Source: Bacillota bacterium (GTDB lineage Bacteria; Bacillota; Clostridia; Tissierellales; Sedimentibacteraceae). Taken from it: 49,684 bases of DNA. The stretch lies in NCBI GenBank assembly GCA_029239575.1, contig JARBUP010000001.1:1-49684 (forward strand), read 5' to 3'. The position numbers and the translations under genes are program-made. The notes under the pieces were generated by a model, which ran no database searches, had not been told where the DNA came from, and saw only the letters and a program-made list of their open reading frames with translations. Positions 1-49,684 of this stretch are shown piece by piece; position 1 is the first letter of the stretch, and each line of letters opens with the position of its first letter.

Positions 1-444
1 AGCAAAAAACTTTTAGATGCAGGTAATGACACTGAATTTTTTGAGAGAAATGAAGGCGAACCTGAAATTATACAAAGAAAAACTATAGAAGAACTTAATC
101 AGAAATTAATTGATGATATTAATAATTTTAAATCAGAAGGATTCGATTCAGTTTCTATAATAACTAAAAGCAAAAAACAAGCAACTGATTTATATTTTCA
201 GCTTAAGGATAAAATAGATGCAACACTTGTGGATTATGTAGAAAATGAAAATATAACAGGGGTTACAATAGTACCTGTATATATGGCTAAAGGTTTAGAA
301 TTCGATGCTGTTATGATTTATGATGTAAGCGAAAATAACTACAGTACAAATTATGACAAAGGACTTTTATATATTGCATGTACAAGGGCAATGCATAAAT
401 TATCTTTATACCATACGAGTAAACTGACTCATTTCTTACAATAA
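1..444 (+). CDS. helD: HelD/UvrD-like RNA polymerase recycling motor ATPase, C-terminal part (5'-truncated by window)
   Basis: Frame is open from base 1; SF1 helicase motifs AKGLEFDAV and LLYIACTRAMHKL, typical of the HelD C-terminus. Confidence 0.75.
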   Translation, partial: SKKLLDAGNDTEFFERNEGEPEIIQRKTIEELNQKLIDDINNFKSEGFDSVSIITKSKKQATDLYFQLKDKIDATLVDYVENENITGVTIVPVYMAKGLEFDAVMIYDVSENNYSTNYDKGLLYIACTRAMHKLSLYHTSKLTHFLQ

Positions 445-486
445 ATAAATGAAATAAAATATTTTATAATAAATGAGTAATAAATT

Positions 487-513
487 ACCCCGAATAAACA
501 AATTCGGGGTTTT
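487..513. terminator. Intrinsic terminator between convergent helD and larA-like gene
   Basis: ACCCCGAAT(487-495)/ATTCGGGGT(502-510) stem followed by TTT. Confidence 0.8.
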
Positions 514-518
514 ATATT

Positions 519-1787
519 TTACTTTTTTAAAAATGGAACTGTATTTCCGCCATAAGGCATTACATATACATTTTTATTTTCAAAATTTACATTTTTAATT
601 AATTCCTCTATATTTTTAAATGCACTTATTTTCATATCTTTTACTACATGTTGATCTATGTCAGTCAGCATCATTACATTTGTTCTATTAGTAACTTCGC
701 AGGCAGCATAGAAAATATATCCTGATATTGTAAATTCTGCTCTTAAGTCTTTGTCCAGTGTTCCATTAGAAAGTGGTTTACACCATCCAAAAAATTCATC
801 TGATCCTCCACCTTCATGACATTCTGCTATAAGTATTATTGTTCCGCCTTCTTTTACACATTTATTAGCGTTAAATAGTGTTTTAGTTGACTGATATAAT
901 GAAATATCTTTAGGAAATCCTCCGCAACTTGCAATAACTATATCTGCTTCATTTTCTATTTTAACTCCGAAATAGTCCTGAATAATATTGCTACTTTCCT
1001 GCCATGACTCTTCAAATTTACCACATATTAAATTGCAATGCTCAGCTTTTGAATTTGTTACTATATTTATACCAAAACAAGGATTTACCATTGCTGCTGC
1101 TTCATTCATATCTTCATTAATAGGATTATTTTCAAGATTACCTACTCCGATTAATGGATTTGACTTAGGTTCTTGAGGGCTAAGTGCATGAATATGATTT
1201 TTATTAATAGTGGTTCTGCTCGATATACCTGGAAGGATACTTTTCCTGCCACCACCAAAGCCAGCCATTAAATGATGAACTGTTCCGCTTATTGTTATAA
1301 CTTTTCTGTTTATAGCTAATTTATTTACCCACACTGGAGTTTTTCTTGTTGTTTCTCCTAAATAAACTAAATCATCAGCATCACAATCATGATTTATTAC
1401 TTTTACTTTATTATATATTTCCTCTGTTACTAATTTTTTTAATTCTTCTTCTGTTTGATGTCTATGCGTTCCTAATGCAACAACAATTACAATATTATCA
1501 CTACTAACTCCTAAATTATGTAAATAATCAATTAATAAAGAAACTATTATATCCTGTCTCATCCAAAAACGAGTGATATCACTTATTATTATTGTTATTT
1601 CATCATCAGCTGAAATTATTTCTTTTAATGCAGGCGAATTCATAGGATTATTTACAGAGTTATTAAACTCTAATTCTATATTTTCAATTGCCTTAATTTC
1701 TTTTTCATATAAATATTTAATTGATTTTGCATTATTAACATTTATATCTACATATTTGTTTCCATACTTTAATTTTATATTTTCCAT
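519..1787 (-). CDS. larA: Nickel-pincer-nucleotide-dependent lactate racemase (LarA) family protein
   Basis: Motifs SDITR, ALGTHR, HHLMAGFGGGRKSILPG, NH, GGFPKD-LYQSTK. Start re-assigned to ATG 1787 (MENIKLKYG, RBS AAGGAAG); the longer ORF runs through the tRNA. Substrate not determinable. Confidence 0.8.
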   Translation of the reverse strand: MENIKLKYGNKYVDINVNNAKSIKYLYEKEIKAIENIELEFNNSVNNPMNSPALKEIISADDEITIIISDITRFWMRQDIIVSLLIDYLHNLGVSSDNIVIVVALGTHRHQTEEELKKLVTEEIYNKVKVINHDCDADDLVYLGETTRKTPVWVNKLAINRKVITISGTVHHLMAGFGGGRKSILPGISSRTTINKNHIHALSPQEPKSNPLIGVGNLENNPINEDMNEAAAMVNPCFGINIVTNSKAEHCNLICGKFEESWQESSNIIQDYFGVKIENEADIVIASCGGFPKDISLYQSTKTLFNANKCVKEGGTIILIAECHEGGGSDEFFGWCKPLSNGTLDKDLRAEFTISGYIFYAACEVTNRTNVMMLTDIDQHVVKDMKISAFKNIEELIKNVNFENKNVYVMPYGGNTVPFLKK

Positions 1788-1811
1788 AGTATACTTCCTT
1801 TTTTTTGTTAA

Positions 1812-1882
1812 AGCGGGTGATGGGAATCGAACCCACACATCCGGCTTGGGAAGCCGAAACTCTACCACTAAGCAACACCCGC
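1812..1882 (-). tRNA. tRNA-Gly (anticodon CCC), CCA not encoded
   Basis: Reverse complement GCGGGTG-TT-GCTTAGTGGTAGAGT-T-TCGGC-TTCCCAA-GCCGG...GTGGGTTCGATTCCCAT-CACCCGC-T folds as a cloverleaf with TTCGATT T-loop. Confidence 0.95.
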
Positions 1883-1909
1883 ATTTATAAAAATACATGT
1901 CCACTTAAT

Positions 1910-1938
1910 ATTATAATTATTTTTTAACGAAATGTAAA
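1910..1938 (-). promoter_or_regulatory. SigA-type promoter of tRNA-Gly(-larA)
   Basis: TTTACA-17 nt-TATAAT on - strand. Confidence 0.7.
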
Positions 1939-1968
1939 GGATTTTTTAAAAATGGAAAAGCAAGTTTA

Positions 1969-2988
1969 TCAGATATGTACTGATAAATTATTTATTTGAC
2001 ACAAGGTATTTACTACTGCAAAAATTAATACTTTTGCTAAATTAGAAGTTGTATTATCTTGGTCAAATCTTGGAGCAACTTCTGCTATATCAAAGCTTAC
2101 TACTTTATTTGATTTAAACATATATTTTAGAAACTTCAATACTGTTTCAGGATCTAATCCTAATGGTTGTGGTGAACTAACTCCTGGCGCAAATGCTGAT
2201 GAAAATACATCGGAACAAATTGTTATATAAATATGATCTTGACTATTTATAAAATTATTAAATTTTTCCATTAAACTCCATTCATCACTTATTGAAATAT
2301 CTTTTTCCAAAATATACTCAACGCCAAGATTTTTGGCAGTTTTAAATAAGTCAACTGTATTACTGTATTTCTGAACTCCTACACACATATAGGAATATTC
2401 TAATTCTTTGTCCGAGCATATATCTGCTATTTGCCTGAACATGGTTCCTGAACTGCCTCCATTAGGATATGGTCTAAGATCAAAATGAGCATCAAAGTTT
2501 ATAATACCAATTTTAGGTTTTGATTCTTTTTGATATAAATAATTTAAAATTCCATTATAATGGCCAAATGCTACTTCATGTCCCCCTCCTAAAACTATAG
2601 GAAAAAGAGATAGGTTTAAAATTTTTTGTACTGCTTTAGCCAATAGTGCCTGACTTTCTTCTAATGTACAATTATCTGAAAGTATATCTCCTGCATCAAA
2701 AATCTTAACTTCCTGATTAAACCAACATGGAAGATTTGCAAGTTCTTTTCTAATACTATGAGGTGCATTAGCTGCACCAAACCTGCCTTTATTAATTTGT
2801 ATACCTGCATCACAGCAAAATCCAATTATACAAAACCCTAATTTACCTTTGAATACCTGCAAGTCATTTTGAGATAAATCAATAAATTCTATCATCTGAT
2901 GCCATCTAAATGCATCAAAATTATTTTCACTATCTATTCGTCCTTTCCAAACATCTTTATCTACAACAGCATAATTATTACTAAACAT
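1969..2988 (-). CDS. hutG: Formimidoylglutamase (arginase family)
   Basis: W-GR-D N-terminus, GR-GA--AP--IR--LANL, LGGGHE, NFDAHFD, APGVS-P, DIAE-AP; start at ATG 2988 after AGGTG. Confidence 0.9.
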   Translation of the reverse strand: MFSNNYAVVDKDVWKGRIDSENNFDAFRWHQMIEFIDLSQNDLQVFKGKLGFCIIGFCCDAGIQINKGRFGAANAPHSIRKELANLPCWFNQEVKIFDAGDILSDNCTLEESQALLAKAVQKILNLSLFPIVLGGGHEVAFGHYNGILNYLYQKESKPKIGIINFDAHFDLRPYPNGGSSGTMFRQIADICSDKELEYSYMCVGVQKYSNTVDLFKTAKNLGVEYILEKDISISDEWSLMEKFNNFINSQDHIYITICSDVFSSAFAPGVSSPQPLGLDPETVLKFLKYMFKSNKVVSFDIAEVAPRFDQDNTTSNLAKVLIFAVVNTLCQINNLSVHI

Positions 2989-3150
2989 TACATCACACCT
3001 TCCCATAAATTATTTTCATTCTAATATTATAACATCTAATAATAGTCGATAAAACTATATAAATATAATAAGAACCTTTAGTATACAAAATATGCTACAA
3101 AAAGGTTCTTTTTTTAACTAACAATATTATTTAAATGTTATAAAATTTAT

Positions 3151-4005
3151 TTATTTTTCAAACTTATTAAAAAACCTTATACGGTTTATTCCTGATGGAC
3201 GATTAAATCTTTTTAATTCATATAATTCATCCTTATTGCCTGATAAAAGATTAACTCCTTCTTTACATGAAAATGTTGATACAAATCCAATTTCCTTAAG
3301 TATATCTTTAATTTCCTTACAAATATATCCGTATGGATATGTAAAAGCTGTTGGTGTATATCCTGTTTTATTTTCTATTAAAACCTGAAAATATCCTATA
3401 TCCTCAAGAATTTCCATTTTATATTTATCAAATGGTTCTCCTTCTATTATACTGCAACCTTTTCTATCCTCTATATCATGCATAGCATATGTATGATTTT
3501 GTATTTCAACATATGGAGATTCAACAAGTTCTTTAACTTGTTTCCAATTTAAATAAGGATTTGTATATTGATCTTTAGAGCTTTTATCCACATATTCACC
3601 AACTATTGATATAACAGCTTTAACTTGATATTTTTCAAGTATTGGAACTATATATGTATAATTACTTAAATATCCATCATCAAAAGTAAGCATAATTGGC
3701 TTTTCTGGTAAATTTTTTTTATTATATTCGAAATCAATTAAATCTTGAACATCTATTGTCGTATATCCTTCTTTTATTAGATATTTAACATCTTCCTCAA
3801 ACTCTTTAGGAGATATAATATATTTTCCTAAACTGTTTTTATTTTTTAAAACTTGGTGGTACATGATTATAGGAAGTCTTATTGAAGGGCTTGTCGATAC
3901 AGGAGTTGATACTGGTAGTGCATTATTTAAATTGCTAAAATATAAAAGCAACACAACCACAGGTAATATTAATATTAATAAATGTATTTTTTTAAAATTT
4001 AACAA
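3151..4005 (-). CDS. Polysaccharide deacetylase (CE4/NodB family) with N-terminal membrane anchor
   Basis: LPIIMYH, LTFDDGY, QNHTYAMH, FTYPYG motifs; hydrophobic N-terminus; TTG start with GGGGTG RBS. Confidence 0.9.
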   Translation of the reverse strand: MLNFKKIHLLILILPVVVLLLYFSNLNNALPVSTPVSTSPSIRLPIIMYHQVLKNKNSLGKYIISPKEFEEDVKYLIKEGYTTIDVQDLIDFEYNKKNLPEKPIMLTFDDGYLSNYTYIVPILEKYQVKAVISIVGEYVDKSSKDQYTNPYLNWKQVKELVESPYVEIQNHTYAMHDIEDRKGCSIIEGEPFDKYKMEILEDIGYFQVLIENKTGYTPTAFTYPYGYICKEIKDILKEIGFVSTFSCKEGVNLLSGNKDELYELKRFNRPSGINRIRFFNKFEK

Positions 4006-4347
4006 AAAACCACCCCATATAATTAGTTAATTTTAAACATATTATATGTTTATGTCATACCGCCTAAATTAATTACTATTGTATTATTGAATAATTAATT
4101 AGTATTAATTATTCACATTTCCACAGCAAACCTTGTTTTTAAAAAAGTTATTAACACATAAATTAAGTAGTACAATTTTTGTTAATTAACTAATTGCTTT
4201 TAAAAATTTTATTTTATCATTTTACGATAAAATGTAACACCATATATACTTATTCATATATTAAAGTATAAGCTTGACTATATATAATTTGCTATTTATA
4301 AAGTTAAGAATTAAAAATTTTTAATTTGCTGAAAGGAGCATCTATAA

Positions 4348-4632
4348 ATGGATAATAATATTAATAATAACTACAACTATCCAGAAAACAATAACGACTT
4401 ATTTGATATGAATCAAGATTTAAACATTCAAAGATTTAATAATAGAAGATACGATTATGATAATAGATTCGACTATAATAGAAGATATGATAATAGATAC
4501 GATAATAGATACGATAATAGATATGATTACAGACATGACCATGATAGATACTATCGCTATCCTTATTGTGATAGGTATGGAAATTGCGAAAATCCAATAT
4601 GGTGGTTATTCTGGCCATTCTTCTTTTTATAA
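4348..4632 (+). CDS. Small N/D/R/Y-rich repeat protein with aromatic hydrophobic C-terminus (possibly spore-associated)
   Basis: Strong RBS AAAGGAG before ATG, downstream terminator; YDNR repeats, C-x5-C, WWLFWPFFFL tail. Confidence 0.7.
   Translation: MDNNINNNYNYPENNNDLFDMNQDLNIQRFNNRRYDYDNRFDYNRRYDNRYDNRYDNRYDYRHDHDRYYRYPYCDRYGNCENPIWWLFWPFFFL
4486..4526 (+). repeat. 12-bp in-frame tandem repeat TAYGATAATAGA (about 3.5 copies) encoding YDNR
   Basis: tatgataataga tacgataataga tacgataataga tatga read directly; further degenerate copies upstream from about 4441. Confidence 0.9.
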
Positions 4633-4664
4633 AATAATAAAACAATTTAAATTTTTAAAAATTC

Positions 4665-4699
4665 TAAAGGAACGGTATTATCCGTTCCTTTAAGTTTTT
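4665..4699. terminator. Bidirectional terminator between repeat protein and pyrE
   Basis: TAAAGGAACGG/CCGTTCCTTTA 11-bp stem. Confidence 0.8.
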
Positions 4700-4707
4700 G
4701 ATTTAAT

Positions 4708-5271
4708 TTAAAATTTTCTGCTTCCTGGTTTAATTGGTTGCGATCCATTTTTACATAAAGGGCAGTTTTGTTCATCATAAGTATCAAATATTAATTCTAC
4801 TGCTGAGTAAATAGGCAAATCAATTTCACTTACTTTTCTATCAACTATACAGCCAATTCCAATTACTTTTCCACCGTGAGACTCAAGAACTTTTGCTGTT
4901 TCCATAGAAGATTTGCCTGTTGTAACTACATCTTCCATTATTAATATTTTTTCTCCTGGTTTAATTTCAAAACCACGTCTTAAAGTCATTACATTATTTT
5001 CTCTTTCAGTGAAAATAGCTCTTACATTTAATTGTCTTCCAAGTTCATATGCAGCAGTTATTCCACCCATTGCAGGTCCTACTACCACATCTATTCCTAA
5101 ATTTTTCACTTTTTCTTTAACTATATCAATTACTGTTTGAGCTTTATCAGGATATTGTAATAGCTTTGCGCACTGGCAATATCTATTACTATGTTTGCCT
5201 GATGACAATAAAAAATGTCCTTCTAATAAAGCATCACATTCTTTTAATATTTCTACTACGTCTGTATTCAT
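4708..5271 (-). CDS. pyrE: Orotate phosphoribosyltransferase
   Basis: [15 protein letters not shown]-binding EDVVTTGKS; pyr operon context. Confidence 0.95.
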
Positions 5272-5325
5272 TTTAATCCTCCGAATTTCTTATTTATTAT
5301 TTAATGTTATTTATTCTTTGTAATT

Positions 5326-5343
5326 TTAGGGACAGTCCCCTAA
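5326..5343. repeat. Short REP-like GC-rich palindrome
   Basis: TTAGGGAC-A-GTCCCCTAA in the pyrD-pyrE spacer. Confidence 0.4.
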
Positions 5344-5354
5344 GTCCCTCCCTA

Positions 5355-6257
5355 CTATATTATACCTCTAATTTCATCAAGCGTTTTAATATTATTTTTA
5401 TCCATAAATTCTTCAATTCCATTTATAATATCTATAGCTATATTTGGTTTAATAAAGTTTCCAGTTCCTATTTGTATTAAAGTTGCACCAGCCATTATAA
5501 ATTCTATTGCATCCTCAGCGCTCATAATGCCCCCTAATCCACAAACAGGCACTTTAACAGCCTTACACACTTCATGAACCATTCTTAAAGCTACGGGCTT
5601 AACACATGGGCCTGATAGCCCTGCATAAACATTGTCAAAAACTGCTTTTCTTTTTTTAATATCAATTGCCATTGCTTTTATTGTATTTATTAATGAAATG
5701 GAATCAGCTCCTGCTTCTTCACAAGCAACTGCCATTTCAGCTATATTTTCTGCATTAGGCGACAACTTAACCATCAATGGTTTTTGGCAGGCGCTTTTAA
5801 CTTTTGATACTATTTCAAATGCAACTTCTGATTTAATTCCAAATGCCATACCGCCACATTTTACATTTGGGCAAGATATATTTAATTCTATTAAGTCTAC
5901 ATCAGTATTATTTAATTTTTCAATTCCTGTTAAATATTCCTGCTCAGTATTTCCTCCAAGATTTGCAATTACCTTAGTTTTATAACTTTTCATCTTAGGT
6001 AATTCTTCAGTTATAAATCTATCCACTCCTGGATTTTGAAGACCTATACTGTTTATTAACCCCATAGGTGTTTCCCATACTCTTATACCCGTATTACCCG
6101 GTTTAGAATTTAATGTTAATCCCTTACTGCAAATTCCTCCAAGTAAAGATAAATCATAAAATTCGCTAAACTCTTCTCCAAATCCGAATGTTCCTGAAGC
6201 AGTAAGGATAGGATTTTTAAATTGCATTCCCATTGCTTTTACTTTTAAATCTGCCAT
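5355..6257 (-). CDS. pyrD: Dihydroorotate dehydrogenase B, catalytic subunit
   Basis: [33 protein letters not shown]; start likely ATG 6257. Confidence 0.95.
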
Positions 6258-6269
6258 TTTCTCCACCCC

Positions 6270-7004
6270 TTATATTAATAGTTCTTCTGATAGAAATACT
6301 GGACCATCTTTACATGCTCTTTTATTTCCAATTTTTGTTTCAACAGTGCAACCTAAACAAGCACCTAATCCACATGCCATTCTTCTTTCAAGCGACATAT
6401 AACATGAAACATTTTTAGCTTTACATCCATCAGATATTTTAAACATCATAATTTCAGGGCCACATGTAACTACTGCATCATAATTTTCATAATTTATATA
6501 ATCAGTTACATATCCTTTTTTACCCGAGCTACCGTCTTCAGTGATAACTGTAACTGAATTAGCATATTTTTCAAATTCTTCATTATAATATACACAATCT
6601 TTATATCCTAAATATACATCTGCATTATTTCCTAATTTTTTAGTTAAATATAAAAGAGGTGCGATACCAATCCCGCCCCCAACTACAGCTATTTTTCCGT
6701 TAAGTTCATTTAAATTAAATCCATTGCCCAATGATCCTACTGCTTGGATTTCTTCTTTTTCCCTTAATTTACATATTTGAGTAGTTCCTATACCCTCAAC
6801 CCTATATAAAAATGTAACGGTATTTTCATTTGCATCATTTACACTTATTGGTCTTGGCAATAAAAATGAATTGTCCAATGTTTTAAGCATAAAGAATTGT
6901 CCAGGTTTAATTTCATCTATTTCACTATTAAATTCAATAACAAGTTTATAAATATTATTAAGCACTTTCTCATTGAGAAGTATTTTACTTTTAAGTGTTT
7001 TCAT
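6270..7004 (-). CDS. pyrK: Dihydroorotate dehydrogenase electron transfer subunit
   Basis: PGQF, RPIS, GGGIGIAP, CGP, MACGLGACLGC...C 2Fe-2S motif. Confidence 0.95.
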   Translation of the reverse strand: MKTLKSKILLNEKVLNNIYKLVIEFNSEIDEIKPGQFFMLKTLDNSFLLPRPISVNDANENTVTFLYRVEGIGTTQICKLREKEEIQAVGSLGNGFNLNELNGKIAVVGGGIGIAPLLYLTKKLGNNADVYLGYKDCVYYNEEFEKYANSVTVITEDGSSGKKGYVTDYINYENYDAVVTCGPEIMMFKISDGCKAKNVSCYMSLERRMACGLGACLGCTVETKIGNKRACKDGPVFLSEELLI

Positions 7005-7077
7005 TTTTCCTCCGTTATTTGAGTATCTTCATTAGTTTTCTTATACCCTAATGAATTATACTTAAACAGTTTAAACT

Positions 7078-7941
7078 TTATATATAAGCTCTTATATCGT
7101 CTCTCATCCTTGTCGTTTCTTTTCTTGCACATTCAGCAAAATTACTTTCGCCATCTTCTTCTTTTTTATACGCTAATAATATACCTCTTGATGAATTTAC
7201 AACTGCTCCATTACCATTTATTAAATATGTTGCAATATCTTCTGCTTTTCCTCCCTGTGCTCCGTAGCCAGGTATTAATAAAAACATTGACTTTATTTTA
7301 TTTCTTAGAGAAATTCCTTCTTCATTATTTGTACATCCAACTACTGCCCCTAAAGAACTAAAACCGCATTCCCCCATGTTCTCTTTTGCAAGCTCTTCAA
7401 GTTTTTCACCTACTATTTCATACAAAGGTTCATTATTTTCATCTTTAATATATTGGAAATCTCTTGCACCTTTATTTGATGTACGAACAAGAGCAAAAAT
7501 TCCCTTATCATTATTTTTAAGGTAAGTTATAAAAGGTTCTATACTGTCATTTACTCCCATGTATGGATTTATTGTAACAAAATCAGCTTCAAAATCTCCT
7601 GTGAAATGACCTATAGCATACATCTCAGCTGTTTTAGAAATGTCTCCTCTTTTTATATCTGCTATTGAAATGCAATTTTTTTCCTTAATGTATTTTAATG
7701 TATCTGAATATGCTTTAAGACCTTGCAATCCAAAAGCTTCATAATATGCAATCTGTACTTTATAACAAGCTACTACATCATTTGTACTATCTATTATTTC
7801 TTTATTGAAATTAAAAATTGCTTCTCCAATAGAGTTAAATTTCTGTGCGAAACTTGTTGGAATATAACTGTAATCAGTATCAAGTCCTAAACACACATGT
7901 CCTTTTTCCTCAACTGCTTTATATAATTTATCTACTATCAT
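7078..7941 (-). CDS. pyrF: Orotidine-5'-phosphate decarboxylase
   Basis: CLGLD, DIKRGDI, RTSN, PGYGAQGG, VNSSR motifs. Confidence 0.95.
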   Translation of the reverse strand: MIVDKLYKAVEEKGHVCLGLDTDYSYIPTSFAQKFNSIGEAIFNFNKEIIDSTNDVVACYKVQIAYYEAFGLQGLKAYSDTLKYIKEKNCISIADIKRGDISKTAEMYAIGHFTGDFEADFVTINPYMGVNDSIEPFITYLKNNDKGIFALVRTSNKGARDFQYIKDENNEPLYEIVGEKLEELAKENMGECGFSSLGAVVGCTNNEEGISLRNKIKSMFLLIPGYGAQGGKAEDIATYLINGNGAVVNSSRGILLAYKKEEDGESNFAECARKETTRMRDDIRAYI

Positions 7942-8003
7942 AATATCTCCTTTTATCCTTATAAAAACCGCTGATGAAATTTCATCAGCGTTAAGTAATT
8001 TAT

Positions 8004-8429
8004 CTAATTGCGTTCAAATGCTGTATCACAGTATATGCATCTGTATGTTTTGTTTTCTCTATCTGTTAATTTGAATTTATGTTGTACTTCTTGCTCTATA
8101 GAAGTAATGCATCTTGGATTTTTACATTTAACTATATTTGTAACTTCTGATGGTAGTTCAAGATTTATTTTATTAATTATAACTCCATTGTCTATAACAT
8201 TAATAGTTATGTCCGGATCTATAAATCCAAGCACTGTTAAGTCCATATTAATATTGTCTTCAACTTTTATAATATCTTTTTTTCCTAATTTTTTACTTTT
8301 TGCATTTTTAATTATTGCTACACTACAATCCATTTTATCTAATTTAAGATATTTATATATTTCTAATGCTCTTCCTGCTTTTATATGATCTATTACTAAT
8401 CCCTTATCTACGCTATCTATTTTCAACAT
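8004..8429 (-). CDS. pyrI: Aspartate carbamoyltransferase regulatory subunit
   Basis: G-VIDHI, KDIIK, zinc ligands CKNPRC...YRCIYC. Confidence 0.95.
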   Translation of the reverse strand: MLKIDSVDKGLVIDHIKAGRALEIYKYLKLDKMDCSVAIIKNAKSKKLGKKDIIKVEDNINMDLTVLGFIDPDITINVIDNGVIINKINLELPSEVTNIVKCKNPRCITSIEQEVQHKFKLTDRENKTYRCIYCDTAFERN

Positions 8430-9355
8430 TATTTTTCTACCCCCAGCAATTTCATTATTAAAGCCATTCGTACATACATTCCGAATTTAGCTTGTTTAAA
8501 ATAAGCTGCTCTTGGATCTTTATCAACTTCTACAGATATTTCATTTACCCTTGGAAGTGGATGCAATATAATCATGTCATCTTTTGCTGAGCTTAGTTTT
8601 TCCATGTCCACTATATAGCTATCTTTTAATCTAATATAATCAGCTTCGTTAAAAAATCTTTCTTTTTGTACTCTCGTCATGTATAAAACATCAAGTTCAC
8701 CCATAACATCTTCAAGCTTTTCAACTTCTTTATAATCTATATTATTATTTTTCAATATTTCATGTGTAATATATTCTGGAACCTTCAACTCTTCAGGTGA
8801 TACTAAAACAAATTTTACAGAGCTAAATCTGGATAATGCTTTTATTAATGAATGTACTGTTCTTCCAAATTTTAAATCTCCACAAATGCCTATTGTAAAA
8901 TTATCTAATTTTCCTTTTAAAGATCTAATTGTCAACAAGTCTGTAAGTGTTTGAGTTGGATGCTGATGACCACCATCACCACCATTTATAACGGGCATAT
9001 CCGTTGCCATTGCTGCTACTTTTGGAGCACCTTCTTTTGGATGTCTCATAGCCGCTATATCTGCATAACATGCTATTGTTCTTATTGTATCTGCAACACT
9101 TTCACCTTTTGCAGCTGAACTTGAGTCAGCAGATGAAAATCCCATTATGCTTCCACCAAGTCTTAACATAGCTGCTTCAAAACTTAATCTTGTTCTTGTA
9201 CTTGGTTCGTAAAATAATGTTGCTAACACTTTTCCTTTACAAACATCTGTGTATTCTTCTGGGTTAGCTACTATCTTATCAGCTAAATTTAAAATTTCAT
9301 CTAATTCCTCTAAAGACAAATCATTTGGTTCTATTAAACTTTTTCCTTTTAACAT
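8429..9355 (-). CDS. pyrB: Aspartate carbamoyltransferase catalytic subunit
   Basis: [25 protein letters not shown]. Confidence 0.97.
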
Positions 9356-9362
9356 GCGTCCT

Positions 9363-9393
9363 CCTTATTAGCCTCACTGGACTATTTTAAAGC
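9363..9393 (-). promoter_or_regulatory. PyrR-binding loop overlapping the pyrB ribosome-binding site
   Basis: - strand CTTTAAAAT-AGTCCAGTGAGGCT-AATAAGGAGG; matches the PyrR consensus ARUCCNGNGAGGYU with upstream CUUUAA. Confidence 0.85.
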
Positions 9394-9584
9394 AATATTT
9401 TATTTTTACTTTGTTTGTAGTATAAACTATTCAGCCAAATTTATCCTATTTCTATTCACTTAACAATGCTACATTTTATCTTCATGCTTATATTAATCTA
9501 CATTTTAAAACCTTTAAATTTTACAATTTTACTTTCCTACAACCATTATTTCTTTATTATAGAAAATTGGAACTTTCCTATAAT

Positions 9585-9670
9585 AAAAAAAAGTCTTCCA
9601 AGCATAGCAAGGAAGACGTCATGTCAACGCGTTATAATTCCTTACCAGCCTCTCTGTGCATGTTTAAAGG
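9585..9670 (-). promoter_or_regulatory. PyrR-type transcription attenuator (binding loop plus terminator)
   Basis: CCTTTAAAC-ATGCACAGAGAGGCTG-GTAAGG (9670-9640), then GTCTTCC/GGAAGAC stem with U-tract (9617-9585). Confidence 0.75.
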
Positions 9671-9690
9671 TCTTTTCATTTATTGTACTA

Positions 9691-9719
9691 ATCTTATTAT
9701 ATTTTATATAATAAGTCAA
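9691..9719 (-). promoter_or_regulatory. SigA-type promoter of the pyr operon
   Basis: TTGACT-17 nt-TAAGAT just upstream of the attenuator. Confidence 0.6.
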
Positions 9720-9850
9720 TATGTTTTTTGAATAAAATTAGATAATAGTTTTAATATTCATTGATATAACAAAATTAATATTATATAATGATATTATTTG
9801 CATTAACATTATTAACTTTTTTAGATATATAATAATAGGATGGTGTTTTT

Positions 9851-11218
9851 ATGAATAATTATCTACAGAAAAACATGGTTTTTTATAAAACTATGTTAAT
9901 TATAGCTCTTCCAGTTGTAATACAGCACCTCATAAGTATAGGACTCAATATGGCAGATACTGTAATGGTAAGTGGTCTTGGAGAAAATGCTATATCAGCA
10001 GTAGGATTAGCTAATAGGTTTTATTTTGTATTTTCAGTTATATGTTTTGGCATTTACAGCGGTTCTTCAATTTTTATTGCTCAATATTGGGGAGCAGGAG
10101 ATACAAAAAATATAAAAAAAGTTTTCGGTATTAATTTAGTTATAGGTTCCTTATTATCTGCTTTATTTTCTTTTTTCATTTTTTTATTTCCAGACAAAAT
10201 ATTAAGAATTTTTATTAATGACTCAGAAGTAATAAGTTTAGGTGTTGATTATTTAAAGATAGCTGCATTTTCTTATTTTTTCACATCAATTTCATTTGCA
10301 TTTAGCTTTAGTTCAAGAGCAATACATAAACTTAAATATCCAACTATTGTAAATGCTGTAGCTCTATTAATTAATACCATTTTAAACTATGTATTGATTA
10401 ATGGTTATTATGGTTTTCCTAAACTTGGCGTTCAAGGAGCTGCAATAGCTACAGTAATATCAAGGATATTTGAATTTTTTGCAATGATTTATATCATATA
10501 TAAAGATAAAAATCACCCATTGGCAGGGTCTTTTAAAGATTTTACTTCATGGGACATTCCTTTATTAAAGGATGTAGTAAAAACATCATCACCTGTTATA
10601 TTAGCAGAAATAGCATGGTCAGTAGGTACTTCCGTTTATTTTATAGCATATGGATTTTTGGGTTCTTATGCAATTGCAGTAGTTCAAATTTCAACTACTA
10701 TATCGGACTTTTTCCAAGCTTTATTTTTTGGTTTAGGAAGTTCATGTGCAGTAATGATAGGTAATGAAATAGGAAAAAATAAAATTGATAATGCCTTTGA
10801 TTATAGCAAAAAATTTATTAAAATTACCTTAACTATGAGTATAATATTATCCGCTTTATTGTTTTTATTTAAAGGCAATATAATTCAATTCTTTAATTTA
10901 GAAAAAGATACTATATATTATCTTGATAAAGCTTTAATTGTATTTTCTATATATTTTACTCCTAAAATGTTTTCTTATATGTTTATTATTGGGATACTTA
11001 GAGCTGGCGGAGATACAAAATTTTGCATGGTAATTGATATAGTAAGCATATGGTTTATAGGTATTCCACTATCATTCATAACTGTTTTATATTTTCATCT
11101 ACCTATTCATTTAGTAATGGCAGTTGTTTTCTCTGAAGAAGTTTTAAAGTTATTTATTTTAGTAAATAGATATAAAAGTAAAAAATGGATTAACAATCTT
11201 GTTATTAAATATGATTAA
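9851..11218 (+). CDS. MATE family efflux transporter
   Basis: N-terminal ADTVMV-GLG---SAVG, LGVQGAAIAT, GILRAGGDTK; about 12 hydrophobic segments. Confidence 0.92.
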   Translation: MNNYLQKNMVFYKTMLIIALPVVIQHLISIGLNMADTVMVSGLGENAISAVGLANRFYFVFSVICFGIYSGSSIFIAQYWGAGDTKNIKKVFGINLVIGSLLSALFSFFIFLFPDKILRIFINDSEVISLGVDYLKIAAFSYFFTSISFAFSFSSRAIHKLKYPTIVNAVALLINTILNYVLINGYYGFPKLGVQGAAIATVISRIFEFFAMIYIIYKDKNHPLAGSFKDFTSWDIPLLKDVVKTSSPVILAEIAWSVGTSVYFIAYGFLGSYAIAVVQISTTISDFFQALFFGLGSSCAVMIGNEIGKNKIDNAFDYSKKFIKITLTMSIILSALLFLFKGNIIQFFNLEKDTIYYLDKALIVFSIYFTPKMFSYMFIIGILRAGGDTKFCMVIDIVSIWFIGIPLSFITVLYFHLPIHLVMAVVFSEEVLKLFILVNRYKSKKWINNLVIKYD

Positions 11219-11249
11219 GGAATTTAATTAACAGTCGTAATAAAATATT

Positions 11250-11286
11250 AAAGGAACATATAATTTTGATTTATATGTTCCTTTTT
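11250..11286. terminator. Bidirectional terminator
   Basis: AAAGGAACATATAA/TTATATGTTCCTTT stem between convergent genes. Confidence 0.85.
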
Positions 11287-11307
11287 ATGTATAACTAAAT
11301 TTAAATA

Positions 11308-11529
11308 TTATTCATGGGATTTGTTATTATCATCTGAAACATCTGTAGTACTCACTATTTTAGTTATTCTTCTTTCAACTTCACTTCTTGGGAGCCAAAC
11401 CTGTCTTTGACAAGTAGTACATTTTATTCTAAAATCAGCACCTATTCTTAATATCTCCCAATCATATCCGCCACAAGGATGTTTTTTCTTCAGTTTAACA
11501 ACATCGCCTACATTTAACTTCATTGGCAT
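11308..11529 (-). CDS. DUF951 (YyzM-like) protein
   Basis: GDVV-LKK-HPCG---WEI-R-GADFRIKC--C signature. Confidence 0.9.
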   Translation of the reverse strand: MPMKLNVGDVVKLKKKHPCGGYDWEILRIGADFRIKCTTCQRQVWLPRSEVERRITKIVSTTDVSDDNNKSHE

Positions 11530-11545
11530 GTTATGCCTCCTTTTA

Positions 11546-12157
11546 TTAAATCATTACAGTATTATCTGAATTAGTAATAGTTTCAACTATATCATACATA
11601 TTTGTTATTTGTCCAACTTGAAGTTTCGTTTTAATTTCAAAGAAATCTAAACATGTTCCACATGAAACAATTTTAACTCCACACTCTAATAGCTTTTGTA
11701 AATCATCTATAGAATCAGATCCTTCAGTTGTTAATTTTACTCCAGAATTTAAAAATATTAAAAAACTTGGATATGGTTTTGTTTCTGTTATAGTATAGAT
11801 GAAAGCTTTCATAAGACTTTTGCCTAATTGTTCTGAACCATTTCCCAATATATTTGTTCCTATAACATAACCTTTTGACTGATTTTTATCTATATTTTTA
11901 ATTATTTTTTCGCTTTCAACACATGTTGTACTTTCATTATTATTAAGTTTAGTCATTTGTATATATGTGCCATCTTCTTTATTTTCCACTTCACATTTAT
12001 AGTTTAACTTTGTGCCAAACTTTAACACATTCTGTTTTGAAGTTTCATTATCTACTATTATAGTTATTTCTAACTCACCTGCATCAACTTCATTTTTAGT
12101 TAGTATAACTGGTTGTGGACATGTTTTACCTCTTGCATCTACTATTTTCATTTTCAC
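11546..12157 (-). CDS. yedF: SirA/TusA-like sulfurtransferase, selenium metabolism protein YedF
   Basis: DARG--CPQPVI TusA motif plus DsrE-like domain FLNSGV...CGTCL. Confidence 0.85.
   Translation of the reverse strand: MKMKIVDARGKTCPQPVILTKNEVDAGELEITIIVDNETSKQNVLKFGTKLNYKCEVENKEDGTYIQMTKLNNNESTTCVESEKIIKNIDKNQSKGYVIGTNILGNGSEQLGKSLMKAFIYTITETKPYPSFLIFLNSGVKLTTEGSDSIDDLQKLLECGVKIVSCGTCLDFFEIKTKLQVGQITNMYDIVETITNSDNTVMI
11654..11669. promoter_or_regulatory. parS site (ParB binding), inside yedF
   Basis: TGTTCCACATGAAACA, 1 mismatch to TGTTNCACGTGAAACA. Confidence 0.65.
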
Positions 12158-12168
12158 TTTTCCTCCAA

Positions 12169-12891
12169 TTAGTTTATATAATTATTTATATTGCTATGGT
12201 TGCCATAAAAGTTTTTATATGATAAATAATTTAATATAATATTATTTTCATAGAAAATTTTACTGGATTCAGATTCAATTACCTCATTTACTATTTTGTT
12301 ATTTTGAGTAAAACCTATGACTGGTGAACAAAGTGCGAATATTATGTATAAAACTATTAAAGATTTTACTGCCCCTCCTAATGCTCCAAACATTCTATTT
12401 GCAATATTTAAACCTGGAAGTTTAAATAAAGTATTTATTACATTTGATAATACTATGAGTATTACATAGAATATTAAAAAAGTTATTATAAAACTTAATG
12501 ATCTAATTAACATCATTGTAATGCTGTCTATAAACAGTTTATAAGCATCTACATTTGCTGAAGTACTATAATTGAAGATATTACTTAAAATTGTTTGTAG
12601 CTCAATAGGTAAATGTAAAGCTTCTCTAAATGACATTACTATATCATTTGAGTTCCCTTTTAATATTTCCTTAAACCCTTCTGAGTGTGTTGCAATAAAA
12701 TCATATGTTTTAACATAAAGCTTTGTATTATTGAGTAAAAAATTTTCAGCATAAAAGTAAAACATCTTACTTAAGAAAAATGCTGCAATTATCCCAATTG
12801 TATCAAACAATGTTTTTATGAATCCCCTTCTAAAGCCCTGAAACATTTGGAAACCAACAAATATGATGATTGCGATATCTACTAAATTCAT
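12169..12891 (-). CDS. CvpA (colicin V production) family membrane protein
   Basis: MN-VD-----...GFRRGF N-terminus and NR-FG---G motif; start ATG 12891 after GGAGGAG. Confidence 0.8.
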   Translation of the reverse strand: MNLVDIAIIIFVGFQMFQGFRRGFIKTLFDTIGIIAAFFLSKMFYFYAENFLLNNTKLYVKTYDFIATHSEGFKEILKGNSNDIVMSFREALHLPIELQTILSNIFNYSTSANVDAYKLFIDSITMMLIRSLSFIITFLIFYVILIVLSNVINTLFKLPGLNIANRMFGALGGAVKSLIVLYIIFALCSPVIGFTQNNKIVNEVIESESSKIFYENNIILNYLSYKNFYGNHSNINNYIN

Positions 12892-12915
12892 AACTCCTCC
12901 TTTTAACATATGTAA

Positions 12916-13986
12916 TTATTTAATTTTCCCTTTAATAAATTTATTATTAAATACAATATATATATTTTGACTTTCCACATAAAAATCTTCTATTTTTAAA
13001 CTACCACTATTAAAGAGTTTATGTAAGCTATTGTTTTTGAGCATATAAATTGTATTATCATCATATAAAAATATGTTTTTGTTCAAAACTTTTAAATATC
13101 TTACATTTTCAGAAGTTTTATATATTTCATTAACTTTGCCATCTAAATCATAAGAAATTAATTCCGTCCCATCATTTTGTAGTATATAGATTTTTTCTGT
13201 TTCCTTATTTAATTTATAATCATTTATTTTATTGTAGTTTTTAATTTTCCAAACTAATTTTCCATTTAAATTATAATAATAAATATTTTCCGTACCTATA
13301 GCTAATATATTATTTTTTATTATTTCAGTACCAATTATTACTTCGTTTTCAATTACAACATTCCATAACTCTATGTCATCTAATAAATTAAAATAAATGG
13401 TATTATTAATAGTACCATCCCCTGCATTTAAAGTTGATAAGCAATAAGCTTCTGATTTATCGCTCATAGCTACAGATGTTATTTTATCGATATAATGTTT
13501 ATTCTTAACAACTAACTCCATATTTTCATCTAAAATATATAATGCATCTAAAGTATTTTGTCCATTTTTTTGCTTTGTTATTATGTATGTTTTATTATTT
13601 TCACGTGAAACATTTAAGATTTCTCCAATAACTTCAACAAGTATGAAGCTTTTATTATTTAAATCTATTATTTCTATACTATCTTTTAAACCTCTAAATA
13701 AATACTTATCTGTTAAAAACAACTTATCAGAAAAAACACTGTTATTTCTTTCATAAATTATTTCGCCATTAAAATTGATGAAAATAATTTTTTTTTCATT
13801 ATTTGTTATTATATATTGGTTAAAAAGGTTTGTAAATAAAAGTGAATCTATTTCTATTGTTTCTTGATTTATAATTTCATATACCTTATTTTCATCTTTG
13901 CCAAGTATATAATCTTTGTAAACGGTAATATAAAATAACAGCACAATAGAAATAATTGATATTAAAATATATAATAACTTTTTCAT
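12916..13986 (-). CDS. Membrane-anchored beta-propeller-like protein (DUF5711-like)
   Basis: N-terminal hydrophobic helix, repeated Y--NG-L-W blade motifs; start ATG 13986 after AAGGTG. Confidence 0.5.
   Translation of the reverse strand: MKKLLYILISIISIVLLFYITVYKDYILGKDENKVYEIINQETIEIDSLLFTNLFNQYIITNNEKKIIFINFNGEIIYERNNSVFSDKLFLTDKYLFRGLKDSIEIIDLNNKSFILVEVIGEILNVSRENNKTYIITKQKNGQNTLDALYILDENMELVVKNKHYIDKITSVAMSDKSEAYCLSTLNAGDGTINNTIYFNLLDDIELWNVVIENEVIIGTEIIKNNILAIGTENIYYYNLNGKLVWKIKNYNKINDYKLNKETEKIYILQNDGTELISYDLDGKVNEIYKTSENVRYLKVLNKNIFLYDDNTIYMLKNNSLHKLFNSGSLKIEDFYVESQNIYIVFNNKFIKGKIK
13597..13612. promoter_or_regulatory. parS-like site
   Basis: ATTTTCACGTGAAACA, 2 terminal mismatches to consensus. 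Confidence 0.55.
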
Positions 13987-14143
13987 ATTACACCTTATGG
14001 TATTAGACATTAAGTATATGATGATTATAGATAGATAGGTTTGTTTTACATTCTCCATCCATCTATAATCAAATTATATCATAGTTTTAAAATTTTGCAT
14101 TAAAAATTTGAGGTTATTTATTTTTATACATATATTTAATATT

Positions 14144-15283
14144 TTACATATTAGAAATTTCATTTAATGCTTTAGCAGCTATAATTACTTCTGTCTTTTT
14201 ATTAAACGGCCCTACGCTAAAACGCACAGCTCCTATTTTTTCTGTTCCTATTGTTTTATGTGCTAAAGGAGCACAGTGTAAACCAGACCTTATAGCAATA
14301 TTATATTTACTATCCAAAATATATGCAACTTCAGATGAATCCATATCAAAAATATTGATTGGAACAACTCCACATCTGTTTTCTAAAGATTCGGGGCCAT
14401 AAATTGAGATTTTTTTATTATTTCTTATCTCTTTGATGAATGTATCAATAAGTTCTTTTTCGTGGCTATAAATCGATTTTGTGCCCTCGTTTAGAATGTA
14501 CTTTATCCCTGCATTTAATCCTGCAATGCCTGGTAAGTTATGAGTACCTGCTTCAAACTTATCAGGATAAAAATTTGGTTGATATAAACTGCTGGACTCA
14601 CTACCCGTACCACCTTGTTTTATAGTATCAATTACTATATCCGAATTAATTAAAAGTGCACCTGTTCCTTGAGGACCTAATAACCCTTTGTGTCCTGGAA
14701 CAGATAAAATACCTATATTATTTTTTTGGACATCTATATCCAACACTCCTGCACTTTGCGCTGCATCTAATAAATATGTTATATTATGTTTCTTACAAAT
14801 AGCTCCAATTTTTTCAATTGGAAATATTGTTCCTGTTAAATTTGAAGCATGAGTTGTTACAATTAATTTTGTATTATTTTTTATAGCATTTTCAATATCT
14901 ACAACATCAATTGAACCATCAACTTTACATAAAACAATTGTATTTTCAACACCATATTTTTCAAGCTCTTTTATTGGCCTTAAAACTGAGTTATGCTCCA
15001 TTGTAGTTGTTATAACATGGTCACCAGGTTTTAAAATACCTTTAATAGCTATGTTTAAAGAATCTGTAGCATTTGAAGTGAATATTACATTCATAGGATC
15101 TTCTAAATTAAAGAGTTCTGCTAAAAGTTCCCTTGTTTCATAAATTATTTTTGCACCCTTCATAGCCATAGCATGGCTACCCCTACCAGGATTAGCACCA
15201 TATTCTTTCATAGCTTTCATAACATTATCATAAACAGATTTTGGTTTTGGAAATGTCGTAGCTGCATTATCTAAATAAATCAT
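14144..15283 (-). CDS. Cysteine desulfurase/selenocysteine lyase family (class V PLP enzyme)
   Basis: IYLDNAATT, EHNSV, DAAQ, PGHKGLLGP, RSGLHCAP. Confidence 0.92.
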   Translation of the reverse strand: MIYLDNAATTFPKPKSVYDNVMKAMKEYGANPGRGSHAMAMKGAKIIYETRELLAELFNLEDPMNVIFTSNATDSLNIAIKGILKPGDHVITTTMEHNSVLRPIKELEKYGVENTIVLCKVDGSIDVVDIENAIKNNTKLIVTTHASNLTGTIFPIEKIGAICKKHNITYLLDAAQSAGVLDIDVQKNNIGILSVPGHKGLLGPQGTGALLINSDIVIDTIKQGGTGSESSSLYQPNFYPDKFEAGTHNLPGIAGLNAGIKYILNEGTKSIYSHEKELIDTFIKEIRNNKKISIYGPESLENRCGVVPINIFDMDSSEVAYILDSKYNIAIRSGLHCAPLAHKTIGTEKIGAVRFSVGPFNKKTEVIIAAKALNEISNM

Positions 15284-15465
15284 TATATCACCTGCTTTTC
15301 TTTTTTTTTCTTAATTTCTATATTATATGAACCCAAAGCATTTTAGATATCTTTTATTTGTCAATTGTTAAATCTAAATAACAACTAAACTGTAAAACAA
15401 AACTCTCAGTTTATTATTTTTTAAAACTAATTTGTTTGAACCTCTTTAAAAATGATAAATACATA

Positions 15466-15635
15466 GATTAAATTATAATATTTTTACTGACGTTAGACGT
15501 TATTTTGTTGAATTGTACGAAACTTGCAAAACAGTTTTGGCACATTTAGCTAAGCGGATGTGTGCCATTGTTTTTCTTCTTGAAGTAACAATTTACCAAA
15601 ATGTTGTCAGGAAGGAAAAATATTATAATTTAATC
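15466..15635. repeat. 170-bp long imperfect inverted repeat (MITE-like element or structured RNA)
   Basis: Perfect 20-bp terminal IR GATTAAATTATAATATTTTT (15466-85/15616-35) with nested internal stems. Confidence 0.8.
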
Positions 15636-15710
15636 ACTACAACGTATGTTAAAAGCAATAAACCAGGAACTTAACTATTTAATTTTTCACTATATAAACT
15701 AACATAAACC

Positions 15711-16982
15711 TTAATATTTATCGCTATAAACAATTTTCCCATTACAAATAGTATATTTAACTTTACCTGTAAGTTCCTGCCCAACAAAAGGAGAATTACT
15801 TGATTTAGAAGCAAAATCTTTAACTACCCATTTTTCATTTTCATTAAATATAACTATATCTGCCTTATTTCCAATCTCTATAGTTCCTAAAGAAAGGTTA
15901 TATAAATTTGCAGGTTTTATAGTCATTTTTTCTATTAATTTACTTAAACTTAAATGATTTTTGTGAACTAAATTCATTATTCCAAGTGATAACGATGTTT
16001 CAAGACCTATTATTCCACTTGGAGCACCTGAAAAAGGCTTATCCTTTTCTTCCTTACTATGTGGAGCATGATCAGTTGCAATAATTTCTATTGTATCATC
16101 CTTTAATCCTTCAATTAATTTTAACCTATTTTCCTCTGTTCTTAGAGGTGGGTTCATCTTAGCATTTGTTCCATGCTGTAGAACATCATCTTCCGTCATA
16201 GAAAAGTGATGCGGAGCTATTTCTGCAGTAATATTTGCACCCATTTTTTTTGCAAAACGAATCATATCAACTGAATTACATGAACTTATATGTTGAATAT
16301 TAACTTTAGCTTTTGTTTGTATTGCAATCATACAATCCCTTGCAACCATAACATCTTCAGCTAAATGCGATGCACCTTCTAACTTTAATTGTTCCGATAC
16401 CTTACCCTTATTTATTCCAGCACCATAAACTAAACTTGGATCTTCTTCATGAAAACTTAAAGGAACATTTAATTCCTTAGCTTTTTCCATTGCTTTTAAT
16501 AGCACATCCGTATCCATTATAGGTAATCCATCGTCGGTAAAACCTACAGCACCTAAATTTTTTAAATAATCCATATCTACTAACTCTTTACCCATTAATT
16601 GTTTCGTTATACATGCTGCTTGTAAAACATTAATTTTGGCTTTTTTACATTCTTCTTGAATATATAAAAGAGTTTCTTCATTATCAACAACTGGTTTAGT
16701 ATTTGCCATACATACTACCGTAGTAAATCCACCTTTAGCTGCAGAATTTGAACCACTTGTAATATCTTCCTTATATGTTAATCCAGGGTCTCTAAAATGG
16801 ACATGCACATCCACTAATCCAGGTGCAACTATTAACCCCTTAGCATCTATTATTTCAACTTCTTCCGTTATTTCAATATTTTTATCAATACATATTACAA
16901 TATCATCTTTAATTAGTACATCTAATTTTTCATCAATCCCATGAAAAGGATCTATTACTCTTCCATTTTTTATTAATATCAT
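15711..16982 (-). CDS. pyrC: Dihydroorotase
   Basis: DVHVHFRDPG, GGFTTV-CM-NT-P, KMNPPLR, ATDHAPH. Confidence 0.95.
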   Translation of the reverse strand: MILIKNGRVIDPFHGIDEKLDVLIKDDIVICIDKNIEITEEVEIIDAKGLIVAPGLVDVHVHFRDPGLTYKEDITSGSNSAAKGGFTTVVCMANTKPVVDNEETLLYIQEECKKAKINVLQAACITKQLMGKELVDMDYLKNLGAVGFTDDGLPIMDTDVLLKAMEKAKELNVPLSFHEEDPSLVYGAGINKGKVSEQLKLEGASHLAEDVMVARDCMIAIQTKAKVNIQHISSCNSVDMIRFAKKMGANITAEIAPHHFSMTEDDVLQHGTNAKMNPPLRTEENRLKLIEGLKDDTIEIIATDHAPHSKEEKDKPFSGAPSGIIGLETSLSLGIMNLVHKNHLSLSKLIEKMTIKPANLYNLSLGTIEIGNKADIVIFNENEKWVVKDFASKSSNSPFVGQELTGKVKYTICNGKIVYSDKY

Positions 16983-17137
16983 ATATCACCTTTATTTATT
17001 TAATTTATTAACCAATTATATCATAGAGCAAGACGTAAGTCTTGCATCACAACGATTCAATAAAAATACTGAAAACAAAGACGAAAGTCTTTTTATTAGT
17101 ATTTTTATTATATCATAATAGATCCATGTTACAATAT

Positions 17138-17165
17138 AAAAAATACCGGAATTAAAATCCGGTAT
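17138..17165 (-). terminator. Terminator of hydrogenase operon
   Basis: ATACCGGA/TCCGGTAT stem with U-tract on - strand. Confidence 0.8.
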
Positions 17166-17175
17166 ATTTTTATAT

Positions 17176-18987
17176 TTATTTTAAATTATTAATCATATCA
17201 TCATAATCTTGTTGATTTTCAACAGGGTATGAACTTTTTTCATGATAATGCGTATGAAGAAGTTTATGTGATAAATGTCCATTAGGCTCTTTTAAATAAT
17301 CTTCATAAAGTTTTTTAACTTCTGGGTTATGATGTGATTTACGAAGAGTTTGAGCTTCATCTTCTGAGTATAATGCTTTTGCTCTGCTTATTTTAGGATC
17401 TACATCAAGTCTTTCCTTAGCTGATACGTGTGACTGGCCTCCGCCGTGTACGCATCCTCCTGGACATCCCATCACTTCGATAAAATGGTAATTCTTCTCG
17501 CCACTTCTTACAGCATCAAGAATTTTTGAAGCATTTATCATACCATGTGCTACAGCAATTTTAACTTCAGTATCTTTTCCTTCTATAGGAAGTACAAGTG
17601 TTGCTTCTTTAACGCCGTCAAGTCCTCTTACTGCATCATATTCAATTTTTTGAATATCTGTTCCAGTAAGAACATCAGCTACCGTACGAAGAGCAGCTTC
17701 CATAACTCCGCCTGTAGTACCAAATATAACACCTGCGCCAGTATAATCGCCTAATATAGAATCAGGTTCTCCGTCTGGAAGTTTATTGAAGTTTATTCTT
17801 GCTTGTTTTATCATGTCTCCAAGTTCTCTTGTAGTCAATGATATATCAACATCACGAAGAGAGTCAACTTCCATTTCTTCTCTGCTCAATTCTGATTTTT
17901 TAGAAGTACATGGCATAATTGATACAGATACTATATTCTTAGGGTCAATGCCTTGTTTTTCAGCATAATATGATTTAACTATTGCACCAAACATCTGCTG
18001 AGGAGATTTGCATGTTGAAAGATTTTCTAAGAAATCAGGATAGTTAAATTCGCAATATCTTATCCAACCAGGAGAACATGATGTAATCATAGGAAGTTTA
18101 CCACCGTTCAATACACGGTTTATAAATTCAGTTCCTTCTTCCATGATAGTCAAATCTGCTGAGAAATTCGTGTCAAATACTTTATCAAATCCAAGTCTTT
18201 TAAGTGCGCTTACCATTTTGCCTGTAACTGCTGTACCAACTGGAAGACCGAACTCTTCTCCCAATGATGCTCTAACTGCAGGTGCAGTCTGAACAACAAC
18301 AAATTTTTCAGGATCTTCAATAGCAGCCCAAACATCATCTATATTTCTTTTTTCATATAATGCCCCAACAGGACATGCTTGAATACATTGACCACAATAA
18401 ATACATGGAACATCTTTCATACTGTAATCAAATGCAGGAGCTACTTCTGTATTGAACCCTCTATTTGTAAAATCTAATATACCGATACCTTGAACATCTC
18501 TACATGCGCTAACACATCTTCCACAAAGTATACATTTACTTGAATCTCTTACTATAGAAGGAGCCAAATTATCTATTTTTGATTCTCTTTTAGCACCTTG
18601 GAATTCTATTCCTTCTATACCAAGTTCATTACAAAGTTTTTGAAGTTCACATGAAGTATTTCTAACACATGTTAAACATTCTCTATTATGATTTGCTAAA
18701 ATTAATTCAACATTCATTTTTACTGCATTTCTTACTCTTTGAGTGTTTGTTTTAACATTCATTCCATCTTGCACTTGTAAAACACAAGATGCAGGCAAAT
18801 TTCTCATTGGAACGCCTTTTACGTCTGCTTCAACAACACAAACTCTACAAGCAGCTATTTCATTTATTTCTTTTAAAAAGCATAGTGTAGGTATATCCAC
18901 TCCAGCTTCCCTTGCTGCCATTAATACTGTATAATCCTTTGGTACATTAACTTCTATGCCATTAATAGTTACTTTTACATTATCCAA
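17176..18987 (-). CDS. hydA: [FeFe]-hydrogenase catalytic subunit (group A, HydA/HndD-like)
   Basis: N-terminal 2Fe-2S, HxxxCxxC, 2x4Fe-4S; H-cluster motifs TSCSPGW, MPCTSKKSE, EVMGCPGGC--GGGQ. Start probably TTG 18987 after AGGTG. Confidence 0.95.
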   Translation of the reverse strand: MDNVKVTINGIEVNVPKDYTVLMAAREAGVDIPTLCFLKEINEIAACRVCVVEADVKGVPMRNLPASCVLQVQDGMNVKTNTQRVRNAVKMNVELILANHNRECLTCVRNTSCELQKLCNELGIEGIEFQGAKRESKIDNLAPSIVRDSSKCILCGRCVSACRDVQGIGILDFTNRGFNTEVAPAFDYSMKDVPCIYCGQCIQACPVGALYEKRNIDDVWAAIEDPEKFVVVQTAPAVRASLGEEFGLPVGTAVTGKMVSALKRLGFDKVFDTNFSADLTIMEEGTEFINRVLNGGKLPMITSCSPGWIRYCEFNYPDFLENLSTCKSPQQMFGAIVKSYYAEKQGIDPKNIVSVSIMPCTSKKSELSREEMEVDSLRDVDISLTTRELGDMIKQARINFNKLPDGEPDSILGDYTGAGVIFGTTGGVMEAALRTVADVLTGTDIQKIEYDAVRGLDGVKEATLVLPIEGKDTEVKIAVAHGMINASKILDAVRSGEKNYHFIEVMGCPGGCVHGGGQSHVSAKERLDVDPKISRAKALYSEDEAQTLRKSHHNPEVKKLYEDYLKEPNGHLSHKLLHTHYHEKSSYPVENQQDYDDMINNLK

Positions 18988-19003
18988 AATTAACACCTAC
19001 CCT

Positions 19004-20797
19004 TTACTTTCTGATTATTGCATGGAATGAACAAGCATCCATACAAGCACCACATTTTATACATTTATTTTGATCAATTACATGTAATTCTTTAACTTTA
19101 CCTGTAATTGCTCCAACAGGACATATTCTTGCACATTTTGTACATCCTTTACAATCTGCAGTAATATTGTATTTTAATAACTTTTTACATACACCTGCAG
19201 GACAAGTTTTATCAACTATGTGAGCTAAATACTCATCTTTAAAATATCTAATAGTTGATAGTACTGGATTAGGTGCTGTTTGTCCAAGTCCACAAAGTGC
19301 AGTATCTTTAATTGTTTGAGCCAAATTCTCTAATCTGTCTAAATCTTCCATTGTTCCTTTGCCTTCTGATATTTTATCCAATATCTCTAACATACGTTTT
19401 GTACCTTCACGGCAAGGAGTACATTTTCCACATGATTCATCAACAGTGAAATCTAAGAAAAATCTAGCTATGTCAACCATACAATTGTCTTCATCCATAA
19501 CTATCATTCCACCTGACCCCATCATAGAACCAAGAGCTGTTAAATTATCATAATCTATTTCAGTATCTAAATGATCTTTTACTAAACATCCACCTGATGG
19601 TCCACCAGTTTGAACAGCTTTAAATGCTCTTCCATTTGGACATCCACCACCTATATCATATATAACTTCTCTTAGAGTTGTTCCCATAGGAACTTCAACT
19701 AATCCAGTATTGTTTATTTTTCCGCCAAGAGCAAAAACTTTTGTTCCAGGTGATTTTTCTGTACCAAAACTTTTAAACCATTCAGGTCCGTTAATTATAA
19801 TTTGAGGTACATTTGCTAATGTCTCAACATTATTTATTATTGTTGGTTTACCCCAAAGACCTTTTACTGCTGGGAATGGTGGCTTGTTACGAGACATTCC
19901 CCTATAACCTTCAATTGATTGCATTAATGCTGTTTCTTCTCCACAAACGAAAGCACCAGCACCAAGTCTTATTTCAACATCAAAGTCAAAATCTGAACCA
20001 AATAAGTTTTTACCTAACAATCCTAAATCTTTTGCTTGTTCAATAGCTATTTCTAATCTATGAACAGCTATTGGATATTCAGCTCTTACATATATAAAAC
20101 CTTTTGTAGCTCCTATGGCATAGCCTGATATTGCCATTGCTTCAAGAACTGCATGAGGGTCTCCTTCAAGAACACTTCTGTCCATAAAAGCACCTGGATC
20201 TCCTTCATCAGCATTACATATTACATATTTTTGATCAGCTTTATTTGGTGCAGCGAAACTCCATTTCATTCCAGTGGAGAATCCTGCGCCACCTCTACCT
20301 TTTAAACCAGAATCTTTCACTAACTTTATTACTTCTTCAGGTGTCATTTCAGTTAAAACTTTACCTAAAGCCAAATATCCATCTCTTGCTATATACTCAT
20401 TAATATTTTCTGGATTTATTACTCCACAGTTACGAAGTGCAACGCGTTTTTGTTTTTTATAAAAATCTATATCCGCTAATGCTTTTACTTTTTCTGTATC
20501 TTCATCAGTTTCATGATAAACATATTTTTTAACTATTCTTCCTTTATTTAAATGTTCAGAAACTATTTCATCAACTCTGTCAAGACTCATTTTTGAATAA
20601 AAAGTTCCCTCAGGATATACTATAACTATTGGGCCTTGCTCACATAAACCAAAACATCCTGTCAAAACAACTTGAATTTCTTTATCAAGATTGATTTCTT
20701 TTATTTTTTCTTCAAATCTTTCCTTGATAAGAACAGATTTTGATGATGTACAGCCCGTTCCTCCACATACCAAAACATGTGATCTATAAATTGCCAT
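19004..20797 (-). CDS. hydB: Hydrogenase flavin/NAD(P)H-binding subunit (NuoF-like, HydB/HndC)
   Basis: GRGGAGF, NADEGDPGAFMDR, GAFVCGEET, ESCGKCTPCREG, C-terminal 2x4Fe-4S. Confidence 0.95.
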   Translation of the reverse strand: MAIYRSHVLVCGGTGCTSSKSVLIKERFEEKIKEINLDKEIQVVLTGCFGLCEQGPIVIVYPEGTFYSKMSLDRVDEIVSEHLNKGRIVKKYVYHETDEDTEKVKALADIDFYKKQKRVALRNCGVINPENINEYIARDGYLALGKVLTEMTPEEVIKLVKDSGLKGRGGAGFSTGMKWSFAAPNKADQKYVICNADEGDPGAFMDRSVLEGDPHAVLEAMAISGYAIGATKGFIYVRAEYPIAVHRLEIAIEQAKDLGLLGKNLFGSDFDFDVEIRLGAGAFVCGEETALMQSIEGYRGMSRNKPPFPAVKGLWGKPTIINNVETLANVPQIIINGPEWFKSFGTEKSPGTKVFALGGKINNTGLVEVPMGTTLREVIYDIGGGCPNGRAFKAVQTGGPSGGCLVKDHLDTEIDYDNLTALGSMMGSGGMIVMDEDNCMVDIARFFLDFTVDESCGKCTPCREGTKRMLEILDKISEGKGTMEDLDRLENLAQTIKDTALCGLGQTAPNPVLSTIRYFKDEYLAHIVDKTCPAGVCKKLLKYNITADCKGCTKCARICPVGAITGKVKELHVIDQNKCIKCGACMDACSFHAIIRK

Positions 20798-20820
20798 AAC
20801 TCTACCTCCATAAACCGATA

Positions 20821-21189
20821 TTAATTATCGGATGCGCCTATCGTGAATTCTCTAACTATATTTCCATTAACAATATGTTCTGCTACTATACGTTTAGCTT
20901 TATCTGAATTTACGTTAATATAAGTTACTTTTTCTTTATCTGGTTCGTATATTTCAACTATAGGTTCAAGAGTACACATGCCTATACAGCCAGTTTGTGC
21001 AACTTGTACATCATTCAAATTTCTCATAGCAACTTCTTCAACTAAAGTATTTAAAACTGGTCTTGCCCCTGCAGCTATGCCGCATGTTGCCATACCAACT
21101 ACTACTCTAATATTTTTTTCAGTGTTTCTCATTTCTAAATTTTTAATAGATTCTTCTCTTAATTTTTTTAATTCTTCTAATGACTTCAT
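20821..21189 (-). CDS. Thioredoxin-like 2Fe-2S ferredoxin subunit (HydD/HndB-like)
   Basis: VGMATCGIAAGA, TGCIGMC--EP. Confidence 0.9.
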   Translation of the reverse strand: MKSLEELKKLREESIKNLEMRNTEKNIRVVVGMATCGIAAGARPVLNTLVEEVAMRNLNDVQVAQTGCIGMCTLEPIVEIYEPDKEKVTYINVNSDKAKRIVAEHIVNGNIVREFTIGASDN

Positions 21190-21199
21190 TTATATACCC

Positions 21200-21688
21200 C
21201 TATCCTCTATATTTTGCTATAATCTCAGGAATTTGTTTTGTTTCTAATTTTCCATAAACTTCATCATCGATCATCATTACAGGTGCTAAACCACAGCAGC
21301 CTAAACATCTTGTGGCTTCAAGTGTAAATAAATTATCTTCAGTTGTTGCTCCAACATTGATTCCTAACTCTTTTGATAGTTTGTCCAATATCAGTTGTGC
21401 TCCCTTAACATAACAAGCCGTGCCTAAACATACTCCGATCTTATGTTTACCTTTTGGTGTTACAGAAAATTGAGTATAGAATGTAACTACTCCGTAAACT
21501 TCAGCTAAAGGTATCCCAGTTTCATCTGCTATGAATTTTTGCACTTCTATTGGCAAATATCCAAAGATATTCTGTGCTTCTTGAAGCGTTTGCATCATAA
21601 TACCTTGAGTTTCCTTTTTTGATTCAATGAATTCTTTAAGCCTTCTGAATTCGTTTTCTTTTTCTTTAACACATAATCCTTTTTGCAA
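21200..21688 (-). CDS. hydC: Hydrogenase 2Fe-2S subunit (NuoE-like, HydC/HndA)
   Basis: GVVTFY, VCLGTAC, RCLGCCGLAP; start probably TTG 21688 after GGAGG. Confidence 0.93.
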   Translation of the reverse strand: MQKGLCVKEKENEFRRLKEFIESKKETQGIMMQTLQEAQNIFGYLPIEVQKFIADETGIPLAEVYGVVTFYTQFSVTPKGKHKIGVCLGTACYVKGAQLILDKLSKELGINVGATTEDNLFTLEATRCLGCCGLAPVMMIDDEVYGKLETKQIPEIIAKYRG

Positions 21689-21735
21689 TTTAGCAACCTC
21701 CAAAATTACTATTAAAAATGTATATTTACTTTATA

Positions 21736-21775
21736 AGTATAATATTAATATAATTATTTGTCAAGAAAATCACAA
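21736..21775 (-). promoter_or_regulatory. SigA promoter of hyd operon with overlapping Rex-like operator
   Basis: TTGACA(21764-59)-17-TATACT(21741-36); TTGTCAAGAAAATCACAA at 21758-21775, 2 mismatches to TTGTGAAnnnnTTCACAA. Confidence 0.75.
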
Positions 21776-21854
21776 TAATATAACGAAACTTTAATATATT
21801 TACTAAGAACTTACTAATGGAAAAAAGGAATAAATCATATATTTAAAATATGAT

Positions 21855-22700
21855 TTATTCCTCTATTTTCAACAATTCTAATATTCTATTTAAGTCATCA
21901 ACATTATTGTATGAAATTTCAATCTTACCCTTGCTTTTTTTGCTATTAATATTCACTCGAGCAGAAAATCTATCTGTTAACATTTCCTCTATATATGACA
22001 AATATTTATCTTTTTCTTTATGTTTCTTTTCTTTAGTTTTTTTACTATCACGTACAAGTTTTTCTATATCCCTTACACTTAAATTCTCTCTAATTATTTT
22101 GTTCGTAATTTCAATTTGTTTATCATTTGATAAACTAATCAAAGCACGACCATGGCCTGCTGTTATTTCATTTGAAATAATTTTTTCTTGTACATATTTG
22201 TCAAGATTAGTAAGTCTAATTATATTTGTTACATATACTCTTGATTTACCTACTATATTTGATACATCTTCCTGAGTAATGTCATATCTGTCCATTATAA
22301 ACTCATATGCATTAGCTTCATCAATTGGATTTAAATCTTCTCTTTGTAAATTTTCTATAAGAGCTATTTCAGAAGCATTTTTATTTTCTATATCCCTAAC
22401 TATACATGGTATACTTTTTAGATTTGCATTTTTACATGCTCTCCATCTGCGTTCTCCAGCTATTATTGTGTATAAATTTCCTTCTTTTTTAACAATAATA
22501 GGCTGAATTACTCCATATTTTTTTATGGATTCAGTAAGTTCATTTAATTTATCCTTTTCAAATACTTTTCTTGGCTGATTTGGATTTGGACAAATTAAAT
22601 TTGTATCTATATCTTCTATTTTTTTTATATCTTCTTGTTCTAATTCTTCCGGTATTAATGCAGATAAACCCTTACCCAAAGCTTTTCTTTTTATAGCCAT
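21855..22700 (-). CDS. parB: Chromosome partitioning protein ParB/Spo0J
   Basis: ALGKGL-ALI, PNP-QPR, IAGERRWRA, IENLQREDLN. Confidence 0.95.
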   Translation of the reverse strand: MAIKRKALGKGLSALIPEELEQEDIKKIEDIDTNLICPNPNQPRKVFEKDKLNELTESIKKYGVIQPIIVKKEGNLYTIIAGERRWRACKNANLKSIPCIVRDIENKNASEIALIENLQREDLNPIDEANAYEFIMDRYDITQEDVSNIVGKSRVYVTNIIRLTNLDKYVQEKIISNEITAGHGRALISLSNDKQIEITNKIIRENLSVRDIEKLVRDSKKTKEKKHKEKDKYLSYIEEMLTDRFSARVNINSKKSKGKIEISYNNVDDLNRILELLKIEE

Positions 22701-22701
22701 A

Positions 22702-23472
22702 CTATGCCTCCTGATTTTTACTAATTATTTCTTCTGAAAGCTTCATATATGCTTCGCTTCCTTTTGACTTTTCATCATACAGCATTATGGGTTGTCCAAA
22801 GCTTGGTGCTTCTGCAAGCCTTACACTTCTTGGTATTACAGTTCTAAAAACTTTATCTTTAAAATATTTTTTAACTTCTTCTACAACTTGAATAGACAAA
22901 TTTGTTCTTCCATCAAACATGTTTAAAATAACACCTTCAATTTCAAGCTTAGGATTTAAATTTCTCCTAACAAGTTTTACAGTGTCCATTAATTGACTTA
23001 CACCTTCTAATGAATAATATTCACATTGTATGGGTATTAAAACTGTATTTGAAGCAGTTAAAGCGTTTAATGATAATAATCCTAATGAGGGTGGACAATC
23101 AATAATAATATAATCATATTTTTCATCTAAGAAATTTAAGCATTCTTTTAATGTTTTTTCTCTATACTTAGTATTTGTAAGCTCTATTTCTGCTCCAGCA
23201 AGTTGAATATTTGAAGGTGCAATATGCAAATTATCTATTTCACTTTTTACAATAATTTTGTTTATATCATATCCTTCTACTAATACATCATACATTGTAT
23301 ATTCAACTTGATTTTTATCTATTCCAAAACCACTAGTAGAATTTCCTTGTGGATCTATATCAATGCTTAAAACACTTTTTCCTTTAAGAGCTAAGGCTGC
23401 GCAAAGATTAACATTTGTTGTAGTTTTACCAACTCCACCTTTTTGATTAAATATGCTTATTATTTTAGACAT
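22702..23472 (-). CDS. parA: ParA/Soj ATPase
   Basis: NQKGGVGKTT, D-DPQGN, DCPPSLG, QCEYY, RLAEAPS. Confidence 0.96.
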   Translation of the reverse strand: MSKIISIFNQKGGVGKTTTNVNLCAALALKGKSVLSIDIDPQGNSTSGFGIDKNQVEYTMYDVLVEGYDINKIIVKSEIDNLHIAPSNIQLAGAEIELTNTKYREKTLKECLNFLDEKYDYIIIDCPPSLGLLSLNALTASNTVLIPIQCEYYSLEGVSQLMDTVKLVRRNLNPKLEIEGVILNMFDGRTNLSIQVVEEVKKYFKDKVFRTVIPRSVRLAEAPSFGQPIMLYDEKSKGSEAYMKLSEEIISKNQEA

Positions 23473-23508
23473 TAATTTTTCCTCATTACATTTTATATTT
23501 TAAACGCA

Positions 23509-24297
23509 TCATAAGCTTTTTTTAGGTATTCTTACTTTAATTTCAATATATTCATCAGATTCACCTTGTTCAAACTTTGCGTCAATTCCTGTTTTAACTA
23601 TTTCATTGTATGCATTTTTAATTGTATTAATATAAATTTTATAATTAATAAAATTTCTTACATAACGCTTGTCCTTCGTTTTCTCCATATTTACATCTTC
23701 TAAAATAGATTTAATGAGTTTTTCTGTAGCGCTGACATTTAAATCTTTTTTAATTATTTTATCAACTATATTTAATAATAACTCTTCATCATCAATTTTT
23801 AAAAGGGCTCTTGCATGTCGTTCGCTTAAATTACTTTGCTTTATTCTTTGTTTTACACTCTCAGGAAGTTTGAGTATACGCATTTTATTTGCTATAGTAG
23901 ATTGAGATTTACCTACTTTTTCTGCCAATTGAGTTTGGTTTAAATCAAAGTCTTCAATTAACCTTTCAAAAGCCATAGCTTCTTCAATAAAGTCTAAATT
24001 TTCTCTTTGTAAATTTTCAATTAATGCCATGGCTGCTGATTCTTCTTCGCCAACTTCAATTATAACCGCAGGAATACTATTCATACCCAATAGTTTTGCT
24101 GCTCTGAAACGTCTTTCGCCTGCAATAATTTCATAAATATCATCATAAATATTTCTAATTGTTATGGGTTGAATTACTCCATAATTTTTTATGGACAAAC
24201 TAAGTTCTTCTAATGCTTTATCATCAAAAAATTTTCTGGGCTGGTTTTTATTTGGAATAATTTTATTAACATCTATATTAGTTATATTGCTTATCAA
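23509..24297 (-). CDS. noc: Nucleoid occlusion protein (ParB paralog)
   Basis: ParB motifs GERR, ENLQRE, KSQSTIANK-R-L; position between rsmG and parA. Confidence 0.88.
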   Translation of the reverse strand: MISNITNIDVNKIIPNKNQPRKFFDDKALEELSLSIKNYGVIQPITIRNIYDDIYEIIAGERRFRAAKLLGMNSIPAVIIEVGEEESAAMALIENLQRENLDFIEEAMAFERLIEDFDLNQTQLAEKVGKSQSTIANKMRILKLPESVKQRIKQSNLSERHARALLKIDDEELLLNIVDKIIKKDLNVSATEKLIKSILEDVNMEKTKDKRYVRNFINYKIYINTIKNAYNEIVKTGIDAKFEQGESDEYIEIKVRIPKKSL

Positions 24298-24320
24298 AAA
24301 AATTTCCCCCTTATATACAG

Positions 24321-25034
24321 TTAAATTAATGGATCTTTACTTGGTTTTCCTGCTTTTCTTGGATATATTTCACTTGTTTCTTTTACTTTTTCTATTATTA
24401 TTATTTTTCTTATTATATCTGTATTAGGTAAACTTATTTCTTTCACTTCTTTTATAATTCCACCTAATTTTTCCACAGCATTTCTACAAGTATCTATTTC
24501 CTCGGAAATATTTTCACTTTTATATGCTGCAAAATAACCTCCAACTTTTACAAATGGAACGCAATATTCACTTAAAATATTTAAAGGAGCAACAGCTCTT
24601 GAAACGCAAATATCAAATTTTTCTCGATATTTTTCATCTTTTCCAAAATCTTCTGCTCTGCCGTGAATTAAATTAACCTCTTTTAAATTTAATTCATTTA
24701 CTACTTCTTGTAAAAAATCAATTCTTTTTCTTAAACTATCAAGTAAAGTTACGCTAAAGTTGTCATTTACTATTTTTAAAGGAAGTCCTGGAAATCCTCC
24801 TCCTGTTCCAACATCAATAATACTTTTTGTTTCATTTGAATTATCATTACTCAATAAAAGAATGCTATCTAAAAAATGTTTAATATATATTTCTTCATCA
24901 TCTTCAATTGAAGTAATGTTAATTTTATTGTTCCATTCTTTTAAAAGTTCTTTATATTTTTCGAATTTTACATCAGTTGTTTCATCATAATTTAAATTTA
25001 GTTTTTTAAATCCGTTTTGTAGGGTGTTTATCAT
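24321..25034 (-). CDS. rsmG: 16S rRNA m7G527 methyltransferase
   Basis: WN--IN-T, HFLDS, DVGTGGGFPG, RAE, SRAVA. Confidence 0.96.
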   Translation of the reverse strand: MINTLQNGFKKLNLNYDETTDVKFEKYKELLKEWNNKINITSIEDDEEIYIKHFLDSILLLSNDNSNETKSIIDVGTGGGFPGLPLKIVNDNFSVTLLDSLRKRIDFLQEVVNELNLKEVNLIHGRAEDFGKDEKYREKFDICVSRAVAPLNILSEYCVPFVKVGGYFAAYKSENISEEIDTCRNAVEKLGGIIKEVKEISLPNTDIIRKIIIIEKVKETSEIYPRKAGKPSKDPLI

Positions 25035-25053
25035 TTACTCACCTTCTTTTTCT

Positions 25054-26973
25054 TTAATCAAGATTATTTTCAATTAAATTGTCCTTACTTCTTCTTCTTT
25101 GCTCAAGATAAATTAATAATACATTTATATCTGAAGGTGAAACTCCTGATATACGAGACGCTTGACCAATAGATTTTGGCTTTATTTTTTCAAGCTTTTG
25201 CTGAGCTTCAATTCTAAGTCCACTAATATTATTATAGCATATATCATTTGGAATATTTTTGTTTTCTAATTTTCTATATTGTTCTATTTGTTTAGTTTGT
25301 TTTAATATATAACCTTCATATTTTATAACTGTTTCAACGAAATCCATAATTTCTTTTCTTAATTCAGGTCTATTTTCATCTAAATGCTTAATATTTTCAT
25401 AATTTATTTCCGGTCTTTTTAATAATTCATAAATAGTAATAGGCATTTTTAAAGGAACTGAATTAATACTTTGTAAAAATTCATTTATTTCAGCCTTTGG
25501 AGTTATTTTAATATTTTGAATTCTTTCTATTTCATTTTTAATTATTTCTTGTTTTTTTATATATTTTTCATATCTATCTTCTTTAACAAGACCAATTTCA
25601 TAACCTTTTTCAGTTAATCTTTCATCAGCATTGTCCTGTCTTAAAATAAGTCTGTATTCTGCTCTTGAAGTCATCATTCTATATGGTTCGTTTGTACCTT
25701 TTGTAACTAAATCATCAATTAAAACACCTATATATGCTTCTGAACGATCTAAAATCAATGGTTCTTTATTTTGCAAACTAAGAGCTGCATTAATACCTGC
25801 AATTAAACCTTGAGAAGCAGCTTCCTCATATCCAGAACTACCATTTACCTGTCCTGCGAAAAATAAATTATTTATTTTTTTAAGTTCAAGGCTTGGTTTT
25901 AATTGTGTTGGATCTATACTATCATATTCTATTGCATATGCAGGTCTCATTATTTCTGCATTTTCAAGTCCAACCATTGAACGATACATTGGTATTTGTA
26001 CTTCATAAGGAAGTGATGAACTCATTCCTTGAATATACATTTCTTTTGTATTTCTTCCTTCAGGTTCAACAAAAAGTTGATGCCTATCCTTATCAGAAAA
26101 CTTTACTACTTTATCTTCTATTGAAGGACAATATCTTGGTCCTACACTTTGAATAACTCCTTCATATAAAGGAGAACGGTTTAAGTTTTGCCTTATAATT
26201 TCATGTGTTTTTTCAGTTGTATATGTTATATAACATGGTACTTGTTCTATATTTATTTTATCAGTCATAAATGAAAAAGGAATTATTTCTTCATCACCTG
26301 TTTGTGCACTCATAACTTCATAATTTAAACTATCCGCATGTATTCTTGCAGGAGTACCTGTTTTAAACTTCCTTATATCAATACCAAAATTTTTCAATGA
26401 ATCTGATAATTCATTCGATGGAGCAAGTCCATTTGGTCCAGAAGAATAATTTAATTCACCAATATAAATTCTTCCTTTTAGGTAAGTTCCTGTTGTTATT
26501 ACTACTGCTTTTGCTTCATAATATGCACCAAGTACAGTATATACATTGAAACTTCCGTCATCATTTAAACCAATTTTCGTTACTTCAACTTGTTTTAATG
26601 ATAAGTTCTGTTGTTCTTCTATAGTTTTTTTCATTTCTGAATGATAATGATTTTTATCAGCTTGTGCCCTTAATGAATGGACTGCTGGTCCTTTAGATAA
26701 ATTTAACATTTTACACTGTATCATGGTTTTATCTATATTTAAACCCATTTGGCCACCAAGAGCATCTATTTCTCTTACTAAATGTCCTTTTGCAGTGCCT
26801 CCAATATTAGGATTACATGGCATCATAGCAATTGAATCAAGGCTCATAGTGAGCATTAAAGTTTTCATTCCAAGACGTGCAGAAGCAAGGGATGCTTCAC
26901 AACCCGCATGGCCTGCTCCTATTACAACAACATCGTACTTATCTGAAAGAAAATCTCTTACTCTATCTTCCAT
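25054..26973 (-). CDS. mnmG: tRNA U34 carboxymethylaminomethyl modification enzyme
   Basis: [40 protein letters not shown]; start ATG 26973. Confidence 0.97.
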
Positions 26974-27030
26974 TTTTAATTCCTTTCTAAACAAAGGGCT
27001 TATTTTCCCTATATATATTATAATACTTTA

Positions 27031-27137
27031 GAGACGGACCCTTTTTTTGACACGGTCTATCTTTCAGGCTATAGGTGCCGTCCCTCGGACCCTTTTTTTG
27101 ACGTGTTTTATTTTTCGGGCTTTAAGGTGCCGTCCCC
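27031..27137. repeat. Two tandem ~51-bp REP-like units
   Basis: CGGACCCTTTTTTTGAC...GGTGCCGTCCC at 27035-27085 and 27086-27137. Confidence 0.8.
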
Positions 27138-27153
27138 TTTTTTAAATATTCTC

Positions 27154-28533
27154 TTACTTACCTATACAAAATTCTTCAAATATTTTATCTATTAAATCAT
27201 CGCTTACTGCTTTTCCAACTATAAGCCCTAAACTTTCTAATGCGTCTTTTAAGTCTATTTCAATAAAATCTATAGAAAAACCATCATCAATAGATTTTAA
27301 AACTTCTTTTAGGCTATTTTTTGCTTTTATAAGCAAATTTTTATGTCTTAAATTATTTATTATTAAATCATTATCTAAATTAATAGAACCTTTAAAAAAC
27401 ATATCAGTTATTTTATTTATAATTTCCTGAAGTCCTGTACTTTTTAAAACAGAAATATTTATTATATTTTGTTTTATATAATCATAATTTTGTAGCTCTA
27501 ATTTATTATCAAGATCGGATTTATTATTGATATAAATAACTTTTTTATTTTCTATATATTCGATAATCTTTTTATCTTCTTCTTCTAATTCTCTTGAAGA
27601 ATCAAAAACCATTATAACTAAATCAGCTTCATCAACTTTACTTAGAGCTTTTTCAACTCCAATTTTTTCAACTATATCTTCTGTTTCTCTTATTCCTGCA
27701 GTATCTATTATTCTTAATGGAATACCTTTAATATTTACATATTCTTCAATTGTATCTCTTGTAGTTCCTGGTATTTCAGTAACTATAGCTCTATTTTCAT
27801 TTAATAAGAAATTCATTAAAGATGACTTTCCTACATTTGGTTTTCCAAGTATTACTGTTTTAATACCTTCTTTAAATATTTTACCCGTATCAGCAGTTTG
27901 TATTAACTTATCTATTTTATAAACAATTTCAGAACATTTTTCTTTTGCTTTTGAAATTGTAATTTCGTCTTCGTCATATTCAGGAAAATCTATATTCACT
28001 TCTATATTAGCAAGTAAATCCATTATATCATCTATTGTATTATTTATTTCTTTTGATAATCTACCTTCTAAATGATTTACAGATATTTCATGACTTGAAT
28101 CTGTTTTAGAATTTATTATATCAATTACGGCTTCTGCTTGTGTTAAATCTATTCTTCCATTTAAAAAAGCTCTTTTAGTAAATTCTCCTCTTTCGGCTAA
28201 ACGACAATCATAATTTAAAACAATATCAAGAATTTTTTTTGCCGAAATAACACCACCATGACAATTAATTTCAACTATATCTTCTTTGGTATATGTGTTT
28301 GGAGCTTTCATATAACTTAATAAAACTTCATCAACAACTTTTCCTTCATCTAATATGAAACCATAATGCAAATATCTTGGTTTTAAATTCATATTTATAT
28401 TTGATTTATTCTTTTTTTTCTCAAAAATATTTTCAGCAATATTTAATGCATTATCTCCGCTTATTCTTATTATATTTATGCCAGCATTTCCTGGAAATGT
28501 TGCTATAGAAGCAATTGTATCTTCTCTCATCAT
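27154..28533 (-). CDS. mnmE: tRNA modification GTPase
   Basis: DTIA-IAT, GEFTKRAFLNGR, GKPNVGKSS, GTTRD, DTAG, NKSD, FCIGK; start ATG 28533 or 28530. Confidence 0.97.
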   Translation of the reverse strand: MMREDTIASIATFPGNAGINIIRISGDNALNIAENIFEKKKNKSNINMNLKPRYLHYGFILDEGKVVDEVLLSYMKAPNTYTKEDIVEINCHGGVISAKKILDIVLNYDCRLAERGEFTKRAFLNGRIDLTQAEAVIDIINSKTDSSHEISVNHLEGRLSKEINNTIDDIMDLLANIEVNIDFPEYDEDEITISKAKEKCSEIVYKIDKLIQTADTGKIFKEGIKTVILGKPNVGKSSLMNFLLNENRAIVTEIPGTTRDTIEEYVNIKGIPLRIIDTAGIRETEDIVEKIGVEKALSKVDEADLVIMVFDSSRELEEEDKKIIEYIENKKVIYINNKSDLDNKLELQNYDYIKQNIINISVLKSTGLQEIINKITDMFFKGSINLDNDLIINNLRHKNLLIKAKNSLKEVLKSIDDGFSIDFIEIDLKDALESLGLIVGKAVSDDLIDKIFEEFCIGK

Positions 28534-28635
28534 ATCACCGTTTCTTTCTAATTTAAAACTAAAATACAGTTTTTTATTATACATTATACACATTTTACAT
28601 TAAATTTATTTAATTGTACATATATATTTTTTCAT

Positions 28636-28660
28636 AAAATAAAACCCGGAGATCCGGGTT
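28636..28660 (-). terminator. Terminator after jag
   Basis: AACCCGGA/TCCGGGTT stem with U-rich tail on - strand. Confidence 0.75.
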
Positions 28661-28670
28661 ATTTTGTGCT

Positions 28671-29297
28671 TTATTTTAAATCTATAACAACTCTTCTAAA
28701 AGGTTCATCGCCTTCTGAGTAAGTAACTATATCTATTTCATCCTGTAAAGTTGAATGTATAACTCTTCTTTCATAAGGGTTCATAGGTTCAAGTTTCATT
28801 TTATGTTTATAGTTTCTGCATTTATCTGCCATTTTTTTAGCTAAACGTTTAAGAGTTTCTTCTCTTTTTTCTCTATAATCTTCAACATTAAAAACTACTC
28901 TTACATAATTTTGTCTGTCTTTATTTACCATTAAATTTAAAAGAAATTGAATTTCATCTAAATTTTTACCTCTTTTGCCTATAATAATTCCTTTATCATT
29001 CTCATCAATTTTTACTATGTCTACTTTTAATGAATTATTTTGGAATTTTATTTGCAAATCGGCTTCTATATTCATTTTAGCTAAAAGAATATCAAAGAAA
29101 TTCTTTGCTTTTTCTTCCGGACCATTTATTACTGTTACTTTTACTTTTGCTGTTTTACTTCCAAGAAAACTTAACAAACCTTTTGAAGGTTCTTTTATAA
29201 CATCTACTTCAACTTCATTAATTTCTGCTGCGAGTTCACTCAAGGCTGCATTTACAGCTTCATCAACTGTAGCTTTTTCAATAGTTACGCTTTTCAT
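28671..29297 (-). CDS. jag: RNA-binding protein Jag/KhpB/EloR
   Basis: Jag_N, KH (IGKRGK-LD--Q) and R3H (ERRVIH) domains. Confidence 0.95.
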   Translation of the reverse strand: MKSVTIEKATVDEAVNAALSELAAEINEVEVDVIKEPSKGLLSFLGSKTAKVKVTVINGPEEKAKNFFDILLAKMNIEADLQIKFQNNSLKVDIVKIDENDKGIIIGKRGKNLDEIQFLLNLMVNKDRQNYVRVVFNVEDYREKREETLKRLAKKMADKCRNYKHKMKLEPMNPYERRVIHSTLQDEIDIVTYSEGDEPFRRVVIDLK

Positions 29298-29299
29298 GT

Positions 29300-30076
29300 T
29301 TACTTTAATTCCTCCGCTGATTTTTTGGATGAATGCATTATTACATATTGTTGAACTAACTGAAATACATTGGATATAACCCAGTATAAACCTAAACCTG
29401 AAGGGAAATTCAATGACATAACAAATATCATTATAGGCATCATTACTGTCATTGTTTTTTGTGAAGCCATTTGCTGTTCGTTCATAACAGGCTGTCCAGA
29501 CATAGACATTTTACTTGTTAAATAAGTTGAAATACCAGTTATGGCAGCTAAAATAGGAAAAGCAGCTCCAACGAAAGGAAGACTCATTCCCATTGATAAT
29601 CCATTTATTAAATTACCATCAAATATAAAGTTTTCAGCAAATCCTAAATCTTTAATCCATAAAAATGATTTGTTTATAGAATCATAAAATGCTTGGTCTT
29701 GAAATATGAATTTAACTGGTTGTTGTAAAACATAAAAAAATGAAATCAATATTGGCATTTGTATTAATAAAGGTAAACATCCAGATGCAGGATTATAATT
29801 TGCTTCTTTATATAATTCCATTTGTTTTCTTTGCATTGTTTGAGGATCTTTACCATATTTTTCTTGTAATTCTTTTATTTGAGGTCCCATTTCCTGCATT
29901 TTTTTCATTGATCTTGTTTGCTTTAATGTTAAAGGCATTACAATGAATTTAAAAATGATAGTTGACAAAATTATTGAAATTGAATAAGCAGAAAATACTT
30001 TTGAATCTAAAACAGAGACTGCATTATATAACAATCTAACTAATGCACCCATAGGGTAGCATATAAAATCTAACAT
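29300..30076 (-). CDS. yidC: Membrane protein insertase YidC/Oxa1
   Basis: PL--KQ--SM--MQ, NP-SGCLP-LIQMP, FLW--DL, GL-LYW--SN. Confidence 0.95.
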   Translation of the reverse strand: MLDFICYPMGALVRLLYNAVSVLDSKVFSAYSISIILSTIIFKFIVMPLTLKQTRSMKKMQEMGPQIKELQEKYGKDPQTMQRKQMELYKEANYNPASGCLPLLIQMPILISFFYVLQQPVKFIFQDQAFYDSINKSFLWIKDLGFAENFIFDGNLINGLSMGMSLPFVGAAFPILAAITGISTYLTSKMSMSGQPVMNEQQMASQKTMTVMMPIMIFVMSLNFPSGLGLYWVISNVFQLVQQYVIMHSSKKSAEELK

Positions 30077-30091
30077 TATTTATCCTCCGTG

Positions 30092-30301
30092 TTATTTCAA
30101 TGGGTCATACCCACCGGGATTGAATGGATGGCATCTTAAAATACGTTTTACTCCTATATATGAACCTTTAATAAATCCATACTTTTTTAAGGCTTCAATA
30201 AAATATTGGGAACATGTAGGATAGAATCTGCAATTTCTTATACCTGTGCTGCGAGAGAATTTCTGATATATTCTTATAATAAAAATTAATAATTTGCTTA
30301 T
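30092..30301 (-). CDS. yidD: Membrane protein insertion efficiency factor (not in ORF track; apparent ATA start)
   Basis: Manual translation (I/M)[32 protein letters not shown]...[17 protein letters not shown], 69 aa; canonical rnpA-yidD-yidC position. Confidence 0.92.
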
Positions 30302-30636
30302 TTTAAATCACCCTTAAATAAACTTTTTCTTTTAATTAATTTATTAAAAGATTTTTCTAAATTTTTATAATCACTATCAGCTGCATTTACTCTTGCCATG
30401 AAAATAAAATCATATCCTTCTTTAAGTTTATGTTCATTTAACCTTACTATTTCTTTCATTCTTCTTCTAATGAAATTTCTCGAAACTGCTTTTTTTATTT
30501 TTTTAGCAGCAGTAAAACCAAATCTATTGTACCCAAAATTATTTTTTTTCAAAAATAAAACTAAGTTGTAATCAGAAATAGAATCATTACAATTATATAC
30601 AGACTTGTATTCTTTATTGTTTTTAATAATTATCAT
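30298..30636 (-). CDS. rnpA: Ribonuclease P protein component
   Basis: RFGF---KK--KAV-RN-IRR motif. Confidence 0.95.
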
Positions 30637-30684
30637 TGTGTTTTTAATTCCTCATCAATGGAATAAAAGGCCACGTACGCGGCC

Positions 30685-30819
30685 TTATGCTGACAATTTT
30701 TTTCTACCTTTTGCTTTTCTTCTTTTTAAAACATTTCTGCCTGATCTTGTGCTCATTCTTTTTATGAAACCATGCTCTTTGCTTCTTTGTCTTCTTTTTG
30801 GTTGATAAGTTCTTTTCAT
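30685..30819 (-). CDS. rpmH: 50S ribosomal protein L34 (not in ORF track)
   Basis: [44 protein letters not shown], 44 aa, RBS AAGGAGG. Confidence 0.97.
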
Positions 30820-31017
30820 TAAAAAACACCTCCTTATGTAGCAGATATCTATTATTAATATCTATATTTTTTCATTATTTAATTTATTAATACTAATAGA
30901 TTTTAATTTTACTAAATTAATAAAAGACGTAATGTCTTTATTTAATGCGACGTGGCTTAAATTCAATAAAATTATAAATCTTATTGTTTGCATTAATTAA
31001 AATGCAAGACAAACTTT

Positions 31018-31096
31018 ATTATATCACTTCACTTAAAATTTCACAAGATGAATTTTTAAGTAATCAGATTATAATATTTTAAATTAATTGTGTCAA
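31018..31096 (-). promoter_or_regulatory. Two tandem SigA promoters for rpmH operon
   Basis: TTGACA(31096-91)-17-TATAAT(31073-68) and TTGTGA(31046-41)-17-TATAAT(31023-18). Confidence 0.7.
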
Positions 31097-31199
31097 GTAT
31101 CTCATTTATAAAATAGTTATCTGTACTTATTCTAATATTGTAACCATTGTAATATACTACATTTTTTTACATAATGCAATTATTTTTTAAAAATTCTAA

Positions 31200-31400
31200 A
31201 ATTAAATTGAAATTGTGGATAAAAAATGATAATATTAGAAGAAACTGTGGATAAGTTTTTCCATTTAACAAAATTTCGGACAACTTTTTTACAAAATTAA
31301 AAAATATTATAATAGCAACGATAAAATTGTTCACAATATATATCAACACTTGTGTATATCTAGATTTTTTATAAAATTATAAATTATTTATCAACAGTCT
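31200..31400. other. oriC upstream part (DnaA-box cluster)
   Basis: Perfect TGTGGATAA at 31214 and 31246; variants TTGTTCACA 31327, TGTGTATAT 31351, TTATCAACA 31388. Confidence 0.85.
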
Positions 31401-31433
31401 TGGGATTTGTTTATTAACATACAGGAGGATAAA

Positions 31434-32765
31434 ATGAATTTTGAAGAACTATGGAACGAAGTCTTAGAAATAGTTAAAGAAGACACAAATCAAGTAAGTT
31501 TCAACACTTGGTTTAAACCTCTTAAAATCGTCGCTTATAAAAATAATACTATTTATTTAGAGACAGCAGATGAGTTTTTAAGAAATACATTACAAAAAAG
31601 GCATTATAATTTTCTTAAAAATGCTTTTAATTATGTTTTAAAGAAAGAAATAGAATTAGTTTTCACTATATCTGGTGAAAGCATAGATAAAGATGATAAT
31701 AAAAAATCAAACAATAATTCATTTGACGAAAATGAAAATATGTCGGATAAAAAGTTAAACCCTAAATATCGCTTTGATAATTTCATTATAGGAAACAGTA
31801 ACCGATTCGCACATGCTGCATCATTAGCAGTTGCTGAAGCACCAGCTACAGCTTATAATCCCTTATTTTTATATGGAGGGGTTGGTCTTGGTAAAACCCA
31901 TCTTATGCATGCCATAGGACATTATATATTGGAAAACAATCCAAATGCTTCAGTTTTATATGTAACAAGCGAAAAATTTACAAATGATTTAATTAATTCT
32001 ATTAAAGATGGTAAAAATGAAGAGTTCAGAAACACTTATAGAAAAGCTGATGTATTATTAGTGGATGATATACAATTTATAGCAGGAAAAGAAAGTACAC
32101 AAGAAGAATTTTTCCATACATTCAATGCCCTTCATGAAGCAAATAAACAAATAATTTTATCAAGCGATCGCCCTCCAAGTGAGATACCAACACTTGAAGA
32201 CAGACTTCGTTCTCGTTTTGAATGGGGATTAATTGCTGACATACAACCTCCAGATTATGAAACAAGAATTGCAATACTAAGAAAAAAAGCTGAATCTGAA
32301 AACTATGATGTTCCAGATGAAGTAATTACTTATATTGCACAAAATATTCAATCTAATATTAGAAAGCTTGAAGGAGCTTTAATTCGTATATTTGCATATG
32401 CTTCTTTAACAAATAAAAAAGAAGTATCTTTAGAACTTGCACAGGAAGCTCTAAAGCATTTAATTTCAAACAATAAAAAAATAACTCTTATTGATATAAA
32501 GGAAGTAGTTGCAAATTATTATAGTATTTCCGTTGAAGAATTAGTTTCTAAGAAAAAAACTAAAAACATAGCATATCCAAGACAAGTGGCTATGTATGTT
32601 GCCAGAAAGTTAACTGACTCATCCTTACCTAAATTAGGAGATGAATTTGGTGGAAGAGATCATTCTACTGTTTTACATGCATATAACAAAATAGAAGAAG
32701 AAGTAGAAAATAACCGTGAAATGAAAAAGAACGTCGATGATATAATATCCATGTTAAATAATTAA
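31434..32765 (+). CDS. dnaA: Chromosomal replication initiator
   Basis: [36 protein letters not shown]; start ATG 31434 after AGGAGG. Confidence 0.98.
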
Positions 32766-33010
32766 ATTTATTTAATTAAGATATCAACATGTATTCTGTT
32801 GATAAAACACTTAAACTTGTTGATAAAAAAAATCTAGATAAAATTTGTTAATCGAATTTTAAAAACTATCAACATCTAGATTTTTATAGTTTTTTACTGA
32901 TACCAACTATTGTATTTGTTTTCAACAAATTAACAGGTACTACTATTATTACTAATAAATATTTTAATATATTATATCTATTTAATTTATCTTAGAATTG
33001 TTAATAGTAA
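32766..33010. other. oriC downstream part with DnaA boxes, DnaA-trios and AT-rich unwinding element
   Basis: Boxes at 32781, 32797, 32818, 32866, 32919; TTTTCAACA-AATTAACAGG-TACTACTATTATTACTAA mirrors the B. subtilis tandem box plus trio layout. Confidence 0.88.
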
Positions 33011-33028
33011 TTAATTAAAGGAGAAAAC

Positions 33029-34129
33029 ATGAAAATAAAAATAAATCAAAATGAATTATACAAATCTATAAATACAGTACAAAAAGCTGTTTCATCAAGA
33101 ACTACACTTCCGATTTTAACAGGTATATTAATAGAAGCTAAAGATAATAAGTTAATACTTACAGCTACTGATTTAGAACTTGGAATAAAAACATATTCTG
33201 AATGTGAAGTAATTGAAGAAGGTTCTATTGTTGTTCATGCAAGATTAATAGGAGATTTTATAAGAAAGCTTCCTTCTAATTCAGCAGTTAATATAGAAAC
33301 TACACAAAATAATAATATAGAAATTAAATGTTTAAATTCAGAAATAAACATACTTGGAAATTCTTCAGCAGAATATCCAGATAGCAATTTTGATAATGAA
33401 GGCATATCATTTAATATACATTCTGATTCTTTAAAAGGTTTAATTAGAAGCACATATTTTGCATCTGCACAAGAAAATATTAAACCAATATTTACAGGAT
33501 GCTTAATTGAAATTAAAAATGGAATTTGTACTTTTGTAGCACTTGATGGTTATAGAATGGCAATAAAAAAGGAACAAATTGATTTTTCTGGAGAAGTTAC
33601 TGCTGTTGTTCCTGCAAAAGCACTATTAGAAATATTAAGGATTATAGAAGAAAATAAGGAAAATACTAAAATAACAATATCAGAAAGTCATGTTTCATTT
33701 AATATAGATCATACAACTGTTATTTCTAATTTACTTGAAGGAAAATTTATAGATTATGAAGGAATATTAAAAGATAATTATGTCTCCGTAGTTAAAGTTG
33801 ATAATTTTAATTTTAGAAACAGTATAGAAAGAGCATCTCTTTTAGCAAAGGATGATAAAAATAATTTAATTATTTTAGATGTTAAAGAAAATAATATTCA
33901 AATTAATTCTGCTTCTGAATATGGAAATGTAGAAGAAAATGTTGATATTGAAAAACAAGGTGAAGATATTAAAATAGGATTTAATTCAAAATATATACTT
34001 GATGTGTTAAAAGTAATAGATAATCAATATATAACTCTAAATTTCATTGGAAAAAATAATCCATGCTTTTTAAAAGAAAATGAAAATGAAAATTATATTT
34101 ATATGATTTTACCTGTTAGAATTAGTTAA
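33029..34129 (+). CDS. dnaN: DNA polymerase III beta clamp
   Basis: PIL-GIL, ATDLE, DGYR, ILPVR C-terminus. Confidence 0.97.
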   Translation: MKIKINQNELYKSINTVQKAVSSRTTLPILTGILIEAKDNKLILTATDLELGIKTYSECEVIEEGSIVVHARLIGDFIRKLPSNSAVNIETTQNNNIEIKCLNSEINILGNSSAEYPDSNFDNEGISFNIHSDSLKGLIRSTYFASAQENIKPIFTGCLIEIKNGICTFVALDGYRMAIKKEQIDFSGEVTAVVPAKALLEILRIIEENKENTKITISESHVSFNIDHTTVISNLLEGKFIDYEGILKDNYVSVVKVDNFNFRNSIERASLLAKDDKNNLIILDVKENNIQINSASEYGNVEENVDIEKQGEDIKIGFNSKYILDVLKVIDNQYITLNFIGKNNPCFLKENENENYIYMILPVRIS

Positions 34130-34174
34130 TATTATTAAAATTAGAATTAGAATTAATGTAGACAAGGAGCAAAC

Positions 34175-34399
34175 ATGGAAAATGTAAATATTACAACTGA
34201 ATTTATAAAACTTGACCAATTATTAAAATTTGTTTCAGCTGTTGAAGGTGGGGGTATGGCTAAAAATGTCATATTGGATGGCTTAGTAAAAGTAAATGGT
34301 GAAGTTGTTTTACAAAGGGGAAAAAAAATAAGAACCGGAGATATAGTAGAATTTGATGGTTGTAAATATTCAGTAACTGAAAACAAAGAAGAAAAATAA
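34175..34399 (+). CDS. yaaA: S4-domain RNA-binding protein YaaA
   Basis: FIKLDQLLK, GG-AK, V-VNGE---RGKK. Confidence 0.9.
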   Translation: MENVNITTEFIKLDQLLKFVSAVEGGGMAKNVILDGLVKVNGEVVLQRGKKIRTGDIVEFDGCKYSVTENKEEK

Positions 34400-35520
34400 T
34401 GATTGTAAAAAGCTTAAAAATAAAAGATTACAGAAATTTCAATGATGTTGATATTGAACTCCATCCTGTTTTAAATATATTTATGGGTAATAATGGACAG
34501 GGCAAAACAAATCTTTTGGAGTCTATTTATTTAAGTTCAATAGGTCGTACATTTAGATTGAATAGTGAAAATGAGTTAATTAAATTCAATGAAAATATAA
34601 GTAAAATAGAAGTTTCTGCAATTAAAAATAACCAAAATATAAAAATTCGATTATTATTAGAAAAAAGTAAAAAAAAGCAAGTTTTAATAAATGGCGTAAA
34701 GTTGGACAAAACCTCTGAAATGATAGGTATATTAAACAATGTAATATTCACTCCTGATGACCTAAAAATAATAAAGGGAAGTCCAATTGAAAGACGTAAA
34801 TTTATTAATATAGATATTTCTCAAGTTAAACCAAAATATAAATATCTTTTGAATAATTATAAAAAAATTACAACAGCAAGAAATAATATTTTAAAAAATT
34901 ACTATACAAATAAGCAAAATAAGGATATTATTAATATTTGGAATGATTATTTAATTAATATTGGAACGGATTTAATCTGGTACAGAAATGAATATATTAA
35001 TAATTTAAAAAAATATGCTGTTGGAATTTATTCTGATTTATCAGGTAATAAAGAAATATTTGATTTAAGTTATAGTTGCAATATAGGAAATATAACGAAT
35101 ATGGATAAAAATGGTATAAAAGAATTATTTAAAGACAAACTAAATACAAATATTGACCATGAAATACAAAAGAAAACAACTTTGTATGGACCTCATAAAG
35201 ATGATATAATAATTAAAATTAATAATAAGGAATGTAAATATTTTGCATCCCAAGGTCAGCAGCGTTCAGCTATTCTTGCTTTAAAATTATCAGAAATAGA
35301 AATTATAAAAGAAGAGATTGGGGAATATCCCATTTTGTTGTTGGATGATGTATTATCTGAACTTGACAATAACAGAAAGGGTTATTTAATAAATTATATT
35401 AAAGGAATTCAGACAGTTATAACAACTACAGATGACAATGACTTAAAAAATTTAACCCAAAATTACGACAAAAAATTGTATTATATTAACGATGGAAAAA
35501 TTGGGAACATTACAAATTAG
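34399..35520 (+). CDS. recF: DNA replication/repair protein RecF
   Basis: GNNGQGKTN, GPHKDD, SQGQQR, LLLDDVLSELD. Confidence 0.97.
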   Translation: MIVKSLKIKDYRNFNDVDIELHPVLNIFMGNNGQGKTNLLESIYLSSIGRTFRLNSENELIKFNENISKIEVSAIKNNQNIKIRLLLEKSKKKQVLINGVKLDKTSEMIGILNNVIFTPDDLKIIKGSPIERRKFINIDISQVKPKYKYLLNNYKKITTARNNILKNYYTNKQNKDIINIWNDYLINIGTDLIWYRNEYINNLKKYAVGIYSDLSGNKEIFDLSYSCNIGNITNMDKNGIKELFKDKLNTNIDHEIQKKTTLYGPHKDDIIIKINNKECKYFASQGQQRSAILALKLSEIEIIKEEIGEYPILLLDDVLSELDNNRKGYLINYIKGIQTVITTTDDNDLKNLTQNYDKKLYYINDGKIGNITN

Positions 35521-35535
35521 AGGAGTAACAAATAG

Positions 35536-37443
35536 ATGTTGAAGAAAAATAATCATTACGGCGCAGAACAAATACAAGTTTTAGAAGGTTTGGAACCTGT
35601 TAGAAAAAGACCTGGTATGTATATTGGATCAACAGGAGAAAGAGGACTTCATCAATTAGTTTATGAAGTAGTTGATAACAGTATAGATGAAGCTTTAGCT
35701 GGTTTTTGCGATCATATTGAAGTAACTATAAATGAAGATAATTCAATTGTTGTTGTAGACAACGGTCGTGGTATTCCAATAGAAAGAAATGAAAAAACAG
35801 GAAAGTCAACATTAGAAACAGTTTTAACAGTACTTCATGCAGGCGGTAAATTTAATAATGATGCATATAAAGTATCAGGTGGACTTCACGGTGTAGGGGT
35901 TTCATGTGTTAATGCTTTATCTGATTATTTAATAGCAGAAGTTAATTGGAATGGAAAATTATATAGACAAAGATTTGAAAGAGGAATTACAAAATCTGAA
36001 GTTGAATATATAGAAGATACTGAAAAGTCAGGAACTACAATTAAATTTTTACCAGATTCAACTATTTTTGAGTCTGTAGTATTTGATTATACAACTTTAA
36101 GACATAGGATGAGAGAACTTGCATTTTTAAATAAGGGAATTAGAATTACTCTTGAAGATAAAAGATCAGGAGCAATAGATAAATTTCATTATGAAGGTGG
36201 AATTAAGCAATTCGTTTCTTTCTTAAACAATAAAAAAGAAATTTTACATGAAGATATTATATATGCAGAAGGTGAAAAAGACAGAGTTATTGTTGAAATA
36301 GCTTTGCAATACACTGAGCAATATACTGAAAATATATATTCATTTGTAAACAATATTAATACAATTGAAGGTGGAACACATTTAGTTGGATTTAAAACTG
36401 CTCTTACAAGAGTTATTAATGATTATGCAAAAAAGAATAATTTAGTAAAAGAAAATGATATTGCAATTACTGGTGAAGATATAAGAGAAGGCATTACTGC
36501 TATTCTTTCTATTAAAATACCTGAACCACAATTCGAAGGACAAACAAAAACAAAATTAGGTAACTCAGAAGTAAGGGGTATTGTAGATAATGTTACAGGA
36601 GAAGCCTTAAGTAATTTCTGTGAAGAAAATCCTAAAACTGTAAAACAAATAATAGAAAAAACTTTAAGATCTGCAAGAGCAAGGGATGCTGCAAGAAAAG
36701 CAAGAGATTTAGCAAGACGTAAAAATGTACTTGAAAGTATGGCATTGCCTGGTAAATTAGCAGATTGTTCTGAAAGAGATCCTAAATTATGTGAAATTTG
36801 CATAGTTGAGGGTAATTCTGCGGGTGGTTCTGCTAAAGAAGGAAGGGACAGAAAGTTCCAAGCTATTCTACCTCTTAGAGGTAAAATATTAAATGTTGAA
36901 AAATCTAGATTGGATAAAATATTAAATTCAGATGAAATTAAAAACATGATTACTGCATTTGGAACAGGTATAGGAACTGACTTTAACATTGATAAATTAA
37001 GATATGATAAAATTATTATAATGACTGATGCCGATGTTGATGGTGCTCATATAAGAACATTGCTTTTAACATTCTTCTATAGATATATGAAAGAACTTAT
37101 TTTAGGCGGACATGTTTATGCAGCTCAACCACCTTTATATAGAGTTAAAAAAGGAAAATTCGAGCAATATGTATATAGCGATTCAGAATTAAATAAAGTA
37201 TTAGAAGAAATAGGTAGGGATAATAAATACGAAATTCAAAGATATAAAGGTCTTGGAGAAATGGATCCGGAACAATTATGGGATACAACTATGAATCCTG
37301 AAGGCAGAATACTTCTAAGAATAGAAGAAAAAGATGCAATTGATGCAGATGAAATATTTACCATACTTATGGGAGATAAAGTTGCACCAAGAAGAGAATT
37401 CATAGAACAAAATGCAAGATACGTAAAGAATTTAGATATATAG
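35536..37443 (+). CDS. gyrB: DNA gyrase subunit B
   Basis: [34 protein letters not shown]. Confidence 0.97.
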
Positions 37444-37467
37444 TTACAGGATCTATGGAGGTAATAA

Positions 37468-39960
37468 ATGAGTGATTTAGAAAATAATGTGGGTAATGGT
37501 AGGATTATAAGTACAAATATTACAGATGAAATGAAAAAATCCTATCTTGACTATGCAATGACAGTTATTGTTTCAAGAGCATTGCCAGATGTAAGAGATG
37601 GTTTAAAGCCAGTTCATAGAAGAATATTATATTCAGCTAATGATTTAGGTCTTTCACCAGATAAACCACATAAAAAAAGTGCCCGTATTGTCGGAGATGT
37701 TCTTGGTAAGTACCATCCTCATGGTGATACTGCTGTTTATGATGCAATGGTAAGATTAGCACAAAGTTTTTCTATGAGATATCAATTAATAGATGGACAT
37801 GGTAACTTTGGTTCAGTAGATGGTGACCAGGCAGCCGCTATGCGTTATACGGAAGCACGTATGTCAAACATGGCAATGGAGCTTTTGAGAGATTTCCATA
37901 AAGATACTGTTGATTTCAGACCAAACTTTGATGAAACTTTAAAAGAACCAGTTGTTTTGCCAAGCCGTTTTCCAAATTTATTAGTAAATGGTTCTTCTGG
38001 TATTGCAGTTGGTATGGCAAGTTCCATTCCACCTCAAAATTTAGGAGAAGTTATTAATGGTACAATAGCATATATAGATGATCCAGACATAGATGTACCT
38101 GGATTAATGAAATATATTAAAGGGCCAGATTTCCCAACTGGAGCCATAATTGTAGGTAAAGATAATATTAAAAATGCTTATATGACTGGTAGAGGCTTTG
38201 TAAAAGTTAAATCAAAAGTTTCAATTGAACAAATGAAAAACAATAAAAGTCGTATATTAGTTTCAGAGATACCTTATGTAGTTAATAAGGCAAGATTGAT
38301 AGAAAAAATTGCTGAATTAGTAAAAGATAAAAGAATTGAAGGTATTTCTGATTTAAGAGATGAATCAGATAGAACAGGAATGCGTATTGTAATCGAAATT
38401 AAAAAAGATTATAATCCTAATATTGTTTTAAATAATTTGTACAAACATACACAGCTTCAAGATAATTTCAGTATAATAATGATTGCTCTTGTTAATAATG
38501 AACCAAAAGTATTAAACTTAAAAGAAATGATTCATTATTATGTGCTACATCAAAGAGAAATTATAGTAAGAAGAACTCAATATGATTTAAATAAAGCAGA
38601 AGCAAGATGCCATATAGTTGAAGGTTTAAGAATAGCTATTGACAATATTGATGAAGTTATTAGAATAATTAGAGCATCATATAATGATGCTGAAGCTAAG
38701 TTAATGGAAGCATTTGGACTTTCAGAAGTTCAAGCAAGAGCTATTGTAGACATGAGATTAAGACGTTTACAAGGTTTAGAAAGAGAAAAGCTTGATGAAG
38801 AATATGCAGAATTAATGGCAATGATTACTAAATTTAAAGAAATTCTTGCAAATCAACATTTAATTGATCAAATAATTAAAGATGAATTAAAAGAAATAAA
38901 AAATAAATATTATGATGAAAGAAGAACTGAAATAATAGCTGATGAAGGCGATATAAATGTTGAAGATTTAATTGAAGAAGAAAATGTTGCAATTACTTTA
39001 ACTAATTTTGGATATATAAAAAGATTGCCTGAAGACACTTACAGAGCTCAAAACAGAGGTGGTAAAGGAATAACAGCTTTAACTACAAGGGATGAAGATT
39101 TTGTAAAAGATTTATTTATTACTTCTACTCATGATTATTTGTTATTCTTAACTACAAAAGGTAAAATGTATAGGATAAAAGCATATGAAGTTCCAGAAGC
39201 AAGGCGTCAAGCAAAAGGAACTGCAGCAATTAATCTTATAAATATAGATTCAGATGAGCAAATTAGATCAATTATTCCTATAAGAGATTTTAATAATGAC
39301 AATGAATATTTAATACTTGCTACTAAAAAAGGAATTATTAAAAAGACTAAACTATCAGAATTTGATACTTCAAGAAAATCAGGACTTGTTGCAATTAAAA
39401 TTGCAGAAGATGATGAACTTATAAGTGTTGATAAAACTGATGGAACTAAAGATATATTCATAGTAACTAAATACGGAAAAGGTATAAGATTTGATGAATC
39501 CGATGTAAGAGAAACAGGAAGAAACACAATGGGAGTTAAAGCTATAACAACTTCTGAAGATGATGAACTTGTTTCAATGAGTATACTTGCAAAAGATGAA
39601 GAAGATAAACTTATAATGACTTTGACTGAAAATGGCTATGCTAAAATGACTCTTTCAAGTGAATATAGATGTCAAAATCGTGGCGGCAAAGGAATGAAAG
39701 CACACAATATTAATGAAAAAACAGGTAATATTGCTGGTTCTTTAATAATTGAAAAAGATGATGATTTAATGATATTAAGCTCAGGCGGTACAATCATAAG
39801 AATGCATACAGCAGGAATATCAATAATGGGTAGGGATACTCAGGGTGTTATAGCTATGAGATTAAATGATGGGGATAAAGTTGCTTCTATTGCAAAAATA
39901 TTATCCGATGACGAAATTCTTGATGATAACGATCAAGCAATGATAGAATTTGAAGATTAA
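37468..39960 (+). CDS. gyrA: DNA gyrase subunit A
   Basis: HPHGD, AAMRYTE, GyrA-box QNRGGKG. Confidence 0.97.
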
Positions 39961-40017
39961 TAAAAAAATTAAATAAAATAATCAAATAAAATAATCAAAT
40001 GATGATGGAGGTTTAAA

Positions 40018-40332
40018 ATGTCTTTAAATATTGAAATTATTAAAACTCCTGATAATGATTATATTGAGATTAAGCCAATGGGAGAAGTAGATATATTTAC
40101 TTCTCCTGAATTTAAAAATAAATTAATTGACTTAATTGATAATAATAATGTAAACATTATCATAGATGGAGAAGGACTTGAATATATTGACAGCACTGGA
40201 CTTGGAGTATTAATGGGTATTTATAAAAAAATGCAGGAAAATAAATTGAAAATTAAAATAAAAAATCTTAAACCTAATATATACAAATTGTTTGATATAA
40301 CAGGTTTAAATAAGATTTTTGATATTCAATAA
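40018..40332 (+). CDS. rsbV: Anti-anti-sigma factor (STAS)
   Basis: GEVD--T-P, YIDSTGLG with phospho-acceptor Ser, F-ITGL. Confidence 0.88.
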   Translation: MSLNIEIIKTPDNDYIEIKPMGEVDIFTSPEFKNKLIDLIDNNNVNIIIDGEGLEYIDSTGLGVLMGIYKKMQENKLKIKIKNLKPNIYKLFDITGLNKIFDIQ

Positions 40333-40340
40333 GGTGAATT

Positions 40341-40709
40341 ATGGAAATAGTAAAATTAGAAATACCAAAAAAATCTGAGTATATAAGCACTATAAGACTT
40401 ACAACTTCTGCTTTATCAAATATAATAGGATTTAATATAGATGATATAGAAGATATTAAAGTTATAATTTCTGAAATATGTACTTTTTTTATAAGTAATA
40501 TTAAATTAAATGAAAAACCTCTTTTATTTGAATTTATTTCAGAAGTAAATTCATTAAATGTTACAGTAACTGATTTAAATGATGGTGAAATTACTGAAGA
40601 AAATAAAAAGAACAGTGAAATGTGTATATTAATAATAGAAAGTTTAGCAGATGATTATAATATTAATTTAGTAGAAAATAAATTGAACTTTAAAAAGTTT
40701 TTAAAATAA
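40341..40709 (+). CDS. rsbW: RsbW-like anti-sigma factor with degenerate kinase motifs
   Basis: IP---EY---IRL--S------GF--DDIEDIKV--SE N-terminal half; position between rsbV and sigB. Confidence 0.75.
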   Translation: MEIVKLEIPKKSEYISTIRLTTSALSNIIGFNIDDIEDIKVIISEICTFFISNIKLNEKPLLFEFISEVNSLNVTVTDLNDGEITEENKKNSEMCILIIESLADDYNINLVENKLNFKKFLK

Positions 40710-40732
40710 TATCTTGAATAGGCGTTGATAAT

Positions 40733-41494
40733 ATGAATGAAGTAATACAAAACTTAAAAACAATTAAAAATCAAGATTTATTTATTCAATATAATAAACA
40801 TAGGGATATTGAGATTAGAAATAAAATATTCGAAAAGTATAGATATATGCCCGAAATTATTTCTAAAAAGTATAACAATAAAGGTATTGAATATGATGAT
40901 ATTTATCAAATAGCTTGTGTTGGATTAATTTATGCCATAGAGAGATTTGATATTAATAGGGGCTTTGAGTTTACAAGCTTTGCAACACCAACTATATTAG
41001 GGGAAGTAAAAAAATACTTTCGCGATAAAGGTTGGGCTATTAAAATACCACGTAAAATCCAAGAGGTTTCTAAAAAAGTAAATGAGTACAGTATAACTTT
41101 AAGTAATGAACTTCACCGTACCCCTTCAATTAAAGAGTTAGCGGAATATATAAGTTGTACAGAAGAAGAAGTTTTAGAAGCATTTGAGGCAGGAAAAATG
41201 TTTACATCACAATCATTGGATTTAAAATTTGAATCTAATAGTGATGATAGTGAAACAACTTTAATGGATTTAGTGGGTTATGATGATAAACATTTTATGA
41301 AAATAGAAGATAATGATTTTATAAATAAATCACTTGATAAATTAAATGATTTAGAAAAACAAATTATAATAAGTAGATATTTTGAAAATAAAACTCAAAG
41401 TGAGATAGCTAAAGAATTAAATATATCACAAATGACAGTTTCAAGAATAGAAAAGAAAATTTTGGAAAAATTAAGAATTGAATATGAAAAATAA
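40733..41494 (+). CDS. sigB: SigB-type RNA polymerase sigma factor
   Basis: FATPTILGE-K-YFRDK-W-I--PR-IQE, TQ-EIA--L-ISQM-VSR. Confidence 0.85.
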   Translation: MNEVIQNLKTIKNQDLFIQYNKHRDIEIRNKIFEKYRYMPEIISKKYNNKGIEYDDIYQIACVGLIYAIERFDINRGFEFTSFATPTILGEVKKYFRDKGWAIKIPRKIQEVSKKVNEYSITLSNELHRTPSIKELAEYISCTEEEVLEAFEAGKMFTSQSLDLKFESNSDDSETTLMDLVGYDDKHFMKIEDNDFINKSLDKLNDLEKQIIISRYFENKTQSEIAKELNISQMTVSRIEKKILEKLRIEYEK

Positions 41495-41511
41495 ATTCAA
41501 TCGGAGGTTAT

Positions 41512-44331
41512 ATGAAGAATAAAAGCAAATATTTTATAATTGGTATTGTAATTATTTTGTTTTTAGTATTAAGTTCTTTTAGCGGTATAGTTAAGTATAT
41601 TACTGATTTTATGTGGTTTAATGAAGTTGGTTATACTCAAACTTTTTTAACAAAAATTAAATCTCAGTTTTTTATAGGGGTTCCTATTTTTATAATACTT
41701 ACAGTTTTTCTATATTTGTTTTTAAATAGGCTAAAGAAAAAATACTATGCAGAATCAGATATAATAGATACTGAACATGATAAAACAGTAAGATTTTGGA
41801 TTAAAATAATATCTGCAGCAATTAGTTTAGTAACAACTTTAAGTATTGTATCCAGATTGTGGTTTGAAATACTGCAGTACATAAATGCAGGAACTTTTAA
41901 CGTAACAGACCCTATTTTTAAAAATGACATAAGTTTTTATGTATTTAACTTACCATTAATAAATACATTAGTTAATTTTATAATAGACATTTTATTTATG
42001 CTTATAGTTGTAACTACTTCGTTTTATGCTTACTTAGCTTTAAGAAGCAGTATAAAAAGTGTTACTAATCAAATTGATAATATAACACAATTAAATCAAG
42101 TTGATTTTAGTAAAATATTAAATAAAAAATTTGCTACACAGGTTTTGAATAATATTTCTATAATAGGTTCTTTAATATTCATATTTATAGGAATTAGATT
42201 TTATTTAAGAAGCTATGATTTATTGTATTCACAAGTAGGTAGAGTCTTTGGTGCAGGATTTACAGATATTAATATAACATTAAATTTGTTTAGAATTCTT
42301 TCCATAGGATGTATAGTTTCAGCTATTACATTTTTTATAGGAGCAAGGAAAAAGAATATTAAATATGCTTTAACTTTACCTGCAAGTTTAATTGTTATTT
42401 CAGTAATTGGTACTGGTTTAAGCGGTGGAATTGAAAAGTTTATAGTTGAACCAGATCAATTATCTAAAGAAACTGAATATATGAAATATAGCATAAGCAG
42501 TACACAAAAGGCTTATGGATTGGATACAGTTCAAAAAATACAATTTCCTGCTGAAGATAATTTAACTAAAGAAGATATTGAAAATAATAGTGAAGTTATT
42601 GAAAATATAAGAATTAATGATCAAGAACCATTAATTCAAGTTTATAATCAATTACAAGGTATAAGACCTTATTATGTGTTCAATGATGTTGATGTTGATA
42701 GATATGTTATAAATGGACAATACAAACAGGTTTTCTTGTCTGCAAGGGAATTAGATCATAATAGACTTAATGAACAAGCAAAAACATGGGTTAATCAATA
42801 TTTAAAATATACTCATGGTTATGGTATAACTTTATCTCCTGTAGATAGAGTTACAGCACAAGGCCAGCCAGAAATGATTATAAAAAACATACCACCAACC
42901 ACTTCTACTGATATAAAATTAAGTAGGCCAGAAATATATTTTGGTGAATCTGCTAATGATTATGTAATTTTAAATACAGATGAAAAGGAATTTGATTATC
43001 CTTCAGGTTCTGATAATGTTGAAACTGTTTATAATGGAAAAGCAGGAATAAAATTAAATTTAATTAATAGATTACTTTTCTCAATTAGAGAAGCAAGTAC
43101 AAAATTATTAATTTCAACTAATATAAATTCTGAAAGTAAAATTGTTATAAACAGAAATATATATCAAAGAGTTGAAGAAATTGCCCCATTTTTATATTAT
43201 GACCCAGATGCTTATATAGTTTCAAATCAAGAAGATGGTAAATTATATTGGATTATAGAAGGATTTACAGTTAGTAACAGATATCCTTATTCAATGGCAA
43301 CAGAAAACTTTATTGAAGGTATGAAAGTAAATTACATAAGAAATTCAGTTAAAGTTGTTATAGATGCATATGATGGATCAATTAATTATTATATTACTGA
43401 TGGAACTGACCCTATAATTAATACTTACGATAAAATATTTACAGATTTGTTTAAACCAATGAGTGAAATGCCTCAAGGGATAAAAGATCATATTAGATAT
43501 TCACAATCATATTTTGACATTCAATCCGATTTATATAGATTATATCATATTGAAAATCCAACAGTATTTTTTGGAAGAGAAGATTATTGGGATTTTTCAA
43601 AAGAAAAATATATGGATAGAGAAGGGGATGCTGTAGGATCAAGTTATGTTATGTTTAAACTACATGGAGAAGAAGATGTTGAATTTTTACTTACAACACA
43701 ATATTCACCACAAAATAAAGATAACATGATAGCTATGCTTGCTGCACGAAATGATGGTGAAAATTATGGTGAATTAATTTTATATGAATTTCCAAAAACA
43801 AAAAGTATACCAGGACCAAATATGATCGAAACTAAAATTGACCAAGATACTTTTATTTCATCTCAATTAACTCTCTGGGGTCAGGCAGGATCATCCATAT
43901 TAAGGGGAAATACACTTGTAGTTCCTATAGAAGATTCACTATTATATGTTGAACCTATTTATTTAAAATCTGATACTGCAAGCAACTTCCCAGAAATGAA
44001 AATGGTTGTTGTTTCATATGCAAATGAAATAATTATGGAAACAACACTTGATAAAGCATTAAAAAGAATTTTTGGTACTGAAGAAGATAAAGAAGAATTA
44101 CCAGAGCCACAAATCCCTGGTGGTATTGCAAATCAAACAGTTAATGAATTAGTAACTTCTGCAAATGAATTGTATAAAAAAGCAGATGAATCATTGAAAA
44201 GCGGTGATTGGGCTTCATATGGTAATTATATAAATCAATTAAAAGATACATTGAACCAATTAAATACAATTATAAATAATGGTACAGTAAATAACCAAAC
44301 ACAAACAACTGAAGAACAAACAGCACAATAA
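41512..44331 (+). CDS. UPF0182 family membrane protein
   Basis: D--WF-EVGY, DPIF--D-SFY-F-LP, D-DRY, YTHGYG, NYIRNSVK--IDAY-G, LLYVEPIY. Confidence 0.92.
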   Translation: MKNKSKYFIIGIVIILFLVLSSFSGIVKYITDFMWFNEVGYTQTFLTKIKSQFFIGVPIFIILTVFLYLFLNRLKKKYYAESDIIDTEHDKTVRFWIKIISAAISLVTTLSIVSRLWFEILQYINAGTFNVTDPIFKNDISFYVFNLPLINTLVNFIIDILFMLIVVTTSFYAYLALRSSIKSVTNQIDNITQLNQVDFSKILNKKFATQVLNNISIIGSLIFIFIGIRFYLRSYDLLYSQVGRVFGAGFTDINITLNLFRILSIGCIVSAITFFIGARKKNIKYALTLPASLIVISVIGTGLSGGIEKFIVEPDQLSKETEYMKYSISSTQKAYGLDTVQKIQFPAEDNLTKEDIENNSEVIENIRINDQEPLIQVYNQLQGIRPYYVFNDVDVDRYVINGQYKQVFLSARELDHNRLNEQAKTWVNQYLKYTHGYGITLSPVDRVTAQGQPEMIIKNIPPTTSTDIKLSRPEIYFGESANDYVILNTDEKEFDYPSGSDNVETVYNGKAGIKLNLINRLLFSIREASTKLLISTNINSESKIVINRNIYQRVEEIAPFLYYDPDAYIVSNQEDGKLYWIIEGFTVSNRYPYSMATENFIEGMKVNYIRNSVKVVIDAYDGSINYYITDGTDPIINTYDKIFTDLFKPMSEMPQGIKDHIRYSQSYFDIQSDLYRLYHIENPTVFFGREDYWDFSKEKYMDREGDAVGSSYVMFKLHGEEDVEFLLTTQYSPQNKDNMIAMLAARNDGENYGELILYEFPKTKSIPGPNMIETKIDQDTFISSQLTLWGQAGSSILRGNTLVVPIEDSLLYVEPIYLKSDTASNFPEMKMVVVSYANEIIMETTLDKALKRIFGTEEDKEELPEPQIPGGIANQTVNELVTSANELYKKADESLKSGDWASYGNYINQLKDTLNQLNTIINNGTVNNQTQTTEEQTAQ

Positions 44332-44333
44332 AG

Positions 44334-44371
44334 AAAAGGCAAATCTGAATAAAAACAGATTTGCCTTTTTT
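44334..44371. terminator. Bidirectional terminator
   Basis: AAAAGGCAAATCTG/CAGATTTGCCTTTT stem with U-tracts on both strands. Confidence 0.9.
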
Positions 44372-44413
44372 ATATTATTTAATTGATAATAGAATTATTA
44401 TTTTATATAAAAT

Positions 44414-45745
44414 TTATTTAACTATATTTTTATTGTTTTTATTATAAAAAACTACCGCCAATATAACAATTGCTATACAGAAACTAATGTAGTAAATGAA
44501 AAGTGGATTTTGCATACCACCATAAAGTATAAATAAAGATCCAAGTATAGCTAAAACAGGTACTATATAACCTTTTAATTTATTTTTAATTTCACCTTTT
44601 GCAGTTAATTTTATAACTGATATATATAATAAAATAAATCCAAGATAATTTAATACTATTGATATTTCTGATATATCTGAATTAGGTAAAAGGTTATATT
44701 TTTGAGTTATATAATGGATTACCATCCATAATAGTGTTATAAAATAAGTCAATATGCCGGAATTAACAGGAACGCTGTATTTTTCTGAAACAGAATCATA
44801 TTTACTACTACCTGGGAACATATTTCTAATAGACAATGCATATGGAAGTCTTATTAAACCTATTATTAAACCATTGACTGTTCCTATTACCGAAATGACA
44901 ACAAAGGTCAAAACCGCTTTTGCACCTAATGAACCAAAAATTCCAATGGCAGCTTCATTAACGTGTGAATCGCCTAATAATATAATTTTTTCTGGTCCTA
45001 AATAAGTTGAAATACCTACGAAATATAAAACATAAATCAATAAAATAATTATAGGAGAAATTACTAATGCAATTGGAAGATTTCTTTTGCTATTTTTAAT
45101 TTCATGGCCTATTGATGTAGAAACTATCCAACCATCAAAAGAAAATGCTATAGGAGCAATGGCTGCTACCCAACCTGTTCCACCTATTGTACTTAAGCTT
45201 TCTTGTATAACAGGTTTTGGGTCACCGAAAGCTAAACCTAAAAATGCGATTAAAATCAGTGGGATTAATTTTATTATAGTAGAAGCATTTTGTAAATAAC
45301 CACCAAATTTGTAAGATAAAATGTTTATTAAAAACAAAATGGTCATTACTACAGTACCTATTATAACTTGTAACTCAAGAGTTGATTCTATACCAAATAA
45401 AATCGTCGTATAAATTCCTATAACCCATGCAACAATGGCTGTTATAGTTGGTAAGTATACAAGAGTCTGGAACCATCCAAATGCACAAGCTACTGATTTG
45501 TTCCAAAATTCTTCAGCATACGTAATGACCCCTCCAGCTTCATCTGTTCGTGATGCAAGTTCTGAAATAGCAAGACTACCAAAAATTATGCTAAATGCTG
45601 CAATAATAAATACTAAAACTCCTTGAATTATATTGCCATTTGTATAAATTAATACGTTATCACTTTTAAAAAATATTCCTGAACCGATTACGATACCTAC
45701 TATCATTGCAATAGTAGTAAATAAACTATATTTACGTTCTATCAT
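44414..45745 (-). CDS. APC-family amino acid permease
   Basis: VG-VIGSGIF, AGG---YA, F-FDGW, E-KN-KRNLP; multiple TM helices. Confidence 0.9.
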   Translation of the reverse strand: MIERKYSLFTTIAMIVGIVIGSGIFFKSDNVLIYTNGNIIQGVLVFIIAAFSIIFGSLAISELASRTDEAGGVITYAEEFWNKSVACAFGWFQTLVYLPTITAIVAWVIGIYTTILFGIESTLELQVIIGTVVMTILFLINILSYKFGGYLQNASTIIKLIPLILIAFLGLAFGDPKPVIQESLSTIGGTGWVAAIAPIAFSFDGWIVSTSIGHEIKNSKRNLPIALVISPIIILLIYVLYFVGISTYLGPEKIILLGDSHVNEAAIGIFGSLGAKAVLTFVVISVIGTVNGLIIGLIRLPYALSIRNMFPGSSKYDSVSEKYSVPVNSGILTYFITLLWMVIHYITQKYNLLPNSDISEISIVLNYLGFILLYISVIKLTAKGEIKNKLKGYIVPVLAILGSLFILYGGMQNPLFIYYISFCIAIVILAVVFYNKNNKNIVK

Positions 45746-45859
45746 ATTATCACCTTTTTATTATTTTTTAGTGCTTGTAGTATATTACTAAATAAGACAA
45801 ATTACAAGACAAATTTGTTTTTAATATAAAAACAATTTATAAAAATATTAAGTAAAAAA

Positions 45860-45888
45860 TTGACAATTTAGTCATATTAAATTAAAAT
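45860..45888 (+). promoter_or_regulatory. SigA promoter of VOC gene
   Basis: TTGACA-17-TAAAAT. Confidence 0.65.
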
Positions 45889-45918
45889 TGTTTTAAATAC
45901 TATTATAGAGAGGTTATT

Positions 45919-46287
45919 ATGAAATTTAAATTCAATCATTTTAATTTTAATGTACTTGATTTACAAAAAAGTATGGATTTTTACAAGGAATCCTTAGGAT
46001 TAATAGAAGTAAAAAGAAAAGAAGCAGCAGATGGCAGTTTTATTTTAGTATATTTAGGAGATAAAGAATCAGATTTTACTTTAGAATTAACATGGTTAAA
46101 AGAAAGAACTGAAAAATATGATCTTGGAGATATGGAATACCACCTTGCTTTTTTAGTAGATAATTATGAAGAAGCATACAAAAAACATATGGAAATGGGT
46201 TGTATCGCATTTGTAAATGAATCAATGGGTATTTACTTTATAACAGATCCTGATGGATATTGGATAGAGATAGTTCCTATAAGATAA
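45919..46287 (+). CDS. VOC family protein (lactoylglutathione lyase-like)
   Basis: H---NV-DL--S--FY---LG, LELT, HLAF, FI-DPDGY-IE. Confidence 0.88.
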   Translation: MKFKFNHFNFNVLDLQKSMDFYKESLGLIEVKRKEAADGSFILVYLGDKESDFTLELTWLKERTEKYDLGDMEYHLAFLVDNYEEAYKKHMEMGCIAFVNESMGIYFITDPDGYWIEIVPIR

Positions 46288-46300
46288 TTATATAATATGT

Positions 46301-46332
46301 AAAGTCAGACAATATTTTTGTCTGATTTTTTT
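46301..46332 (+). terminator. Intrinsic terminator
   Basis: TCAGACAA/TTGTCTGA stem followed by a T run. Confidence 0.85.
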
Positions 46333-46355
46333 ATATAAATTATAATAATGTAACA

Positions 46356-46384
46356 TTTACAACATACTAAATGTAATATATAAT
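46356..46384 (+). promoter_or_regulatory. SigA promoter of the ATPase gene
   Basis: TTTACA-17-TATAAT. Confidence 0.55.
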
Positions 46385-46460
46385 GCAAAATATAGATATT
46401 GATAATTACAATTGTTGAGCTATATAAACATATGAAAAAATATAATTATTTGGAGTAAAG

Positions 46461-49040
46461 ATGACTAATAAAGATATTAAAATAGTTGTAACAGGGGATA
46501 TAACTATCAATTTATTGCAATGGAAAACATATATAAGCAATATAAAAGAATACAGTTATAAAACATATCCGCAATTTCATAGAAACATAAAACTTGGTGA
46601 AGACTTTATTTTATCTAAACTTGTTGAATTATCTACTGAAGCAAATATTATTTCGCCGAAAATAATATTTGAAAACAATAGAATAAATGAGGACAGTATA
46701 GTTTCTACTGTTGAATTAAATTTATTTCCTATGATTAGCGGTAAAAATAATAAAAATAAGGTATATAGGGTAAAAGAATTTCTTGGATTTACTGGACCTG
46801 ATATTGGAATTCCAAAACAATACCCTATAATAAATGATGATTCTGAAGCTGATATAATAATTTTAGATGATGAGAACAATGGTTTTAATAATAGCGAAGA
46901 GTTTTGGCCTAAAGCCTTAAAAACAAAAGATAAATCCCCATTAATTATTTATAAAACTAATAACCTTGGAGAATCAAACAGCCTTTGGAACCATATTGAG
47001 AAAAATCATCTAAATAAAACTATTGTAGTAATCAATGCAGATGATTTGCGTTCAAAAGGTGTTAATATAAGCAAAAGGCTATCATGGGAAAGAACAGCTT
47101 TAGATTTTGTTTGGCAGATGAATAATAATCCAAACTTAGTTTCACTTTCTAAATGCAACCATTTAATAATTCCATTTGGTGTTGAAGGTGCAATACATTA
47201 TAAAAATAAAGGTAAGTCTGAATCAGAATTATATTTTCTTACATATGAGTTTGAAGGCGGATTTATTAAAGAAGAACAAGGTAAAATGTATGGTCTCACA
47301 TCTTGTTTTGTAGCAGGTCTTGTTAAAAACATTGTATCAGGTATCATAGGCAATGATAATTTGGACAGTTACATAAGTGAAGGAATACGTGAAGGCATTG
47401 TTGCTGCACAAAAATACTTCATTCATGGTTTTGGGAATAATGTTCTTAATTGCAGTTTTCCTGATCCTTCAATATTTACTGAAAAGGAAAATGACTTTAT
47501 TTATAAGGAGCATATACAGAATGTAAATATTAGAAATACAAAAAATTTAAATTGCAGGTCATGTTGGTACATCATTAAAGACAAAAATTCTTTTAACTTG
47601 GCGGAAATTGCATATGAAATAGTAAAATATGGAGAAAAAAGTGCACTTAAATTCATGCCAATAGCACAGTTTGGAAATTTGAAAACAGTGGACAGAACGG
47701 AAATAGAAGGTTATAGAAGTATCAATAATTTAATGTCAGAATATATTTCATCTAAAAACACTGTAAGACCATTATCAATTGCAGTTTTTGGAACACCTGG
47801 CTCAGGAAAGTCATTTGGAGTAACGGAAGTAGCATCAAGCATAGCTCCTAATTTAATTAAGAAATTAGATTATAATTTATCCCAATTTCAATCTGTTGAT
47901 GATTTAATAGCTGCATTTCATAAAGTTAGGGATTATACACTTAAAGGAAGAATTCCATTAGTGTTTTTTGATGAATTTGATAGTTATTTTGGTAAAAAAT
48001 TAGGATGGCTTAAATATTTCCTTGCACCTATGCAGGATGGGGTGTTTAGAGAGGGGGATGCTTTACATCCAATTGGTAAGGCAATATTTGTTTTTGCAGG
48101 TGGAACTAGCAATACATTTAAAAAATTCAGTGGTGAAGATATAATAAGTGAGGATGAAAAAATAGAATTCCTTAGTGAGTTTCAAAACTCTAAGGGACCA
48201 GATTTCATAAGCAGATTAAGAGGTTATGTGAACATATTAGGGCCTAATCAAACTGATGAAAACTGGGATCAATTATTTATTATTAGAAGAGCAATGCTTT
48301 TGAGATCTCTCCTTGAAAGGAAAATGCCTCATTTAATCAATTTAAATGATGAAGCTCAAATTGATAATGGAGTTTTAAGGGCTCTTTTAAAAATTTCAAA
48401 ATATAAGCATGAATCAAGATCGATGGAAGCAATTTTAGAAATGAGTATGTTAAATGATGCTAAAAAGTGGGAGCAAGCCCATCTGCCTTCAAAGGAGCAA
48501 TTAAAGCTACATGTGAATGAAGAGCAGTTTTCTCGCCTTTTGATGCAGGAAGAATTCTATAGTGAAAAGGTTGAAAAGCTTGCCAAAGATCTTCAAAAAA
48601 CACACATAAATATTAATAATGATTTAAAAGATCATATAATTAAAGATTGTAAAGACATTAGTGAGGAAGATAAAATTTATATACAGCATCAAGTAAGGCA
48701 TATCCCAAAGGCTTTACAAAAAGTTAATTATGAGGTTATATCTGTTAATGAAAAACCTGAATCTATTAAATTCACTGAAAAGGAATTAGATATTCTTGCA
48801 GAATATGAACATAAAAGAAGCTCCCTTGAAAAAAAGGAATCAGAATGGGTATATGACAAAACTTTAGATGTTGAAAATAAAAAACAGCCTTATCTATTGT
48901 CTTATGATAAATTGCCTGATGGATATAAGAATAAAATTAAAAATTATATAAGTGCATGGCCAGAAATTTTAGCTAATTCTAATTTTAAAATAGAAAGATT
49001 AAAATTTCTATGTAATTGTGAATCACAACTTTATATGTAG
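46461..49040 (+). CDS. P-loop (AAA-like) ATPase with C-terminal RyR-like repeats
   Basis: Walker A GTPGSGKS, Walker B VFFDEFD; C-terminal LAEYEHKR...WVY----D---K-QPYL--YD-LP resembles the RyR repeat pattern. Confidence 0.75.
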   Translation: MTNKDIKIVVTGDITINLLQWKTYISNIKEYSYKTYPQFHRNIKLGEDFILSKLVELSTEANIISPKIIFENNRINEDSIVSTVELNLFPMISGKNNKNKVYRVKEFLGFTGPDIGIPKQYPIINDDSEADIIILDDENNGFNNSEEFWPKALKTKDKSPLIIYKTNNLGESNSLWNHIEKNHLNKTIVVINADDLRSKGVNISKRLSWERTALDFVWQMNNNPNLVSLSKCNHLIIPFGVEGAIHYKNKGKSESELYFLTYEFEGGFIKEEQGKMYGLTSCFVAGLVKNIVSGIIGNDNLDSYISEGIREGIVAAQKYFIHGFGNNVLNCSFPDPSIFTEKENDFIYKEHIQNVNIRNTKNLNCRSCWYIIKDKNSFNLAEIAYEIVKYGEKSALKFMPIAQFGNLKTVDRTEIEGYRSINNLMSEYISSKNTVRPLSIAVFGTPGSGKSFGVTEVASSIAPNLIKKLDYNLSQFQSVDDLIAAFHKVRDYTLKGRIPLVFFDEFDSYFGKKLGWLKYFLAPMQDGVFREGDALHPIGKAIFVFAGGTSNTFKKFSGEDIISEDEKIEFLSEFQNSKGPDFISRLRGYVNILGPNQTDENWDQLFIIRRAMLLRSLLERKMPHLINLNDEAQIDNGVLRALLKISKYKHESRSMEAILEMSMLNDAKKWEQAHLPSKEQLKLHVNEEQFSRLLMQEEFYSEKVEKLAKDLQKTHININNDLKDHIIKDCKDISEEDKIYIQHQVRHIPKALQKVNYEVISVNEKPESIKFTEKELDILAEYEHKRSSLEKKESEWVYDKTLDVENKKQPYLLSYDKLPDGYKNKIKNYISAWPEILANSNFKIERLKFLCNCESQLYM

Positions 49041-49222
49041 TTATAATTTTTTTAGTGTTTAGGGGTAAGTTTAAAATAAATTTGCCCTTATATATTAAAT
49101 TATGAAGTATTTGAACTATTTTATATTCTTTTTATTTATTTCACTTATAACATTAGTATATATAGAATTTATATGACATGCTGATTAAACTTCTAAGGGT
49201 AAAAAAATAAAAACAAAAATGC

Positions 49223-49491
49223 TTGACATTAAAAAACAAGTATGGTAAAGTAATGTTCCTGTCGCAAAAGGCAGGTTTAAAAATATAAGAAATAAAGGGT
49301 TGACAATATCAAATAGATATGATAAACTCACTAAACTATCTCTAAGGGGTAGCAAGAAAAAAATAAGTAAAAATATAGTTGACAGAAATAAGTAAGTATG
49401 GTATACTTTCATTCCTGTCACAAACGACAGAAAAAAATAAAAAAAATAAGTAAAAAAAACACTTGACAAATATCGACAAACACGATATACT
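49223..49491 (+). promoter_or_regulatory. Four tandem SigA promoters of rRNA operon
   Basis: TTGACA at 49223, 49300, 49379, 49463, each with a 17-nt spacer to TAAAGT, TAAACT, TATACT, TATACT. Confidence 0.9.
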
Positions 49492-49641
49492 AATTAAGCT
49501 CTCAAAAAGAGCGATACAAAAAAAGTGAACATAGACAATAAAACAGCATAAGAAACCTTTGAAAGTTCTAAATTAAATTTGAACAAAAAAAGTAAAACAA
49601 CAACAATGAAGCTAAGCGTAAGCTTGAGCGTCAGGAAAATA

Positions 49642-49684
49642 TTAAACGAGAGTTTGATCCTGGCTCAGGACGAACGCTGGCGGC
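49642..49684 (+). rRNA. rrs: 16S rRNA, 5' end (truncated by window)
   Basis: AGAGTTTGATCCTGGCTCAGGACGAACGCTGGCGGC from 49649. Confidence 0.98.

What the first reader, a model, noticed from the sequence alone, without database searches (positions are those of the whole stretch)
46461..49040. Stand-alone 859-aa ATPase with tandem degenerate ryanodine-receptor (RyR)-like repeats
Seen: an uncharacterised ~400-aa N-terminal region starting IVVTGDITIN (reminiscent of the first strand of PfkB/ribokinase folds), intact Walker A/B, an SRLRG putative arginine finger, then two RyR-like units (EKLAKDL...ISEEDK...QVRHIP-AL; LAEYEHKR...WVY...QPYLLSYDKLP) in which several residues I expect to be conserved are altered (HxRW>HKRS, GW-YG>EWVYD, HP>QP). 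It is monocistronic and lies just before an rRNA operon. Known: RyR repeats exist in prokaryotes with little functional characterisation. Inference: a one-gene nucleotide-sensing, signalling or conflict (anti-phage) NTPase, likely accessory.
Basis: partly seen in the sequence, partly recalled or inferred. Interest (0 to 1): 0.7.

Follow-up and report, generated by a model that had tools for sequence, protein, structure and literature searches.

The report
Orphaned immune-type ATPase with rewired sensor
This gene joins a sugar-kinase fold missing its catalytic motif, an intact AAA+ ATPase and a ryanodine-receptor-type module; distant relatives sit in Thoeris-like immune operons, but this Bacillota branch stands alone, lacks most signal-pocket residues and carries a new four-cysteine motif, so it is likely an immune receptor repurposed as a stand-alone stress switch.

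Summary
ORF 46461-49040 (859 aa) has a ribokinase/PfkB fold without the GAGD catalytic motif, a ClpB-D2-like AAA+ ATPase with all catalytic motifs but no pore loop, and two RyR repeats forming one Repeat12-type module, like the phage cADPR binders RyDEP and RyR Tad.

It belongs to a large family that I found in no paper; this scan has met it before on other DNA. Distant members keep the pocket (His, aromatic, Asp in 100 of 129) and lie beside TIR, SLOG/SLATT or RCK-RyR channel genes (46 of 67 loci).

This gene's branch, mostly Bacillota, forms one side of a branch with support 100. It has 0 of 53 loci with such partners and no TIR excess in trans. The pocket Asp is in 0 of 120, and this protein keeps 2 of 6 binding residues. 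The branch has a CxxC plus CxC pair, lost together at least five times. The ATPase is under purifying selection (dN/dS 0.06), and 1 of 36 congeners carries the gene.

Best reading (0.4): an orphaned immune receptor repurposed as a metal/thiol- or sugar-phosphate-gated ATPase switch. One-gene phage defence remains at 0.3. Nothing was tested biochemically.

The parts
46461..49040 (+). Gene, 859 aa: PfkB-fold pseudokinase, AAA+ ATPase, Repeat12-type RyR module
46473..47510 (+). Ribokinase/PfkB-fold domain, residues about 5-350
   Evidence: Foldseek E 1e-7; VIA Z 18.8; Atlas TM 0.54-0.62 to PfkB clusters
47292..47303 (+). GLTS (278-281) in place of the GAGD anion hole; Ser at the catalytic Asp position
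   Evidence: register from weak profile alignments; GAGD in 0 of 270, Asp in 10 of 270
47553..47564 (+). CxxC (C365, C368) in the kinase-ATPase linker, specific to the branch
47658..48545 (+). AAA+ ATPase, residues 400-695, with pre-sensor-1 hairpin and without the ClpB GYVG pore loop
   Evidence: model pLDDT 92; VIA Z 14.8 to CLPB and ClpA-D2, tied with FleQ
47790..47813 (+). Walker A GTPGSGKS
   Evidence: K450 in 270 of 270
47958..47975 (+). Walker B LVFFDE
   Evidence: D504 and E505 each in 268 of 269
48210..48224 (+). SRLRG, arginine finger R585
   Evidence: R585 in 269 of 269; aligned to ClpB PEFLNR
48411..48419 (+). Sensor-2-like ExR (E651, R653); GxR outside the branch
   Evidence: sensor-2 label from recalled AAA+ motif knowledge
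48570..48740 (+). RyR repeat 1, reduced (no GW/HP loop in the whole family)
48777..48998 (+). RyR repeat 2; pocket positions H784, S787, L802, Q809, K825, I826 (2 of 6 match RyR Tad)
49011..49019 (+). CxC (C851, C853) at the C-terminus, lost together with the linker CxxC
46301..46329 (+). Terminator-like hairpin after the glyoxalase gene
46356..46384 (+). Sigma-70-like promoter match, 11 of 12
   Evidence: consensus match only
49060..49090 (+). 14-bp stem after the stop codon, possible terminator, no T run
   Evidence: not called by the scan
49223..49684 (+). Four TTGACA promoter matches and the 16S rRNA start at 49649 (neighbour, not part of the system)

Best explanation
The protein is an intact AAA+ ATPase between a catalytically stripped ribokinase fold and a Repeat12-type RyR module, from a Bacillota branch that lacks the family's TIR/SLOG/channel partners and most cADPR-pocket residues, and it likely acts alone as a stress-gated ATP switch, predicted to be controlled by a four-cysteine metal or thiol clamp. 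Shown by sequence or model: the three domains, intact ATPase motifs, lost GAGD motif, lost pocket residues, lost partners, co-lost CxxC and CxC, purifying selection. Inferred: (1) the ancestor was a receptor in a Thoeris-like operon, where the RyR pocket read a TIR-made ADP-ribose signal and the ATPase acted on a SLATT or RCK-RyR channel effector; (2) in this branch the four cysteines bind one metal and tie the C-terminus behind the RyR module to the kinase-ATPase linker, holding the ATPase in one state; (3) thiol oxidation or alkylation, metal loss, or a sugar phosphate bound in the pseudokinase releases the clamp and allows oligomerisation and ATP turnover; (4) lacking a pore loop, the ATPase remodels or scaffolds a partner rather than threading protein. 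The target is not identified.
For: Branch separated with support 100 on a tree without the RyR columns. Partners in 0 of 53 branch loci against 46 of 67 others; Pfam alone names TIR_2, DUF4062, SLATT_1 or TrkA_N+RyR in 27 distant loci and none among 103 close neighbours scanned. Same-strand downstream gene within 100 bp in 2 of 49 close against 29 of 53 distant loci. In 32 carrier genomes: no second RyR match, TIR_2 in 11 of 32 against 16 of 40 in the window's genus; the partner SLOG-like family in 1 of 33. Own genome: no TIR_2, ThsB_TIR or DUF4062 (87% complete). Pocket Asp 0 of 120 against 100 of 129; this protein keeps 2 of 6 Tad residues and lacks the Trp whose change to Ala abolished Tad activity; a 95% identical sister lacks 7 residues of the pocket loop. 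Cysteines: both motifs in 103 of 117, both lost in 10, discordant in 4, at least 5 independent losses; CxxC in 1 and CxC in 0 of 148 outside the branch. dN/dS 0.056 for the ATPase. Weak lead: redox and detox neighbours, 12 of 516 non-seed ORFs against 24 of 2782 in the own genome.
Against: No biochemistry and no target. The cysteines fall in low-confidence parts of both models, so their closeness is untested. The RyR module is still under purifying selection (dN/dS 0.18, against 0.14 outside the branch) and 85 of 120 branch members keep the Trp, so a changed ligand is possible. The redox neighbour classes were chosen after seeing them and are typical of accessory regions. The profiles behind the 46-of-67 count were built from those same distant loci. 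Patchiness, split copies in 4 of 51 close loci and TIR, NUDIX and TPR fusions in relatives also fit a defence gene. The direction (loss of partners rather than gain) rests on a midpoint-rooted FastTree tree.
Confidence: 0.4

Rival explanations
1. One-gene anti-phage or conflict NTPase: infection is sensed through the pseudokinase or cysteine site, and the ATPase halts growth by draining ATP or jamming a host complex, with no TIR signal needed.
For: About 1% of class genomes, 1 of 36 congeners, no neighbour family shared by more than 9 of 40 close loci, a gene tree mixing Clostridia, Bacilli and Sporomusa, split copies, kinship with TIR/SLOG-linked members.
Against: No PADLOC match for the protein. 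Of 184 close neighbours, 150 were scanned and 9 matched PADLOC at 1e-10, mostly generic domains, two resembling type I specificity subunits. Slow, strongly purifying evolution. No effector domain is evident.
Confidence: 0.3
2. Still a reader of a cADPR/ADP-ribose-type signal, made by a TIR enzyme elsewhere in the genome or by NAD turnover, through an altered RyR pocket.
For: H784 and K825 are kept; the module fold is conserved; six of eight tested phage homologues bound cADPR, none of the eight cleaving it.
Against: W, H and D positions are lost; in Tad the paired mutants bound about 100-fold weaker; no TIR found in the own genome and no TIR excess among carriers.
Confidence: 0.12
3. A decaying passenger gene with no current function.
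For: Pocket and kinase residues are lost; split copies in 4 of 51 close loci and stops in G279; no usable dS pair for this gene itself.
Against: dN/dS 0.056, 0.14 and 0.18 by domain in the branch; K450, D504, E505, R585 and R653 in 121 of 121; 98% ATPase identity but 90% repeat-1 identity to the sister P0002.
Confidence: 0.08
4. A ClpB/Skd3-like disaggregase, or an active sugar kinase fused to an ATPase.
For: Best structural matches are CLPB, ClpA-D2 and ClpB NBD2 and PfkB kinases; Asp survives at 281 in 10 of 270.
Against: The GYVG pore loop is absent; GAGD is in 0 of 270 and this protein has Ser281; no recurring sugar-pathway neighbour.
Confidence: 0.1

Closest known systems
Phage RyR-domain proteins RyDEP (mycobacteriophage DyoEdafos gp78) and RyR Tad (Pectobacterium phage vB_PatP_CB1 gp68); bioRxiv 10.64898/2026.05.28.727677 and 10.64898/2026.06.04.730250
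   Same: Same module: reduced first repeat plus full second repeat; the family profile hits Tad at E 1e-17 and RyDEP at E 2e-13 in a three-sequence search, with ungapped register of the pocket residues.
   Different: They are small viral sponges or glycosidases. This is a host protein fused to an ATPase and keeps only H784 and K825 of six residues.
[quoted passage not shown]
   Same: Tandem-repeat fold (9ls7, E 2.5e-5); family profile E 4e-35 to RyR2 and 1e-15 to 3nrt.
   Different: No channel; the adenine-stacking Trp position is Ser.
Thoeris systems (TIR sensor plus signal-binding effector; type VII with a SLATT effector, bioRxiv 10.64898/2025.12.03.692087)
   Same: Distant relatives of this gene sit with TIR, SLOG-like, SLATT and channel genes.
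   Different: That preprint's main text has no 'RyR', 'AAA' or 'ribokinase'. This gene's branch has no such partners.
ClpB/ClpA second ATPase domain, human CLPB/Skd3, sigma-54 activators, torsin
   Same: AAA+ fold with pre-sensor-1 hairpin, Arg finger and sensor-2 Arg.
   Different: Single ATPase domain, no GYVG pore loop, 12-16% identity; the top structural scores are tied, so no clade is assigned.
PfkB/ribokinase kinases, including HldE/RfaE heptose-7-phosphate kinase
   Same: Fold; the family keeps GDxxxD and GG; colinear 275-column alignment with HldE.
   Different: GAGD is lost; the branch also has N17 and mostly E47. HldE and other PfkB score alike (E 0.005 and 0.004), so HldE descent is only a lead.

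Membership tests
RyR domain PF02026 / Repeat12 module | Profile match and two-repeat fold | tested here: met
RyDEP / RyR Tad cADPR binders | Pocket residues H, W, K/R, H, K, D | tested here: not met
   H784, S787, L802, Q809, K825, I826
RyDEP / RyR Tad cADPR binders | Binds or cleaves 2'/3'-cADPR | not testable with these tools
   needs a binding assay
AAA+ ATPases | Walker A/B, Arg finger, lid with sensor-2 Arg | tested here: met
AAA+ ATPases | Ring oligomer | tested here: inconclusive
   see Tried and rejected
ClpB/Hsp100 disaggregases | Aromatic GYVG pore loop and tandem ATPase domains | tested here: not met
   loop absent in the alignment to the genome's own Clp D2 domains; one ATPase domain
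PfkB/ribokinase family | Ribokinase fold | tested here: met
PfkB/ribokinase family | GAGD anion hole with catalytic Asp (motif recalled; seen in the fetched kinases) | tested here: not met
   GLTS; register from low-probability alignments
HldE/RfaE kinase subfamily | Closer to HldE than to other PfkB | tested here: inconclusive
   E 0.0053 against 0.0037
Thoeris-type systems | TIR signal synthase encoded beside the effector | tested here: not met
   0 of 53 branch loci; none found in the own genome (87% complete)
Thoeris-type systems | Phage protection | not testable with these tools
   needs a phage challenge
Catalogued defence systems (PADLOC) | Profile match | tested here: not met
   0 families at E up to 1; library dates from 2023
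Cys4 metal site | Four cysteines close in space binding one ion | tested here: inconclusive
   co-loss supports coupling; the residues are unresolved in both models

The most novel reading that the evidence does not exclude
Bacteria have a host-side family of RyR-gated AAA+ receptors that work in Thoeris-like operons with SLOG/SLATT proteins and RCK-RyR channels, and one Bacillota branch has been domesticated: it swapped the cADPR pocket for a four-cysteine metal/thiol clamp and now runs alone as a stress switch.
Probability: 0.3. Interest if true: 0.8.

Novelty: new variant of a known kind. Interest (0 to 1): 0.55.

Why it matters
RyR domains have just been shown to bind TIR-made cADPR signals on the phage side. 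This family points to host receptors with the same pocket, including channels that carry it, which bears on the old question of how cADPR acts on animal ryanodine receptors. The Bacillota branch is a natural control: same ATPase, pocket Asp gone, partners gone, new coupled cysteines. Comparing one member of each kind makes both the signal-reading claim and the repurposing claim directly testable. Members occur in culturable strains such as Clostridium tyrobutyricum and Neobacillus niacini.

Tried and rejected
NCBIfam and PADLOC: no match for the protein. Pairwise BLAST of repeat 1 against repeat 2: no signal. Trimer of the ATPase domain with ATP: no answer, score 0.01, no evidence either way. 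Expression: no RNA holder listed. The first full-length model was poor in the ATPase and was used only for the N-terminus. Phages: tblastn with relative P0240 found 2 of 50,697 records, RyR part only; viral contigs gave one long match and two short ones in a truncated scan. A link to the rRNA operon was rejected: in 8 congeners the DNA fetched around the glyoxalase gene has neither this gene nor a 16S start. General relaxation of the RyR module was not supported: short-range dN/dS is 0.18 against 0.14, although long-range identity falls faster in the branch (distance ratio to the ATPase 3.7 and 2.8 against 1.7 and 1.6, uncorrected for saturation). GC content matches the genome (0.291 and 0.291), with GC3 slightly higher than five neighbours (0.195 against 0.117-0.166): no clear sign of recent transfer. 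The SLOG label of the partner domain is weak: no PDB hit under E 0.28 and Pfam YAcAr, YpsA and DprA hits in 2 of 13 members each at E 0.003-0.02. HldE descent was not resolved. Literature: ten full-text searches found no description of this architecture. A 2015 comparative paper on SLOG/SLATT systems that I recall was not held and may mention such fusions; extended data and supplements of the preprints were not seen.

Full report
Observation. The ORF is at 46461-49040 (+), 859 aa, about 14 kb downstream of dnaA in the dnaA-gyrA-sigma factor-UPF0182 region. It is single-copy in the 87%-complete genome. A terminator-like hairpin and an 11/12 promoter match lie upstream, a 14-bp stem follows the stop, and the 16S signature starts at 49649. 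A contig from another run bridges the glyoxalase gene and this gene.

Domain 1. Profile alignments to 13 HldE-type and 11 other PfkB kinases are weak (probability 7-9%), but both place GKMYGLTS on DxTGAGD. GAGD occurs in 0 of 270 family proteins and Asp at 281 in 10 of 270, so the domain is most likely a pseudokinase. Outside the branch the sugar-site motifs are kept (D17 in 130 of 137, G47 in 133 of 140); inside it they are mostly changed (5 of 120, 18 of 121).

Domain 2. The second model (residues 362-859, pLDDT 92) matches CLPB/Skd3, ClpA-D2, FleQ and ClpB NBD2 at Z 14.0-14.8, tied. K450 is in 270 of 270, R585 and R653 in 269 of 269. Against the genome's three Clp D2 domains (probability 36%, E 4e-4) the hairpin before strand 4 and the Arg finger line up, while the GAPPGYVG pore loop has no counterpart. 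An active, non-threading ATPase is inferred.

Domain 3. The two repeats are homologous at profile level (98.8%) and match RyR3 Repeat12 as one unit. From the RyDEP preprint (10.64898/2026.05.28.727677; parts 1-3 of 5 read) the pocket is H75, W78, H100, D117. From the Tad preprint (10.64898/2026.06.04.730250; section 9 and passages) it is H129, W132, K147, H154, K170, D171, and W132A abolished activity. With both proteins fetched the register is ungapped and gives H784, S787, L802, Q809, K825, I826. Among proteins with repeat 2, His, aromatic and Asp together occur in 100 of 129 distant members and 0 of 120 branch members.

Family. There are 1115 hits among 7996 scored candidates and 2032 clusters at E up to 1e-30; Atlas clusters span Chloroflexota, Acidobacteriota, Pseudomonadota, Methanobacteriota and some Ascomycota. 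Variants lack the RyR module, double it, or add TIR (P0188, P0204), NUDIX (P0167), TPR (P0206) (32 proteins chosen by me) or a SLOG-like tail (five, by eye). Of 80 metagenome loci kept from 348, the distant ones have recurrent neighbours. Pfam on 64 of these, chosen by cluster, names TIR_2 in 11 loci, DUF4062 in at least 7, SLATT_1 in 5 and TrkA_N plus RyR in 9, 27 loci in all. Profiles built from these neighbours hit 46 of 67 loci outside the branch and 0 of 53 inside; the first figure is partly circular.

The branch. A FastTree tree on kinase and ATPase columns (111 rows; ORFs under 600 aa or with under 500 aligned residues left out) separates 50 rows, mostly Bacillota and including this gene, with support 100. 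They share E651, lack operon coupling (2 of 49 against 29 of 53), and show no partners in trans: no second RyR match in 32 genomes, SLOG-like partner in 1 of 33, TIR_2 in 11 of 32 against 16 of 40 in the window's genus (not a matched control). The gene is rare: 1 of 36 congeners and 3 of 299 class genomes, one with stops and one only 42% identical. Pooled dN/dS over 10 of 15 pairs (dS under 1.5) is 0.056 for the ATPase, 0.14 for the kinase fold and 0.18 for RyR; outside the branch, 7 of 9 pairs give 0.075, 0.15 and 0.14. The module is therefore maintained while its pocket has changed.

New feature. The branch has CxxC at 365-368 and CxC at 851-853. Of 117 scorable proteins, 103 have both, 10 lack both and 4 are discordant; the double loss needs 5-7 events on the tree. 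Outside the branch 1 of 148 has a CxxC there and none a CxC. Coupled loss of motifs 485 residues apart suggests one four-cysteine site, most simply a metal clamp in an anaerobe's cytoplasm (inference); the models do not resolve these residues. Close neighbours lean towards redox and detox genes such as HxlR, azoreductase-type flavodoxin, nitroreductase, aldo-keto reductase and DsbA (103 of 184 scanned). A rough control gives 12 of 516 non-seed ORFs against 24 of 2782 genome-wide and 0 of 383 in distant loci, with classes chosen after the fact.

Mechanism and rivals. I commit at 0.4 to an orphaned receptor repurposed as a Cys/metal- or sugar-phosphate-gated ATPase switch. One-gene defence stands at 0.3, continued cADPR reading at 0.12, disaggregase or kinase at 0.1 and decay at 0.08. 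The weak points are the missing target, the untested metal site, the retained Trp in 85 of 120 branch members and the unrooted tree.

Novelty. Databases label these proteins only 'RyR domain-containing'. Ten searches found no description. I saw passages only of PMC7399828 (RyR domains occur in bacteria, archaea and viruses, function unknown), PMC7159879, PMC9503650 and 10.64898/2025.12.03.692087; none of the passages found describes the architecture. A recalled 2015 paper could not be read, and preprint supplements were not seen. Earlier notes of this scan found the family on other DNA and gave me the RyDEP/Tad lead; their signal-reader reading fits the distant members but not this branch. The branch-level loss of pocket and partners and the coupled cysteines are what this report adds.

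Noticed in passing
L094 (about 3548-13478), also L068, L107, L067, L069: Operon-like sets of the family gene with a SLOG-like gene, a membrane RCK(TrkA_N)-RyR channel-like gene, a TIR fusion and WD40/TPR STAND-type genes: candidate Thoeris-like system with host RyR receptors.
   Followed up: partly
L067:1873-4461 (-): 863-aa protein with RelA_SpoT, weak LSDAT (SLOG) and RyR domains beside an RCK-RyR gene.
   Followed up: no
L164:8683-11608 (G053): In another family of the same order the gene again follows a glyoxalase-like gene (38% identical to the window's), only 4 bp apart; L032 also has a glyoxalase-superfamily neighbour.
   Followed up: partly
window 41512-49684: Gene order differs from 8 congeners: there the glyoxalase lies within one gene of UPF0182, with any permease beyond it, and no 16S start lies in the fetched DNA; here the permease precedes the glyoxalase and an rRNA operon follows.
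   Followed up: partly
window 40018-41494: STAS anti-anti-sigma, anti-sigma kinase-like and sigma factor genes (SigB-like cluster) directly after gyrA, also seen in congeners.
   Followed up: no
L006/L007 (C. tyrobutyricum), L001, L015, L017, L018, L024, P0034, P0049: Repeated deletions within the RyR pocket loop in the Bacillota branch.
   Followed up: partly
L122:8001-10019: A divergent long family member on a 118-kb IMG/VR contig, with no pocket residues.
   Followed up: no
L087, L097: RyR-less 655-aa members followed by a conserved 420-aa gene, matching the arrangement in earlier notes e1-2521298 and e1-2599139.
   Followed up: no
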